64,000 bases of DNA, taken from Mayamaea pseudoterrestris. Lineage: Eukaryota. Location: the NCBI GenBank assembly GCA_027923505.1, contig BROI01000002.1:558001-622000 (forward strand), in the 5' to 3' direction. Made by a program: the position numbers and the translations under genes. Below are positions 1 through 64,000 of the stretch, one piece after another. Under the pieces are notes generated by a model. The model had not been told where the DNA came from. It saw only the letters and a program-made list of their open reading frames with translations, and did no database searches. How positions within the stretch are numbered: the first letter of the stretch is position 1; each line of letters starts with the position of its first letter.

Positions 1-1326
1 GTCCCTTGCAATGGTTGAGTAAATCATATGTTGGCTGCACCATTTGTTGGCATTGACGACAATTGATCGCATCATTTCTCGATTGCTGGGATCCGTGACA
101 AAGGCGGCCTTGGCAAGTAAATCCGACAAGTCATGCTTGACAGGAACAAAGTGCACCCATGGCTGCAGTGACTTGTAAAAGTAGTCCACGTAGCGAGGCT
201 CCACCTTGACAATGACGGAATTGTAGCACAAGAGTTTGCCGAATCGAGAGCTCCAAGAATTACCATCAATGTCAAGGATCCCCATGTACCTCATGAATCG
301 TTCCTGCGGCTTGATTGACTTGGCCAAACCACCAAAATAGGAGATGTTAACCGTCTCCCTGCCGCGACTATGTCGTTCGGGTATGCTTGACAGACCAATG
401 TCCAGTAGATCGCTGGGATGATCCACCGGAAAGCGAGCAATGCGCGCCCGGTCACTCTTGTAGTTCTTCAACGCGCCCGTCAACGATCCTCGCCACACAA
501 TCTTGGGGAGCTTTTCGTCCATGGTGAAGTTTCTTTCGTATTCCTGAAACGAGGTCTCCCATTCTTTAGGTGTAAACTTGGAATCAAGAATAGTCTTGTA
601 GGTTGGCAGCGGAAAACTATAATTGCAGGAAAGTGAACCACAGACAGTAAACAGTGGGACTGAAAGATTATGAAAATTGTTGCGATTGCAGGACAAAAAG
701 TCTCCGTTCCAAACAAGAAACGGAAAGCCTCCGTCTTTGAGTGCTTGACGCAGGCGCGGCCACTGGTTCATCTTGTCACGACGGAGCGTGTGATGCGCCA
801 GTCGCATGGCTTCCTCCGTTGGATAGACGCGATACCGTTGATTGGCTTTGGTGATTATGGAGCGCTTCGTCGTAGATACATGCAAGCCTCGGGCATTTAA
901 AACATACAACAGTTCTGGAAACTGGTGGTATATTCTGGGCCATGGTAGTGTCGTTGCGTTCGTTGGCATTGCCTCGATGAAGGTTTGCAGCGCGCTAAAT
1001 TGAATTCCTTGACTGTCCCAACGAGGAAAGTTCCAGTTTCGAGGCGTCGTCAATTCGTCGCGAAATAGGAATTCGTGTCCCACGGACGGATGCAATTGAG
1101 AAGTATTTTCAAATGCCAATAGCTCATTTTGCTGGGCCCTCTGCTCTCGTCGTCTCAACGTTGCTATAATTGGAGAGCGGTCCTTGCTTGGCAGGAAGGC
1201 TGCCGATACAGCCTCGAGATCATGCTGCACCGTCTCACTGTGAATACTCAACATGATGGCATAGGCAGCCATTAATAGAAATAGCAGTATGTAGCCTCGG
1301 TGAACGAATGTAAACGGCTGGTTCAT
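1..1326 (-). CDS. CAP10/glycosyltransferase family 90 (POGLUT/KDELC-like) type II membrane protein; 3' end runs off the left edge
   Basis: Not in the ORF track because there is no stop inside the window. Manual translation from ATG at 1326 stays open to position 1: N-terminal hydrophobic anchor (YILLFLLMAAYAIML), then KIVWRGSLTG and LDIDGNSWSSRFGKLLCYNSVIVKVEPRYVDYFYKSLQPWVHFVPVKHDL, typical GT90 motifs. Confidence 0.85.
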   Translation of the reverse strand, partial: MNQPFTFVHRGYILLFLLMAAYAIMLSIHSETVQHDLEAVSAAFLPSKDRSPIIATLRRREQRAQQNELLAFENTSQLHPSVGHEFLFRDELTTPRNWNFPRWDSQGIQFSALQTFIEAMPTNATTLPWPRIYHQFPELLYVLNARGLHVSTTKRSIITKANQRYRVYPTEEAMRLAHHTLRRDKMNQWPRLRQALKDGGFPFLVWNGDFLSCNRNNFHNLSVPLFTVCGSLSCNYSFPLPTYKTILDSKFTPKEWETSFQEYERNFTMDEKLPKIVWRGSLTGALKNYKSDRARIARFPVDHPSDLLDIGLSSIPERHSRGRETVNISYFGGLAKSIKPQERFMRYMGILDIDGNSWSSRFGKLLCYNSVIVKVEPRYVDYFYKSLQPWVHFVPVKHDLSDLLAKAAFVTDPSNREMMRSIVVNANKWCSQHMIYSTIARD

Positions 1327-1757
1327 TAGCAATGGCTTTCGTCCATGTTGTTGTTTTGTTGGTGAAACAGACTTGCTAGGAGAGCGCCTTTTCATGTTTG
1401 GGCTAATCATTATCGACTATGCGTTTTGCAACTTAGCAATACATTGCGATGACAGGTTTCTATACAAGCTTAGCGCCTGTAGGTCGACGACCATGGAGCA
1501 GATTGGGAACTGCTTTTGGCGTCCGTCGGTGCTCGTCATCGCGCACGATGGCGATGAGTCAAAACCAGTGCGATCTTCTGTTGTCTTAGCGGTTCTGGGG
1601 GAAGTCAGCTGACGAGGAAGATCCATCCACATCCAACTGACTCTGGTCGTAAAGCATCTGGCCTACAAGCTTGCATTGACGTTAGACTTGCTTAAACATC
1701 AAGAGCAATCCATTGCATCAGTTGTTGTAGCTAAATTCATCCATTCCAAGCATTTGC

Positions 1758-2378
1758 ATGGCAGCAATGATCGGATCTGCGACACTGCGACGCTTGGCAA
1801 AACAATTGGCGCGCTGCTCGGCTGCTGCAGCTGGCAAGCCCATCGTCGGAGCAGCACATTTACAAACCACTTGCACCATTCGAACCTATCGCGGCGAAGC
1901 CAAGGAGGATGTGTCGCGCTTGACGACGGACGAGGAAGCATTGTTAAAGCTTGCGGCTCCAAAGCTTGAACAGATTTATGCGCGACACATTCGTTTGCCC
2001 GACTTGAACGACGTTCCCAAAGGTTCGCTTGGTCTCGATAACACGGAGGACGAACTCGATATTCGTCGCAAGCGACTTGTATATAGAAGCAAGCAGCGAG
2101 GCTGGCTTGAAGTGGATTTGCTGCTTGGAACGTGGGCCAGTCAAAATGTTGCGTCGCTCAATGCGAACGAACTTGACCAGTTTGAAAACTTTGTCAATGA
2201 GGAAACGATTGATATCTACAACATTTTGACATTGCGTTTGGACATTCCTGAGGAGTTAAAGACGCCTGACAGAAACAGTGTGATTGAGCGCATTCAGCAA
2301 TGGGCTCGGGGCAACCCTTTGGGCAAGGCTGATCCAGCCGCGTACGAGAAGATGAAGGCGGACCACAACTTGATTTAG
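1758..2378 (+). CDS. SDHAF2: Succinate dehydrogenase assembly factor 2 (Sdh5/SdhE flavinylation factor), mitochondrial
   Basis: RRKRLVYRSKQRGWLEVDLLLG carries the RGxxExD Sdh5 signature; Arg/Ala-rich N-terminus resembles a mitochondrial presequence. Confidence 0.9.
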   Translation: MAAMIGSATLRRLAKQLARCSAAAAGKPIVGAAHLQTTCTIRTYRGEAKEDVSRLTTDEEALLKLAAPKLEQIYARHIRLPDLNDVPKGSLGLDNTEDELDIRRKRLVYRSKQRGWLEVDLLLGTWASQNVASLNANELDQFENFVNEETIDIYNILTLRLDIPEELKTPDRNSVIERIQQWARGNPLGKADPAAYEKMKADHNLI

Positions 2379-4282
2379 TAACGCACTGCGGTTGTACGGT
2401 AATGCTTATATTATTTTCTTTAGTGTCTTAGGCCGCGAGAAATCCTGTGTCGTAGCAATATCGACGATCAGCGCCAATCGACAAGTGTGCTTGCATCGCG
2501 AACAGATCATCACATTTAACTCTTGCAACATCAGGTTCCACTTCGCATATCGACGCTACGGAGAAGGCTTCCTGCCGACCCCTGTTACCTTAAAAGGAGC
2601 TTTGCTACATCTCGTTAGCGAGTTCATAACCTTTTGTCAGAAGACATCAGCGTTTGGCACTGTTGCCTCGCAGCAAGCGCGGTATTTCACAGCAACAGCA
2701 TGCAGCAGGCGCCACGACGGACAACTTGACAAGACAGATACCTTTGCCATCTACGCGAACGTTGCGCATCTTCAGTCTACAGCACCCGCACATTGAATGC
2801 AGCATGAAGTCAAGATACCGTATGGACGTATGGAGGACGTAGTCATTGCGTCGAGCCGCCACCGCGTCGAGCCGTCGTTGTGCCTGTGAGTGGATTTGTA
2901 GCATGCAGCAATCAGCAGTTCATCCAGCATGCAATTTAAAAGAGTCATTATTTTCACTTCGAGTGGCCACCGTGGCGAGCCGTTGTCCCATCGGCGCATT
3001 TGCACTACGCTCTACCGGCACTTTGTCATCCGCATCTGCAGCAGCCCGAAACAAATCCAGCATGCAATTTTGTTGATGTAAGCATCGCTGCTCTACCGTT
3101 AGTAATAAAGTGCGGATTGAATTGCAGGATATTGGTTCAAGAGCAACGAGAAAGAGCAATGCGCAATGACAGTGTATGCAGTTCTGCGTGTAAGCTAATC
3201 AATGACAAACTGCATGCAGTTTCGTGTGTCGCGGGTCGCGGTGCATATATGAGTGGTCCATAAGCCAGCTACGTCTGTTAGTATCGCTGCATATGCACAA
3301 ACTGCTTCGTAGCAGCAGCAATGACGGTGTACCGGTATGCAGTTTTGAGTGCTCCTATAGGCCAAGACCTGTTTTGGCGATAAGTCCTGTTACATGTGCA
3401 ACACACGCGCCGAGTCGTGCCTCCGCTCTTGCTGCGGGAACCAGTGATTCGCGTGGAATTGATCGTGGCTGTTGGCTGACGCGTGTCGAATGATACATAT
3501 GAGCAATGCCAAGTTTTAGGCCATTGCTGGTTCACGAAGGCATGTTCGCCTTCGTTGTGGAAGCGTGCAAGAACGACTCATTTTTGTTATTGGGCCTAAG
3601 TGGATTTCATTTGCACAAGGACGTGGCGCACGACCGTGAACTTCAATGAGACATGATGACATAAGCATCGCCTGCATGCAGTTTTCGCGCAAGACAGTGA
3701 TATTTTCTCGAAAAATCGAGCGCAATACGCATGAACAGAAAATGCTGACTCATAAGGTCACGGGACCGTGCGTACCGTTCGGCTGAATTGACACTGCCAC
3801 CAGCTGGTAAGTTTATCCGCGAGTATCAACAGCAATTGATCCCGCTCCTCTACATGGCAGCCAATGTTAACAAGAAGATTCGATGCTAAGATATTTAATT
3901 AGCATTATCTACTACTTGGATTGCTAGTCCGCTCTCCATGGTCCCGCAATAGCCGTCGTTTAATCGCGGGCGGACTAAATGACGCAAGACCTTCTGCCGT
4001 GTGACACGAAGAACAAGAAACGGATGAGTGACCTGGATACAGTTTGTCCGAAAGTCGTCAGTGAGTAGGCAAGAAACAGTAGGCGAGCGGGAAATCACTT
4101 GGCTGACTCAGTCAATATTCTTTTCTCCGATAGGTTAATCACGTTGAAGTACGTTTCGCTGTTCTCTTAAATTTTCGACCTCGTTATAACCCGGACTTCG
4201 CACCAGCAAAACGCAACAAAACAGTTCTCTCACAAAATCCACTTCTGCTCTTGATCAAACGAAGCAACACATCATCATCATC

Positions 4283-5999
4283 ATGAACTCAATGAACGAT
4301 ATGTCATCCAACCACACATCAAGCTCTTGCTCCAAGAAGAAGGGAGGCAAGAAGAATGAGCTTTCGTCCAACGCCCCAATCTTTCTCAGAGTAAGTAAAC
4401 TGTCTGCTTTCTCGTCTTGACAAGAGCCTGCGCTTGGACCGAACCGTCGTGCCATTTCTGCGATCTTGGTTGCGATCTCCTATGCATCGGTCGAGAGATG
4501 CGCCCGTTTGCTTGTCTCAATACCTTGCGCGACGATGCAGTCGCCTCCTGCTTGTTTGATGGTGATTGAAAATTTTGACACTTCAAGTATCATTTTGGCA
4601 ATTACTCCGGAATCCTTTTTTGCTCGCTCTCAAGTCGACACCTCTCACACGCCTTCTCTTCCTCTACTACTACAGAAAACTTACACCATGATCGATACTT
4701 GCGATTCCTCAATCGCCGCATGGTAAGTCATTAACGCTTGTTTCATTTTGCCTCTTGACGGACTTGGAGCGCAGATGTCGTCGCCGTCAGGCGTATCACT
4801 GTAAAGCCGCATGCTCAACCGTATCATTCTTGCCATCAATCAACAGGTCCATCGACGGTCAAACCTTTCTCGTCAAGGATACGGAACGATTTGCATCCGA
4901 AATCATTCCCGAGTTTTTCAAGCACAACAACTTTAGCTCCTTCGTGCGCCAATTGAACTTCTACGGATTCCGCAAGATCAAGTGCGATTCACTCCGCATC
5001 AAGGACGCTGAAAACTGCGAAGAATCCAAGTACTGGCGCTTCAAGCATGAGCGATTCCTTCGCGGCCGCCCGGACCTTTTGGCCGAGATTCGCAAGTCCA
5101 ACCACAATGAATCTGCCGACAAGCAAGAGGTTGATACGCTCCGGTGCGAAGTCAGCTGCCTCAAGTCGCAGTTGGAGCAAATGCAGGACGACATGACGCG
5201 TCTTACGACCCTCGTCGGTGGTATGCTCGAACAGTCAACGACCTACCCCATCAAGAAGCGCAAGCTTGACTTGATCAAGTCGGACACGTATGCACCGTAC
5301 TCAGTCAGCTCCGACCTTGGCCGCGTCGATGAGCTCAAAGGGGAGAACATTGATCCCTACTTTACCGGAAGCATCAAGCACACCCAGGTGAACCGCCGCG
5401 AGAGCTACACTTTTAACGCTGACGACGAACAAATTCTTTCATCCTTGTTCGCATTAGATGCCGACGAAGAGATTGACGTTCTCGAGACTGGACGCGACAT
5501 GGTTGACAACAAGGTTGCGCCTCCTCTCGTCGAAAAGTTGTCGGCGGCACTTTCCAAGCTCCCCAAGACGATGCAGGAAGTCTTTGTCGAACGCATGGTT
5601 GCTGTCATCACCGAGCCGGAAGCCATGCGCTCGCAGGCCCAAGCTTTGTCGTCGCTCGCAACATCTGCTGCCGAGGAAGCTCGCCTTCGCTTGTCGGGTG
5701 CTGGTCACTCGGTTGACAGTCCGCAAACTACCCAGTTGGCTGCCTCGGTTCTTGGCGCCTACCTTTCCAAGTACACAACGAGCAAGGTTCAAGTCGAGGC
5801 TTTTGAGCCACCTCGCTCATACTCGCACTGCATGGAACAGGAACGCCAATCCCTGTGCCAACCCATGCCCTTGAACGCCCCCGAGTTTGACAATTACTAC
5901 CAGCAAGAGTCGATGGGATCTTTCATCCCAGTCCATGACTCCATGATGCACGACGATGCCATAGGCACTATGGTTCCCATTTCATTGGAAGGCTTGTAA
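4283..5999 (+). CDS. HSF: Heat shock transcription factor; exons 4283-4390, 4676-4722, 4847-5999
   Basis: Spliced product gives PIFLR|KTYTMID...IAAW|SIDGQTF...[21 protein letters not shown] (HSF DNA-binding domain) followed by a coiled coil; both introns GTAAGT...CAG and in frame. Confidence 0.92.
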
Positions 6000-6322
6000 G
6001 AAAAGAATACAGCCGCTTCCAGCGCTGGTTGACGACCCTGCACATTGGCTACGTCCTACATGATATATGTTACTCGCAAGCTCGCAAGACATGCGCGCGC
6101 ATCGTCCCGTGTGTTGCATTCACTCTCCATTCACTACATGATTGGTTGCCCTTTGGCAGCAAGTGTGCTTGTTCCAGTGTATATACTGCACCAATACATT
6201 TTCTATCTGATGGTAACGCAATCAGTGCGTAAGCCATTATACACAAGTCGACTAGTTTCTAAACTAGAATGCATATTTTACTATTTTACACAATTCTTTA
6301 CATAATTTATGTACCGATAAAC

Positions 6323-7200
6323 TTACAATTCATCCATTGCAACGGCAAATTGATGCTCCTGCGTGAAGGTTGAAACAAAGGCCGTGTACGGATCAAGGTT
6401 GATGGTCGCATGCCAGTAGCGGTCGGGAAAGTAAACTAAGTCGCCAGGATTTACTGGTGATGTAGTCGAAGGCGCGTGAGAGATTGGCCTCAGACCTAAT
6501 GCGTATTTGATTATCACAACTTACAAGTACATTCCAATGGTTTCTGCTTGGCTTGCGGATATTTATGCTCCATCCATTGCCGACTCGACTCATCCTTGTG
6601 AAAGACAGGAGGATGCTCCTTTGGATACATGACCCAATGCTTGCGACCGTGTATTGCTTCACTAAAGCCAGGACCATGCACATGCCACTGGACGCCCGAT
6701 CCAATATTGCCAATCCCAAAGCTCAATGCAACGTCGTGTGGCGTGCAGGCGACGCATGGCGGAAGCTCGTAATTGGCCAGCAATCGCTTCCAATCACTCC
6801 CATACGTTTCTCCAAAAAGGTACCAACTCTCGTTGGAGTTTTGTTCAAGCTTCGTTTCGCGACTTGCTATTGTTTCGTCAATGTAAGTTTGCAGGCGCAT
6901 CTCGCGTCGGTGCTCGGAGAGCGAGTTGCTACTGGAAAGCGTCACGTTGAAATCAGGCCCTAGATAACGACCAATAAGTTCCGGTCTTGTGAATTGCGTG
7001 AACAACACGTTGCGAGTGGAGCTAGCGAGAATGACTATAGGTTCTTGATAAAGTGGAGGCAGACCTTGCGAGCCGAATTGTTCCATCAACGCTTCATGCG
7101 AAATCCTTTTGATGTTGCAGGGGTGATCGTCAAGCGGATCCCAACTCGAGTGGCGCACAACTAGTAGGCACGTGATGAGTAATCGTAAAGAAGTATTCAT
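6323..7200 (-). CDS. JmjC/cupin-like oxygenase (JMJD8-like) with signal peptide; intron 6454-6524
   Basis: SFGIGNIGSGVQWHVHGPGFSEAIHGRKHW and spliced CTL|NPGDLVYFPDRYWHATINL (HxH...H JmjC-like pattern); MNTSLRLLITCLLVV signal-like start. Confidence 0.75.
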
Positions 7201-7678
7201 TTTTTCGAAGATACATGCCGATAAATTGATAACGATTTGACGTGCCAGCCGCATGCCGCATGGTGGATGATGAAGCAATGAGGTTGATCGCCGCGATGGC
7301 GGCGAAAACGTCATTGAATCGTTCCGGTACACAAGTTGCAAAAAATAGCAACTCGAAGGTACCGGTACGTATTCATTGGAGTATGCACAGTATACAAGAA
7401 CAAAGATTATATATGTATAGCATTCACGAATATACGCATATCCTTGTGAAGGAAAGCTCATGCATAGTCCATTACGATTAACTTGGTAGTGCAAGTAGTA
7501 AAAAAACGACGCACAGCCACACCCAAATGCCGGCTAACAACGCATGGCTGATTCATTTGACATATATCATGAAGAATATCGGTCTTCTGCCAAACTCAAT
7601 CACATTCCGAATACAACTTGTCAGACTGCCAGTGTCCTTGTCATGGAGCCGTCGAGCGCGATCCATGTGTCTGCATTT

Positions 7679-8449
7679 CTACAACCTTGCATGTTGCGAC
7701 GGTTGACAGCCTTGCAAAAACGCATCAACAGATTGCTCATATTCCTTTGAGTGATCAATATAGTGCGCGCAATGCCTCGAATGATCCCACACCTTCTCCG
7801 TCACGAATGCTCCACGCTCCTTCCGCGCCTGCGCAAGCTTCGCCACTTGCTGGTATGGCATGAGCGGGTCATCTTTGGAGTACAGAAACAGCTGCGGAAC
7901 TAGCCATGGATCGTCTCGCAAATTATGCAAATACTCGTCTGCTCTGGCTTTAACGTGCGGCTCCCATTTCGTGTGATTATGAGCCTTCCAGTAGTAGTTG
8001 CCGTAGCGCCAAAGAACCTGTAAACGCTCCATCCAGGTGCAAAACTCGAAAGCCATGGTGATGCGGTGTAATTCAAAACCAGGACACGAGTCCATAATGA
8101 CTCCCACCGGTGGCATTGTGGTAGCTTTCCGAAAGGCTTCCCAAACAAAGCAACCGCCATTCGAAAAGCAATGAAACACGTAGGAGGTGCAGTTGGACGC
8201 CCGGAGATCGTCGAGCATCTGCTCGACTAACTGGTTTATTTCATATTTTCCCTTGTCAAGTGCTTCTGCTTGTGATTTAATACTGGTGGTGTAGTAAGGG
8301 AGTGTGCATTCAAAGACTGCCGATGGAGGAGCAATGTAGCTCAAGACTTGCATGTTTCGACGACGATAAAACTCTTCGTAGCGTCGGAGACTGCGGGGTT
8401 GACATCCAAGCCAGCCTGCCAAAATCACGATTGGTCTTGAAACCGACAT
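7679..8449 (-). CDS. TMEM53/DUF829-like alpha/beta-hydrolase-fold protein ending in -ARL
   Basis: IVILAGWLG, FHCFSNGG, IMDSCPG, QLFLYSKDDPLM, SRHCAHY motifs typical of DUF829; likely ATG at 8449. Confidence 0.8.
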   Translation of the reverse strand: MSVSRPIVILAGWLGCQPRSLRRYEEFYRRRNMQVLSYIAPPSAVFECTLPYYTTSIKSQAEALDKGKYEINQLVEQMLDDLRASNCTSYVFHCFSNGGCFVWEAFRKATTMPPVGVIMDSCPGFELHRITMAFEFCTWMERLQVLWRYGNYYWKAHNHTKWEPHVKARADEYLHNLRDDPWLVPQLFLYSKDDPLMPYQQVAKLAQARKERGAFVTEKVWDHSRHCAHYIDHSKEYEQSVDAFLQGCQPSQHARL

Positions 8450-8685
8450 GATATCGATGATAAGATACAACAGTAGACAGGCTCGTTCAATGGATTGACT
8501 GTGAGACGAACGTGACTGACCATCGATCCATCGTCGAAATTTCGAAACGCCAATAGACGCACTGGCACTCAATGGAATCGGACGATGCAACGACCGCGCC
8601 TTCCCAGTCACGACCTTCCGCGTGACACCATCAGCAGCGTGGAACAAGCCGAAAGCGTTCGTTGCTCAAGCGATAATTGATCACC

Positions 8686-9396
8686 ATGGCAGGACGGTCA
8701 ATGTTGCATCGACTGCTGCAGCTACTGTATGCTCTACTATGCATAGTAGCGACTGCGAGTGGCTTTCAATCTCCGCTCGTTGCAGCGCGAAGAAGCCTGT
8801 CCGTCAAGCAGACAGTGATGCACCTTGCGACGGAGCCGTTGAAAGACCCATCCGCGGAGGAGTCGCAGCAGTCAATCCTCCAAGTCATTGACCGCGCTGG
8901 CTTGTCCTTGAAACCAAAGGCGTATCGAGCGAGTGAGCAGGCTAATCTAGCTGATAAACGGTCGAAGAAGGCTTTATTTCTGGCAAAGACGTGCCTCTAT
9001 TACACCATGTTTATCTTTTACAGAGCCTATCGCGGAATCTTTGTCATTTTGCCTGTCGTCTTTCGACAGGTCTACCAAAAATTGGGAAATGCAGTCGAGA
9101 GTCCGTTTATAGACTCGGTTGGAAAGGATGATGTCAATCCTGCGACGGGCCGAGTACGATTGAGGACGCGCATTACGGTTTCCATATTGGCAAGTCTTGT
9201 CACGCTGAGCTATGTGATTCAAGGAGCCTTTCGCGTCATTATGATGTTTTTTAGAAACTTGTCCAAGACGAGCGATGTTTCGGGTAGCTTTGCGGCTGCC
9301 GCCATGGAGCAGGAGGCGAATGAGCGAAACTTGCAGCGCATGGCGCGACCGGACGATTTGCTGAATGGAGTACCAATGGATGATCTGAAACCTTGA
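8686..9396 (+). CDS. Unknown, probably plastid-targeted membrane protein
   Basis: Signal peptide ending TASG-FQSP (ASAFAP-like), two hydrophobic segments; no family recognised. Confidence 0.6.
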   Translation: MAGRSMLHRLLQLLYALLCIVATASGFQSPLVAARRSLSVKQTVMHLATEPLKDPSAEESQQSILQVIDRAGLSLKPKAYRASEQANLADKRSKKALFLAKTCLYYTMFIFYRAYRGIFVILPVVFRQVYQKLGNAVESPFIDSVGKDDVNPATGRVRLRTRITVSILASLVTLSYVIQGAFRVIMMFFRNLSKTSDVSGSFAAAAMEQEANERNLQRMARPDDLLNGVPMDDLKP

Positions 9397-9566
9397 TGGC
9401 TTGATCATGGTTTGTCCTTTTATGCTTTACATTTATTTTACTACGTTTATTAATGGATATTATTGCTTGTACATGCTGCATATGGTCTACTGTCCATTTT
9501 CAGGAGGCACCTCTGATTGGAATTAGGACTGCGGATGATACACACTTCAACATAACTCTTTTTTTA

Positions 9567-12500
9567 TTAAATTTCAAAGTCTTCCGACAATATGTTTCGT
9601 ATCTTTTCGCAGCTTTCTTTGGCATCGCCCAGCAAGACGGCAGCATTCTCGCGAAACAACAAGGGATTTTGCATGCCGGCGTATCCCGTATTGCCAATGG
9701 ATCGCTTGCTGACAACTACTTGCTTGCTCTTCCAAACGCGAAGCACTGGCATGCCGTAAATTGAGCATCCAGGAATTTCTTCAGCTGCTGGACTGACAGT
9801 ATCGGATGCTCCAATCACAAGCGTCAAGTCGACCTCCCCAAATTCCTCGTTTATCTCCTCCATTTCAAACACCATATCGTATGGCACTCCAGCTTCAGCT
9901 AGTAGAACGTTCAGCTGACCAGGCATGCGGCCAGCAACTGGGTGAATACCAAAAATTACTTTCTTACCACTTGCCTTGAGCTTCTTGGCAATATCAGCAA
10001 TGGCAAACTGCGCCTGCGCAACGGCCAAGCCGTAACCTGGTGTAATGACAATCGACTTGGCCTCTCGGAGAGCTGTAGCTACATCGTCGACACTAATAGT
10101 GGCAATTTCTCCGTCAAACACTGGCTCCTCTCCAGGAGTCATTGCCTTTGTACCAGCGCCACCAAGCACCACCGAAACAATGTCACGCCCCATTGCTTGA
10201 CACATGATCCACGTCAATATTGCTCCAGAGAAGCCAATTAGTGCTCCCACTTGAGCTAAGAGAGGGTTTTGAAGGAGAAAACCTTCGGCGACGAGCGCCC
10301 ATCCAGAGTAGCTATTCAGAATGGTTACCACGACCGGCATGTCAGCACCACCGATACTGGCGGTGAGATGATAACCAAGCAGGGACGATACAACTGCCAC
10401 AAGTTCTAGCGCGCCGAGTTGTAGCGTGTCTGGGTCCAAACCCAAGCCAGCACCCAGGGAAGGATCCAAAAAGGTAGCCAAGCCCAGAGCACATACGCCG
10501 AGCAGACCAGCATTGATTCCGTCACGGCCAGGTAGCGACAATGGTTTCGAATCCATCATTTCCGAGAGCTTGCCAAACGCGACCAATGATCCGGAAAACG
10601 TGACACCTCCGACCAGTACAGCCAAGTAAATCATGGAAAGGATTCCATTTGAAAGGTCGCCACCAGAAAGGAACTCGCCAGCTGCTCCAGTCATTGCTGC
10701 AATACCAACTAGCGAGTGAAACGCAGCCACCGTCTGAGGAAGCTCCGTCGGCCCAACTCCTGAAGCTAGGACTGCACCAATGGAGGCACCGATTCCTCCA
10801 AGAAGTCCAACTTGTTCAAAGGCCGTGACTGAAGCTCCTGCAACAGACATGTCGCCAACCGTGGCGGCCAAACCTAGACCGACTCCAGTCATACCAAGAA
10901 CGTTGCCTGTTCGAGCTGTTTCTTGCTTCGAAAGACTAGCGATACCGGCAATGCAGCAAATAGCGCTAGCGATGGATACCGTTCCAGACATAGAGCCAAT
11001 GTCACCGAATCCTCCAAACACTGACGCAACCAGGCCTCCGATCAATAATGCAACCGGAATACTATACAGTTCAAAATAGTCACGCGGATCACCTTCGCGA
11101 CGAAACAAGTCCAGCATTTTGCCACTGACTAGGAACCCGCCAACAATATTGATAAACGAGAGCGTTATTGCTAGCGCTCCCATCCAGTGGGAGGGCGAAT
11201 CAGGAATCAGCGATCCGCCAGAATTATGCGCCAACAAAATCATTCCACCAAGCGCTGTCGTGCCTGAAATGGCATTTGTGACTGCCATGAGGGGCGAGTG
11301 TAGCGCTGGTGCGACGCCCCAGACGACTTGGTAGCCCGCCAATCCAGCCAAGGCAAATGTGGCCAGTAGCGAGACGCTACTTTGGTCGGCACCCGCACCA
11401 AAAGCAACCAAAGCCGCAGCTAATATGCTAGCAAATCCAGCATTCTTGATGAATGAATCCTTTTGCTTCTGCTCCGCAAGAGCTCGCTTTTCTTCTGGCG
11501 ACAACATAATTTCTGCCACAGTCTCAACCTTGGGTGGGGGAGGTGGCTCGTAAGCTTTGATCTTGTCCGGCCATCGCGCTTCCCCGTCGTAGGCAATAAG
11601 CATGTTTTGCACTGCGTCATCCTCCAGATCGATTTGGAACACAAACTTCTCCTTGGTTGTTTGTGGACCAATGCTTAGAATAAACTTTGCAACATTATTT
11701 GCGAACAAGTTGGAGGCCGTCGTTGCCAGTCGACTCGGCAGGTCTGTATATCCAACAATTTTAACTCCATTTGAAGTAGTGACAACCTCATTTGGTCGTG
11801 TTTGGGCAACATTACCTCCATTGGCAGCCGCTAGATCAACGCAGACCGACCCAGCCTTCATTGCGCTCAACATTTCTTCATTGACGAGGATCGGAGCCTT
11901 GCGTCCCGGAATAAGCGCCGTCGTAATAATTATATCCACTTCGCGAGCCTGTGCCATCATCATTTTAGCCTGTGCCTTTTTGTATTCCTCGCTGACTTCC
12001 TTTGCATATCCACCAGCTCCCGCTCCATCCTCATCAATGTCAACCTCTAGGAATGTGGCACCCATACTCTCGACCTGTTCCTTTGTCACACTCCTTACAT
12101 CAAACGCCCGCACAATGGCTCCCATATTTTTGGCCGTTTGAATCGCCGCCAGTCCAGCCACGCCAGCGCCCAATACCAGCACCTTGGCGGGCGGCACCTT
12201 GCCAGCCGCCGTCATTTGGCCCGCAAAGAAGCGCGGAAACTGCTCGGCCGCCTCAATGACGGCCCGATAGCCGGCAATGTTGGCCTGGGAGCTGAGAGTG
12301 TCAAAGGATTGTCCGCGAGAAAGTAAGCGAGGCACGCAGTCCAATGCAAACACGTTTGTCTTTTGGTTGGCGAGTGACTGGTAGAGTTCCGGATATATTG
12401 CAGGTTGAATGGTTGCAATGAGCGTCTTGCCGGCAAGTTTTGGGACTTCGTTCTCGGTAGGAGGACGTATTTTTGTCAAAATGTCAGCATCCTTGTAGAC

Positions 12501-13002
12501 TCGATCGGCTGGAACGACTGTTGCACCCTCATCAATATATACTTCATCACTAAATCCAGCCTTGACGCCAGCTGCGAATACAACAAGCAAATCATTGAGC
12601 TCAGACTCATATCTGTCTGCAAACTGCCTGCATCATAATTTCAAGTATTTTCTACTCACCGCCCTCCTGCACCAAGACGCGAAATCCAGCCTTGGTCAAT
12701 GTCAAGACGGAGTCGGGTGTTTGCGAAACGCGATTCTCGCCTTTAAAGTCCTCGGCGAGTACGCCAATGGTAAGCTCGGAATAATGAATCGGCTGACCAA
12801 GGATTCGAGACTTTGGAATGGAAACTGATGAAACCTTTGTTTCGGACTCTCGTTCAATCGTGGCCCAGAGAGGAGACAAGGTTCCTTGTAAGAAATCAGC
12901 CTTGCCATGAGGAGTAGTAACAGGCCGGTTTAACCTTAGACTCCGTGGCTGAAAGGCCTCGACAGCCGCAAATAATACGAGAACGGAATCGATTAACCTC
13001 AT
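9567..13002 (-). CDS. NNT: Proton-translocating NAD(P) transhydrogenase, single-chain alpha-beta fusion, with bipartite presequence; intron 12572-12659
   Basis: ENRVSQTP, spliced [61 protein letters not shown]-terminus [19 protein letters not shown]. Confidence 0.95.
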
Positions 13003-13349
13003 GTTTAAATGTAACAAGTGCCGATGTTGACAATTGAAGCAACAGCGGTGCAAGGATCCTTGGGACCATTCGGTCGAGATCTTTTGGCGCATCTGCCTCG
13101 CGTCAAAACCGAACAGGTGAACCAGTGCGACGCGAAGCAAATGATGAGTCGCGCTCAGACTCTTTTTGATCCGTTGGTTTTGTTCCATGGATCGTCGATC
13201 CTTCGGAAAGACATCCTTCGATCCTACTTTGGCCAAGTTGAGAACGACGCTTGCTTCCCTCCTCGGCAGCATGCTGTCCAAGCTTCACAATATATCGCCT
13301 TGAGCGAGATTGAGAGAGAGCCCTTCGCAAGCAACAAACAAAAGTAGCC

Positions 13350-14522
13350 ATGGTTCATACGCGCCACCAGGAAACAAAGCACGAGCGGACCGACGAGGAA
13401 GCGCCAGTGGAGAATGAACCCGTCTCCAAGCAAGCCAGGCGAGGTGGAAGCAAGACGGGTGGCGGACGCGGGTCGAACCAGTACCAGAAAAAGCCCAAGG
13501 AGGATGAACGCGAGGAGGAAGAGCATGGCCGCCGCGGGTCCAATCAGTACCAAAAGAAGCCCAAGGATCATCATGAGGAGGAAGAGGAGGAGGAGAAAGA
13601 GGAGGAAGGCCGTGGACGCCGCGGATCCAACCAGTTTGCAAAGAAGCCAAAGCACGAAGGCGAGGAGGAAGCGCGTCGCGACCAGGGAGAAGAAAAGCAT
13701 GGGCGCCGAGGATCCAATCAGTTTGTAAAGAAGCCGAAGAATGAAGGACAGGAGGAAACGACGCAAGACCAAGGCCAGGGAGAAGAGGGACACGGGCGCC
13801 GCGGATCCAACCAGTACCAGAAAAAACCCAAGAGCGAAGGCAAGCAAGGTGGGCGTGGACGCCGTGGATCGAACCAGTATCAGAAGAAGCCAAAGAATGA
13901 AGGCGAAGAGGACCGAGATGAGCCGACTGAAATGTACGTCAACAGACTGCCCGTTTTGGCGTTGTGGACGTCGGTCGTAAGCGAATGTTTGGGCTTTTCT
14001 AAAGAAGAAGCTTACACGTACGGCGACTGGGTGGCCGGAACTTTGTCTCATGCGAACGAGCGTCAGCGTGAACAGTATCGGGCCAAGATCAAAGAGTCGA
14101 CTATTCTGGATGATACAGGTGATCGCGAAGCATCAATTGTGGATGCAGATCATGTTCAAATTATGGGCTCCGTTAACATCCCAGTTATGGAACTGGACGG
14201 TAATCTTGTCGCCATGAAGAATAAGCAAGTGATCGACCCCGGAGAAGCACAGCAATATCTAGAGTCTGTGTTTGGCGACAATTTAGAGACAGCCTACAAT
14301 GCCATGATGAAGGTGGCGAAAGGTATTAAGCCCGACGAGCTTCGCATGCGCTCGTATGAACTGTACGAGCAGTTTCGCCCCGAGTGGAAAGGGTGGGGCG
14401 TGCCAGGAAGATTGGAGTTGGAAGAGATTGAGATCGCGGCTGAATATTTGGAGGGTGAAGGAGACGATGACGAGGATGAAGAAGATTACAAGGAAGGTGA
14501 CGATGTTGAAGCGGATGAATAG
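13350..14522 (+). CDS. Unknown protein: six G(R)RGSNQ(Y/F)xKKPK repeats in acidic linkers plus a conserved C-terminal domain
   Basis: 390-aa ORF; C-terminal domain (NRLPVLALW...LYEQFRPEWKGWGVPG) clearly homologous to the 16200-16880 product. Confidence 0.8.
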   Translation: MVHTRHQETKHERTDEEAPVENEPVSKQARRGGSKTGGGRGSNQYQKKPKEDEREEEEHGRRGSNQYQKKPKDHHEEEEEEEKEEEGRGRRGSNQFAKKPKHEGEEEARRDQGEEKHGRRGSNQFVKKPKNEGQEETTQDQGQGEEGHGRRGSNQYQKKPKSEGKQGGRGRRGSNQYQKKPKNEGEEDRDEPTEMYVNRLPVLALWTSVVSECLGFSKEEAYTYGDWVAGTLSHANERQREQYRAKIKESTILDDTGDREASIVDADHVQIMGSVNIPVMELDGNLVAMKNKQVIDPGEAQQYLESVFGDNLETAYNAMMKVAKGIKPDELRMRSYELYEQFRPEWKGWGVPGRLELEEIEIAAEYLEGEGDDDEDEEDYKEGDDVEADE

Positions 14523-14644
14523 GCGGGCGAAGGTAAATCTAAAGTCAGCGACGCTGCTTCACATATGCATGATGCAATCCTGTACCTTCTTTGCACGTTG
14601 TATAAGAAATTAATAATATTAGTATGCAACAATACGTGTCTAAG

Positions 14645-15901
14645 CTACCGATTATGAGTCACGTGAAGCATGCCTTTCGCCCATTCGTAGACGACAAACA
14701 TGGTGCCCACCATCGGGATCACTTTGAGCAATTCAGGCGTCAATCCTCGATAGAGGGCCGTTAAACCTTCCTGGAAGAAGAGTTTGGAAAATTGCTGTCG
14801 ACTTGACAGACGCAAAGCTGGATCAGTCACGTGCAAATTCTGAACTTGCATGCGGCGACGAATTGTATCCATGGGGAAGGTAATGAGCGTGGCCAAAATG
14901 CCACTTGAAGCTCCACATGCCAGCGTTAGTACCATGCCTAGCTTGTTTTCTCCGCTGTCCGCGTCAATTTTTCGTAAATTGTAGAATAGATCATCGTCAA
15001 GCAAGTGTTCCTTGAGCGTGCCGTACACCGTATAAGAGACACCAAAGTTTGGAATTGCCACAAGCAACGTCGGCCAAATACCGGCATAAAATCCTCGCAG
15101 TCCTTCGGCACGATAAATCTTGACAAAGCAGTCGGTAATGCCTCGATAATGCTCGGCGCCTTCCAATTCCGTCACCAGTCGAGTTCGGACCAAATCGAGT
15201 GGATAGCAAGCAAGACAAGCCGACACTCCAGCGAGTGAACCACTGATAAACTTGTGAAGAGCTGGTGTCTCGTCGGGAGTAAATGTTGCTGGCGTTTGAT
15301 GTGGTATGCTTGTGCTTGTCGATGACGAGCCTTGAGCGGAAGCTCGTCGTTGTCTCTGCAACTCCAACTTTCGTTCTCGCTCCTCCACGTCGCGCTGTTC
15401 CTTCATGGTGATCTTGGACAGTCGTCGAACTAGCTGCGCCTGTGTTTGACTCTCAGCTTCTCTAGCCTGAGCGTCTCGTCCACTCAGAACGTCGAGTGAA
15501 TGTTCATATACAAAAAAGTTAATCGCGCTGTAGGGAAATCTATGCAAAACGCTGGTCATGTTTCCCTTCCAAAAGCTTTTAATGCCACCTCGTTCAATAA
15601 TCTTGTGAATTCCACCCGACAAAGACATGGCAAACTTGGGACGATTCTCTCGTGTCGTCACAAGGGAATGCACCTGAAACAGAATCGTTAGCCGTGAAAA
15701 TGGAGCAGTCAGCGTCTTGGCGGCACTCCCAGCCAGACCGCCGCATATCAATTGCTTTGCAGCTTCTGTATATCGCGAATCATTGACCGGACCAGAGAGT
15801 CGATCCTCCTCTGGTAATCGTCGTCGCAGTGGTGGTTGTAACGTGTTGTCGGAATGAAGATGTTCCTTCGACTCGGACTTGATGGAATCAGGATTGGTCA
15901 T
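14645..15901 (-). CDS. Mitochondrial carrier family (SLC25) protein, nucleotide/CoA-carrier-like
   Basis: Three carrier repeats with Px(D/E)xx(K/R)-type motifs (APFSRL, YPLDLVRTR, FPMDTIRRR); FWKGN...FPYSAINF. Confidence 0.9.
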   Translation of the reverse strand: MTNPDSIKSESKEHLHSDNTLQPPLRRRLPEEDRLSGPVNDSRYTEAAKQLICGGLAGSAAKTLTAPFSRLTILFQVHSLVTTRENRPKFAMSLSGGIHKIIERGGIKSFWKGNMTSVLHRFPYSAINFFVYEHSLDVLSGRDAQAREAESQTQAQLVRRLSKITMKEQRDVEERERKLELQRQRRASAQGSSSTSTSIPHQTPATFTPDETPALHKFISGSLAGVSACLACYPLDLVRTRLVTELEGAEHYRGITDCFVKIYRAEGLRGFYAGIWPTLLVAIPNFGVSYTVYGTLKEHLLDDDLFYNLRKIDADSGENKLGMVLTLACGASSGILATLITFPMDTIRRRMQVQNLHVTDPALRLSSRQQFSKLFFQEGLTALYRGLTPELLKVIPMVGTMFVVYEWAKGMLHVTHNR

Positions 15902-16199
15902 GGTGCCCGAGTAGAGTGTGCTAATTTACTTGCGGCGCTTTTGTGTGAGATTGAGTACAATATCACCTTAAGCAAAACGCTTTCCAGTGCACGTTGCGGG
16001 AGAGTAATGGTTTACGCCAGCGCCAGCGCGATGAGGTTTCCGTCGTCCTTTTCCATGGTCGGCAACGAGTCGAGGCGTTTCAGCTGGGACAGAAAGGGGC
16101 TTAACAAGAAATGACTGGCACGGAAAAACATTGCAGGCATATATAGAACTGATTAGCTATCGTGTTTCTCTAATGTAGCAAGTGAAGGTACCGTATCGT

Positions 16200-16880
16200 C
16201 TACTTTCCACCTGCTTTAAACGCCATATTATGAAGCTTCTCCAAATCGAAGTGTCCCTTTGCCCCGCGTTTGTTCGTCTCTGGTTTAAATTCACTTAACA
16301 ACTCATAGGCGCGATTGCGCACATCGTCCGCGTCAAGGCTCTGCGCCAGTTCCATCATGGCGTCATGCGTGCTCTGCAGCTTGTCGCCAAACTTCTTTTC
16401 CAAATAGCGGCGGACCGTCTCCGGCTTGATCATGGTGCCTTTTTTCGCCATGATAGCGAATAGTTGCCCATCCACTCTCTTGACGGGAATTTTCATCTGC
16501 GCAAACACGTTTACGTGATTTTCGTCTACTACATGTTCTTCACGTTGGCCTTTGGTATCAGTTTTTCCCTTTTGCTTGTCACTTGGTCTTGTTGACTCAA
16601 CCTTGCGACCTCTGGTAGCAGCCAGCGAACTCGACACCCACCGCCCATACGTGTAAGCTTCATCAGTGCTAAAACCCAGGCGTTCCGCAACTACCGACAC
16701 CCACAATGTGAGAACAGGAGCTCTATTAATGTCGATTTCGTCATCCGACTCTTGACGTTTGGTAGCGCCTTGCTTTTTCGTGCGCCCTTTACTGCCAGTA
16801 TCAACATCCCGCTTCGCTTTCTTCGCCTTTGGCTCCTCCGAGGACGCTGCCTCGTTGTCATGCTTACGGCCCTTTGTCAT
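16200..16880 (-). CDS. Unknown protein, paralog of the C-terminal domain of 13350-14522, with basic N-terminus
   Basis: INRAPVLTLWVSVVAERLGFSTDEAYTYGRWV vs VNRLPVLALWTSVVSECLGFSKEEAYTYGDWV; colinear similarity to the end; KAKKAKR NLS-like. Confidence 0.8.
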   Translation of the reverse strand: MTKGRKHDNEAASSEEPKAKKAKRDVDTGSKGRTKKQGATKRQESDDEIDINRAPVLTLWVSVVAERLGFSTDEAYTYGRWVSSSLAATRGRKVESTRPSDKQKGKTDTKGQREEHVVDENHVNVFAQMKIPVKRVDGQLFAIMAKKGTMIKPETVRRYLEKKFGDKLQSTHDAMMELAQSLDADDVRNRAYELLSEFKPETNKRGAKGHFDLEKLHNMAFKAGGK

Positions 16881-17074
16881 CGTCGCTGCTTTGAAATATG
16901 AATGATCTCTTGAGCGTTGGTTCGCAAGTGTAGTGTTCTCAAACCGCAATCAAGCAGCGCTTCGTAAGCGAGTTCGCATCGAGCTACTTGTAGCGACGAC
17001 GTAGCTGGGCAGTACCGCACGGACATCTCGGACGCGGATCGTTTCACATCAACGCAGAACCTCATTAGCTGACC

Positions 17075-18634
17075 ATGATGGCAAATGCAAGCTCACCCGA
17101 CAGTGAAGCTCCTGCCGGCAGCCTTCATCCTAGCGAGACAGAACAGGACGAGCAGAAGGTCAATGCTGAAGATGGGAACGAGAATGAAATAAATACCAAG
17201 AGCGACGCGGAGCCACAGGAGTCGGAGCCGGATGATGACAGCGATGATGCTGCGCATGATCATGAATCGACAATAAATGTAAATGAAGCACCTTTGGCAC
17301 CAGCAAATAACACGAAGCAAGATGCAGACTCTCAATCCTTGTCAGACGAAGAAGAAATTCTCGGAAGCATTCCCGAGACTGTGGGTGGAACTATTGCGAG
17401 CCCTGCCTTTTGTTTACTTGCCGGTTGCGTCATGGAAGATAACGTCTATCGACCAGCAAACATTGCAATCACCTGCCTACCTGCAACTCTGGGACGTCAT
17501 CGCATGTCTGACGATGAGAATTTTATTTCCATGGGTAAGCTTCGAGTCTTGTCGCGGCAAATGTTGCGCATTGATTATCGCACCAGGGACGGCACGTTAC
17601 TTCACGAAAAAGGCAAGTTTTCGTTTGTCAAAGACAAGGCGGAAAGAAAATTCATCGGATCCATTCCAGTATCGCCTGATGAAGCCTTCTTTTCTGTGAC
17701 GAGCTTGGGAAAGAATAACATTCATGTCAATGGCAAGCGACTCTCGCAGGGCCAGTCTGTTCAAGTTGCCAATGGCGACGCGATTAAAGTGTCTTGCTAC
17801 ATGCTTTACTTTCTCTTGCCGACGCAAGCACCAACGCAAACCATGCAGTTTGGAGCGAGTAGTCCAAAGAGAAAGGCTCCAACGACCAAGAAACGCCCGG
17901 TGCCACTGACAGTGGTCAGCACGGCCATGCCATCGATCATTACAAAGAAGAAGAAAATTGCAGCAGTCCCCACCGCCACCAGTACGCAAAGTGCTATCAG
18001 CGGCGGCACTACGGGTAGCAACGTTGGTGGCTGGTTGAACCTTCAAATTGAGCTGGACGCCACACCGACGGACGAACTCTTGGTGCAGTGCGTTGACGCT
18101 ATTGACGCTGGCTCGTGGGATCGTCGACTAGGTATGCTCGGTAATACCATTGCATATCGCGCCGTGGTAGCCTGTGCTACTGATCCTCGCATGCAGAACC
18201 AAGACGTTGAATCAAACGGCGTTGAGCGCAACGACGTGTTGAACTGGATTAATGACTCGTATATGTATGGTGAATGGTCGCGAAAGATCCAGACGAAGGT
18301 GGAGAGCAAAACGTTCATTGCTAACCTTACCAAAGCAATGACCAAGGCGGGATACACGCGAACGACTAACTTAGGGCGATTCATTCGATGGAATTTGCCA
18401 GGTATCTCTGTGCCCAATACAAACGCAATGATTGGTGACGAGGGCAAGGAACCTGCCGATGAAAAATCAGTGGAAGGCAATGGAAGCGATGATGCACAGA
18501 GCGAAGAAGAAGGCAATGAAGACGAAGCGCCTAGTGGTGCCGAGGGGAAAGAGTCGGAGGACCATGAGAGTCATGACGATGGCTTGATTGAAGAAAAATC
18601 TGCTGGTCAGGCGACATCAGCGGATACTGAATAA
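17075..18634 (+). CDS. FHA-domain nuclear protein
   Basis: LGR...LSRQ...LGKNNIHVNG...GDAIKV FHA pattern, basic NLS-like stretches, acidic termini. Confidence 0.7.
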   Translation: MMANASSPDSEAPAGSLHPSETEQDEQKVNAEDGNENEINTKSDAEPQESEPDDDSDDAAHDHESTINVNEAPLAPANNTKQDADSQSLSDEEEILGSIPETVGGTIASPAFCLLAGCVMEDNVYRPANIAITCLPATLGRHRMSDDENFISMGKLRVLSRQMLRIDYRTRDGTLLHEKGKFSFVKDKAERKFIGSIPVSPDEAFFSVTSLGKNNIHVNGKRLSQGQSVQVANGDAIKVSCYMLYFLLPTQAPTQTMQFGASSPKRKAPTTKKRPVPLTVVSTAMPSIITKKKKIAAVPTATSTQSAISGGTTGSNVGGWLNLQIELDATPTDELLVQCVDAIDAGSWDRRLGMLGNTIAYRAVVACATDPRMQNQDVESNGVERNDVLNWINDSYMYGEWSRKIQTKVESKTFIANLTKAMTKAGYTRTTNLGRFIRWNLPGISVPNTNAMIGDEGKEPADEKSVEGNGSDDAQSEEEGNEDEAPSGAEGKESEDHESHDDGLIEEKSAGQATSADTE

Positions 18635-18775
18635 GCTGGAAATCGGAATAAGCTGGATAGTAATTTGTGTCATCAATGTAATCCGTTCTACAATGTATAC
18701 TAGTACCTAAAAGTCATAGCTTTAATGTATGCTGCACTGCTAATTTTAAATTTGCGCTCGCTACTCGAATGGCCT

Positions 18776-20911
18776 TTACACTCGCGTCGGTCGAAACGTT
18801 ACTGTAGGAAATCGTGCCTCCGTCGGGCTCGGCGTTGCCACTAAAGGAGCCGCTGTTGGAGCGGTGGTATCCAAATTAGGGAAGTAAATGTCGTTGTCGT
18901 GAAACTCGTATACGCCTCGTCGATACTCGTACTCGGAGATGGGATCTAATATCTCAAACCACGGCTCGACATTGCAGGTTTCATTGCCGCCGGAAATCAC
19001 GTCAGTGCAACATTCGGTGCAGCATGATGGTGTTGGGCAGCTTATTTCGCTGCAGTCGGATATGAAGTAGTCAAGCTGGCTGTATGGGTGATCGCACACC
19101 TGAGACGCCATTGAACTAAATTCATTGTGATCCAGCAACAGACTTCGAAGCTGCTCGAGCGATGCCAGTGATCCAGGTACTTCGCCTGTCATCGTGTTTT
19201 GATTCAAAAACAAGAATTGGAGATTTGTGGCGTCTCCAATGTCAGTTGGAAGGCCTCCAGTCAGACTATTATATGAAAAATCCAATAGTTTTAACGACGT
19301 GACCTGCCCAAAGCCAGACGGAATGCTTCCTTGTCGTTTAGTCGCCTGCAACGACAAATCCTCTATAGTTGAAAGTTTCGTCAAAGTTTCTGGAATGGAA
19401 CCTGCAATAAAGTTGTTATAGGCGAGAAAGAGATACCTGAGACGAACCATACTGCTCCAATCCGTTGGCAAGGTTCCATCAAATTTGTTTTTACTCAAGT
19501 CAAAGTGTGCCAAATTAGTCATGTGCGTCAAAATAAAATCAAAATCACCATGCAGCTGATTGTTGTGTAGAGCTAGCAGCGCGACTTTGCTGTCGGGTGG
19601 GATCGAATCGGGTATGGTTCCACCAAACATGTTGCCGCCCAAATCGATAATTTCCACGTGCTCTCTCGAGAGCAGGTTCCCTGGAAGCGAGCCCGTTAGA
19701 TGATTGTTGCTCATATCGATAATTTCCAAAAGTGGCCAGCCGAAGAGATAGTCAGAATCCAGCTTGCCAAAAAAGCTATTGTTGGCGGCAATGAGGTTCC
19801 TCACGTTTCTGAGTGGAGCGAGTTTCCCAACATTGTCTCGAAGGTCATTATAGCCAATATTGATCGTGGCGAGATCGGCAAGACTCGAGAGATCAGGTAG
19901 CTCACCACTGACTCCGGTATTCGCAAGATTGAGCGTCGTCAATTGGGAGAGTGATCCAAGCCAATTCGGCAACATGCCTTGCAAAAAATTGTTGTGGAAA
20001 TCAATGTGCTGCAGATAGGTCAGCTGTTGAAGCGCTTGAGGGAACTCGCCAGTCAAATCGTTCTCCCATAGAACAAGACCTTCCAATCCAGTCAATATAC
20101 CTAGCTCTCGAGGTAGCTGTCCTCGCAAACCTGCGTTTGGCAGCACAATCTCCTTGACCTCCGTTCCTCCATGGCATTTGGCCCCTATTTGGATCCAAAC
20201 TCCAACATCCACCGTCTTAAACGGCGCATGCCAGTCACAAACCGAAGTAGCGCTGAGCCATGTCAGCTGACTTTCATAAAACCAGCGCTCGCCTTCCAAT
20301 GTATAGTAAAAGACGGCGAGGGCGTATCGCTGCCGAAACTCAAGCGTGTCGCCTACATCCACATTCATAGGGTCATTGTCTGCCACCCAGTTTGCTGCGC
20401 GAAATTGTGGACTGTCCTGCTTGCGAGCCTCCTCGGCGTCGCTCCAGCCCATGCTAGTGACAAAGTCAACGACTTCCAGCGTCTGCGTGTCAAACATGTG
20501 CGTGGGGCGGCCAGTTGGAGGTACGCTAGCAAAGTCGCCACCGAAGGGGTCTTCGACGTTAGACCCTTGCTTTGCTTCCTTCTTTCCAACACTGACTCCA
20601 ATAGAGACGCTGAAAATGACTACAATCGAAAGGACTATGCCCCATATCATGTATTCCTTGTGTTTTTTCTTGGATTCCGTGTAAATGCTGCGAGGACTGT
20701 GACTGTCTCGAGCTAGGATCTGGTTGGCCCGAGCTCGACTGGCAGCGACCTGTGACTTGTATTCCTCAATAGCTGGGAGTTGTGATCTCTCCAAATCACC
20801 CTCTGAGTGATCCTCCATTGCTCGTTCCAGTGGAGTCGACGTGACTGCCATTTCGTCTCCAAACGTTTGCGATGAATCATCGTCGTCCTTGTCATCGTAG
20901 CGATCAACCAT
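18776..20911 (-). CDS. Membrane-anchored leucine-rich repeat protein (diatom-type)
   Basis: TM segment YMIWGIVLSIVVIFSVSIGVSVG, SPQFRAANW...QRYALAVFYY...WLS...CDW cap, many LxLxxNxLxGxIP repeats, Cys-rich C-terminus. Confidence 0.88.
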   Translation of the reverse strand: MVDRYDDKDDDDSSQTFGDEMAVTSTPLERAMEDHSEGDLERSQLPAIEEYKSQVAASRARANQILARDSHSPRSIYTESKKKHKEYMIWGIVLSIVVIFSVSIGVSVGKKEAKQGSNVEDPFGGDFASVPPTGRPTHMFDTQTLEVVDFVTSMGWSDAEEARKQDSPQFRAANWVADNDPMNVDVGDTLEFRQRYALAVFYYTLEGERWFYESQLTWLSATSVCDWHAPFKTVDVGVWIQIGAKCHGGTEVKEIVLPNAGLRGQLPRELGILTGLEGLVLWENDLTGEFPQALQQLTYLQHIDFHNNFLQGMLPNWLGSLSQLTTLNLANTGVSGELPDLSSLADLATINIGYNDLRDNVGKLAPLRNVRNLIAANNSFFGKLDSDYLFGWPLLEIIDMSNNHLTGSLPGNLLSREHVEIIDLGGNMFGGTIPDSIPPDSKVALLALHNNQLHGDFDFILTHMTNLAHFDLSKNKFDGTLPTDWSSMVRLRYLFLAYNNFIAGSIPETLTKLSTIEDLSLQATKRQGSIPSGFGQVTSLKLLDFSYNSLTGGLPTDIGDATNLQFLFLNQNTMTGEVPGSLASLEQLRSLLLDHNEFSSMASQVCDHPYSQLDYFISDCSEISCPTPSCCTECCTDVISGGNETCNVEPWFEILDPISEYEYRRGVYEFHDNDIYFPNLDTTAPTAAPLVATPSPTEARFPTVTFRPTRV

Positions 20912-21341
20912 ATTTCACTGAAACTCGAGTTTTCTAGTTTGGCGACAATAGTTAGTTAATGGATGTATTGGGTTGATTCGATGCGTGATGCAGTAAAGGA
21001 AAGCTTCATGGTCGCGGCTGCGGCAGGACTTGGTCATTGTCGAGGGCAGCGGATGCACGAATGATGACCATGACCAAAATGACTGATCGTTGTGAAAACT
21101 ACTGTTTCGCTGCGACACAGAGAGTCGCGCTACGACGATAAGAAGTCGCGGAGTTGTGCCCGTTGGCTAAAATTTTCGATGGTGACTTGAACCGACAATT
21201 TGCCGAAAGTTCAGCTCGCCAAAATAAAAGCAAGAACCACAAACGCACCCCCACCGAGAGAGTTAACTTGAGCGACCGATGCATCCTTCCATCGTTCCAC
21301 CATCTTGACCCAATTCCGATAAACTTATACGTTCATGCAGC

Positions 21342-22370
21342 ATGCACAATGCTAGTAGAAGGCTGCGGGGGCAACATGTTCCAACCGGAACGTTACTTTT
21401 TGTGGTTTGTTTTGTTATTCTAAGCATTTTAAACACGCCGATGACTTGGCGTACGACGAGGGCAACGAGAGTCGATTATTTCAAATCCACTATCACTCCA
21501 GCAGAAAACGTTCCAGTCTTCTACAATCTCTTTGTCGCGAATGAATCGGACAGTGAGCGCGTCAGACAACTAGTGGACGATCAACTCTCTGCTTTGCTGC
21601 CAGAGCATTCAGTTTATATGCACTCTATTGGATATCCATTGCAGATTCCAAATGTAACCCTGCTGCAGCATCATGATGATGGAGACGAAGTGGTAACGCT
21701 TCACTCACTCTGGCAGTATTGCAAGGTCCAACCAAATTCTAAAGTGATTTATATGCACTCAAAGGGTTCGTTTCATTCGACACCAGAGAATGAGCAACTG
21801 CGAAGGTTTTTGACGGCTGGTGCATTATCCGAAGAATGTCTACACTTGCCGGATACCTGCAATCTTTGCGCGTCGCGCATGTCACCCGTTCCTCATCCGC
21901 ATGTACCCGGCAATATGTGGCTGGCAAGATGTCAATACATTCGTCGACTGATTGATCCACTGGTATTCCAAGAAGAGATGAGAAGTGTCACGTATATTCC
22001 CAAACACACAAAGAGGCTGCATTGCTATGGGATTGGAAGATTCGCTGCCGAACACTGGGTGCTCTCGCATCCAGCCAACAGGCCGTGCGATTTAAGCGAC
22101 GATTCAAGCTTTAGCTATGGCTATAACGCTATACCGCCAAGCAATTTCAAAAAGCAGTTGAAAATGGCTCCGCGATTCGCACATGAATTTTACAGTCCTT
22201 TGGATACCCGCAGAGTGCGAGTAGTTCGAGGGAAGCCCGTTTCGTCATTGCCGATTGGATCGTCGCGTAATGATCGCTTGATCGAGTATCAGCAGTTGTA
22301 CAATGAGACTCCATCAAAGGATTGGTGGGGATGGAAACACTATAACATAAAGGAAGAAGCATTGTCTTGA
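21342..22370 (+). CDS. Type II membrane protein of unknown function (possible glycan-modifying enzyme)
   Basis: N-terminal anchor LLFVVCFVILSIL; motifs YMHSKGSFH, GNMWLARC, GRFAAEHW; function is inference only. Confidence 0.65.
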   Translation: MHNASRRLRGQHVPTGTLLFVVCFVILSILNTPMTWRTTRATRVDYFKSTITPAENVPVFYNLFVANESDSERVRQLVDDQLSALLPEHSVYMHSIGYPLQIPNVTLLQHHDDGDEVVTLHSLWQYCKVQPNSKVIYMHSKGSFHSTPENEQLRRFLTAGALSEECLHLPDTCNLCASRMSPVPHPHVPGNMWLARCQYIRRLIDPLVFQEEMRSVTYIPKHTKRLHCYGIGRFAAEHWVLSHPANRPCDLSDDSSFSYGYNAIPPSNFKKQLKMAPRFAHEFYSPLDTRRVRVVRGKPVSSLPIGSSRNDRLIEYQQLYNETPSKDWWGWKHYNIKEEALS

Positions 22371-22682
22371 GCAACATAATTGCTAGATCTTAAGCTACTA
22401 GTAATTGTTGATTGGAACTGTCACAATGTTGTTACCACTTTTGCACGAGTTCATCTTTCCTTGAACGCATTGTATTAAAGAAGCAGACACATAAATCACT
22501 AAAATACTACCCTCTACCGGGATGTAAGCAATACTATCTATTCCGTTTATACGCAGCGAAAATCCAATCGAGGTGCCGACCGTGCACTTTACAGTTTTCA
22601 ACTATGCACGGTAGCAGCTCGCTCCGATAGGATAGAGTATTCATGCAGCCGCTTTCGCAATCAAAACATAGTTGACTAACTT

Positions 22683-23886
22683 CTACCCCGTCCCGATGCT
22701 TTCTCTCGCTTTTTTAGTCGCCGTGTAGATGCTAGTCTGGCATGTTGGACACGTTTCCTGCGGCTGTCGCTTGAAAATACTCAAACATTGGTTGCAAACA
22801 TATGCCATATCCACCGTTTCGGCTGTTTCAAAGCATCGCGCCCGAAAGTCCACCTTGTTGAGTGCAGGCAAGTGCAAGGATCGTCGACATGGAATGGGTG
22901 GTAAAAAGACGGTCAAGAGAATCTCCGTCAACGTTCCGTGCACTTGAGCAGCCATGGCGGGCGACAGAAACAAGCCTCCTGTGTATTAAAATGAGAATAT
23001 AAAATAATGAGAAAATGACGAAAGTCGGCAGTGCTTTGCATGATAAATCATAAACAAGCTATGACACACCCGTCAAGTCTGCTCCCTGCTCCAAGAACCC
23101 CGACGATGCATGCTTGTCAGCCGCCTGCAAAAAGCACCCATCCAACACAACATTTTGCTTGGATGCGGCAAATGCGCAATTCATAAAGGCATTGTAGTCT
23201 CGCGACCTATCCTCCGACGCTTGCACCATGAGGACGCGCGGCGCCCAAATGGATTGAGAAGCGGCGGACGACTGCTTGTGTTTATTCTTACTGCCTCCGC
23301 CGCCAATGAGCCCCAAGACTCCATCATCCTCTGAGCGATTCAATATAAAGTGATCCGTATCCATGGCTCCACTAACTGCTCCTTTTGCTCGACTCGCCAC
23401 CATGAAGCGATTAATCAAGCAGAGCGCTTTTGAGAGACCCGACGTCATGGCAGCCTGGCGACTCGACTGGCTCGATGTTTGAGCTTGCGCCATTTGCGCC
23501 GCGCGACTCGTCAATCCAGCCACTCCCTCCATGACGTCTCGACGCAGGCACGTCAAATCAAACTCAAAGTGCTCCGGATCATTCAGAAATTCTTCCACAT
23601 CGTTCGCGTCACGCGGATGAATCATGTCACATTCATTATCAGCTACACCCATGACAATCACCACAGCCTTTCGCTCGGTCCGTCGAATGGCGCTTGCCAA
23701 TACAGTCAATGACTCGAGGCACTCGTCGAGTCGACAGGGACCAACGCTCGACTTTTGTTCCAAACTGCGTCGCGCGTCCTGGTGCTCGCGCAGCTGGTGG
23801 CGACTGCCCCACGCCAAGGGACTGGCGTCGATAATGATAATGACAAGCGACTGCTGGTTGCTGGCATGGTGCTTGCTACTTGTCAT
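22683..23886 (-). CDS. GTF2H3: TFIIH subunit p34/Tfb4; intron 22979-23069
   Basis: VIIIIDASPLAW, LSKALCLINR, YNAFMNCAFAA, spliced LEQGADLTG|GLFL, VDFRARCF, CNQCLSIF...CPTC zinc finger. Confidence 0.9.
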
Positions 23887-24146
23887 GATGTTGTGAATAT
23901 ATAATATATGTGAGTGAACAGTGAACAATAGCGTGGTGATAGATGGTGGAGGTGTCGTCGCGTCCTCGATTGTCGCGAATGTCGCTTGGCATGTCGTATC
24001 GTTAATGGCTTATCGCATCGGTTCTCATATTCCGTGCGCATCCTTTTACCATGGCGGATTTTGCTGCTTCCTCTATCATTTTCGATGCGCCGTTCTGCTG
24101 ATGTGTGGACAGCATGGCATGTAATCCAAAATAGATTTGATAATAT

Positions 24147-25913
24147 ATGAAACTAGCGTCGAATATGGAGTCCGATGAGCAAGGCATACCCACAGAGGCA
24201 GCATCGCCATCATCCGTTTCCGTCGACGCAGCAGTCAATTCCTCGTCTGCAGCCTCCTCCTCAATCAGTGCAACTCCAGCAACAGCCAAAAAACCATCCA
24301 TTCGCCACGCCGAAAAGAGGCGAACAAGTACCTGCATTTTTGCCGACCGGGTGGCCCGCGTCAGCATTGACGCCTATCGCAGGCATGTAATTCGCAGCAT
24401 GCCGTCGTCGGCCGAACATGAGACAATGCACCTGGAACCAACCTGCTTGGCATGCATTGTTGCGTGCGTCAAGCGGAACGTTACAGCAATAGACAAAGTA
24501 ACAAATTACAACGACAATATAAAAGACGACGAACTATTCGTCGTTGGTTTGGGCGTTGGTACCAAGTTCTTGTCGGAACATGTCTTGCGTCACCACTCGC
24601 GCGAGGAAGCGTATGGGAGCCGCGTCAGAGACTGCCACGCGGAAGTCTTGGCGCGTCGAGCATTTCGGAGGTGTTTGTCGCTCGAGATATTGAAAGATTT
24701 GAAAGGCGAGATGAAGGGAGAGGAGCATGCCAATCAAGCGCCGAACATTCCTCGCATATTGGAGCGCGTCGATTCAGTTCAAACAACTGCAAGGACCGGC
24801 ACTCACATCGAACGCCCTCAGTACAGATTGCGTGCTGATACGACGCTACACTTTTACTCATCATCCTGTCCCTGCGGCAATGCCACTCTGAAGCGCTTTG
24901 CCACCTTGCGCAAGGAAAATTTTCGCTCCGACTTGTCTGCCGGCGAGTGGCCCACCGAGTTGCATTCCAACATTCTTCCAGCGCATTCCGTGCACCTTGG
25001 ACAAGTGGCACTATTGGTGAAAAAGGATCAGTCTTGTAGCTTTGTATCTGTTGGTCTCATACGTGACAATGCGGACGACGTAAAACTTAATGGTGCATCA
25101 GTTAAGAAGTGCAAGCATGAACCGGCTATTACGAGAAATAATTCGGCAATACCGCCATTACTTTCCGCCAAGGAAGCCAAGTGGCCCGCCCATTTATCCA
25201 CTGACTGGTGTCCACCAGGAACGACAACGGTTTGGAGCCGCCAAGGCAGCATTCACACGTGCAGCGACAAGCTGGCGCGATGGAACGTTTTGGGATTGCA
25301 GGGTAGCCTCTTGGCGAGCCTGCTCAACAAGGAGTTTTTGTTTGCGAGTACGCTGACGGTTGGAAGGAAGTTTTCGGCAGTCACATGCCGACGGGCGGTA
25401 TGTTGTCGGGTTGCCAATCATTCTTTGAAAGCGACGGACGAGAAAGCAAGAGGAGTAGCGAGTGTTATATCTCCCAAAGACAGCGCTTTGCCTTCTTGGA
25501 CAGCGCATCATCCAGCCGTCATGGGAACTGGCGTCTATTTAAACGAAGGAGCTGTTGCAACGACTCATGTGATCGGCCAGGATGTTCGCTTCCATTCGTC
25601 GTCATGCTACGCGTGGTGGCCAGGGTTGAACGTGGCCGAATGCATAGATGGGTCGACCGGCTATCTGGTCGACAGCGGCACCAGTGCACCAACTTTAAAG
25701 GATCAGCGCTCCGGCATTAGCACGAGCGCCTTGACTGAGCTCTTTCTAGAAATCAACCAATATATGGCAAACGACGCAACAACTCCTTCCATTGCATCAC
25801 TCGCCGACCTTCGACGTTTCAAGCAGCATGTTTCTAGCGACTATGAGCAGACAAAGACTCAACTACTGACCAAACACCCAACGTTAAAGTTATGGACACG
25901 GCGTTGTCCCTAG
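24147..25913 (+). CDS. ADAT1/ADAR-family adenosine deaminase (catalytic domain only)
   Basis: GVGTK, DCHAEVLARRAF, PCGNA, TCSDKLARWNVLGLQG; no dsRBD seen. Confidence 0.88.
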   Translation: MKLASNMESDEQGIPTEAASPSSVSVDAAVNSSSAASSSISATPATAKKPSIRHAEKRRTSTCIFADRVARVSIDAYRRHVIRSMPSSAEHETMHLEPTCLACIVACVKRNVTAIDKVTNYNDNIKDDELFVVGLGVGTKFLSEHVLRHHSREEAYGSRVRDCHAEVLARRAFRRCLSLEILKDLKGEMKGEEHANQAPNIPRILERVDSVQTTARTGTHIERPQYRLRADTTLHFYSSSCPCGNATLKRFATLRKENFRSDLSAGEWPTELHSNILPAHSVHLGQVALLVKKDQSCSFVSVGLIRDNADDVKLNGASVKKCKHEPAITRNNSAIPPLLSAKEAKWPAHLSTDWCPPGTTTVWSRQGSIHTCSDKLARWNVLGLQGSLLASLLNKEFLFASTLTVGRKFSAVTCRRAVCCRVANHSLKATDEKARGVASVISPKDSALPSWTAHHPAVMGTGVYLNEGAVATTHVIGQDVRFHSSSCYAWWPGLNVAECIDGSTGYLVDSGTSAPTLKDQRSGISTSALTELFLEINQYMANDATTPSIASLADLRRFKQHVSSDYEQTKTQLLTKHPTLKLWTRRCP

Positions 25914-26281
25914 AATGGGGTCATTCTCTTTTTTCTTCCTCATGCAGGCACCTACCGAGTGCGTTGTCTCGCCAAACGCAACCTTTCGACTTTCCTCCTT
26001 CACACACATAATAACAACAGCAATTAGCAGCGTCGCATATCTGTAAACAAATGAGAGAGTAGGTGAGAGAATGAAGCGTGACGCATACATTGAATACGCC
26101 TGCAAGCATTCCCGTTCGTCCCTCAGAAATCGATCGTTGTTTATCGGCTATCAGAAGCCGCTCTAACATATGCATTTTTGGTTGTACTTCACCGGGAGGT
26201 CCTCCTCTGTTCATCCACGAAGCAGCAATAAGTGCACTCACCATTTTTAACTAGTTTCACCATGCGACTTGTAGTAGAAAT

Positions 26282-26716
26282 CTACTCCTGCTTTTGCTCG
26301 GGACAGTCACGCGCAATGTGTCCATCCTTTCCACAATTGTAGCACGCCTTGTTTCCCGCCGGAGCCGTACATTCCGAAGAAATGTGACCCTGCTTGCCGC
26401 AGTTGAAGCAGCGACGGTACTGCGCCCGGGCCTGAGAAATCTGCACCCGGTCCTCACCTTCGACGCGAGGATTCTCGCAGTCGCGCGACAAGTGGCCCGC
26501 TTCGCCGCAGTTGTAGCAAACCTTGTCGCCGCTGCCGCGACCGCCTCCTCTGCCGCCGCCACGGCCTCCGCGGGAGCGACCTCCACGTCCTCCGCGGCCG
26601 CCGCCGCGGCCGGCACCTCCTCCTCCTGATTCGTTAGTGGTGGTGGTTGCGACGGCTGCGCCGGATGCTTCCGCCACTGGCGTGTCCTTGATGTCTGCGG
26701 CTGGGGCTTCCGACAT
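26282..26716 (-). CDS. CNBP/GIS2-like RGG + three CCHC zinc-knuckle nucleic-acid-binding protein
   Basis: RGG tract, then CYNCGEAGHLSRDC, CFNCGKQGHISSEC, CYNCGKDGHIARDC. Confidence 0.9.
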   Translation of the reverse strand: MSEAPAADIKDTPVAEASGAAVATTTTNESGGGGAGRGGGRGGRGGRSRGGRGGGRGGGRGSGDKVCYNCGEAGHLSRDCENPRVEGEDRVQISQARAQYRRCFNCGKQGHISSECTAPAGNKACYNCGKDGHIARDCPEQKQE

Positions 26717-27275
26717 GCTTCTTTCTACTATTTCCTTCTTCTTCTTCTAGCCTCAAGCTATACTACACTCCGTCTCTAAAGTCAAGAAAGGAGAAGTGTA
26801 GAGGTTAGACGTTAGGATCCAAACAATGCACTGCGTGACAGCAGCAGCTGCTTCTCGTTGTGTCCATCGGATGGCAAACTCGTTCCGACGATCTTGCACC
26901 TCTCCTTCCCGTTCGAAATCCTGCATAACAATTCACTCGCACTCTCAAGCAGCACGAGTATTCAAGGTCCACTTCGCCAACTCTTTCAAACGCACCTCAA
27001 TTATAGAGCGACTGGTTTACAATTGATACTCAAACTGTGATGGCTGATCCATGGTGTGCGGTGATGGACAGCAAAGGAAGCAGCTGGCGCGCTGCCAACC
27101 AATTCTCCGCGAAGTCCATCGTCTGGCCGTCGCCGACCACCAACCCATAACCTATTTGAACGCCAACGAAAGTTTGGGCGCGCTTTGTCGCGGAACAAAT
27201 CCAAAAGTCGCACGACGCAAGCAGTTCTTTCAAGCCGCTGTCATTAATCATCTTTGCCCACCATCAATCCACTAA

Positions 27276-29090
27276 ATGTCGTCTACTCCCAGCAACAAGA
27301 AAAAGTACAAGCTCAGCGCCTTTGCGCCGCAAGATGGCGGTCCTCCGCCGTGCGCCTTTTTCGTTTCGGCGGCGGGTTGCCGCAACGGAGATTCCTGCAA
27401 GTTTTCGCATGAATTGAGCAGCAACAACAATATGAAGCAACAAAATGACGCTGATTCTGTGGTAAGTTCGGAAAGTAGTATCGGTCGAGGAGAGGAGAAA
27501 GTAGTAGCTGCAGTGAAGCAGCAAGTGAAAACAAATGTTAGCGAGGCCGCTCCAGTTGCGAAGCAACAGCAGCCGCAGCAACAAGATTTACCTGCTGCAT
27601 CCAAAAAGGCCAAACGCAAGTCGGCAGCGGCTACCGACGCCTTTCCGTTTGCCAACCCCAAGAAGCAAAAGGCTTCGACTCCAGTCGCCGCTGCCGCACA
27701 AGTGCCAGTTGCTGCTCCCCCTGCTGCTCCACCTGCTGCTGCACAAGCCAAACCACCGAAACTAAAGGCGGAAAAAGTCGCTCCTCCTCCCGCTGCTGCA
27801 AAAGTCGAGCCGAAACCTGCTCTTAAACCAGTTGTTGCATCCAAAAAGGATGCTACCCCCAGCTTTCGCAACCTCTTGAAGGAACTCCCCATTGCAGCCT
27901 TTACCATGCCATCTGAACGAAAGGAAGCAGAGCAAGCAGCTGAAGGTACTGCTGCTGCAGCTTTAACAAATGAAGCTCCTCCCAACGTTGTTCCAGAAAC
28001 TGCCCCAGCACTCGAAGAACCACCCTTTCCACTCCCAAAATCCCACCCCGACAGCCTCAAGTGGCTGTCCGCTGTCCAGGAAGGACACAAACACCCGCGC
28101 TTTGTACGTGACTACAACTTTATCAAGTATCAAAATGAGGATGAAAATGTTGGTTTTGTCGGCAAAAAGGGCTGGATCACGGCCAAGCAGTACGATGAAG
28201 CCACTCACTATAATCTTCCTCAAGCCATTGCCATGGATTGCGAAATGTGCGAAACCAAAGACCCCGTCAGCGGCCAAAAGGATCCTCGTGCGCTTTGCCG
28301 CATTTCCATTGTGGATGTTGTTACGGACGAAGTCTTGCTTGATACATTGGTCAAGCCAGCCTGGCCCGTGACGGATCATCGCACCTGGATCAATGGCATC
28401 AACGAAAAGGATCTGGAGAATGTGCAGTTTACGTTGCGACACGCGCAAGCCTTCATGATGGCACTCTGCAGCACGGAGACTGTCATTATGGGACATGCCT
28501 TGCAGAACGACTTGGCGGCCATTCGCATGGAGCACTACTGCGTGGTTGATTCGGCCTTGCTGTTTTCCGCCAAGGATTCGCCAGGGTCGTCTGTTTCTCT
28601 CAAGGATTTGGCCTCGAGCATTTTGGACAAGAGCATGCCTAACAAGCACGACTCTGTCAATGACGCCAGGACTGCTTACAAGTGTTTGGAGCATTACTTG
28701 GAGAAGGACGGTAAGGTCGAACCGGTGGAACGAACTGCTCGCACCGTGCGCAAAAACTATAGTACGCAGCTATTTGTCCATCGCATTCCAAGGGCGTGCG
28801 ACGAGAACCACTTGAAGCAAATGTTTTTGGCCTATTCATGCGTTCAACCAGATGAAGTGGATCCAATCGAGTTCAAAGGCGACATGGGCAAGACGTTTGT
28901 CACGTTTCGATCGGGTAAGCATGCCAATGTTGCATTCGAGTCCATTGAAAGTAAGCCAGACACGGATCCGAGTGGTCGCCTGCAGAAGAAGGTCTTTCTC
29001 AAAAGTGGAGGCTACGTACGAGTCCGCAAAATGGCCTATGAAACGAGTAAAGGCGAGAAGGAGCCACCTCGACGTGCCTCGACTGGATAA
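27276..29090 (+). CDS. REXO1/Rex1-like DEDDh 3'-5' exonuclease with N-terminal CCCH finger and C-terminal RRM-like domain
   Basis: CAFFVSAAGCRNGDSCKFSH; AMDCEMC, GHALQNDL, HDSVNDA; LFVHRIP...TFVTF. Confidence 0.85.
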   Translation: MSSTPSNKKKYKLSAFAPQDGGPPPCAFFVSAAGCRNGDSCKFSHELSSNNNMKQQNDADSVVSSESSIGRGEEKVVAAVKQQVKTNVSEAAPVAKQQQPQQQDLPAASKKAKRKSAAATDAFPFANPKKQKASTPVAAAAQVPVAAPPAAPPAAAQAKPPKLKAEKVAPPPAAAKVEPKPALKPVVASKKDATPSFRNLLKELPIAAFTMPSERKEAEQAAEGTAAAALTNEAPPNVVPETAPALEEPPFPLPKSHPDSLKWLSAVQEGHKHPRFVRDYNFIKYQNEDENVGFVGKKGWITAKQYDEATHYNLPQAIAMDCEMCETKDPVSGQKDPRALCRISIVDVVTDEVLLDTLVKPAWPVTDHRTWINGINEKDLENVQFTLRHAQAFMMALCSTETVIMGHALQNDLAAIRMEHYCVVDSALLFSAKDSPGSSVSLKDLASSILDKSMPNKHDSVNDARTAYKCLEHYLEKDGKVEPVERTARTVRKNYSTQLFVHRIPRACDENHLKQMFLAYSCVQPDEVDPIEFKGDMGKTFVTFRSGKHANVAFESIESKPDTDPSGRLQKKVFLKSGGYVRVRKMAYETSKGEKEPPRRASTG

Positions 29091-29206
29091 TAACAAGTAA
29101 GAAGAGCGCATAAAGCAAACCATTTAAACACCCCCTATATGCTTGTAAAAAATGACTAATTATATTCGTCCTTCTACTACTGTATTTACACTCCTTGTCG
29201 CCGAAT

Positions 29207-31498
<2,292 letters not shown>

Positions 31499-31879
31499 CT
31501 TTCAAGTCGTTTCTTGTTTCTATTGGTTGTTTTCCCAAGATGAGCGTAGGTGTAACGAATAAGTTTATGTAGAGGATCAATTCCAATCAAGGCTTGGCAG
31601 CAGCAGTCGAATGATCTGGAGGCGAAGAATGGCGGGCCATGAGCGTCTGCCCGACGAGAACCCGATCGACGCAGCGCTCAAAGATATGCCGAATAGCCTC
31701 AACCTTATCTTGCAACATATCGAATCCTTTCTTGTCGCATTGGTGATGCCACCATGCGTCATGCGGGACTAGATACGAACTGCGTGACGATGACCTGCCG
31801 ATCCAACGAAACCAAGACGATTCAACTTCTTCGCGCACTGTACCTCATCATTGTTCATCAAAGCTTGCTTGCAGCCAAC

Positions 31880-32602
31880 ATGAAGCGCCAATCTTATCTA
31901 ATAATCTTTCTATGGGGAGTGAGCAGACTATGTTCCGCATTTCTGTCTCCAGCAGCTTCGACGACGTCAATGAGTAGAAGTCATCTCCATGCCGAGACGA
32001 CACAATCCACAAAAACGACGCTGACGGAGGAAACCACTTGGATGATTCGCATGTTTCTTGGCAATATCAAGACTACGCAAGGAAATCGCGTACTGGATGA
32101 AATGATTGCACTACCAGTAAAGTTTATAGAGGAGGAAGGCTATGAGCCGCCACAAGGTCGAGTTGAAGTGGTTGCGGCACCGAGTAGCGACGATACGACT
32201 GTTACGCCAATAATCAATCGCTGGAAGTTCAACAAGACTTACTGGAAGCTAAGTGAAGATCCCAACGAACGAAAGGATGGTCTTTGGATTTGGGGCTTGT
32301 TCAAGGAGCCGCTCTATCCGTACCTGTTGCTCAGCATGGAGACGAGTGAAATTCAACTATCATCAGGCTCGGCTAGCGATGGCGACAGTCAAAAGGTCGA
32401 CACGATTGCACCCATGCAGCTATATGCTCAGATCAATCACAAGCGAGACGCTGACATTGGCGTGGTGCTGTCTGGGTCCTATCCGTTAAAGATTCGACAG
32501 TTGGAAACCATCAAGGCCGACCCATTCGGCGGGGCGACAGTCGATATTTTCAACGACGTTGATATAGGAACTATTCGAATTGAAGCAGTCACAAGGAGAT
32601 GA
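31880..32602 (+). CDS. Unknown plastid-targeted protein
   Basis: Signal peptide ending CSA-FLSP plus Ser/Thr-rich transit; conserved-looking EEEGYEPPQG and WKLSEDPNERKDGLWIWGLFKEPLYP. Confidence 0.7.
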   Translation: MKRQSYLIIFLWGVSRLCSAFLSPAASTTSMSRSHLHAETTQSTKTTLTEETTWMIRMFLGNIKTTQGNRVLDEMIALPVKFIEEEGYEPPQGRVEVVAAPSSDDTTVTPIINRWKFNKTYWKLSEDPNERKDGLWIWGLFKEPLYPYLLLSMETSEIQLSSGSASDGDSQKVDTIAPMQLYAQINHKRDADIGVVLSGSYPLKIRQLETIKADPFGGATVDIFNDVDIGTIRIEAVTRR

Positions 32603-32709
32603 TAAGATTACTATATAGATGCTAATGTACCGCTTTAATAACATGTAGAAGATGTCTTCTCCCTGCAATAGTGTCGACGCATGCTACAGCTACATACGCC
32701 AGCAACTCC

Positions 32710-33111
32710 TTAATACAAGTCATCATCATTATCATTTTCGTCATCCGAATCCATGGCATATTGTTTTCGTTGAATACTAATGGAATTCGTCTCCTTGGAG
32801 GCACCTTGTCGGTTCCCTCGCTCCAGCATTTCAATCAGCTTGTCTTCCGATATTGTTCCAGGCAGTTTGCCCGACATGGCCATGCTCACAATAGTCTTTT
32901 CCACTTGCTCGGCCTTGGCCTGTTTGACAAGTTTAATGCGACGGAGTCTTGCTAGAGCTTCCGGAGAGAGGACTTGAGATAGAATGGCGTCGCGTTGCTC
33001 CTCGGCCGCCTGCGCCTGCTGCTGCGCTGCGTTGTTTTTGGAGGCATTTGGAGCAGAAAATCCTTCTGGCAGTTCGCTTGGGTCTATGTCAGCTGGCTGT
33101 AGATTGTCCAT
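32710..33111 (-). CDS. PDCD5: Programmed cell death protein 5 / dsDNA-binding protein
   Basis: ILSQVLSPEALARLRRIKLVK...ISEDKLIEML, acidic tail. Confidence 0.88.
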   Translation of the reverse strand: MDNLQPADIDPSELPEGFSAPNASKNNAAQQQAQAAEEQRDAILSQVLSPEALARLRRIKLVKQAKAEQVEKTIVSMAMSGKLPGTISEDKLIEMLERGNRQGASKETNSISIQRKQYAMDSDDENDNDDDLY

Positions 33112-33337
33112 GGTGTGTAATTTTAGTGTATCGGGTGCTTACGAGGGAAAGACTACCGTAGCGAGGAGTGATGCCTTCTCGTCCTCATCGTGGTCGATCA
33201 TCCCTTCGTCTGTCCGTCGTAATTCGCCGCATGACGTCGCATCGGTTTTTGTCGATCGTCCATCGATTTTGCAAAGAACAAATCGACCATGACGGCGGCA
33301 CTGTTGTAGATACTTTGCAGTACAAGTACACACAATC

Positions 33338-34711
33338 ATGAAGATACAAACACTAAAACGATCCGTCAACTCCATTGAACGAGAATGCATTGGCGACATG
33401 CGCCGCGAGTCCCGCAACCTGCAGCCGCAGTACCATCCCATGCAGCGAGCACGAGAATACACTCGAGCCGTTACGGCGGCCAAGCTGGATCGCATGTTTG
33501 CCAAGCCGTTACTTGGCAACTTAGGAAATGGACACATGGATGCAGTCACATGTTCGGCTGTGAGTCGAAGGTCTTTGCTTCCGCTGGTATCGGGTAGTGT
33601 CGATGGTCAAATTAAACTTTGGGACTTGGCGACGCGCAAGCAAGTGAGTGAAATTAATGCACATTCCAGACCAGTCACTGGCCTGGCCTTTTCTGTCAAT
33701 CAAAACGGTGATCATTTCTATTCCTGCGGTGAAGATGGACTGATGCATCTTTGGTCCATACATCCTAGTATGAGTAGTACAGACGGTGGACCTGCGCAAC
33801 ATGGGCCAATGGCCACTTGGAGAACGGCTGGTTCGTTCAAGTCACTCGACCATCACTGGTTTGACCCGCAATTTGCAACTGCATCAGACGACGCCGTTCA
33901 AGTATGGTCGCCAGAGCGGAGTACGCCGCTGCAAACCTTTTCGGATCTGTGGGGATCAGAGGATAGCGTCACTACCGTCCGCTACAATCCTGCCGAGCGC
34001 AACTTGCTCGCACAATGTTCGGCCGATCGCGGCATTGGATTACATGACACAAGAACTGCCTCTTGCTTGAAAAAGACTATACTCAAAATGCGCTCCAACG
34101 ACTTGCAGTGGAACCCCATGGAAGCCATGAACTTTGTCGTGGCCAATGAAGACTACAATGCCTACATGTTTGACATGCGCAAGCTTGACGCACCGACTCG
34201 CATATACAAGGGTCACACGTCGGCCGTCATGGCTGTCAGCTGGTCGCCGACGGGCCGCGAGTTTTGCTCGGGCAGCTACGATCGAACGGTGCGCATCTTT
34301 GCGGTGAATGGGGGAAACTCGCGTGATATTTATCACACCAAGCGCATGCAACGAATATTCACAGTGCAATATACCATGGATAGTTCGTTTATCATCTCGG
34401 GAAGCGATGATAGCAACTTGAGGTTGTGGAAGTCAAAGGCAAGCGAGCCGCTGGGTCAAAAGACGGCTCGCGAGGAAGCGTCCTTGCAGTACCGACAAGC
34501 CTTGATTCAGCGTTACCAGCACTTGCCGGAAATCAAGTCGATTCACAAGTCACGCAAGGTTCCGAAGGTAATCAAAAAGCAAGCGGCTCAAACTGTTATT
34601 ATGAAGGAGAGTGCTGATAGGAAGCAAGCCAACCGAGTCAAGTACGATCGCAAGGGACAATACAAGTTTGAGGCGGAGCGAAAAAAGGCTGTCGTCAAGC
34701 AAGTCGATTAA
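33338..34711 (+). CDS. DCAF13: WD40 ribosome-biogenesis factor Sof1/DCAF13
   Basis: HPMQRAREYTRAVTAAKLDRMFAKP, WNPME, YHTKRMQ, SGSDDSNLRLWK. Confidence 0.95.
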   Translation: MKIQTLKRSVNSIERECIGDMRRESRNLQPQYHPMQRAREYTRAVTAAKLDRMFAKPLLGNLGNGHMDAVTCSAVSRRSLLPLVSGSVDGQIKLWDLATRKQVSEINAHSRPVTGLAFSVNQNGDHFYSCGEDGLMHLWSIHPSMSSTDGGPAQHGPMATWRTAGSFKSLDHHWFDPQFATASDDAVQVWSPERSTPLQTFSDLWGSEDSVTTVRYNPAERNLLAQCSADRGIGLHDTRTASCLKKTILKMRSNDLQWNPMEAMNFVVANEDYNAYMFDMRKLDAPTRIYKGHTSAVMAVSWSPTGREFCSGSYDRTVRIFAVNGGNSRDIYHTKRMQRIFTVQYTMDSSFIISGSDDSNLRLWKSKASEPLGQKTAREEASLQYRQALIQRYQHLPEIKSIHKSRKVPKVIKKQAAQTVIMKESADRKQANRVKYDRKGQYKFEAERKKAVVKQVD

Positions 34712-34895
34712 AGCATTTTATTCTAGCAAGCTAAGTATTTCCATCCTGCGTCATGTTAATAATAGTGAGGTTAAGAATCGTTTAGCCGCCGCAAGCTTGT
34801 TGATAACTCTGAATTCTTTGCATCCAATATTGATAACTCTACACCCATTCGCTTCAGTCTCCACCAGCCTATTGAAACTTTTGCATACTAGACTT

Positions 34896-35452
34896 TTACT
34901 GCGATGTCACTCCAGCAAGCTTTTGCGTGGCGCGGACCCGAGCCGTTGGCACTTCGAGCGAAACCTCGCAGCACTTGCTGAGCAAAACATCCACCGCCTT
35001 TTGCGCATTCTTCTGAAACAAGGCTTGCATGTCCTTGATTTCCTTGTTGGTATCGGACTGAAGCTTGGCGCTGGCGCTTCCCTCCGATCCGCCCTTTGAT
35101 AGAACCATATTGTTGAATTCCTCCTGCTTTTCGGCTCGGTAAGTGTCAATCAGCTCCTGCGCTTCGACCTTGGCCTGCTTCATGCGGTCTCCGCGGCCTG
35201 AATAGTAGAGTTATGAACAGATTGTAAGAAACGATAATCCCAATTTTCAAAGGTACCGATAGGCTGGAGAGAAATCGAGAGGAGTCGATTTGCAGCGTGG
35301 CCTTGGCTTGCCGTGGCTGCTGGTGCCGCCAATCAACGCTCCATCCTTCCATTCCTAATTTGCAACTCACCAATACGCGCTTCGGCCACAATCTGCGACG
35401 CGCGGGTCTCCGCCGCCATGAGTTCTTGAATACCAGTGCCAGAGTCCGCCAT
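34896..35452 (-). CDS. ATP6V1G: V-type H+-ATPase subunit G; intron 35198-35370
   Basis: Spliced GIQELMAAETRASQIVAEARIG|RGDRMKQAKVEA. Confidence 0.92.
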
Positions 35453-35572
35453 GGTGTATTTGCTTGCTTGTTGTAATGGTCTTGTTGGTGGTTTGCAGTT
35501 TGCAGCTCCTCGAAGTGGAAGGCCCACGCGATAACGACGAAATAACGGTCAATCGCTTTCTAGCGATGATCA

Positions 35573-35595
35573 TGACGTCATCTACAATGACGTCA
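35573..35595. promoter_or_regulatory. Paired perfect CRE/bZIP palindromes (TGACGTCA x2) in the divergent V-ATPase G / kinase promoter
   Basis: TGACGTCA at 35573 and 35588; duplicated at 46954 and 46969. Confidence 0.55.
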
Positions 35596-35889
35596 ATCCG
35601 GTACTGTGCGTCGCAGCGAAACTAATGAGTACTCTTCGGGTCATAGGTTTTAAAAAAATGCACGAAAAGTTCGATTCGATTCTTGCGAACGACCATGGCA
35701 AAAGCATTGGCCTTGCCTTGCGCACCTTTCTTTGTCTCGCTACGTATTAGGAGTCGCAACGCGACGTGCCAAAGTTGAACTCCCCATTCGTGTGTCTACT
35801 TAGTATCAGCAAATCTCGCTCACCTTGGCACCTCGCTCAGCTACACACATCACCCGCACGACGCCTCGTCTACACGAGTTGTGCCGACA

Positions 35890-37533
35890 ATGATTCATCC
35901 AAAGCGGACAAATTTGTCCACCGACGACAAGTCATCCGACCAAGAAGAGCCGAACCATCAAATTCAGAATAGATCCGCTTCGCCCAGGATCCAAAGACGT
36001 TCCATTTATAGCATGATGGTCGGACGTCGTCGCGTTCCTGACAAGAAGATGAATTGTTGCACCAAGCCTCGCAAATGGACACTGTCATCCATTCTTGTAT
36101 TGATGTTGGTTGTGGCATCAATCAGCACACTCTTAATCAATTCAGTATCAGTATTGATATTTTCGAAACAGATTATTGGCAATGACGCTCATCTACCGCT
36201 ATCTATGGAAACAGTACGTCGACGAAAGGTGCATAACATTGCTTACAAAACCACTGCACAAAGCTCGCGAATGGTTTACTTGGAATCGTCGTTGCAATTT
36301 TATGAAGCCAAACAAGGTCGATTCATTGCCACCATGTTTCCTGTGGAACCAGTCGCCAACATGACCAACTCATCCAACTTTTTGAATGTATCCGACGCAA
36401 TCGATTTTGAACTGAACATGACTGCTCCCGACACAATCTTGTCAAGGGACGAAGTGACAGCCGACAACACACAAGACCAATTTAGCTACTTGGATCGCTG
36501 CCTGCCAAAAGCTGACTGGCAGACCGCTAGCTTTATCAATTGCAACGCCTTTCACGAATTAAACATGGCGCACTCGTCACTGGAGAATCGTCGACGCGGC
36601 GAGGAGGAGCAACTATCAGTGCTTGGTGAAGGATGGTTTCGCACCGCCTGGCGACTGTATGCGCGCAACCAAACGACCGTGCTGAAAACGTTGCGGATCG
36701 AACGAGATTTTTTGCCAGAATACTATGAGTTGCATCGTAGAGATGCAGTTGCCATGGAGCGATTGACGTGGTCGCCCTTTGTCGTTAACGTGTTTGGCTA
36801 CTGTGGCAACTCGGCAATCAACGAGATTGCGGATTTTCCCTATCGCGATGTGAACGATTTGGAGCACTTTGATCGAAAGATGAGGTACCGCGAGCGTCAT
36901 CCGCAGATTCAACGCATCAAGCTGCAATTGGCGGCAAGCATTGCGCAAGGCGTGGCTGACATTCATTCCATCGATGGGCCAGAAGTGGGTGTCAGCATGG
37001 TGCACTACGACTTGAATCCACGCAACATTGCAATCTTTGCGCAGGGACGCCCAAAGATCAACGATTTTAATATTGCAGAGTTTCTACGCTATGATCCTGT
37101 CAATAATCGCACTTGTGGGTTTCCCAATCGCATGCGGCAGCCATGGTGGAGAGCCCCGGAGGAAGTCAATCTAACAGCCAACGTGGAGGTGAATGAAAAG
37201 ACTGACATTTATTCACTTGGTGCTATTCTGTTTCATATTTTAACTACGCATTCTCCCCGCGGCAAAATGAAAAAGGAAATGATGGAGGATGTTCGGGCTG
37301 ATGTGGTCCGAGGAGTTGCTCCAGTCTTGCCGCCGCCCTTTGACAACATGACGGATTCAGTGACAATGGCGTTCAAGAAGGCCATGGACCGATGCTTCGT
37401 GGTAGACCACAAGGAGCGCGCCACGGCCGATGAGATTGTTGACATTTTGTTTCAGGCGCTCATGAAGGTTTTGGGTGACGGTAGCAAGAAGTCAAAACGT
37501 CGATCAATTAAGCATACCGATCGCACGAGATAG
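35890..37533 (+). CDS. Signal-anchored protein kinase (copy 1)
   Basis: TM WTLSSILVLMLVVASISTLLI, LGEGWFR, VLK, HYDLNPRN, DFN, APE, TDIYSLG. Confidence 0.85.
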   Translation: MIHPKRTNLSTDDKSSDQEEPNHQIQNRSASPRIQRRSIYSMMVGRRRVPDKKMNCCTKPRKWTLSSILVLMLVVASISTLLINSVSVLIFSKQIIGNDAHLPLSMETVRRRKVHNIAYKTTAQSSRMVYLESSLQFYEAKQGRFIATMFPVEPVANMTNSSNFLNVSDAIDFELNMTAPDTILSRDEVTADNTQDQFSYLDRCLPKADWQTASFINCNAFHELNMAHSSLENRRRGEEEQLSVLGEGWFRTAWRLYARNQTTVLKTLRIERDFLPEYYELHRRDAVAMERLTWSPFVVNVFGYCGNSAINEIADFPYRDVNDLEHFDRKMRYRERHPQIQRIKLQLAASIAQGVADIHSIDGPEVGVSMVHYDLNPRNIAIFAQGRPKINDFNIAEFLRYDPVNNRTCGFPNRMRQPWWRAPEEVNLTANVEVNEKTDIYSLGAILFHILTTHSPRGKMKKEMMEDVRADVVRGVAPVLPPPFDNMTDSVTMAFKKAMDRCFVVDHKERATADEIVDILFQALMKVLGDGSKKSKRRSIKHTDRTR

Positions 37534-37551
37534 CTGCTAAAACACCGCAGC

Positions 37552-38808
37552 TTACTCTTGAACATGGTGACTGCTGGTCTCACCGAGACGGCAGACTTCG
37601 CGCTCAATCTTTTGAACAAGCTCAGGCTTGGTTTCCCACGGCGACCGACTGTGATTCGACTCGTCCATACACTGCAGTAAAAGTACCGTCAAGCTATGAA
37701 TAGTCTCCAGACGCAGCCAGGGATCAATGCTACCGAGATTGACTTGCATTTGCTGCGAGTATGTTCGCCAAATGATGTCTGCCTGTGTTCGATTTGCGCA
37801 CACCTTTCGACCAAGCATTAGTAGTTCAAAGCGCGGGTCGGCAATGGCTGCTTCCTCCCAATCGAGAACGGATGCGACGATTGACTTCAAATTATTGCAT
37901 CCGTTGATTATAATTTTGCTGAATAGAATGTTTTGTGGCTGGCAATCCATGTGCACCAACGTTGGCGCCAGGGATTCTATCGAGGAACTATCGGTTGTGA
38001 GTTCCATTATGCTTCGATCCAGCTTCATTAATGCGTTTACTAATGTAACATCTGCACATTGACAAGTCTGTAGTTGCTTTAGCGCTTGCTTGTGTAGAAG
38101 CAGCATTGTTTGAAATGTATATATCGGCGGATATACATCCTCCGCGCCTCTGGGTCGTCTGTGAGGATTGTCGTTTTGAAGCCAGTCAATAGGCCTCTTC
38201 CTAAAGTAGCAATGTAATGGAATCACCACTTGATGCAATACAGTCAGTGCATAGTCTAACGCTTGATCAGCAGGAACCCGTCCCCATCGTGGATGTGTTT
38301 CATCAAATCCAAACTCTCTGCGGATGAACACCATGGATTCGCACCATGCATCGTCAAATGATTCGTCTTGAAACAATAGTGACTCCTTGCCAACATACTC
38401 AACCATCGCCCATGGGTGGCATGCATCGTTATCAAGTGATTCGTGTAGAATGTGAGGAATGTAGGGACGTCGCTGAGTATCCTTGCCATCGTTGAGTGCC
38501 AGTCGAGCGAGTCGGTATCCCATCAGTTCGTCTCGTGCAATTGCCTTCAGGTCGCTGCTGCCGCCGTTCCGATTCAAGTTCCACCATCGCGCAGATCCCT
38601 TCCAAATTCGGACAACAATTCTATTTTTACCTCTTTGCAATGCTTGCTTCCAGTCGCCATTGTCGCTCGACAATGCAATTGACTGCGGCAGCTGTAGAAT
38701 GAGCACCGTCTGCTGAGCCGATTTGGCCGTTTCAACGGAAATGAGTGGCTCTAGAAGCGACAGTTTCTTTTGAAGAAACGTTAGAGCCGATGAAGAGAGC
38801 TGGTCCAT
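37552..38808 (-). CDS. APH/choline-kinase-like phosphotransferase (copy 1)
   Basis: LVHMDCQPQNILF and VLDWEEAAIADPRFEL; start uncertain (MDQLSS chosen). Confidence 0.8.
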   Translation of the reverse strand: MDQLSSSALTFLQKKLSLLEPLISVETAKSAQQTVLILQLPQSIALSSDNGDWKQALQRGKNRIVVRIWKGSARWWNLNRNGGSSDLKAIARDELMGYRLARLALNDGKDTQRRPYIPHILHESLDNDACHPWAMVEYVGKESLLFQDESFDDAWCESMVFIRREFGFDETHPRWGRVPADQALDYALTVLHQVVIPLHCYFRKRPIDWLQNDNPHRRPRGAEDVYPPIYTFQTMLLLHKQALKQLQTCQCADVTLVNALMKLDRSIMELTTDSSSIESLAPTLVHMDCQPQNILFSKIIINGCNNLKSIVASVLDWEEAAIADPRFELLMLGRKVCANRTQADIIWRTYSQQMQVNLGSIDPWLRLETIHSLTVLLLQCMDESNHSRSPWETKPELVQKIEREVCRLGETSSHHVQE

Positions 38809-39186
38809 CTTTGTATACTTCTGCAGCCGGCCATGCATCAATGGTGCGCGATGGCAATAATGGACGATGAAAAACATCCGATGTCTCACCGGTGAAGTTG
38901 AGAACCAGTACGACGCTTCCACACGACTGCACGAAAGTCCGTTTCTGCGCATGAGCGATGGATTCCGTAACTAAAATACGAGCGATCTAATGCATCAAAG
39001 CTAGACACAAAACATGATCGCCCTATAGAAACGGTGCAAGTGGGATCGCTCAACGCTCGCCACGATTCCATGCTCCGAAACGTTTCGTTATCGATGGGGC
39101 GGCTCACAAATCGCGGTTGCCTGCCGATCCACTCACACACATCTCCACGCTGCGCGCTCCAAGACACACACACACACTAACATACC

Positions 39187-39618
39187 ATGAAGTTTGACAC
39201 CAAGACGCTCAAGCCCATGCCTGTCTCTCCGGAACACTGCTTCGTCCGTCCGAACAAGTTTGTTCCGCCAGTCGATCATGAAACCAAGGACGACGACGGC
39301 GACCAGGGCCGCCAGGTTTACTACGAGGCAACCATTGTCTACACGCCCGTCTACGCTTCGACTCGCATTCACCAGGATCAAGTCAGCAGTGGTCGCAAGA
39401 AGCTTTTGGAGGATTTGGACATGGAGAGTCTCAACCAAAAGCTGGAAGGCTTGTTTATTGGCGGCGGCGACGACGACAAGGAGGCAGGCGTCGTCAAGAA
39501 AAGGGAATCAAAGAAGGACAATGTCAAGACGGAAATGACCAAGAAGGAGGGACTCGGTCGATCCGCCAAGGCGGGACATGACAAGACGGCGATGCGCAGT
39601 CGACGCGCACTCAAGTGA
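39187..39618 (+). CDS. Small hypothetical protein (copy 1)
   Basis: 143-aa ORF with coding-like C/G third positions and a CA-rich 5' leader. Confidence 0.6.
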   Translation: MKFDTKTLKPMPVSPEHCFVRPNKFVPPVDHETKDDDGDQGRQVYYEATIVYTPVYASTRIHQDQVSSGRKKLLEDLDMESLNQKLEGLFIGGGDDDKEAGVVKKRESKKDNVKTEMTKKEGLGRSAKAGHDKTAMRSRRALK

Positions 39619-39949
39619 ATGATGTGAATGGATTCGGAAGGACGAAAATGAGGATTTATAGATGGTAGAACAAAAAGAGGCGGTACGACTCAGTAAGAAA
39701 TCGACAATTGTAACTACTCTGTGCGTATAGCTCTAGTTCGTCTGCATGATTAGTAGCAGTTGACTTGGAGATTGTCGGATAGCATTGGAGCTTCCCTCCT
39801 CACGACCAACGAGCGAACCACGTCTCGCGCGTCATAGCGCGCGCCGCGGCGCGCCACCAAAGAACATGAGCAAGACCGAGCAACGTCGCCCTACTTGCTT
39901 TCACAAAGTGCTGTCCTCCTCCCGTACTCCTTTCATAGAACTCTCCAGC

Positions 39950-42900
39950 ATGAGCTCCTCCTTGTCTTCTGTAGACAAGCATTCATTGTCAGTCAACGAT
40001 GACGACACGACTGCAAAGGCATCCGCTCCTTTGGACCAGCCGCTCAGCGCTTCTTCATCGCAGCAACCATCATCGACGGATCATTATCATTTAGATTTCA
40101 TCGCCAGCAGCCATGCCGTCAAAAGCTTGTTCTCCTTGGGAGTCATTGACGATCAAAGCATTAGCGTTGCCATTCACAACGTTGATGGAGCGCTCGTATT
40201 GGATCACGCGCATGTTGCCGCGGAAGGAGCCGTCGTTGAAGCAGCAGCAGCTCAAGGAATTAGCGACAGCAGCAGTCACGAAAATACTCGTTTGGGAGCC
40301 TTGGAGGCAGACAAGGAGCGACAAGTATCATTGTCGCAGGATATCATTGCTCTTCCTGCTGGACTGGGCGAGATGAAGGAGACGGAAGCGCTCGCGCTGA
40401 TTCTTGCGAATCCGCCGCAGAATTCCGTCTCAAACATCACCTCGCATGACAGTCATAGCGACAACAATTCCAAGCTCGGACTACCCGTACCTGACGATTA
40501 TATACAACGATTCTTGCCGCAGCAATCTCCCGAACCACGAGAATATTTGCCTTGGAAATTCAAGGACATTCAGTTGCTCATTGGCTCGAATGCGACCGTC
40601 TATCGAGCAAGCAGCAGCAGCACTACTGCGAATGCAGCTAACGTAGCGGAGCATTCGACAGCCATTACAGTTCGCATTGAACAAACGAGAGACCTGCAGT
40701 CTCTCTTGGAGCGATATGAACAAGACAAGCTGTTTGCGCTGCAAAACAAGCCTTCATATGCACAAGTGGCCGCAGCAAAGGCAATCAGACAGCGACAACA
40801 AATAAACAAGCCGCTCACCAGCGATTTGCATCAACTGGCCGACGATGAGCAAGGTCTTCAGTCTTGTATTGTGGCAGCTCCATCTTGTCCTGTAGGTGGA
40901 CTATTGTCGTCTCGAGGCGGCCTCATTTCATCGCCGCAGCACCACCAAGCGGACGCATCAACAAATCCTGCTTCGTCGCCAACTTCGCCCGTTTCCACCG
41001 TTTTGGACATTTATCTTGATAATATAATGGCTAATGTACCGCAGCTGGCATTGTGTTTACAGGACAAGGGTTTGATTCAGTCGGTGAAGCTGCTGTCGAC
41101 GGATGACATTCCATCGTCGCTGATGCATCCCGATACTCTCGAAACATCGACTCCATTTTCAATTGTTCACAAGGCCGACGGAAAGCAAGTTTTTAGCCCC
41201 GAAGTCATGGAGACGAATGCATCCATGTTGCTTCGATTCCTGCAAGCCAACTGCACCAAGAATAACACGACATATCTGCTACGACGGGAGCATGGCGAAA
41301 CAAACATTCAACTATACGATATATCCACCCTTTCCGGTCGAGGACAAAAGCGCTGGGTGTTTTGGCTCGCCATGATGTCTTATCGCTTTGCCAATCGTTT
41401 GCGCCACGTTGCCATGAACCACGCCGTCGACGATCCGGCCTTGAAGCGAGCTTGGCGTGCGCGGCAGCGAAGTTTGTTGCGAAACACGTTGGAGTTGCTG
41501 GAAAAGTTGACGGATATGGATGGTAATCAGCGCGAGAGTTTGGCAGCTGCGGTTCATGAGCATTTGGCGGATAGCATGCTGGGTCTGGAGGATAGTGAAG
41601 GGCCTGCTGGTTGCTTTGGTGAGGGCGACGAGGAAGCGCTTCCCTCGTCAGGCAAATCCGTACCTACATCGCCGACACCTTGTGTATCCATGATACAGCA
41701 GCCGTACGCTAACATCTCGGTTGATGCTTTGGGCAAGGCTCAGGATCATTTGGCGAAGGGCATCAAGGTACTTATGCCGGTTTTGGAAGCTGATGCGAAA
41801 CTGCATAACGCTAAGACTAAGAAGGGAGCTGTAGATGCAGAATTTCGCCGGCGTATTGAACCAGTCGCGACTCAGCTCTTTGCCTTGCACTACAAGTTTG
41901 TGAATGTGTCGCTTCGTCTTGCTGAAATTCATTTAAGTAATTACTTTTCGTCGAGCGCCATGCAGGCTTTGCGGACTTCCGCTCGGTGCATGGCAGATTC
42001 ACTATATCTGGTCCATCTTTTAGATCGAGACTCGGACAAGAGAGTATATGCCTGGATGCAAAGAATTCAGCTCCAGTATACATGGCTGTGGGAACACAGC
42101 GGCCACTTCGCGCGATCATTTGCAGCGGACGAACTATGGCGAGAGCGTGGCCATGCTTCTGGCGACGATGTAATCAGTGTACTTCAGGATGTTGACAATG
42201 CATTTCGCGAGCATGCATCACTAGATTTGAGCGATTCATTTATACGGAAGACTTTTATCGAGCCGGAGAATCCGCTTACAATGCAGTCGAATGGCGTCAT
42301 TAATCTTAATTCGTTAAATGGTATTGTCGACTTCTTTGCACCAATTGGGAAGCGGAAGGTTCAAAAAACACAACGCAACGCCTCCGACAGAGAAGTTGCT
42401 GAAAAAGTCTTGGCGAAGCGGAGGGTTATTGTCCGCGATCAAAGAAAAGTTTTGATCGCTGCATCCCTTGCTTACAGTCGATCAATCAAATCGTTTCGCG
42501 ATTTACTAGCAGAGGAAGCGTTTGACGACACACTCCCATCAGAGAATGATACCGCGTTGATAGCTTTGCTCGATCAGAGGCTTGGTGATTCTTGCAATGA
42601 GACTGGGAAGATTCTGTTGAATGAACTTAGACGACTCCTTCAGTCAGCGAGTGCTCGCCCCAACGATGCTGCGCCTACAGGAGCCGTCGAGTACATGCTC
42701 TCGTCCGCTCAGTTTTGGTTTTTCCAAGCCCTTGAAGTATTCGAACGTTGCAGAGATCTACGAAACTTGGCGTTGCTTCGTTGCAACCTCTGTCAGGCGT
42801 ACAAGCTTCAGGCTAATGCAGTTTTTTCGTCCACGACCCCGAAACCCCCGGACGGCCACACCCATGCTGATATCTGCTTGCAGGAGGCCATCCATCACCT

Positions 42901-43732
42901 TGAAGCTGCTCATGAGGCCCTGGGCGAGCGTGACCTGGATCCGAAAACATGGAACTTTGTCAGCGAGGAGATGGCTGCAACGTTTCTGGTACTTGGGGTT
43001 CGACGGCGCCAATCCTTTATTGGATCTGGATCGGTGCCTGTCCTTATGCAGGCTTTACGACTTTCTCCGGGAAAGGAGCAGTCGATTGTTGAGCCAATAG
43101 AGAGAGCGCGACAAATCTATGAGCAGCTTGGGAACCATCATCAGGCTGCAGCAGCGCACTACCAGCTCGCGTTGTACTTTAGTAAAATATGGACCTGCCA
43201 ACTTAACGAGGTTAAGACGCGAGAAAAGCTCACGCTCGCGTTCCAGCATTTTAATGCTGCGTATGGGTACTTTTTAAAAGCAATTCGTGGGAATGAGATT
43301 ACATTTTGTTTGCTGTGCATCGACTCATCGGGATTGTACGCGGCCGTTCCAGGGCTAGAGAGCACTTGCAAGGCACTTCTACGTTGTCTAGACACTGCTG
43401 ATGCGCTTTCTAAAAACGTTGTAGAAACGAAATTGAAAGATGTGCAAGGCCGTGCCGACTGGTTTAGGCAAATGGATGTAATTACCACGGCTATTGACGA
43501 ACGCGTATTCAAAGCGTTGCGCAGTTTGGTGAAAATTGAAAATGAAGCTGCTGGTGACGGTAACGATCGGTACAAGTCATTGTATCGAATAGCCTTGCAA
43601 GCCAAAATGCGCCCCGCTCCTTCTGAAGTTTACTGCGGGGACGAATTTATTGACAGTGTTGCTAACCGACTCCACGCAATGCACTCCCTGCTCAAGGAAA
43701 CTGCTACTCATTACAAAGAAAAATGCGTTTGA
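39950..43732 (+). CDS. EDRF1-like protein with TPR-like helical C-terminus (copy 1)
   Basis: LDIYLDNIMANVPQLALC...DDIP...FSPEV...LRFLQANCT...IQLYDI resembles the EDRF1 N-terminal core; start may be 39866. Confidence 0.75.
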   Translation: MSSSLSSVDKHSLSVNDDDTTAKASAPLDQPLSASSSQQPSSTDHYHLDFIASSHAVKSLFSLGVIDDQSISVAIHNVDGALVLDHAHVAAEGAVVEAAAAQGISDSSSHENTRLGALEADKERQVSLSQDIIALPAGLGEMKETEALALILANPPQNSVSNITSHDSHSDNNSKLGLPVPDDYIQRFLPQQSPEPREYLPWKFKDIQLLIGSNATVYRASSSSTTANAANVAEHSTAITVRIEQTRDLQSLLERYEQDKLFALQNKPSYAQVAAAKAIRQRQQINKPLTSDLHQLADDEQGLQSCIVAAPSCPVGGLLSSRGGLISSPQHHQADASTNPASSPTSPVSTVLDIYLDNIMANVPQLALCLQDKGLIQSVKLLSTDDIPSSLMHPDTLETSTPFSIVHKADGKQVFSPEVMETNASMLLRFLQANCTKNNTTYLLRREHGETNIQLYDISTLSGRGQKRWVFWLAMMSYRFANRLRHVAMNHAVDDPALKRAWRARQRSLLRNTLELLEKLTDMDGNQRESLAAAVHEHLADSMLGLEDSEGPAGCFGEGDEEALPSSGKSVPTSPTPCVSMIQQPYANISVDALGKAQDHLAKGIKVLMPVLEADAKLHNAKTKKGAVDAEFRRRIEPVATQLFALHYKFVNVSLRLAEIHLSNYFSSSAMQALRTSARCMADSLYLVHLLDRDSDKRVYAWMQRIQLQYTWLWEHSGHFARSFAADELWRERGHASGDDVISVLQDVDNAFREHASLDLSDSFIRKTFIEPENPLTMQSNGVINLNSLNGIVDFFAPIGKRKVQKTQRNASDREVAEKVLAKRRVIVRDQRKVLIAASLAYSRSIKSFRDLLAEEAFDDTLPSENDTALIALLDQRLGDSCNETGKILLNELRRLLQSASARPNDAAPTGAVEYMLSSAQFWFFQALEVFERCRDLRNLALLRCNLCQAYKLQANAVFSSTTPKPPDGHTHADICLQEAIHHLEAAHEALGERDLDPKTWNFVSEEMAATFLVLGVRRRQSFIGSGSVPVLMQALRLSPGKEQSIVEPIERARQIYEQLGNHHQAAAAHYQLALYFSKIWTCQLNEVKTREKLTLAFQHFNAAYGYFLKAIRGNEITFCLLCIDSSGLYAAVPGLESTCKALLRCLDTADALSKNVVETKLKDVQGRADWFRQMDVITTAIDERVFKALRSLVKIENEAAGDGNDRYKSLYRIALQAKMRPAPSEVYCGDEFIDSVANRLHAMHSLLKETATHYKEKCV

Positions 43733-43766
43733 AAATTGTGATAATTTAATATTTCATTTACTTGTG

Positions 43767-45279
43767 TCACTCCTCCGGAAACAAAGGTAGCCTGCTCTTT
43801 TCGATACCAGATTCGACAAAACCCTGCTCCTTGAGCATAGTGATAGTATCTCGCAGTCGCATTCCTTCATCATGATTCATTCGTTGTAGCGACACTGTAA
43901 TATGACTAGCCAATGCCTTCAAAATTTGAACATCATTGTTCGTAAAACCACCCTGCGTCTTGGAAATTGGATCAACGGCATCAAGATTACCCTTGCGCTT
44001 ATCCGTCTTGTTGATTGCTTGAATGACGGCAATCGCTCGACCTTGTGAATCCAATACTGGCACGCACACCATGTTGCGAATCTGCTGGTCATGCGGAAGC
44101 GACTCGTTTTGCTTGCCGGCTTCTGCCGCAAAGTCTGGTTCGTTTCGTACGTCATAAAAGTTAAAGCACTCGCCTGTCAATACCGCGCGCGACGCAATGT
44201 TGCGGCCAAGTGGTATAAAGCTTCCAGACTTGAGCGACTTTTTGGATGTTTCGTCGTACTTGGCGTATAAATACTTTCCATCTGGCGTTGGAATGGGAGT
44301 GCCCAGCTTGTCGTCCTTTTGCACGACGAGAAAGAGCGACGTCCGCTGCGCCCCAATCAAACTACCCGCCTCATTAATAACGTCGTTGAATATTTCATCC
44401 AAGTGTGCTTCTCGTTTCCGTGCTTGAATCTTGTTCGAGTCGATGAATAAAAGTGGAAACATGCCTATTAATGAATGAAAAGCCAGAGACAAGTAAGCTT
44501 GACGCTCGCAAAAATAGAAAACAGACTACACCATAACATTTGTACGTTACCAATCAAACAGCCAATGGTCATTCCAATGGCGCAACCAAACTGGTTGGCA
44601 AACCTCACCGACCGCAGCTGTCGCTGGGCCGTGGTGAGATTGGGCTTTGGAAGGTTCACGTGCTTGGCCAAAAAGTCTTCCACGACGGTTCCAAACATGA
44701 CTCCGGCAACGTCACTGACAATGTTTCCCTGGAGCATCAATAATAGATAAATATTGTTGAGTAAACCTGTTTCATTCCGTCCACATTCTCGTCACTCATT
44801 ATACGCACCAGCGCTGCCGCGCACATTGTCGAAATGCCCAGCAGTACACCAAAGGACGTGTCAATGGCATCACCCGCAATGATCAACAAGGCATTATCCA
44901 TGATTCCAAAGGCAATAAAGGGAATGCACGTGGCAATGGCAACCGCTCTCAAGTCTTGCTTGGTTGGTTCAGGAATTATTAATTGTGCGTCATTGCCTGA
45001 TTTGGAGGCTGCTTCGCGTACGTGGCGAATGGCACCATGTAGCTGCTGGCGGCCTGACGGTGACAAGTGATTGACTAGTGATTCGAAACCAAGTCCTTGC
45101 TCGCTAAGTTCAGTCAATTGTCGCGATAGATTGGAAGCATTGACTGGTTTATTGCTCGATGAGGCTGCTGCTTCTGCTGCATCGGACAGTGAGCGAGTGC
45201 TTGGCTTACAGTGTAACCTTTGCGTCACTGAAATTATTGGTCGACATATTTTCTGCGACCGTATCATATTAATCTGCAT
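43767..45279 (-). CDS. TMEM65-domain + GAF-domain fusion, mitochondrial-type presequence (copy 1); introns 44729-44808 and 44465-44550
   Basis: Spliced IPFIAFGIMDNALLIIAGDAID...STMCAAAL|GNIVSD...GCLIG|MFPLLF (TMEM65), then AQRTSLFLV...RNMVCVPV...IAVIQAINK...FTNNDVQIL (GAF, NKFD-type). Confidence 0.85.
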
Positions 45280-45507
45280 TGGATTCTATATACCAGAGAT
45301 TAATGGGCCGCAGTAGCAGCAGGGGCAAAAGATTGGACGGACGAAAGGTATGATGGTGTCATGGTCGATTGAATGGATTGTCACGCATCGTAGCGGTACT
45401 CAGTCTTGTCTTGCGTTTGTTCTTTGGCAGTGTGCGTACGACATTCTCACATATCATCATCATTCCACAAAGTCTTCCGTACGACCTTAACAGAAATCAT
45501 CAACAGC

Positions 45508-46285
45508 ATGGGTTCCTTCATGTTTGCCCTTTACTGCATAGGGAGTTTTCTGCTCATGGTGATTTTGGCGTGTGTCATGTGCGGCTGTCCGATACTGGCG
45601 TTCGTACTCGGCGCACCTTTCGAACAAACCGTGAGTGTCAATGAACGACAACGGATGGAACAAAGTAATTTGGCCGAATGGATCATTCGTCTCATGCGAG
45701 ATCCAGATACTTTGGAGGATCGTCGTCGTCGTAGGCAGACGTCAACCACGGATGTTGAGCAACCGCAGTCTCTACAAGAAAAGACTGACGAGTACTCGAG
45801 TAAGACGCTGCAGCTGCTGGAATCTAGACGAATGGTACGTGACAAGACTTATAAGATTCATGTGTTTTGCGTATATGGAATCATCTGGGTTCAGAGGTCT
45901 GACATTGTTGCTTGTATATGCGCAGACACTACGAGAAAAACATTTCGTCCACTATCCCACGACGGAAGCCGTCACAGTCGAGGTGAGCTTCGGTGACGAC
46001 CCAGCGACCAGCAGCAACGACAGTACCATGGTTCGCGTTCCGGCTGCTGGCTCGCATGTAAATTGTGACAATGATCAACCATATCGACTGGCGGAGGCAA
46101 CCTGCGCCATATGCTTGATCGCCTACGAGACTGGCTCGCAGGTTGGTTGGTCATCCAACATCGCGTGTGAGCATGTCTTTCATTACGATTGCTTCAAATT
46201 GTGGTTGGCGCGGCCCGAAGGAAAGTCTTGTCCATGTTGCCGACGGGAGTTTCTTGTCGGCGAAACTGTTGATTTGAAAGGGTGA
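45508..46285 (+). CDS. Transmembrane RING-H2 E3 ligase (ATL-like, copy 1); intron 45835-45925
   Basis: N-terminal TM, spliced in frame to CAICL...CEHVFHYDCFKLWL...CPCCR. Confidence 0.85.
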
Positions 46286-47270
46286 AAGTCAAAAGGAAGA
46301 CCTTTTTGGCCACTGCCAATCTTTGTCACACCAATGGTGACCAAGGCACGTAGCGAAAGTGATGCAGGCAGAAGCAAGCTTGATATTTGGATGGCTGTAC
46401 TCTCTATGAAAAAACATTCAACTGCAGCCAAACGTGCTAGAAAAACTGCTTGGAAACGAGGCCAAAAGACCGCCTGTCGGCAAGTTTAAGAGCATGAGCT
46501 AGGAGTCTGTAGCAAGTCACACTTGAAAGCGCATGTTCCAATAGTCTGTAGCAAGTCGCTACCATGCTTCCAGATGAAACGCGACATTCATGGGGGACTC
46601 GGAACGGCTCATTCATGGCCCGAGAAAGGCGACAGCATCTCGATCTTAATTGTCCCCCAAACAATCGTTTTATTTATTAAAATATGTATGTCACTACAAC
46701 GAAGTGATTAAAGACCTTATCTTTTTTTCGCTAGGGTCTATTAAACACATGAACATATTCGCAGGGTGGGGAGGTGGTATCGGTAGGATCAATGGTACCA
46801 CAAAGCCTGCAAACAAACACCTCCAGTAGACAATATAGAAATTGACACAGGCCCTTCAAAGCAAACCATTTTGATGGGTTGATGCCAACGATTCTCGTCT
46901 ATACGGAAGCGATAACGACGAAATAACGGTCAATCGCTTTCTAGCGATGATCATGACGTCATCTACAATGACGTCAATCCGGTACTGTGCGTCGCAGCGA
47001 AACTAATGAGTACTCTTCGGGTCATAGGTTTTAAAAAAATGCACGAAAAGTTCGATTCGATTCTTGCGAACGACCATGGCAAAAGCATTGGCCTTGCCTT
47101 GCGCACCTTTCTTTGTCTCGCTACGTATTAGGAGTCGCAACGCGACGTGCCAAAGTTGAACTCCCCATTCGTGTGTCTACTTAGTATCAGCAAATCTCGC
47201 TCACCTTGGCACCTCGCTCAGCTACACACATCACCCGCACGACGCCTCGTCTACACGAGTTGTGCCGACA

Positions 47271-48914
47271 ATGATTCATCCAAAGCGGACAAATTTGTCC
47301 ACCGACGACAAGTCATCCGACCAAGAAGAGCCGAACCATCAAATTCAGAATAGATCCGCTTCGCCCAGGATCCAAAGACGTTCCATTTATAGCATGATGG
47401 TCGGACGTCGTCGCGTTCCTGACAAGAAGATGAATTGTTGCACCAAGCCTCGCAAATGGACACTGTCATCCATTCTTGTATTGATGTTGGTTGTGGCATC
47501 AATCAGCACACTCTTAATCAATTCAGTATCAGTATTGATATTTTCGAAACAGATTATTGGCAATGACGCTCATCTACCGCTATCTATGGAAACAGTACGT
47601 CGACGAAAGGTGCATAACATTGCTTACAAAACCACTGCACAAAGCTCGCGAATGGTTTACTTGGAATCGTCGTTGCAATTTTATGAAGCCAAACAAGGTC
47701 GATTCATTGCCACCATGTTTCCTGTGGAACCAGTCGCCAACATGACCAACTCATCCAACTTTTTGAATGTATCCGACGCAATCGATTTTGAACTGAACAT
47801 GACTGCTCCCGACACAATCTTGTCAAGGGACGAAGTGACAGCCGACAACACACAAGACCAATTTAGCTACTTGGATCGCTGCCTGCCAAAAGCTGACTGG
47901 CAGACCGCTAGCTTTATCAATTGCAACGCCTTTCACGAATTAAACATGGCGCACTCGTCACTGGAGAATCGTCGACGCGGCGAGGAGGAGCAACTATCAG
48001 TGCTTGGTGAAGGATGGTTTCGCACCGCCTGGCGACTGTATGCGCGCAACCAAACGACCGTGCTGAAAACGTTGCGGATCGAACGAGATTTTTTGCCAGA
48101 ATACTATGAGTTGCATCGTAGAGATGCAGTTGCCATGGAGCGATTGACGTGGTCGCCCTTTGTCGTTAACGTGTTTGGCTACTGTGGCAACTCGGCAATC
48201 AACGAGATTGCGGATTTTCCCTATCGCGATGTGAACGATTTGGAGCACTTTGATCGAAAGATGAGGTACCGCGAGCGTCATCCGCAGATTCAACGCATCA
48301 AGCTGCAATTGGCGGCAAGCATTGCGCAAGGCGTGGCTGACATTCATTCCATCGATGGGCCAGAAGTGGGTGTCAGCATGGTGCACTACGACTTGAATCC
48401 ACGCAACATTGCAATCTTTGCGCAGGGACGCCCAAAGATCAACGATTTTAATATTGCAGAGTTTCTACGCTATGATCCTGTCAATAATCGCACTTGTGGG
48501 TTTCCCAATCGCATGCGGCAGCCATGGTGGAGAGCCCCGGAGGAAGTCAATCTAACAGCCAACGTGGAGGTGAATGAAAAGACTGACATTTATTCACTTG
48601 GTGCTATTCTGTTTCATATTTTAACTACGCATTCTCCCCGCGGCAAAATGAAAAAGGAAATGATGGAGGATGTTCGGGCTGATGTGGTCCGAGGAGTTGC
48701 TCCAGTCTTGCCGCCGCCCTTTGACAACATGACGGATTCAGTGACAATGGCGTTCAAGAAGGCCATGGACCGATGCTTCGTGGTAGACCACAAGGAGCGC
48801 GCCACGGCCGATGAGATTGTTGACATTTTGTTTCAGGCGCTCATGAAGGTTTTGGGTGACGGTAGCAAGAAGTCAAAACGTCGATCAATTAAGCATACCG
48901 ATCGCACGAGATAG
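47271..48914 (+). CDS. Signal-anchored protein kinase (copy 2)
   Basis: Identical translation to copy 1. Confidence 0.83.
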   Translation: MIHPKRTNLSTDDKSSDQEEPNHQIQNRSASPRIQRRSIYSMMVGRRRVPDKKMNCCTKPRKWTLSSILVLMLVVASISTLLINSVSVLIFSKQIIGNDAHLPLSMETVRRRKVHNIAYKTTAQSSRMVYLESSLQFYEAKQGRFIATMFPVEPVANMTNSSNFLNVSDAIDFELNMTAPDTILSRDEVTADNTQDQFSYLDRCLPKADWQTASFINCNAFHELNMAHSSLENRRRGEEEQLSVLGEGWFRTAWRLYARNQTTVLKTLRIERDFLPEYYELHRRDAVAMERLTWSPFVVNVFGYCGNSAINEIADFPYRDVNDLEHFDRKMRYRERHPQIQRIKLQLAASIAQGVADIHSIDGPEVGVSMVHYDLNPRNIAIFAQGRPKINDFNIAEFLRYDPVNNRTCGFPNRMRQPWWRAPEEVNLTANVEVNEKTDIYSLGAILFHILTTHSPRGKMKKEMMEDVRADVVRGVAPVLPPPFDNMTDSVTMAFKKAMDRCFVVDHKERATADEIVDILFQALMKVLGDGSKKSKRRSIKHTDRTR

Positions 48915-48932
48915 CTGCTAAAACACCGCAGC

Positions 48933-50189
48933 TTACTCTTGAACATGGTGACTGCTGGTCTCACCGAGACGGCAGACTTCGCGCTCAATCTTTTGAACAA
49001 GCTCAGGCTTGGTTTCCCACGGCGACCGACTGTGATTCGACTCGTCCATACACTGCAGTAAAAGTACCGTCAAGCTATGAATAGTCTCCAGACGCAGCCA
49101 GGGATCAATGCTACCGAGATTGACTTGCATTTGCTGCGAGTATGTTCGCCAAATGATGTCTGCCTGTGTTCGATTTGCGCACACCTTTCGACCAAGCATT
49201 AGTAGTTCAAAGCGCGGGTCGGCAATGGCTGCTTCCTCCCAATCGAGAACGGATGCGACGATTGACTTCAAATTATTGCATCCGTTGATTATAATTTTGC
49301 TGAATAGAATGTTTTGTGGCTGGCAATCCATGTGCACCAACGTTGGCGCCAGGGATTCTATCGAGGAACTATCGGTTGTGAGTTCCATTATGCTTCGATC
49401 CAGCTTCATTAATGCGTTTACTAATGTAACATCTGCACATTGACAAGTCTGTAGTTGCTTTAGCGCTTGCTTGTGTAGAAGCAGCATTGTTTGAAATGTA
49501 TATATCGGCGGATATACATCCTCCGCGCCTCTGGGTCGTCTGTGAGGATTGTCGTTTTGAAGCCAGTCAATAGGCCTCTTCCTAAAGTAGCAATGTAATG
49601 GAATCACCACTTGATGCAATACAGTCAGTGCATAGTCTAACGCTTGATCAGCAGGAACCCGTCCCCATCGTGGATGTGTTTCATCAAATCCAAACTCTCT
49701 GCGGATGAACACCATGGATTCGCACCATGCATCGTCAAATGATTCGTCTTGAAACAATAGTGACTCCTTGCCAACATACTCAACCATCGCCCATGGGTGG
49801 CATGCATCGTTATCAAGTGATTCGTGTAGAATGTGAGGAATGTAGGGACGTCGCTGAGTATCCTTGCCATCGTTGAGTGCCAGTCGAGCGAGTCGGTATC
49901 CCATCAGTTCGTCTCGTGCAATTGCCTTCAGGTCGCTGCTGCCGCCGTGCCGATTCAAGTTCCACCATCGCGCAGATCCCTTCCAAATTCGGACAACAAT
50001 TCTATTTTTACCTCTTTGCAATGCTTGCTTCCAGTCGCCATTGTCGCTCGACAATGCAATTGACTGCGGCAGCTGTAGAATGAGCACCGTCTGCTGAGCC
50101 GATTTGGCCGTTTCAACGGAAATGAGTGGCTCTAGAAGCGACAGTTTCTTTTGAAGAAACGTTAGAGCCGATGAAGAGAGCTGGTCCAT
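48933..50189 (-). CDS. APH-like phosphotransferase (copy 2; N-to-H variant)
   Basis: As copy 1 except LNRHGG vs LNRNGG. Confidence 0.78.
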   Translation of the reverse strand: MDQLSSSALTFLQKKLSLLEPLISVETAKSAQQTVLILQLPQSIALSSDNGDWKQALQRGKNRIVVRIWKGSARWWNLNRHGGSSDLKAIARDELMGYRLARLALNDGKDTQRRPYIPHILHESLDNDACHPWAMVEYVGKESLLFQDESFDDAWCESMVFIRREFGFDETHPRWGRVPADQALDYALTVLHQVVIPLHCYFRKRPIDWLQNDNPHRRPRGAEDVYPPIYTFQTMLLLHKQALKQLQTCQCADVTLVNALMKLDRSIMELTTDSSSIESLAPTLVHMDCQPQNILFSKIIINGCNNLKSIVASVLDWEEAAIADPRFELLMLGRKVCANRTQADIIWRTYSQQMQVNLGSIDPWLRLETIHSLTVLLLQCMDESNHSRSPWETKPELVQKIEREVCRLGETSSHHVQE

Positions 50190-50567
50190 CTTTGTATACT
50201 TCTGCAGCCGGCCATGCATCAATGGTGCGCGATGGCAATAATGGACGATGAAAAACATCCGATGTCTCACCGGTGAAGTTGAGAACCAGTACGACGCTTC
50301 CACACGACTGCACGAAAGTCCGTTTCTGCGCATGAGCGATGGATTCCGTAACTAAAATACGAGCGATCTAATGCATCAAAGCTAGACACAAAACATGATC
50401 GCCCTATAGAAACGGTGCAAGTGGGATCGCTCAACGCTCGCCACGATTCCATGCTCCGAAACGTTTCGTTATCGATGGGGCGGCTCACAAATCGCGGTTG
50501 CCTGCCGATCCACTCACACACATCTCCACGCTGCGCGCTCCAAGACACACACACACACTAACATACC

Positions 50568-50999
50568 ATGAAGTTTGACACCAAGACGCTCAAGCCCATG
50601 CCTGTCTCTCCGGAACACTGCTTCGTCCGTCCGAACAAGTTTGTTCCGCCAGTCGATCATGAAACCAAGGACGACGACGGCGACCAGGGCCGCCAGGTTT
50701 ACTACGAGGCAACCATTGTCTACACGCCCGTCTACGCTTCGACTCGCATTCACCAGGATCAAGTCAGCAGTGGTCGCAAGAAGCTTTTGGAGGATTTGGA
50801 CATGGAGAGTCTCAACCAAAAGCTGGAAGGCTTGTTTATTGGCGGCGGCGACGACGACAAGGAGGCAGGCGTCGTCAAGAAAAGGGAATCAAAGAAGGAC
50901 AATGTCAAGACGGAAATGACCAAGAAGGAGGGACTCGGTCGATCCGCCAAGGCGGGACATGACAAGACGGCGATGCGCAGTCGACGCGCACTCAAGTGA
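50568..50999 (+). CDS. Small hypothetical protein (copy 2)
   Basis: Identical translation to copy 1. Confidence 0.58.
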   Translation: MKFDTKTLKPMPVSPEHCFVRPNKFVPPVDHETKDDDGDQGRQVYYEATIVYTPVYASTRIHQDQVSSGRKKLLEDLDMESLNQKLEGLFIGGGDDDKEAGVVKKRESKKDNVKTEMTKKEGLGRSAKAGHDKTAMRSRRALK

Positions 51000-51330
51000 A
51001 TGATGTGAATGGATTCGGAAGGACGAAAATGAGGATTTATAGATGGTAGAACAAAAAGAGGCGGTACGACTCAGTAAGAAATCGACAATTGTAACTACTC
51101 TGTGCGTATAGCTCTAGTTCGTCTGCATGATTAGTAGCAGTTGACTTGGAGATTGTCGGATAGCATTGGAGCTTCCCTCCTCACGACCAACGAGCGAACC
51201 ACGTCTCGCGCGTCATAGCGCGCGCCGCGGCGCGCCACCAAAGAACATGAGCAAGACCGAGCAACGTCGCCCTACTTGCTTTCACAAAGTGCTGTCCTCC
51301 TCCCGTACTCCTTTCATAGAACTCTCCAGC

Positions 51331-54300
51331 ATGAGCTCCTCCTTGTCTTCTGTAGACAAGCATTCATTGTCAGTCAACGATGACGACACGACTGCAAAGG
51401 CATCCGCTCCTTTGGACCAGCCGCTCAGCGCTTCTTCATCGCAGCAACCATCATCGACGGATCATTATCATTTAGATTTCATCGCCAGCAGCCATGCCGT
51501 CAAAAGCTTGTTCTCCTTGGGAGTCATTGACGATCAAAGCATTAGCGTTGCCATTCACAACGTTGATGGAGCGCTCGTATTGGATCACGCGCATGTTGCC
51601 GCGGAAGGAGCCGTCGTTGAAGCAGCAGCAGCTCAAGGAATTAGCGACAGCAGCAGTCACGAAAATACTCGTTTGGGAGCCTTGGAGGCAGACAAGGAGC
51701 GACAAGTATCATTGTCGCAGGATATCATTGCTCTTCCTGCTGGACTGGGCGAGATGAAGGAGACGGAAGCGCTCGCGCTGATTCTTGCGAATCCGCCGCA
51801 GAATTCCGTCTCAAACATCACCTCGCATGACAGTCATAGCGACAACAATTCCAAGCTCGGACTACCCGTACCTGACGATTATATACAACGATTCTTGCCG
51901 CAGCAATCTCCCGAACCACGAGAATATTTGCCTTGGAAATTCAAGGACATTCAGTTGCTCATTGGCTCGAATGCGACCGTCTATCGAGCAAGCAGCAGCA
52001 GCACTACTGCGAATGCAGCTAACGTAGCGGAGCATTCGACAGCCATTACAGTTCGCATTGAACAAACGAGAGACCTGCAGTCTCTCTTGGAGCGATATGA
52101 ACAAGACAAGCTGTTTGCGCTGCAAAACAAGCCTTCATATGCACAAGTGGCCGCAGCAAAGGCAATCAGACAGCGACAACAAATAAACAAGCCGCTCACC
52201 AGCGATTTGCATCAACTGGCCGACGATGAGCAAGGTCTTCAGTCTTGTATTGTGGCAGCTCCATCTTGTCCTGTAGGTGGACTATTGTCGTCTCGAGGCG
52301 GCCTCATTTCATCGCCGCAGCACCACCAAGCGGACGCATCAACAAATCCTGCTTCGTCGCCAACTTCGCCCGTTTCCACCGTTTTGGACATTTATCTTGA
52401 TAATATAATGGCTAATGTACCGCAGCTGGCATTGTGTTTACAGGACAAGGGTTTGATTCAGTCGGTGAAGCTGCTGTCGACGGATGACATTCCATCGTCG
52501 CTGATGCATCCCGATACTCTCGAAACATCGACTCCATTTTCAATTGTTCACAAGGCCGACGGAAAGCAAGTTTTTAGCCCCGAAGTCATGGAGACGAATG
52601 CATCCATGTTGCTTCGATTCCTGCAAGCCAACTGCACCAAGAATAACACGACATATCTGCTACGACGGGAGCATGGCGAAACAAACATTCAACTATACGA
52701 TATATCCACCCTTTCCGGTCGAGGACAAAAGCGCTGGGTGTTTTGGCTCGCCATGATGTCTTATCGCTTTGCCAATCGTTTGCGCCACGTTGCCATGAAC
52801 CACGCCGTCGACGATCCGGCCTTGAAGCGAGCTTGGCGTGCGCGGCAGCGAAGTTTGTTGCGAAACACGTTGGAGTTGCTGGAAAAGTTGACGGATATGG
52901 ATGGTAATCAGCGCGAGAGTTTGGCAGCTGCGGTTCATGAGCATTTGGCGGATAGCATGCTGGGTCTGGAGGATAGTGAAGGGCCTGCTGGTTGCTTTGG
53001 TGAGGGCGACGAGGAAGCGCTTCCCTCGTCAGGCAAATCCGTACCTACATCGCCGACACCTTGTGTATCCATGATACAGCAGCCGTACGCTAACATCTCG
53101 GTTGATGCTTTGGGCAAGGCTCAGGATCATTTGGCGAAGGGCATCAAGGTACTTATGCCGGTTTTGGAAGCTGATGCGAAACTGCATAACGCTAAGACTA
53201 AGAAGGGAGCTGTAGATGCAGAATTTCGCCGGCGTATTGAACCAGTCGCGACTCAGCTCTTTGCCTTGCACTACAAGTTTGTGAATGTGTCGCTTCGTCT
53301 TGCTGAAATTCATTTAAGTAATTACTTTTCGTCGAGCGCCATGCAGGCTTTGCGGACTTCCGCTCGGTGCATGGCAGATTCACTATATCTGGTCCATCTT
53401 TTAGATCGAGACTCGGACAAGAGAGTATATGCCTGGATGCAAAGAATTCAGCTCCAGTATACATGGCTGTGGGAACACAGCGGCCACTTCGCGCGATCAT
53501 TTGCAGCGGACGAACTATGGCGAGAGCGTGGCCATGCTTCTGGCGACGATGTAATCAGTGTACTTCAGGATGTTGACAATGCATTTCGCGAGCATGCATC
53601 ACTAGATTTGAGCGATTCATTTATACGGAAGACTTTTATCGAGCCGGAGAATCCGCTTACAATGCAGTCGAATGGCGTCATTAATCTTAATTCGTTAAAT
53701 GGTATTGTCGACTTCTTTGCACCAATTGGGAAGCGGAAGGTTCAAAAAACACAACGCAACGCCTCCGACAGAGAAGTTGCTGAAAAAGTCTTGGCGAAGC
53801 GGAGGGTTATTGTCCGCGATCAAAGAAAAGTTTTGATCGCTGCATCCCTTGCTTACAGTCGATCAATCAAATCGTTTCGCGATTTACTAGCAGAGGAAGC
53901 GTTTGACGACACACTCCCATCAGAGAATGATACCGCGTTGATAGCTTTGCTCGATCAGAGGCTTGGTGATTCTTGCAATGAGACTGGGAAGATTCTGTTG
54001 AATGAACTTAGACGACTCCTTCAGTCAGCGAGTGCTCGCCCCAACGATGCTGCGCCTACAGGAGCCGTCGAGTACATGCTCTCGTCCGCTCAGTTTTGGT
54101 TTTTCCAAGCCCTTGAAGTATTCGAACGTTGCAGAGATCTACGAAACTTGGCGTTGCTTCGTTGCAACCTCTGTCAGGCGTACAAGCTTCAGGCTAATGC
54201 AGTTTTTTCGTCCACGACCCCGAAACCCCCGGACGGCCACACCCATGCTGATATCTGCTTGCAGGAGGCCATCCATCACCTTGAAGCTGCTCATGAGGCC

Positions 54301-55113
54301 CTGGGCGAGCGTGACCTGGATCCGAAAACATGGAACTTTGTCAGCGAGGAGATGGCTGCAACGTTTCTGGTACTTGGGGTTCGACGGCGCCAATCCTTTA
54401 TTGGATCTGGATCGGTGCCTGTCCTTATGCAGGCTTTACGACTTTCTCCGGGAAAGGAGCAGTCGATTGTTGAGCCAATAGAGAGAGCGCGACAAATCTA
54501 TGAGCAGCTTGGGAACCATCATCAGGCTGCAGCAGCGCACTACCAGCTCGCGTTGTACTTTAGTAAAATATGGACCTGCCAACTTAACGAGGTTAAGACG
54601 CGAGAAAAGCTCACGCTCGCGTTCCAGCATTTTAATGCTGCGTATGGGTACTTTTTAAAAGCAATTCGTGGGAATGAGATTACATTTTGTTTGCTGTGCA
54701 TCGACTCATCGGGATTGTACGCGGCCGTTCCAGGGCTAGAGAGCACTTGCAAGGCACTTCTACGTTGTCTAGACACTGCTGATGCGCTTTCTAAAAACGT
54801 TGTAGAAACGAAATTGAAAGATGTGCAAGGCCGTGCCGACTGGTTTAGGCAAATGGATGTAATTACCACGGCTATTGACGAACGCGTATTCAAAGCGTTG
54901 CGCAGTTTGGTGAAAATTGAAAATGAAGCTGCTGGTGACGGTAACGATCGGTACAAGTCATTGTATCGAATAGCCTTGCAAGCCAAAATGCGCCCCGCTC
55001 CTTCTGAAGTTTACTGCGGGGACGAATTTATTGACAGTGTTGCTAACCGACTCCACGCAATGCACTCCCTGCTCAAGGAAACTGCTACTCATTACAAAGA
55101 AAAATGCGTTTGA
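51331..55113 (+). CDS. EDRF1-like protein (copy 2)
   Basis: Identical translation to copy 1. Confidence 0.73.
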   Translation: MSSSLSSVDKHSLSVNDDDTTAKASAPLDQPLSASSSQQPSSTDHYHLDFIASSHAVKSLFSLGVIDDQSISVAIHNVDGALVLDHAHVAAEGAVVEAAAAQGISDSSSHENTRLGALEADKERQVSLSQDIIALPAGLGEMKETEALALILANPPQNSVSNITSHDSHSDNNSKLGLPVPDDYIQRFLPQQSPEPREYLPWKFKDIQLLIGSNATVYRASSSSTTANAANVAEHSTAITVRIEQTRDLQSLLERYEQDKLFALQNKPSYAQVAAAKAIRQRQQINKPLTSDLHQLADDEQGLQSCIVAAPSCPVGGLLSSRGGLISSPQHHQADASTNPASSPTSPVSTVLDIYLDNIMANVPQLALCLQDKGLIQSVKLLSTDDIPSSLMHPDTLETSTPFSIVHKADGKQVFSPEVMETNASMLLRFLQANCTKNNTTYLLRREHGETNIQLYDISTLSGRGQKRWVFWLAMMSYRFANRLRHVAMNHAVDDPALKRAWRARQRSLLRNTLELLEKLTDMDGNQRESLAAAVHEHLADSMLGLEDSEGPAGCFGEGDEEALPSSGKSVPTSPTPCVSMIQQPYANISVDALGKAQDHLAKGIKVLMPVLEADAKLHNAKTKKGAVDAEFRRRIEPVATQLFALHYKFVNVSLRLAEIHLSNYFSSSAMQALRTSARCMADSLYLVHLLDRDSDKRVYAWMQRIQLQYTWLWEHSGHFARSFAADELWRERGHASGDDVISVLQDVDNAFREHASLDLSDSFIRKTFIEPENPLTMQSNGVINLNSLNGIVDFFAPIGKRKVQKTQRNASDREVAEKVLAKRRVIVRDQRKVLIAASLAYSRSIKSFRDLLAEEAFDDTLPSENDTALIALLDQRLGDSCNETGKILLNELRRLLQSASARPNDAAPTGAVEYMLSSAQFWFFQALEVFERCRDLRNLALLRCNLCQAYKLQANAVFSSTTPKPPDGHTHADICLQEAIHHLEAAHEALGERDLDPKTWNFVSEEMAATFLVLGVRRRQSFIGSGSVPVLMQALRLSPGKEQSIVEPIERARQIYEQLGNHHQAAAAHYQLALYFSKIWTCQLNEVKTREKLTLAFQHFNAAYGYFLKAIRGNEITFCLLCIDSSGLYAAVPGLESTCKALLRCLDTADALSKNVVETKLKDVQGRADWFRQMDVITTAIDERVFKALRSLVKIENEAAGDGNDRYKSLYRIALQAKMRPAPSEVYCGDEFIDSVANRLHAMHSLLKETATHYKEKCV

Positions 55114-55147
55114 AAATTGTGATAATTTAATATTTCATTTACTTGTG

Positions 55148-56660
55148 TCACTCCTCCGGAAACAAAGGTAGCCTGCTCTTTTCGATACCAGATTCGACAA
55201 AACCCTGCTCCTTGAGCATAGTGATAGTATCTCGCAGTCGCATTCCTTCATCATGATTCATTCGTTGTAGCGACACTGTAATATGACTAGCCAATGCCTT
55301 CAAAATTTGAACATCATTGTTCGTAAAACCACCCTGCGTCTTGGAAATTGGATCAACGGCATCAAGATTACCCTTGCGCTTATCCGTCTTGTTGATTGCT
55401 TGAATGACGGCAATCGCTCGACCTTGTGAATCCAATACTGGCACGCACACCATGTTGCGAATCTGCTGGTCATGCGGAAGCGACTCGTTTTGCTTGCCGG
55501 CTTCTGCCGCAAAGTCTGGTTCGTTTCGTACGTCATAAAAGTTAAAGCACTCGCCTGTCAATACCGCGCGCGACGCAATGTTGCGGCCAAGTGGTATAAA
55601 GCTTCCAGACTTGAGCGACTTTTTGGATGTTTCGTCGTACTTGGCGTATAAATACTTTCCATCTGGCGTTGGAATGGGAGTGCCCAGCTTGTCGTCCTTT
55701 TGCACGACGAGAAAGAGCGACGTCCGCTGCGCCCCAATCAAACTACCCGCCTCATTAATAACGTCGTTGAATATTTCATCCAAGTGTGCTTCTCGTTTCC
55801 GTGCTTGAATCTTGTTCGAGTCGATGAATAAAAGTGGAAACATGCCTATTAATGAATGAAAAGCCAGAGACAAGTAAGCTTGACGCTCGCAAAAATAGAA
55901 AACAGACTACACCATAACATTTGTACGTTACCAATCAAACAGCCAATGGTCATTCCAATGGCGCAACCAAACTGGTTGGCAAACCTCACCGACCGCAGCT
56001 GTCGCTGGGCCGTGGTGAGATTGGGCTTTGGAAGGTTCACGTGCTTGGCCAAAAAGTCTTCCACGACGGTTCCAAACATGACTCCGGCAACGTCACTGAC
56101 AATGTTTCCCTGGAGCATCAATAATAGATAAATATTGTTGAGTAAACCTGTTTCATTCCGTCCACATTCTCGTCACTCATTATACGCACCAGCGCTGCCG
56201 CGCACATTGTCGAAATGCCCAGCAGTACACCAAAGGACGTGTCAATGGCATCACCCGCAATGATCAACAAGGCATTATCCATGATTCCAAAGGCAATAAA
56301 GGGAATGCACGTGGCAATGGCAACCGCTCTCAAGTCTTGCTTGGTTGGTTCAGGAATTATTAATTGTGCGTCATTGCCTGATTTGGAGGCTGCTTCGCGT
56401 ACGTGGCGAATGGCACCATGTAGCTGCTGGCGGCCTGACGGTGACAAGTGATTGACTAGTGATTCGAAACCAAGTCCTTGCTCGCTAAGTTCAGTCAATT
56501 GTCGCGATAGATTGGAAGCATTGACTGGTTTATTGCTCGATGAGGCTGCTGCTTCTGCTGCATCGGACAGTGAGCGAGTGCTTGGCTTACAGTGTAACCT
56601 TTGCGTCACTGAAATTATTGGTCGACATATTTTCTGCGACCGTATCATATTAATCTGCAT
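55148..56660 (-). CDS. TMEM65-GAF fusion (copy 2)
   Basis: Identical exon translations to copy 1. Confidence 0.83.
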
Positions 56661-56888
56661 TGGATTCTATATACCAGAGATTAATGGGCCGCAGTAGCAG
56701 CAGGGGCAAAAGATTGGACGGACGAAAGGTATGATGGTGTCATGGTCGATTGAATGGATTGTCACGCATCGTAGCGGTACTCAGTCTTGTCTTGCGTTTG
56801 TTCTTTGGCAGTGTGCGTACGACATTCTCACATATCATCATCATTCCACAAAGTCTTCCGTACGACCTTAACAGAAATCATCAACAGC

Positions 56889-57666
56889 ATGGGTTCCTTC
56901 ATGTTTGCCCTTTACTGCATAGGGAGTTTTCTGCTCATGGTGATTTTGGCGTGTGTCATGTGCGGCTGTCCGATACTGGCGTTCGTACTCGGCGCACCTT
57001 TCGAACAAACCGTGAGTGTCAATGAACGACAACGGATGGAACAAAGTAATTTGGCCGAATGGATCATTCGTCTCATGCGAGATCCAGATACTTTGGAGGA
57101 TCGTCGTCGTCGTAGGCAGACGTCAACCACGGATGTTGAGCAACCGCAGTCTCTACAAGAAAAGACTGACGAGTACTCGAGTAAGACGCTGCAGCTGCTG
57201 GAATCTAGACGAATGGTACGTGACAAGACTTATAAGATTCATGTGTTTTGCGTATATGGAATCATCTGGGTTCAGAGGTCTGACATTGTTGCTTGTATAT
57301 GCGCAGACACTACGAGAAAAACATTTCGTCCACTATCCCACGACGGAAGCCGTCACAGTCGAGGTGAGCTTCGGTGACGACCCAGCGACCAGCAGCAACG
57401 ACAGTACCATGGTTCGCGTTCCGGCTGCTGGCTCGCATGTAAATTGTGACAATGATCAACCATATCGACTGGCGGAGGCAACCTGCGCCATATGCTTGAT
57501 CGCCTACGAGACTGGCTCGCAGGTTGGTTGGTCATCCAACATCGCGTGTGAGCATGTCTTTCATTACGATTGCTTCAAATTGTGGTTGGCGCGGCCCGAA
57601 GGAAAGTCTTGTCCATGTTGCCGACGGGAGTTTCTTGTCGGCGAAACTGTTGATTTGAAAGGGTGA
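56889..57666 (+). CDS. Transmembrane RING-H2 E3 ligase (copy 2)
   Basis: Identical exon translations to copy 1. Confidence 0.83.
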
Positions 57667-58297
57667 AAGTCAAAAGGAAGACCTTTTTGGCCACTGCCAA
57701 TCTTTGTCACACCAATGGTGACCAAGGCACGTAGCGAAAGTGATGCAGGCAGAAGCAAGCTTGATATTTGGATGGCTGTACTCTCTATGAAAAAACATTC
57801 AACTGCAGCCAAACGTGCTAGAAAAACTGCTTGGAAACGAGGCCAAAAGACCGCCTGTCGGCAAGTTTAAGAGCATGAGCTAGGAGTCTGTAGCAAGTCA
57901 CACTTGAAAGCGCATGTTCCAATAGTCTGTAGCAAGTCGCTACCATGCTTCCAGATGAAACGCGACATTCATGGGGGACTCGGAACGGCTCATTCATGGC
58001 CCGAGAAAGGCGACAGCATCTCGATCTTAATTGTCCCCCAAACAATCGTTTTATTTATTAAAATATGTATGTCACTACAACGAAGTGATTAAAGACCTTA
58101 TCTTTTTTTCGCTAGGGTCTATTAAACACATGAACATATTCGCAGGGTGGGGAGGTGGTATCGGTAGGATCAATGGTACCACAAAGCCTGCAAACAAACA
58201 CCTCCAGTAGACAATATAGAAATTGACACAGGCCCTTCAAAGCAAACCATTTTGATGGGTTGATGCCAACGATTCTCGTCTATACGGAACAAGACTA

Positions 58298-58537
58298 TGC
58301 CATAGACATGCGCATAGTCTCAAATGGTGCAGAAAGGACTGCCTGGAGGCCCACACCATGGAATCTATACAGTGCCAAGACCCCAAGTTGTGGATGCATA
58401 CCACCAGGATGCCCCATGCCCTAGCCACTCACAACGACCCAATGAGTGTCAGGCAAAACTATCCAGAGTGTGCCATTGGCATGTGCATAGTCTCCAATGG
58501 TGCAAAAAGGACTGCCTGGAGGTCTACACCCTGGAAT
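58298..58537. repeat. Two imperfect ~67-bp direct repeats, 173 bp apart, at the satellite border
   Basis: TGCCAT..CATG.GCATAGTCTC.AATGGTGCA.AAAGGACTGCCTGGAGG at 58298 and 58471. Confidence 0.8.
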
Positions 58538-60500
58538 ATTCTACACAACAGGTCATGGAAAGACTTCAAAAAGGATCTACAGACCCCATAATACAACCAA
58601 TATGGATTTGAATGTTGATTGGGACTCATAGACTTGTCCATTTGGGCGTAGAGCCATCACCATGCCCTGAGACTCCGCACATTCAACCAATGGTTGAATG
58701 TGCCAGCCCTGCTCCATTTTTGGCTGCAGGGATCATCAGCATTGCCCGCTGAGCCCTCCAATTTCTTTCAACTCATGTTTGTTGTCAATGATGGGCCATA
58801 AGTTGGTGAGTTGCACCTCAGCATCCATCACCATGAGACTGAACAGATCCAACAACTTGTTGGATCTGCTAGCGGCGCACCTCAAGTGGCAATTGAACCT
58901 TCCAAAATGGCCTGCAGACACCATAATACAACCAATATGGACTTGAACAATGATTGGGACTCATAGACTTGTCCATTTGGGCGTAGAGCCATCACCATGC
59001 CCTGAGACTCCGCACATTCAACCAATGGTTGAATGTGCCAGCCCTGCTCCCTTTTTGGCTGCAAAGATCATCAGCATTGCCCACTGAGCCCTCCAATTTC
59101 TTCCGAATCATGTTTGTTGTCAATGCCCCATAAGTTGGTGAATTGCACCTCAGCATCCATCACCATGTATGTCACAGTGAGACTGAGCAGATCCAACAAC
59201 TTGTTGGATCTGCTAGTGGTGCATTGAGACTTCCAAAATGGACTGCAGACCCCATAATACATTCAATATGGACTTGAACAATGATTGGGACTCATAGACT
59301 TGTCCATTTGGGCGTAGAGCCATCACCATGCCCTGAGACTCCGCACATTCAACCAATGGTTGAATGTGCCAGCCCTGCTCCCTTTTTGGCTGCAGGGATT
59401 ATCCGAATTGCCCACTGAGCCCTCCAATTTCTTTTAAATCATGTTTGTTGTCAATGCTGGGCCATAAGTTGGTGAGTTGCACCTCAGAATCCATCACCAT
59501 GTATGCCACAGTGAGACTGAGCAGATCCAACAACTTGTTGGATCTGCTAGCGGTGCACTTCAAGTGGCAATTGAGACTTCCAAAATGGTTTGCAGACCCC
59601 ATAATACATCCAATATGGACTTGAACAATGATTGAGACTCATAGGCTTGTCCATTCGGGCGTAGAGCCATCACCATGCCCTGAGACTCCGCACATTCAAC
59701 CAATGGTTGAATGTGCCAGCCCTGCTCCCTTTTTGGCTGCAGGGATCATCCGGATTGCCCGCTGAGCCCTCCAATTTCTTTCAAGTCATGTTTGATGTCA
59801 ATGCTGGGCCATAAGTTGGTGAGTTGCACCTCAGCATCCATCACCATGTCTGTCACAGTGAGACTGAGCAGATCCAACAACTTGTTGGATTTGCTAGCGG
59901 TGCACCTCAAGTGGCAATTGAACCTTCCAAAATGGACTGAAGACCCCATAATACATTTAATATGGACTTGAACAATGATTGGGACTCATAGACTTGTCCA
60001 TTTGGGTGTAGAGCCATCACCATGCCCTGAGACTCCGCACATTCAACCAATGGTTGAATGTGCCAGCCCTGCTCCCTTTTTGGCTGCAGGGATTATCCGA
60101 ATTGCCCACTGAGCCCTCCAATTTCTTTCAAATCATGTTTGTTGTCAATGCTGGGCCATAAGTTGGTGAGTTGCACCTCAGCATCCATCACCATGTATGC
60201 CACAGTGAGACTGAGCAGATCCAACAACTTGTTGGATCTGCTAGCGGTGCACTTCAAGTGGCAATTGAGACTTCCAAAATGGTCTGCAGACCCCATAATA
60301 CATCCAATATGGACTTGAACAATGATTGAGACTCATAGGCTTGTCCATTTGGGCGTAGAGCCATCACCATGCCCTGAGACTCTGCACATTCAACCAATGG
60401 TTGAATGTGCCAGCCCTGCTCCCTTTTTGGCTGCAAAGATCATCAGCATTGCCCGCTGAGCCCTCCAATTTCTTTCAAATCATGTTTGTTGTCAATGCTG

Positions 60501-61564
60501 GAGCGTCCGGTAAAATGACTTTTCGCCGAAAATGTCACACTGGCACTCATCATTCCGTTGACGAGACCCAAAAGCCGTTGCTGGCATGGCTAGCGTGGCG
60601 CGCCGGCACACCTAGCTGTTTTGCGAAGGCTAAATTCTTCTATCAGCACTTCGCTATAAGAACTTTGCTTAATCAGCACATTGCTATCAGAACTTTACTT
60701 TATCAGCAGAATGCTATCAGAACGTTTCTTATACAGAATTTCTGGGACTGTACGGGATAAAGTACAAATCGTTAGTACCGGTATTATCAATAGTCACAAA
60801 TAGACATAGTTACGCACAGCCATCCATGAAGATGAACCGTTGGCCTTCGACGACGCTCCTTGCCGCTTGCCGACCACCATAATCAGAAGCTGAAGAAGAC
60901 CGCTGCTCTTTATATAACAATTAAAGTAGACTAATTAATATATGACGATTTGATCTATCCAGTTGGTTTGCTGGCGCGGGCACTGTAGATCCCGCGACAG
61001 CACGATTTGTGTGGAGCATCAGTTCTGCTGCTCGCAGCAAACACGTTGTCCTTTTCGTAGGGAATCATCATTACAACACCAATTACAAAGCTCAAGCAAG
61101 CTTCTTGTCATGGCAAATACAAACATCCATCTTTAGCAGCAATCAGTATGGCTAGCCAGTGCTTGTCGATGGTGCCTGGTCGTCGTCGTCGTCGTCGTCG
61201 TCGTCGAAACTCGGTTGGTGGCAGTTGTACAATCATCGTCAAGGTATAAGTAAAGAAACAGCTGAATTGTCGCTAGCGACGAATCATATTCAACAAAAAT
61301 GTCAAATGTGCATAAAGTTCTTTTTCAAGGTTTTACTTAGACAAAAACCGTTATCAGCGAACTGCTATCAGCACATTGCTGACTAAGTAAATCGCTATCA
61401 GCAAAGTGCTGACTAAGTATTGCAAGCTGCTACAGGCGATCCATCGGCGCGCAAGCATAGCCTGGCTATGCACGCGCGCATTGTCGCCAATCAAATCTCA
61501 TCCACGACTAACAGCTGACCCGGTGCGACATTTTTCGTCAAAAAAGACATTTTACCGGAAGCTC
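60501..61564. mobile_element. Non-autonomous TIR element (MITE), probably PIF/Harbinger superfamily
   Basis: ~40-bp imperfect TIRs (GAGCGTCCGGTAAAATGACTTTT... / ...AAAAAGACATTTTACCGGAAGCTC), CTG duplicated at 60498-60500 and 61565-61567; the host monomer is longer by exactly 1064+3 bp; no transposase ORF. Confidence 0.9.
61179..61206. repeat. (TCG)n microsatellite inside the MITE
   Basis: About nine TCG/GTC units. Confidence 0.9.
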
Positions 61565-64000
61565 CTGGGCCATAAGTTGGTGAGTTGCACCTCAGCATCC
61601 ATCACCATGTATGTCACAGTGAGACTGAGCAGATCCAACAACTTGTTGGATCTGCTAGTGGTGCACCTTAAGTGGCAATTGAGACTTCCAAAATGGACTG
61701 CAGACCCCATAATACATTCAATATGGACTTGAACAATGATTGAGACTCATAGACTAGTCCATTTGGGCGTGGAGCCATCACCATGCCCTGAGACTCCGCA
61801 CATTCAACCAATGGTTGAATGTGCCAGCCCTGCTCCCATTTTGGCTGCAGAAATCATCAGCATTGCCTGCTGAGCCCTCTAATTTCTTTCAAACCATGTT
61901 TGTTGTCAATGCTGGGCCATAAGTTGGTGAGTTGCACCTCAGCATCCATCACCATGTCTGTCACAGTGAGACTGAGCAGATCCAACAACTTGTTGAATCT
62001 GCTAGCGGTGCACCTTAAGTGGCAATTGAACCTTCCAAAATGGCCTGCAGACCTCATAATACAACCAATATGGATTTGAACAATGATTGGGACTCAAAGA
62101 CTTGTCCATTTGGGCGTAGAGCCATCACCATGCCCTGAGACTCCGCACATTCAACCAATGGTTGAATGTGCCAGCCCTGCTCCCTTTTTGGCTGCAAAGA
62201 TCATCAGCATTGCCCGCTGAGCCCTCCAATTTCTTTCAAATCATGTTTGTTGTCAATGCTGGGCCATAAGTTGGTGAGTTGCACCTCAGCATCCATCACC
62301 ATGTCTGTCACAGTGAGACTGAGCAGATCCAACAACTTGTTGGATCTGCTAGCGTTGGATCTGCTAGCGGTGCACCTCAAGTGCCAATTGAGACTTCCAA
62401 AATGATCTACAGACCCCATAATACATTCAGTAAGGACTTGAACAATGATTGGGACTCATAGACTTGTCCATTCGGGCGTAGATCCATCACCATGCCCTGA
62501 GACTCCACACATTCAACCAATGGTTGAATGTGCCAGCCCTGCTCCCTTTTTGGCTGCAAAGATCATCAGCATTGCCTGCTGAGCCCTCCAATTTCTTTCA
62601 AATCATGTTTGTTGTCAATGCCCCATAAGTTGGTGAGTTGCACCTCAGCATCCATCACCATGTGTGTCACAGTGAGACTGAGCAGATCCAACAACTTGTT
62701 GGATCTGCTAGCGGTGCACCTCAAGTGGCAATTGAGACTTCCAAAATGGTCTGAAGACCCCATAATACAACCAGTAAGGACTTGAACAATGATTGAGACT
62801 CATAGACTTGTCCATTTGGGCATAGAGCCATCACCATGCCCTGAGACTCCACACATTCAACCAATGGTTGAATGTGCCAGCCCTGCTCCCTTTTTGGCTG
62901 CAGGGATTATCCGAATTGCCCGCTGAGCCCTCCAATTTCTTTCAAATCATGTTTGTTGTCAATGCTGGGCCATAAGTTGGTGAGTTGCACCTCAGCATCC
63001 ATCACCATGTAGCGACGTCACCCGTGGCAATTGAACCTTCAGCAAAAAAAGTCATTGGCAGGCATCACCTGCCCCGCAACTGAGCCCAACAACATGTTGG
63101 ACAAGTGTACTCAAGTGGCATTGAGATTCCAAGATGCGCCGCTAGACCCCAACAGCCAAACATGGACTTACCAGTTGAAGTGACTCAAGACTTGTCCATT
63201 TGGCGTAGGCCATCACTATGCCCTGAGACTCGCACATTCAACAACTGGTTGAATGTGCCAGCCTGCTCCTTTTTGGCTGCAGGGATAATCAGCATTGCCC
63301 GCTGAGCCCTCCAATTTCTTTCAAATCATGTTTGTTGTCAATGACTAGGCAATAAGTTGGTCCATTGCACCTCAGCATCCGTCACCATGAGACTGAACAG
63401 ATCCTACAACTTGTTGGATCTGCTAGCGGCGCACCTCAAGTGGCAATTGAACCTTCCAAAATGGCCTGCAGACCCCATAATACAACCAATATTTGGATTT
63501 GAATGTTGATTGGGACTCATAGACTTGTCCATTTGGGCGTAGAGCCATCACCATGCCCTGAGACTCCGCACACTCAACCAATGGTTGAATGTGCCAGCCC
63601 TGCTCCCTTTTTGGCTGCAAAGATCATCAGCATTGCCCGCTGAGCCCTCCAATTTCTTTCAAATCATGTTTGTTGTCAATGCTGGGCCATAAGTTGGTGA
63701 GTTGCACCTCAGCATCCATCAACATGTCTGTCACAGTGAGACTGAGCAGATCCAACAACTTGTTGGATCTGCTAGCGGTGCACCTCAAGTGGCAATTGAG
63801 ACTTCTAAAATGGTCTGCAGACCCCATAATACATCCAATATGGACTTGAACAATTATTGAGACTCATAGGCTTGTCCATTTGGGCGTAGAGCCATCACCA
63901 TGCCCTGAGACTCCACACATTCAACCAATGGTTGAATGTGCCAGCCCTGCTCCCATTTTGGCTGCAAAGATCATCAGCATTGCCCGCTGAGCCCTCCAAT

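Follow-up and report, generated by a model that had tools for sequence, protein, structure and literature searches.

The closest described counterpart to the membrane portion of the protein presented here is animal TMEM65, a mitochondrial inner-membrane protein needed for Na+-dependent Ca2+ efflux, which was linked to mitochondrial Na+/Ca2+ exchange only in 2023–2026; opinions still differ on whether TMEM65 itself performs the exchange or assists NCLX (PMC12830682, PMC10592617), with one group holding it to be an NCLX regulator and not the exchanger itself (PMC10592617). According to PMC12830682, MitoCarta and other collections of mitochondrial proteins include human TMEM65, the protein co-localises with SDHA, its C-terminal tag is lost when mitoplasts are treated with protease, Y77 is on the matrix side, a glycine zipper is named as a feature of the protein, activity requires D132, D167, G170 and E178, and loss of the acidic tail only lowers activity. 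With regard to GAF domains, it is reported that the NKFDE motif is required for cyclic nucleotide (cNMP) binding by the GAFs of PDE2 and PDE5 and that cNMP binding shifts the terminal helices in PDE GAFs (PMC11977230), that cAMP is contacted in CyaB2 by R291, T293, I308, D356 and N359 (PMC4411481), and that some GAFs bind Na+ (PMC4751278). The gene described here, found in a window of 64,000 nucleotides from the diatom Mayamaea pseudoterrestris (contig BROI01000002.1, positions 558,001 to 622,000), joins these two modules in one 448-residue protein, encoded on the minus strand by three exons across two GT..AG introns (Table 1). An earlier note on this DNA had called the architecture uncharacterised, and our literature search agreed with it, as no title or abstract opening paired TMEM65 with a GAF domain, a diatom, Toxoplasma or Trypanosoma in a report of such a fusion.

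Table 1. Features of the TMEM65-GAF gene and its second copy, in positions of the window.
Feature	Coordinates	Strand	Description
Exon 1	45279-44809	-	471 nt, residues 1-157: presequence-like N-terminus, helical N-domain, TMEM65 start
Intron 1	44808-44729	-	80 nt, GTGCGT..CCAG, phase 0
Exon 2	44728-44551	-	178 nt, residues 158-216 + 1 nt: TM2, predicted matrix loop, most of TM3
Intron 2	44550-44465	-	86 nt, GTAACG..ATAG, phase 1
Exon 3	44464-43767	-	Residues 217-448 + TGA stop: TMEM65 end, linker helix, GAF, conserved C-terminal tail
Presequence candidate	45151..45279	-	Residues 1-43, basic, Ser/Thr-rich, pLDDT <50
TMEM65 domain	44439..44931	-	Residues 117-225, broken by both introns; PF10507
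GAF domain	43887..44405	-	Residues 237-409, PDE/CyaB type; PF01590
N368-K369	44012-44007	-	GAF motif
F390	43946-43944	-	GAF motif
D394	43934-43932	-	GAF motif
Extreme C-terminal motif L-P-L-F-P-E-E	43770..43790	-	Residues 442-448
Second identical whole-gene copy	55148-56660	-	Exons 56660-56190, 56109-55932, 55845-55148

The splicing of three ORF fragments into a single protein, as proposed in the earlier note, proved correct: the spliced product matches the NCBI entry 'hypothetical protein MPSEU_000131700 [Mayamaea pseudoterrestris]' (P0001) at every residue, the joined reading frame is open for all 448 codons, retention of either intron introduces in-frame stops, and the exons have a G+C content of 47–53% versus 36–38% for the introns. 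Both introns (86 and 80 bases) are skipped exactly in contigs from three of four public runs (X2, X3 and X4), these runs all belonging to one study for which the library kind is unrecorded and none is listed as RNA, and the skipped stretches have CT..AC ends on the plus strand. One X4 contig (record 23) crosses both splice joints, an X3 contig (record 16) joins exon 2 to 673 nt of the GAF exon, and 32 of the 36 contig variants within the coding sequence are synonymous. Transcripts ending ahead of the GAF exon, a possibility that the earlier note had raised against its own model, were not what these contigs revealed, as those of three runs join exon 2 to exon 3. The unspliced form is present in run X1 and could be taken to favor an annotation artefact in which neighbouring TMEM65 and GAF genes have been joined; however, this idea is refuted by the spliced contigs of the other three runs and by exon 3, which encodes the last TMEM65 positions (residues 218–225) and the GAF domain in a single frame, and transcriptome-derived relatives (MMETSP, 'type:complete') likewise carry both domains. 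Intron 2 interrupts the TMEM65 domain just ahead of its last nine profile positions, while positions 42 and 43 of the Pfam profile meet across intron 1. We regard the TMEM65-GAF architecture as practically certain to be real.

The assembled sequence also contains an 11.4-kb tandem duplication (35528–46908 and 46909–58289), absent from the earlier note, the units of which are 99.991% identical with a single mismatch (38568/49949) that lies outside the gene; tblastn matches recur at an offset of 11381, and as the gene is within the duplication there are two gene copies in the window.

Profile searches with Pfam supported each of the two domains called in the earlier note, both scoring above their cut-offs. 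On the whole protein, PF10507 (TMEM65) matched over nearly the full profile (positions 2–109 of 109, E-value 9.7e-43, 145 bits versus a curated cut-off of 25), and the match could be followed exon by exon, with residues 117–157 of exon 1 corresponding to profile positions 2–42 (2.3e-15) and exon 2 to positions 43–100 (2.8e-15). PF01590 (GAF) matched the whole protein with an E-value of 2e-15 (57.9 bits versus a cut-off of 22.4) and exon 3 alone with 4e-16; NCBIfam gave no family match for the protein. Over 124 residues the TMEM65 core shares 51% identity with that of the sea anemone Exaiptasia, and the predicted model has helices at 107–147, 151–181 and 196–223 (TM3), with hydropathy peaks near 118–153 and 213–217. 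The residues D128, D163, G166 and E174 correspond to D132, D167, G170 and E178 of the human protein, a mapping made from the motif context of the primers in PMC12830682 and a constant offset of 4, with E178–E174 mapped by the offset alone. Across 57 aligned relatives D163, G166 and E174 never vary and conservation of D128 is 90% or more; the four columns are also conserved in an animal TMEM65. The glycine zipper of TM3 (G205/G209/G213/G217, GxxxGxxxGxxxG) is likewise invariant among the 57 relatives. The protein has in common with animal TMEM65 a full-length profile match, the four activity residues, the zipper and an N-terminus of basic character, and its loop charges are compatible with the animal topology; the two differ in that the animal protein stops ~10–40 residues past TM3 in an acidic tail, whereas the diatom protein adds a GAF domain of 170 residues and, at its C-terminus, a conserved helix and an L-F-P motif.

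The GAF domain has the NK...F...D motif noticed in the earlier note, and the motif is almost invariant among the 57 aligned relatives (N 56/57, K 52/57, F 57/57, D 57/57), while the fifth position of NKFDE is a valine here (V395), as it is in 52 of the 57, with glutamate in four. The closest PDB sequence match is to CyaB2 (1ykd, 8e-14), followed by PDE5, PDE10 and PDE2, and a Foldseek search with the predicted GAF fold placed PDE2A, CyaB2, PDE10A, PDE5A and PDE6 at ranks 1–13, with a probability of 1.00 to 1mc0, 1ykd, 2zmf and 3lfv. Structures of free methionine-R-sulfoxide reductase (fRMsr) also appear among the Foldseek matches at ranks 26 (4mmn), 40 and 43 (1f5m), a likeness at the level of the fold only, and some relatives are named 'methionine-R-sulfoxide reductase with GAF domain'. 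We nonetheless rejected the possibility that this GAF is such an enzyme, as no fRMsr chain was among the 12 PDB sequence matches at E-values up to 1, and we give negligible weight to this possibility and the gene-joining artefact considered together.

If the GAF binds a ligand, a cyclic nucleotide (cAMP or cGMP) would be our tentative favorite, although one we place somewhat short of an even chance. The earlier note had pointed out that PDE-type GAF domains bind cyclic nucleotides or other small ligands, and for the present GAF this needs a qualification. The residues aligned to R291, T293 and I308 of CyaB2 are R257, S259 and I274, and these columns vary: R257 is arginine in only 29 of the 57 relatives, S259 is cysteine in 29 and serine in 16, and I274 is V, M or I in 35 and R or H in 12, while the equivalents of D356 and N359 fall within a variable, partly gapped loop. 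As the base-contact positions are not conserved among orthologues, cyclic nucleotide binding is not secure. This variation of the purine contacts, together with the near invariance of four other GAF positions in the family (R304, S308, R309 and T313), would fit a domain with the same core and location whose signal is not a cyclic nucleotide, Na+ being the most attractive candidate and a redox or haem signal, or another metabolite of the intermembrane space, being others. Alongside Ca2+, Na+ is an ion that the exchanger itself would transport, and the Na+-binding GAFs mentioned above offer a precedent, while a haem-binding GAF (2vzw) is found at Foldseek rank 49. On the other hand, the nearest relatives in both sequence and fold are all cNMP-binding GAFs and N-K-F-D is kept; moreover, the sodium-sensing work was reportedly done on CyaB1 and PDE2-type GAFs, where Na+ is said to have modulated the cNMP-bound domain instead of replacing the nucleotide. 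We therefore consider a ligand other than a cyclic nucleotide unlikely, with Na+ as the second candidate.

The fusion is no oddity of Mayamaea, and a check of its taxonomic spread, of the kind suggested in the earlier note, found it to be widespread in protists. PF10507 and PF01590 occurred together in 58 of 58 longer matches and in all of the best 120 of 277 profile matches; the fusion is conserved across raphid diatoms and is also present in brown algae, Perkinsus, an apicomplexan and Diplonema. An orthologue exists in the transformable diatom Phaeodactylum tricornutum. No GAF-less Mayamaea paralogue was named among the 93 short matches listed, although stand-alone forms of greater length would be expected further down than the best 120 profile matches. 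In the extended protist forms the GAF likewise follows directly after the TMEM65 core, colinear in single profile alignments, but further domains are added: among six fused relatives scanned with Pfam, that of Diplonema also had an EF-hand and three environmental forms also had a C2 domain. Diplonema papillatum is TMEM65-GAF-GAF-EF-hand and the environmental forms are TMEM65-GAF-GAF-C2(-PAS), while the diatom protein has no second GAF, EF-hand, C2 or PAS; the extended form of Perkinsus chesapeaki reaches 1862 residues. This stacking of a second GAF, EF-hand, C2 and PAS behind the core is typical of a region that takes in regulatory signals. The Thalassiosirales (Cyclotella, Stephanodiscus and Thalassiosira) present the opposite case, since their TMEM65 cores are 56–63% identical to that of Mayamaea yet lack the GAF, TM3 leading through an F-F-type junction into a tail that is either short and acidic or coiled-coil-like with ~50 residues, and in a tree of the cores these GAF-less proteins nest within the GAF-fused diatom clade.

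The last observation, that a GAF was swapped for a coiled-coil or acidic tail with the core retained, is what would be expected if the GAF bound no ligand and had a constant role in structure, dimerisation or docking, such as tethering a partner protein in the intermembrane space, in place of the poly-acidic tail of animals, the deletion of which in the human protein only lowers activity. The variable pocket positions could be read in the same way, and the conserved helix after the GAF and the terminal L-F-P motif resemble docking elements (L444, F445 and P446 each reach 90% conservation or more, and tails of the type ..PLFPE. recur in relatives). We consider such a ligand-free module decidedly unlikely, as the relatives stack sensory domains at the same place, the dimer model described below has no confident GAF contact, and the almost invariant N-K-F-D has been linked in PDE GAFs both to the binding of ligands and to the passing on of the signal (PMC11977230).

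The location of the protein was considered from its N-terminus, where the earlier note had placed a presequence. The composition is indeed presequence-like (seven R/K and two D/E, the first acidic residue being at position 33), a call made by composition only, and the N-termini of most relatives are also basic and acid-poor. A hydropathy scan found no hydrophobic signal-peptide core in the N-terminus, the highest 19-residue hydropathy in the first 60 residues being 0.3. Import into the diatom plastid needs such a core. From these features we infer a mitochondrial location, and consider it very improbable that the protein lies in some other membrane (plastid envelope, ER or plasma membrane) with the GAF controlling a cation pathway there. 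Such a placement could appeal to the composition-only nature of the N-terminal call and to two older papers, referred to in PMC12830682, that assigned the animal protein to the cardiac sarcolemma, but would be at odds with the missing signal-peptide core, the basic, acid-poor N-termini of most relatives and the mitochondrial assignment of human TMEM65 given above. As to topology, loop 1 has a net charge of -2 (family mean -1.95) and loop 2 of +3 (family mean +1.63), and, taken with the human topology (N-terminus in the matrix, C-terminus in the intermembrane space), these charges indicate that the GAF should face the intermembrane space and not the matrix; the segment directly after TM3, with a mean net charge of +1.25, is a poor fit to the intermembrane-space side.

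A homodimer predicted with two copies of residues 100–448 scored 0.54, versus 0.00 for the best control, with at least 69% contact agreement between runs and partner pLDDT of at least 63. Of solved homodimers, 21 of 30 attained the same mark, and of solved single chains none of 23; for eukaryotes the figures were 17 of 29 homodimers and none of 30 single chains, but only one of seven eukaryotic proteins without an older solved relative attained it. No solved TMEM65 relative was found in the PDB, where all 20 of 20 profile matches were GAF chains. The model, made without a supplied alignment, has a modest pLDDT of 64–65. Its confident contacts lie only in residues 121–224, with the in-register pairs 151–151, 155–155 and 159–159, and none touches the GAF. 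In the predicted model TM3 (196–223) is followed by a helix at 226–253.

Taken together, the retention of the residues required for human activity, the PDE/CyaB type of the GAF and the Ca2+-binding domains of the relatives make a ligand-regulated mitochondrial ion transporter or regulator the most plausible reading, and in this the suggestion of the earlier note stands as a reading, for which we infer the location, the ligand and the transport. More specifically, a sensor-regulated mitochondrial cation exchanger is our best explanation, which we hold at about even chances as a whole; of its parts, TMEM65-type cation handling in mitochondria appears likely and regulation by a GAF ligand appears moderately probable. 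We propose that the 448-residue protein would reside in the inner mitochondrial membrane, where the three-helix TMEM65 core would probably pair as a parallel homodimer such that the conserved acidic and polar residues D128, N129, D137, D140, N159 and D163 meet at the dimer axis, and that these residues would either perform or power the Na+-dependent export of Ca2+ that has been suggested for animal TMEM65. TM3 would continue almost unbroken into the first helix of the PDE/CyaB-type GAF facing the intermembrane space, and a small ligand on the GAF, a cyclic nucleotide being favored, would move the terminal helix and so tune the exchanger through TM3.

This arrangement has partial counterparts among characterized proteins. 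The GAFs of CyaB2 and CyaB1 of Anabaena and of PDE2, PDE5, PDE6 and PDE10 are the top matches in sequence and fold, share N-K-F-D and are linked to their effector through a terminal helix, but they occur as tandem pairs and act on a cyclase or phosphodiesterase, whereas the diatom protein has a single GAF, with a valine at the fifth motif position and purine-contact positions unconserved in the family, placed C-terminal to a candidate membrane transporter. A second comparison, by analogy and without homology, is with MICU1 and MICU2, which gate the mitochondrial calcium uniporter. There too a sensor in the intermembrane space controls a mitochondrial Ca2+ pathway; however, MICU1 and MICU2 are separate EF-hand subunits acting on uptake, while the diatom sensor is a GAF fused to a candidate efflux protein.

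The wide natural fusion of the TMEM65 core to a ligand sensor provides independent comparative support for regulated Ca2+-linked transport; in some relatives EF-hand and C2 domains are joined to the core as well. The fusion also offers a tractable handle, in that ligand screens are feasible on the GAF alone and a ligand could then serve as a switch for the reconstituted transporter, and it corrects misleading database names such as 'tRNA-specific adenosine deaminase 1', 'diguanylate cyclase' and 'methionine-R-sulfoxide reductase'. We further speculate, and regard as rather doubtful, that TMEM65 fused to a GAF, and gated through this domain from the intermembrane-space side, represents an ancient condition common among eukaryotes, and that the bare animal protein is its stripped-down descendant. 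If this were true, diatoms, brown algae, alveolates, diplonemids and green algae would gate mitochondrial Ca2+ release directly, through cAMP/cGMP or Na+ on the GAF, with EF-hand and C2 domains adding Ca2+ feedback in some lineages, and the sensor and exchanger would be one protein, for which we know of no counterpart in animal mitochondria. The finding suggests that many protists may switch mitochondrial calcium release directly by a chemical signal, and it bears on the transport mechanism of this family and on how algae couple signalling to mitochondrial calcium.

When its three exons were joined by script, the TMEM65-GAF gene gave a single frame of 448 codons with no internal stops, and the spliced product was identical to P0001, the NCBI 'hypothetical protein MPSEU_000131700 [Mayamaea pseudoterrestris]' of this raphid pennate diatom. 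The exons have a G+C content of 47–53% versus 36–38% for the introns, and retention of either intron leads to an early in-frame stop in the ORF list. Contigs over 43500–45600 were available from four runs of one study (X1–X4; library kind unrecorded, none recorded as RNA), and in those of X2, X3 and X4 both introns were skipped exactly, as gaps of 86 and 80 bases at the predicted borders, the skipped bases having CT..AC ends on the plus strand. A single X4 contig of 576 nt (record 23) bridges both joints, linking the GAF exon to exon 1 by way of exon 2, and X3 record 16 connects exon 2 with 673 nt of exon 3. X1 gave unspliced sequence of the gene plus coverage of intergenic DNA; a transcript origin is the simplest explanation of the spliced contigs. 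The reading of the earlier note, three ORF fragments spliced through two GT-AG introns, is thus borne out by the frame, the identity to P0001 and the contigs.

Features of the TMEM65-GAF locus and its surroundings (window positions)
Feature	Position	Strand	Details
Exon 1	45279-44809	-	471 nt
Intron 1	44808-44729	-	80 nt, GTGCGT..CCAG, phase 0
Exon 2	44728-44551	-	178 nt
Intron 2	44550-44465	-	86 nt, GTAACG..ATAG, phase 1
Exon 3	44464-43767	-	TGA stop included
EDRF1-like ORF	39764-43732	+	intron-free, 1322 aa; EDRF1 N-terminal and EDRF1-type TPR matches
RING-H2 gene, divergent neighbour	45394-46285	+	hydrophobic N-terminal ORF, RING-H2 zinc finger in other frame
Tandem duplication, first block	35528-46908		11,381 bp
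Tandem duplication, second block	46909-58289		11,381 bp
Second TMEM65-GAF copy	55148-56660		identical
347-bp satellite array 1	58561-60501		5.7 copies, 91% matches
347-bp satellite array 2	61565-64000		6.9 copies, 82% matches

A mistaken join of two genes would also place a TMEM65 domain beside a GAF domain, and here the exon boundaries are decisive. Exon 1 matches TMEM65 profile positions 2–42 and exon 2 positions 43–100, and the whole-protein match to PF10507 (residues 117–225, E 9.7e-43), which upholds the TMEM65 assignment, reaches profile position 109 at residue 225; its last residues (218–225) come from exon 3. Because the TMEM65 end and the GAF domain share this exon and its frame, two wrongly joined genes are ruled out independently of any RNA, and the fused architecture is confirmed by the gene model, the spliced contigs and both Pfam domains.

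The contigs of the four runs comprise two sequence variants of the gene (43802–45058), which look like alleles or strains. They differ at 36 coding positions, 32 synonymous and four conservative (E438K, V311I, L132F and R85H), and also show an in-frame 3-nt deletion at codon 100 (44980); both domains are under purifying selection. The locus lies inside a head-to-tail tandem duplication and therefore has an identical second copy, as the EDRF1-like, TMEM65-GAF and RING-H2 genes are each present twice. The two blocks differ at one site (38568 T / 49949 G) with no gaps, and as they are far closer to each other than are the contig variants (36 sites in 1.35 kb), the duplication either arose very recently or reflects an assembly artefact; both satellite arrays sit directly after the duplicated block. 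The EDRF1-like gene is convergent with the TMEM65-GAF gene, and since only 34 bp part its stop (43732) from the TMEM65-GAF stop, the 3' UTRs of the two genes probably overlap. On the other side, an N-terminal ORF ending at GTGAGT near 45632 and the RING-H2 finger at 45635–46285 are, judging by sequence, probably one spliced gene for a membrane-anchored RING E3 ligase; neither neighbour has an obvious functional link to TMEM65-GAF.

Residues 1–43 lack confident structure (pLDDT < 50) and contain seven R/K, two D/E (the first acidic residue being 33) and ten S/T, with no hydrophobic core; most relatives compared for composition start similarly. This composition fits a mitochondrial presequence, and because diatom plastid import requires a signal peptide, the missing hydrophobic core argues against a plastid-type one. 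The structure model then has an N-domain of three helices (48–93) before the TMEM65 domain, which shares 51% identity with TMEM65 of Exaiptasia diaphana across 124 residues. Across the 57 relatives of alignment A1, D137, D140, N129, N159, S162, D163, G166, E174 and the TM3 glycine zipper (G205/G209/G213/G217) are invariant, with D128 conserved in no fewer than 90%. Mapping by primer motif context (F-L-D-N-A.., V-S-D-L-A-G) with an offset of 4 throughout places the four residues required for human TMEM65 activity at D128, D163, G166 and E174, all of them kept; in the same human study G140L and Q195E were wild-type-like and E144Q was more active (Vetralla et al., PMC12830682).

The GAF domain (residues 237–409; PF01590 E 2e-15, PF13185 E 1.5e-9) is of the PDE/CyaB type. 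Its best solved sequence relative is the CyaB2 tandem GAF 1ykd (E 8e-14), followed by PDE5, PDE10A and PDE2A, with no free methionine-R-sulfoxide reductase among the 12 matches at E ≤1; a family-profile search of solved structures returned GAF chains in 20 of 20 cases (top 1ykd, 5e-21, and PDE5, 4e-19), and Foldseek ranks 1–13 were PDE2A, CyaB2, PDE10A, PDE5A and PDE6. The NK...F...D motif noticed earlier holds across the family, with N368, K369, F390 and D394 in 56, 52, 57 and 57 of 57 sequences; V occupies the fifth NKFDE position in 52. According to PMC11977230, NKFDE in the PDE2 and PDE5 GAFs makes no nucleotide contact, yet both binding and transmission of the signal to the terminal helix depend on it. 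The contacts given for CyaB2 GAF-B in PMC4411481 (R291, T293, I308, T309, D356 and N359) map by HMMER alignment to R257, S259, I274, P275, E337 and H341, so that the first three positions here are R, S and I. Across the 57 relatives, however, these columns vary: at R257, 29 sequences have R; at S259, 29 have C and 16 have S; at I274, 35 have V, M or I and 12 have R or H; and E337 and H341 fall within a variable loop with partial gaps. The near-invariant positions are instead P301, G303, R304, I306, S308, R309, T313 and E325-P326-D327. By these columns a cyclic nucleotide is a candidate ligand, but not a secure one. Behind the GAF domain, a conserved helix (D422, T423, I424, L427, G431) and an L-F-P motif at the very C-terminus have each residue in at least 90% of relatives.

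In human TMEM65 a C-terminal tag is removed by protease on intact mitoplasts and Y77 is in the matrix (PMC12830682), so that the N-terminus is on the matrix side and the C-terminus on that of the intermembrane space. The loop charges here fit that orientation (loop 1, 135–143, net -2, family mean -1.95; loop 2, 167–199, net +3, family mean +1.63), although the segment after TM3 (family mean +1.25) is a small point against it. By analogy with the human topology and from these charges, the GAF domain should face the intermembrane space. Small molecules of the cytosol have access to that compartment.

Residues 100–448, modelled as two copies, scored 0.54 versus 0.00 for the best control (contact agreement between runs at least 69%, partner pLDDT at least 63), which passes the mark of the method. 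On solved structures the same mark was passed by 21 homodimers of 30 and by none of 23 single chains; among eukaryotes the figures were 17 of 29 and 0 of 30 (1 of 7 without an older solved relative). The score is unlikely to be the memory of a solved complex, because the 20 family-profile matches to solved structures included no TMEM65 relative. All confident contacts lie within 121–224, in register at 151-151, 155-155 and 159-159 and with D128/N129 opposite N159', and the models indicate a parallel dimer with invariant polar residues on its axis. TM3 (196–223) is separated by two residues from the helix (226–253) that enters the GAF sheet. Ligand-driven helix movement is described for the PDE5 and CyaB2 GAFs in PMC11977230 and PMC4411481, and since TM3 is in the predicted interface and the first GAF helix continues it almost directly, such a shift could pass through TM3 to the ion pathway.

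Every one of the 58 matches to the GAF exon above 405 aa in length has both PF10507 and PF01590 (A1 is 57 of these, with P0035 left out). The A1 profile found 277 proteins at E ≤1e-5, with both families in 120 of 120 among the matches listed, and an exhaustive profile search of 1.84 billion representatives gave 6573 matches at E ≤1e-3 and 1026 at 1e-30. Purpose-built domain HMMs sorted the 119 new representatives among the matches listed into core-GAF (61), core-GAF-GAF (20, including some single GAFs split by an insert), core only (29) and other (9), the core being the three-helix membrane part. Fused diatoms include Mayamaea, Seminavis, Amphora, Fistulifera, Cylindrotheca, Nitzschia, Fragilariopsis and Phaeodactylum, the last counted via a 134-aa partial NCBI protein whose fellow members of a 90%-identity cluster are fused. 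The fusion also occurs in the brown alga Choristocarpus and in Phaeothamnion (partial sequences), and in Perkinsus chesapeaki (1862 aa), the apicomplexan Cardiosporidium cionae and the euglenozoan Diplonema papillatum; as a lead only, the ESM Atlas includes clusters with both families in which Chlorophyta, Bacillariophyta and Apicomplexa are the commonest phyla. A weak match to Ion_trans in the Perkinsus protein (23.3 bits) falls under the cut-off of 25. Among six fused relatives scanned with Pfam, Diplonema has TMEM65-GAF-GAF-EF-hand, and three proteins from environmental or transcriptome data have TMEM65-GAF-GAF-C2, one of them with PAS; extended relatives with a second GAF, EF-hand, C2 or PAS are P0286, P0312, P0310, P0330 and P0342. 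EF-hand and C2 are Ca2+-binding domain types, and their repeated occurrence behind the core fits a Ca2+-linked, regulated function. The source names of some relatives ('tRNA-specific adenosine deaminase 1', 'GAF sensor-containing diguanylate cyclase', 'Dual 3prime' and 'methionine-R-sulfoxide reductase with GAF domain') have no support from any domain found here.

Among 93 short core matches, 25 are fragments that lack the end of TM3, 11 extend into the start of a GAF, 20 have the I-D junction typical of fused forms and then an early stop (several resembling unspliced intron), 33 show an F-F junction but no GAF, and 4 are other. The F-F group includes three Cyclotella species, Stephanodiscus, Thalassiosira and nematodes, its diatom members having either a short acidic tail or a coiled-coil-like one of ~50 residues. 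The coiled-coil-like tail is conserved in the GAF-less diatom-type proteins P0163-P0165, P0172-P0174, P0179 and P0184-P0187 and ends in a W-D/H-K-G-Y-like motif. In a maximum likelihood core tree (32 rows, 117 columns, phage PF10507 members left out), Thalassiosirales (support 99/100) nest inside the fused-diatom clade (88/96) and animal TMEM65 is a separate clade (97/94), with fused forms on either side of the midpoint root. On this short alignment and arbitrary root, the tree suggests loss of the GAF domain in Thalassiosirales and possibly in animals.

The domain pair is already visible in database annotation ('Transmembrane protein 65/GAF domain'); a literature search by title and abstract start, with subscription journals and supplements outside it, found nothing on the fusion, in agreement with the earlier note, which knew of no characterisation of this architecture. 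The TMEM65-GAF fusion is real, conserved and uncharacterised. Its proposed role as a ligand-regulated mitochondrial ion transporter or regulator is plausible but only partly supported: the required TMEM65 residues are kept and the GAF domain is PDE/CyaB-like, but the cyclic nucleotide contact positions vary. The fusion offers a direct experimental handle on the regulation of TMEM65-type Ca2+ efflux.

What the first reader, a model, noticed from the sequence alone, without database searches (positions are those of the whole stretch)
58677..63941. Satellite carries two palindromes per monomer that differ by three fully compensated base pairs
Seen: palindrome A is GCACATTCAACCA-A-TGGTTGAATGTGC (13-bp arms, e.g. 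58677-58703). Palindrome B is AGCAGATCCAACAA-C-TTGTTGGATCTGCT (14-bp arms, e.g. 59520-59548). They are homologous, both preceded by CCATCACCATG...TGAGACT and followed by AGC. Aligned, GCA-c-AT-t-CAAC-c-A-a-T-g-GTTG-a-AT-g-TGC vs GCA-g-AT-c-CAAC-a-A-c-T-t-GTTG-g-AT-c-TGC: all three left-arm differences are mirrored in the right arm. Inference: symmetry rather than sequence is being kept, either by selection (cruciform/hairpin, site for a dimeric protein with consensus GCAnATnCAACnAnTnGTTGnATnTGC, structured satellite RNA) or by intra-strand template switching. A regular array of dyads every ~170-180 bp is a candidate centromeric or chromatin-organising element, or the relic of a hairpin-dependent replicating element.
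Basis: partly seen in the sequence, partly recalled or inferred. Interest (0 to 1): 0.85.

Follow-up and report, generated by a model that had tools for sequence, protein, structure and literature searches.

The report
Diatom satellite with two compensated palindromes
A highly repeated, non-coding 347-base satellite at the edge of a gene-rich region of a pennate diatom carries two related perfect palindromes per unit that differ only by mirrored base changes, a real and non-random pattern whose cause (copying of one arm from the other, or selection for symmetry) cannot yet be decided.

Summary
A 347-bp tandem array (58561-60500 and 61565-64000, split by a 1,064-bp TIR transposon) holds two homologous ~55-60-bp boxes per unit: an invariant leader followed by a perfect palindrome. 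Type A has 13-bp arms (8 exact copies of 13). Type B has 14-bp arms (7 exact of 11). A and B differ at arm pairs 4, 7 and 12, all mirrored, and at the centre base. If the arms mutated independently this has a probability of about 5e-5.

- **Host:** a pennate diatom.
- **Array:** non-coding, matches no Rfam family, strongly CpG-depleted (0.22 against 1.09 in the genes), and very abundant in public DNA runs.
- **Homology:** only the box is shared between the two half-units; the tails are unrelated.
- **Against strict upkeep of symmetry:** all 7 distinct arm variants in the window are uncompensated, an uncompensated pair-12 variant makes up about half of the read depth at that place, and one old diverged copy has lost the palindrome.

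Leading explanation (0.4): one arm is copied from the other by template switching, and the result spreads through the array by concerted evolution. Selection for a cruciform or for dimer-binding sites remains a live alternative (about 0.4 together). A centromere role is untested. This is a new member of a known kind, of moderate interest.

The parts
58561..60500 (+). 347-bp satellite array, part 1 (5.7 units). It starts inside a B-half tail.
   Evidence: TRF period 347, 91% matches. Half-unit alignment.
61565..64000 (+). 347-bp satellite array, part 2. It runs off the end of the window, so its full length is unknown.
   Evidence: TRF period 347; sequence.
62122..62174 (+). Representative A box: 11-nt leader, 3 nt, a 7-nt motif, 2 nt, the 27-nt palindrome A (62145-62171), then the first 3 nt (CAG) of the CAGC that follows it.
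   Evidence: (I2: 13-nt arms, 100% complementary, 1 nt between). DNA hairpin -12.1 kcal/mol, z = -5.8.
62652..62712 (+). Representative B box: the same 11-nt leader, a B-specific 10-nt insert, the same 7-nt motif, 1 nt (G), the 29-nt palindrome B (62681-62709), then AGC.
   Evidence: An identical B palindrome at 62322-62350 has 14-nt arms, 100% complementary (I1), and folds at -13.6 kcal/mol, z = -8.5.
63232..63258 (+). A-type palindrome variant. Left-arm position 12 and the centre carry the B-type bases, but the right arm is unchanged. It is an uncompensated, intermediate-looking form.
   Evidence: The hairpin loses only 1.0 kcal/mol, because the loop grows from 3 to 5 nt.
62999..63209 (+). 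Old, strongly diverged B half-unit. Only a 6-bp inner stem of the palindrome remains (63085-63113).
   Evidence: Sequence. Fold -4.5 kcal/mol, z = -0.9.
60501..61564 (.). 1,064-bp non-autonomous TIR transposon inserted into an A half-unit. It has 24-nt terminal inverted repeats (92%), subterminal 30-bp repeats, and a 3-bp target duplication (CTG at 60498-60500 and 61565-61567).
   Evidence: I2, D1, D2. The satellite sequence resumes in register. Its CpG o/e is 1.20, unlike the satellite.
58280..58560 (+). Neighbouring, unrelated repeat (about 1.6 copies, period about 173 bp). It is even more abundant in public DNA runs than the 347-bp satellite.
   Evidence: 73 bp at 86% identity, offset 173. 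table 2: summed word depth of 1.2-2.3 million in four of its five bins (36 thousand in the fifth), against about 125 in the unique flank in X1. CpG o/e 0.17.

Best explanation
This is a high-copy, non-coding satellite of a pennate diatom. Its CpG depletion suggests it is cytosine-methylated. The 347-bp unit carries, at half-unit spacing of about 170-178 bp, two copies of a conserved ~55-60-bp box ending in a perfect palindrome.

The mirrored A/B differences are most economically explained by copying of one arm from the other. During replication or repair the nascent strand folds back on the near-palindrome and uses the other arm as template. This is intramolecular template switching, also called quasi-palindrome correction. 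One such event turns any number of one-sided arm mutations into fully mirrored ones, or erases them. The corrected monomer then spreads by unequal exchange and conversion (concerted evolution).

On this reading the symmetry is mainly a mutational product and needs no selection on each copy.

Shown: the array, the box homology, perfect symmetry of both types, three mirrored differences, non-randomness under independent substitution, uncompensated minor variants, CpG depletion, and high abundance in reads.

Inferred: template switching, concerted evolution, methylation, and the order of intermediates at pair 12.
For: 1. Independent substitution in the two arms is rejected (P = 4.6e-5), so a symmetry-restoring process exists.
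2. Template switching is a documented process. It makes perfect stems and multi-base compensatory changes in a single event (PMC8794818, passages read) and homogenises inverted-repeat arms (PMC8604942 and PMC3820800, abstracts only).
3. The arms changed faster than the adjacent leader: 6 of 26 arm positions against 0 of 18 leader positions (Fisher p = 0.067). This is expected if palindromes are hot spots in which a single-arm mutation can be doubled.
4. Single copies are not kept symmetric:
   - all 7 distinct arm variants among 24 copies are uncompensated;
   - 58688 C>A takes 57% (X1) and 45% (X2) of the depth at its place, and no partner change is among the rows shown;
   - the oldest copy has lost the palindrome.
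5. Intermediate-looking forms exist at pairs 12 and 7. Of 8 palindrome variants (7 in the arms, 1 at the centre), 5 fall on the 7 of 27 positions that distinguish A from B (P = 0.03). Of those 5, 4 go to the other type's base (P = 0.045). These numbers are small.
6. Pair 12 contributes only about 1 kcal/mol to the hairpin. Its compensation is therefore poorly explained by selection on stability and easily explained by copying through the centre.
7. Other replication slips occur at the palindrome, such as the 15-bp duplication of the right arm at 62339-62368.
Against: 1. The two half-units share only the box. The leader is 18/18 identical, while the tails are no more alike than shuffled sequence (59 of 1000 shuffles reach the observed score). 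If the unit is an old dimer, as the near-exact half-unit spacing suggests, the box has been conserved while the rest diverged. Template switching does not explain that; it points to constraint on the box.
2. Palindrome columns tend to vary less than the rest: 8 of 56 against 72 of 291 (p = 0.12), and 4 of 52 against 54 of 237 (p = 0.048) when three diverged copies are dropped.
3. Short palindromes are not generally enriched elsewhere in the unit (arm of 3 or more: 15 against 9.7 ± 2.9; arm of 4 or more not different). No perfect inverted repeat with arms of 10 or more occurs in 46 kb of flanking genome. There is thus no sign of a genome-wide palindrome-making bias.
4. No direct footprint of a template switch could be looked for, such as a dated single event or a loop inversion. 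That needs a phylogeny of monomers and an outgroup.
5. Only two sequence types exist, so all statistics rest on very few independent events.
Confidence: 0.4

Rival explanations
1. Selection for base pairing. The palindromes must extrude as DNA hairpins or cruciforms, or fold in a satellite transcript. The structures would serve a chromatin function such as centromere specification, heterochromatin nucleation or replication. Stems therefore covary while the single-stranded or recognised leader stays constant.
For: - Conserved leader (18/18) plus a covarying stem is the classic signature of a structured element.
- The box is the only part shared by the two half-units.
- Both palindromes fold as stable 12-13-bp stems with 3-nt loops (z = -5.8 and -8.5). 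Mismatches at pair 7 cost 3.6-5.2 kcal/mol.
- Palindromes tend to vary less than the rest of the unit.
- Spacing is nucleosome-scale, 169/178 bp.
- Dyad symmetries are enriched in centromeric satellites of many eukaryotes and have been proposed to specify centromeres (PMC5889037, passages read).
- The abundant pair-12 mismatch barely affects stability (1.0 kcal/mol), so it is tolerated under this model.
Against: - Every polymorphic arm variant in the window is uncompensated, including the costly pair-7 ones.
- The oldest copy lost the palindrome.
- The depletion of variation is not significant (p = 0.12).
- Compensation at pair 12 is worth only about 1 kcal/mol.
- The one characterised diatom centromere type (Phaeodactylum) is low-GC and lacks repeats (10.1101/096016, passages read). 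This array is 47-48% GC.
- No structural, CENH3 or transcript data exist.
Confidence: 0.25
2. Two classes of symmetric double-stranded binding sites. A and B would be recognised by two paralogous homodimeric DNA-binding proteins, or by one homodimer with two accepted half-site variants. A change of half-site specificity then appears in both arms.
For: - Symmetry runs right through to the centre, where a hairpin cannot pair (3-nt loop).
- Invariant blocks (a 4-bp core 3-6 bp from the centre on each side, so the half-site centres lie about 9 bp apart) alternate with the three variable pairs. This layout fits a dimer contacting successive major grooves, though that is my inference.
- A and B alternate strictly along the array. 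This resembles, from recall only, the alternating box variants of alpha-satellite A/B monomers.
Against: - It needs two co-evolving proteins or an unusual tolerance.
- Half-sites of 13-14 bp are long for a transcription-factor dimer.
- About half of the read depth at one A place carries an asymmetric pair 12.
- No candidate protein was identified and no binding data exist.
- The single-protein version with N at the variable positions does not predict compensation at all.
Confidence: 0.15
3. Relic of a mobile or hairpin-dependent element. The box would derive from a transposon or recombinase site, such as abutted terminal inverted repeats, a recombination core site or a rolling-circle hairpin, that was captured and amplified into a satellite. 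A and B would descend from two subfamilies whose ends were each kept matched by their enzyme.
For: - Half-sites of 13-14 bp are in the range used by recombinases and transposases (recalled, not tested).
- Satellites often arise from transposon parts (recalled).
- The box is a discrete ~55-60-bp module in otherwise unrelated tails.
Against: - There is no copy of the box or of a single palindrome outside the array in 58 kb of flank.
- No target-site duplications or terminal repeats surround the box.
- The two boxes are in direct, not inverted, orientation.
- No match in viral contigs. The only metagenome hit is a chance match in coding-looking DNA with 0 of 3 variable pairs complementary.
- The transposon that does sit in the array has unrelated ends.
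Confidence: 0.1
4. Chance. Two arbitrary monomer variants that happen to be palindromic were amplified by concerted evolution, with no symmetry-restoring process.
For: All exact copies are recent duplicates, so the effective sample is two sequences.
Against: P = 4.6e-5 for three mirrored complementary differences. No perfect inverted repeat with arms of 10 or more occurs in 46 kb of background, and shuffles give 0.25. Zero matches to the consensus are expected by chance.
Confidence: 0.02

Closest known systems
[quoted passage not shown]
   Same: A tandem satellite with a regularly spaced dyad symmetry in every nucleosome-sized half-unit, predicted to form stable hairpins or cruciforms.
   Different: The dyads surveyed there are under 10 bp. 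Here the arms are 13-14 bp, perfect, and come in two compensated versions. Centromere location and CENH3 association are unknown here. The only diatom centromeres described (Phaeodactylum) are low-GC and repeat-free.
Template-switch (quasi-palindrome) mutation that creates and maintains perfect stems (Monttinen and Loytynoja 2022, PMC8794818, passages read; PMC5453318, PMC3820800 and PMC8604942, abstracts only)
   Same: Perfect arms, and several compensated differences that a single event can produce. Intermediates with one-sided changes coexist with the perfect forms.
   Different: Those cases were inferred on phylogenies of RNA genes, yeast genes or human variants. Here no phylogeny or outgroup is available, so no event has been dated or shown to be single. 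The element is a satellite box, not a gene.
Alpha-satellite A/B dimers with alternating protein-binding boxes (CENP-B box in B-type monomers, pJ-alpha site in A-type).
   Same: A dimeric higher-order unit in which two related monomer types alternate and differ mainly in a short box at the same relative place.
   Different: Alpha-satellite monomers are alike over their whole length, and their boxes are not palindromes. Here only the box is alike, and it is palindromic.
Satellites with a short conserved box inside diverging repeats, such as the 19-bp box of Meloidogyne holocentromere repeats (PMC8097292, search listing and abstract only), and the macro-dyad satellites of Tribolium madens (PMC13081366, listing and abstract only)
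   Same: A conserved short motif or a dyad architecture within abundant satellite DNA.
   Different: Those features are a non-palindromic box and kilobase-to-megabase-scale inverted arrangements. Neither is a pair of compensated 27/29-bp palindromes.

Membership tests
Satellite DNA (tandem, non-coding, high copy) | Head-to-tail tandem units with high mutual identity | tested here: met
   TRF period 347, 5.7 and 6.9 copies, 91% and 82% matches. Alignment of 12 A and 11 B half-units.
Satellite DNA (tandem, non-coding, high copy) | Non-coding | tested here: met
   20-29 stops per frame in 1.9 kb, longest open stretch 86 codons. The unit length of 347 is not a multiple of 3. No Rfam family reaches threshold.
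Satellite DNA (tandem, non-coding, high copy) | High genomic copy number | tested here: inconclusive
   In X1 the summed word depth of Logan contigs over the array is 3.6e3-5.5e5, against about 125 on the unique flank, and 10,279 contigs were laid. The tool states that this depth is not a copy number. No genome is held.
Centromeric dyad-symmetry satellite | Dyad symmetry predicted to form non-B DNA in each repeat | tested here: met
Centromeric dyad-symmetry satellite | Association with CENH3, and one array per chromosome | not testable with these tools
   No genome and no ChIP data. The array runs off the window.
Phaeodactylum-type diatom centromere | Low-GC region (100-bp windows at or below 32% GC) lacking repeats (10.1101/096016) | tested here: not met
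   The array has 47-48% GC and is repetitive.
Inverted repeat maintained by template switching | Perfect arms and multi-position mirrored differences between relatives | tested here: met
Inverted repeat maintained by template switching | Several mirrored changes placed on one branch of a phylogeny, or associated loop inversion or stem extension | not testable with these tools
   Only two sequence types and no outgroup. Metagenome and viral scans found no relatives. The centre bases (A and C) are not complements, so there is no simple loop inversion.
Self-cleaving-ribozyme or other structured-RNA satellite | Match to a known RNA family | tested here: not met
   Nothing at gathering score. With E up to 10 there were only matches of 12-19 bits against thresholds of 40-73.
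Transposon-derived box (TIR junction, recombination site or MITE) | Dispersed non-tandem copies with element ends or target duplications | tested here: not met
   No copy outside the array within this window. The genome-wide test was not possible.

The most novel reading that the evidence does not exclude
The ~55-60-bp box is a selected cis-element of satellite-based centromeres or heterochromatin in a pennate diatom. The invariant leader would be read by sequence, and the palindrome by shape (cruciform) or by a pair of co-evolving homodimers. The A/B covariation would then be a natural compensatory-mutation proof that DNA dyad symmetry itself is under selection in a satellite. This would occur in a lineage whose only characterised centromeres are repeat-free.
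Probability: 0.12. Interest if true: 0.85.

Novelty: new member of a known kind. Interest (0 to 1): 0.42.

Why it matters
Whether dyad symmetry in satellite DNA is selected or is a by-product of mutation is an open question in centromere and heterochromatin biology. Most evidence so far is enrichment statistics on short dyads.

Here one repeat unit carries two paralogous long palindromes, with three mirrored differences and surviving one-sided intermediates. That gives an unusually clean system for separating templated mutation from selection, once all monomers of the genome and of related species can be compared.

It would also be one of the first satellites described in diatoms. Phaeodactylum centromeres, by contrast, lack repeats.

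If the mutational reading holds, the case is a warning. Covariation in a repeated DNA palindrome is not by itself evidence of function.

Tried and rejected
- **Whole genome:** none is held for this window. Copy census, chromosomal position and dispersed copies could not be examined.
- **Earlier findings of the scan:** nothing by place or by sequence. Nothing for the five words together. The hits for 'satellite palindrome' concern phage satellites and giant viruses and do not bear on this.
- **Metagenome contigs, leader plus left-arm pattern (right arm left free):** 0 hits.
- **Metagenome contigs, degenerate full palindrome:** 1 hit (L001), in coding-looking DNA, with 0 of 3 variable pairs complementary. 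This is a chance match.
- **Viral contigs, same pattern:** 0 hits.
- **Public runs:** 8 holders in 2 studies, and no RNA holder listed.
- **Two of the laid runs, X5 and X7 (other organism labels):** they hold satellite-like contigs at low depth. X5 also holds an exact 151-bp piece of the unique flank. Carry-over of the same organism cannot be excluded, and I draw no cross-species conclusion.
- **Read laying limits:** it showed only 41 of 182 variant rows, so a per-position variant spectrum of arms against flanks could not be made.
- **Rfam:** nothing at gathering score, only sub-threshold noise at E up to 10.
- **Homology of the two tails:** not significant, forward or reverse-complement.
- **Homology of the satellite to the neighbouring 173-bp repeat or to the inserted transposon:** none.
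- **General excess of short palindromes in the unit:** not significant.
- **CpG decay as the source of the mirrored differences:** rejected by inspection. None of the three pairs is a CG to TG/CA difference, and neither palindrome contains CpG.
- **Literature:**
  - No paper in the library holds either palindrome core.
  - Searches on diatom satellites and centromeres and on compensated dyads in satellites found no description of this or a like case in diatoms.
  - The library lacks most subscription journals, so this is not proof of absence.
- I repeated the comparison with natural copies taken by coordinates.

Full report
**What is there**

The last 5.4 kb of the window is a tandem array with a 347-bp period, at 58561-60501 and 61565-64000. 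It runs off the window end. A 1,064-bp element (60501-61564) interrupts it. That element has 24-nt terminal inverted repeats (92%), subterminal 30-bp repeats and a 3-bp target duplication, so it is a non-autonomous TIR transposon.

Each unit consists of an A half (171 bp) and a B half (176 bp). Each half begins with a box:
- an 11-nt leader, identical in A and B;
- a short variable piece (3 nt in A, 10 nt in B, absent in two B' copies);
- a 7-nt motif, identical in A and B;
- two bases;
- a perfect palindrome;
- AGC.

Palindrome A has 13-bp arms around a central A. It is exact in 8 of 13 copies. Palindrome B has 14-bp arms around a central C. It is exact in 7 of 11 copies, not counting one strongly diverged copy. 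Centre-to-centre spacing is typically 178 bp from A to B and 169 bp from B to A.

**Is it more than chance?**

The degenerate consensus matches 24 times, with 0 expected, and every match lies inside the array. In 46 kb of flanking genome no perfect inverted repeat with arms of 10 or more and a loop of 6 or less occurs.

A and B differ at arm pairs 4 (C:G against G:C), 7 (T:A against C:G) and 12 (C:G against A:T), and at the centre. All 13 shared pairs are Watson-Crick in both types. If the arms mutated independently, six arm differences forming three mirrored complementary pairs has P = 4.6e-5.

The caveat is that the identical copies are recent duplicates. The real sample is two sequence types plus a few variants.

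**Host and context**

No genome is held for the window. The window is gene-dense with long intron-poor ORFs. The NAD(P) transhydrogenase at 9567-12590 finds its best named relatives in pennate diatoms: Cylindrotheca closterium at 75% identity, then Nitzschia, Pseudo-nitzschia, and Phaeodactylum at 72%. No closer match was found. The host is therefore a pennate diatom.

The array is non-coding: 20-29 stops per frame, with a longest open stretch of 86 codons. It matches no Rfam family.

CpG observed/expected is 0.21-0.23 in the array, with an excess of TpG and CpA (1.71). The genes show 1.09 and the inserted transposon 1.20. This is the footprint of long-term cytosine methylation. Methylation itself is inferred, not measured.

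In Logan contigs of public DNA runs the unique flank 58000-58341 is present without a difference in X1 (depth about 125) and X2 (about 8). Summed word depth over the array reaches 1e5-5e5 in X1, and 10,279 contigs were laid. The tool warns that this is not a copy number. It is a hint of very high abundance.

The neighbouring short repeat at 58280-58560 (period about 173 bp, unrelated in sequence) reaches 1.2-2.3 million in four of its five depth bins.

**Anatomy that matters for the interpretation**

1. The two half-units are homologous only in the box. The box alignment beats 1000 of 1000 shuffles, while the best tail alignment is reached by 59 of 1000 and is out of register. Because the boxes sit almost exactly half a unit apart, an old dimer whose tails have diverged beyond recognition is the simplest history. 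That implies the box evolved much more slowly than the rest.
2. Within the box, the leader is 18/18 identical, whereas 6 of 26 arm positions differ (p = 0.067). The palindrome is the fast-changing but always symmetric part.
3. Among copies in the window, 8 of 56 palindrome columns vary against 72 of 291 elsewhere (p = 0.12). After I dropped the three most diverged copies (A63210, B58825, B63379), the counts are 4 of 52 against 54 of 237 (p = 0.048). This is a trend to lower variation, not a firm result.
4. All 7 distinct arm variants are one-sided:
   - outermost G>A in three A copies (a CpG site);
   - outermost G>A in the two B' copies;
   - T7>C in A (63568);
   - C12>A in A (63232), together with a centre change A>C;
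   - A9>T in B (63397);
   - right-arm G>A (61976) and C>T (59868) in B.
5. Of 8 palindrome variants (the 7 arm variants plus the centre change), 5 fall on the 7 positions that distinguish A from B (P = 0.03). Of those 5, 4 go to the other type's base (P = 0.045). They look like surviving intermediates or like patchy A/B conversion. The numbers are small.
6. In the public runs, C>A at 58688 (left arm, pair 12) holds 57% (X1), 45% (X2), 35% (X5) and 82% (X7) of the depth at that place. Neither the partner change at 58692 nor a centre change is among the 41 rows shown of 182, although rows supported by as few as 2 contigs are shown. So a one-sided pair-12 form is probably a major genome-wide variant. 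I cannot fully exclude that the partner row was cut.
7. Together with copy 63232, this gives a plausible one-step-at-a-time path at pair 12. It would run from the B-like state (A:T, centre C), through right-arm T>G, then centre C>A, to left-arm A>C. Pairing would be broken first and restored later. This path is inferred.
8. Folding as single-stranded DNA:
   - A gives -12.1 kcal/mol and B -13.6 kcal/mol, as 12-13-bp stems with 3-nt loops;
   - the pair-12 mismatch costs only 1.0 kcal/mol;
   - the pair-7 mismatches cost 3.6-5.2 kcal/mol;
   - the old diverged B copy (63085-63113) keeps only a 6-bp stem and is no better than shuffles.
9. Short palindromes are not generally enriched in the rest of the unit.

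**How it most likely works**

I put template switching first, at 0.4. A nascent strand that folds back on a near-palindrome copies one arm from the other. One event makes every mismatch symmetric, and the corrected monomer spreads by concerted evolution.

The process is documented. It explains perfect stems and multi-base compensation in one step (PMC8794818, passages read; PMC5453318, PMC3820800 and PMC8604942, abstracts only). It fits four features here:
- the arms change faster than the leader;
- one-sided variants are common;
- old copies lose the palindrome;
- pair 12 is compensated although it adds little stability.

It does not explain why only the box is shared between the half-units, and it does not explain the trend to lower variation in the palindromes. 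These are the main arguments for the rivals:
- selection for an extrudable hairpin or cruciform (0.25);
- two classes of symmetric sites for homodimeric proteins (0.15).

A transposon or recombinase-site origin (0.1) finds no support in the window. There are no dispersed copies, no element ends, and the boxes lie in direct orientation. It could not be tested genome-wide. Pure chance is about 0.02. Templated mutation and selection are not exclusive: the former may supply the variants that the latter keeps.

**Comparison with what is known**

Satellites with dyad symmetries predicted to form non-B DNA are known from many eukaryotes and have been proposed to specify centromeres (PMC5889037). Those dyads are under 10 bp. 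Here they are 13-14 bp, perfect, and come in two compensated versions.

The alternation of two box variants recalls alpha-satellite A/B dimers. This comparison is recalled and was not checked.

The only diatom centromeres described (Phaeodactylum) are low-GC and lack repeats (10.1101/096016). This array is 47-48% GC and so is not of that type. Whether it is centromeric at all is untested.

No paper in the searched library holds the palindrome cores, and none describes a comparable diatom satellite. The library omits most subscription journals.

**Verdict**

This is a new member of a known kind, satellite DNA with a dyad-symmetric box, and it is of moderate interest. Its value is as a clean test case for whether dyad symmetry in satellites is selected or made by mutation. 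That becomes decidable with a genome-wide monomer census, related species, CENH3 mapping and binding or structure assays.

Noticed in passing
window 35528-46908 and 46909-58289: An exact tandem duplication of 11,381 bp with a single mismatch (at 38568). It carries a kinase, a phosphotransferase-family gene and an EDRF1-like gene. The second copy ends at 58289, just inside the first satellite-like repeat (which starts at 58280). It is either a very recent duplication at the satellite border or an assembly artefact.
   Followed up: partly
window 58280-58560: A second repeat, unrelated in sequence (about 1.6 copies, period about 173 bp, CpG o/e 0.17). In four of its five depth bins its summed word depth in public DNA runs (1.2-2.3 million in X1) is several times that of the 347-bp satellite. 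It is probably the major satellite of this genome.
   Followed up: partly
window 60501-61564: A 1,064-bp non-autonomous TIR transposon inserted in the satellite. It has 24-nt TIRs, subterminal 30-bp repeats at both ends, a (GTC)9 microsatellite at 61179-61206, and a CTG target duplication. Its CpG o/e of 1.20 contrasts with 0.22 in the surrounding satellite, which suggests a recent insertion.
   Followed up: partly
window 62339-62368: A 15-bp tandem duplication of the right arm of palindrome B plus AGC. It gives one left arm two possible partners, and looks like a replication slip at the palindrome.
   Followed up: no
window 58825-58988 and 63379-63544: Two B' half-units lack the 12-bp leader insert and carry G>A in the outer arm. 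They share tail variants, so the array has an older layer at its edge and again near 63.0-63.5 kb, with younger homogenised units between. The B-specific insert itself consists of two overlapping 9-bp palindromes.
   Followed up: partly
window 58561-64000: CpG observed/expected is 0.21-0.23 with TpG+CpA at 1.71 in the satellite, against 1.09 and 1.20 in the adjacent genes. This is a signature of long-standing cytosine methylation confined to the repeats.
   Followed up: partly
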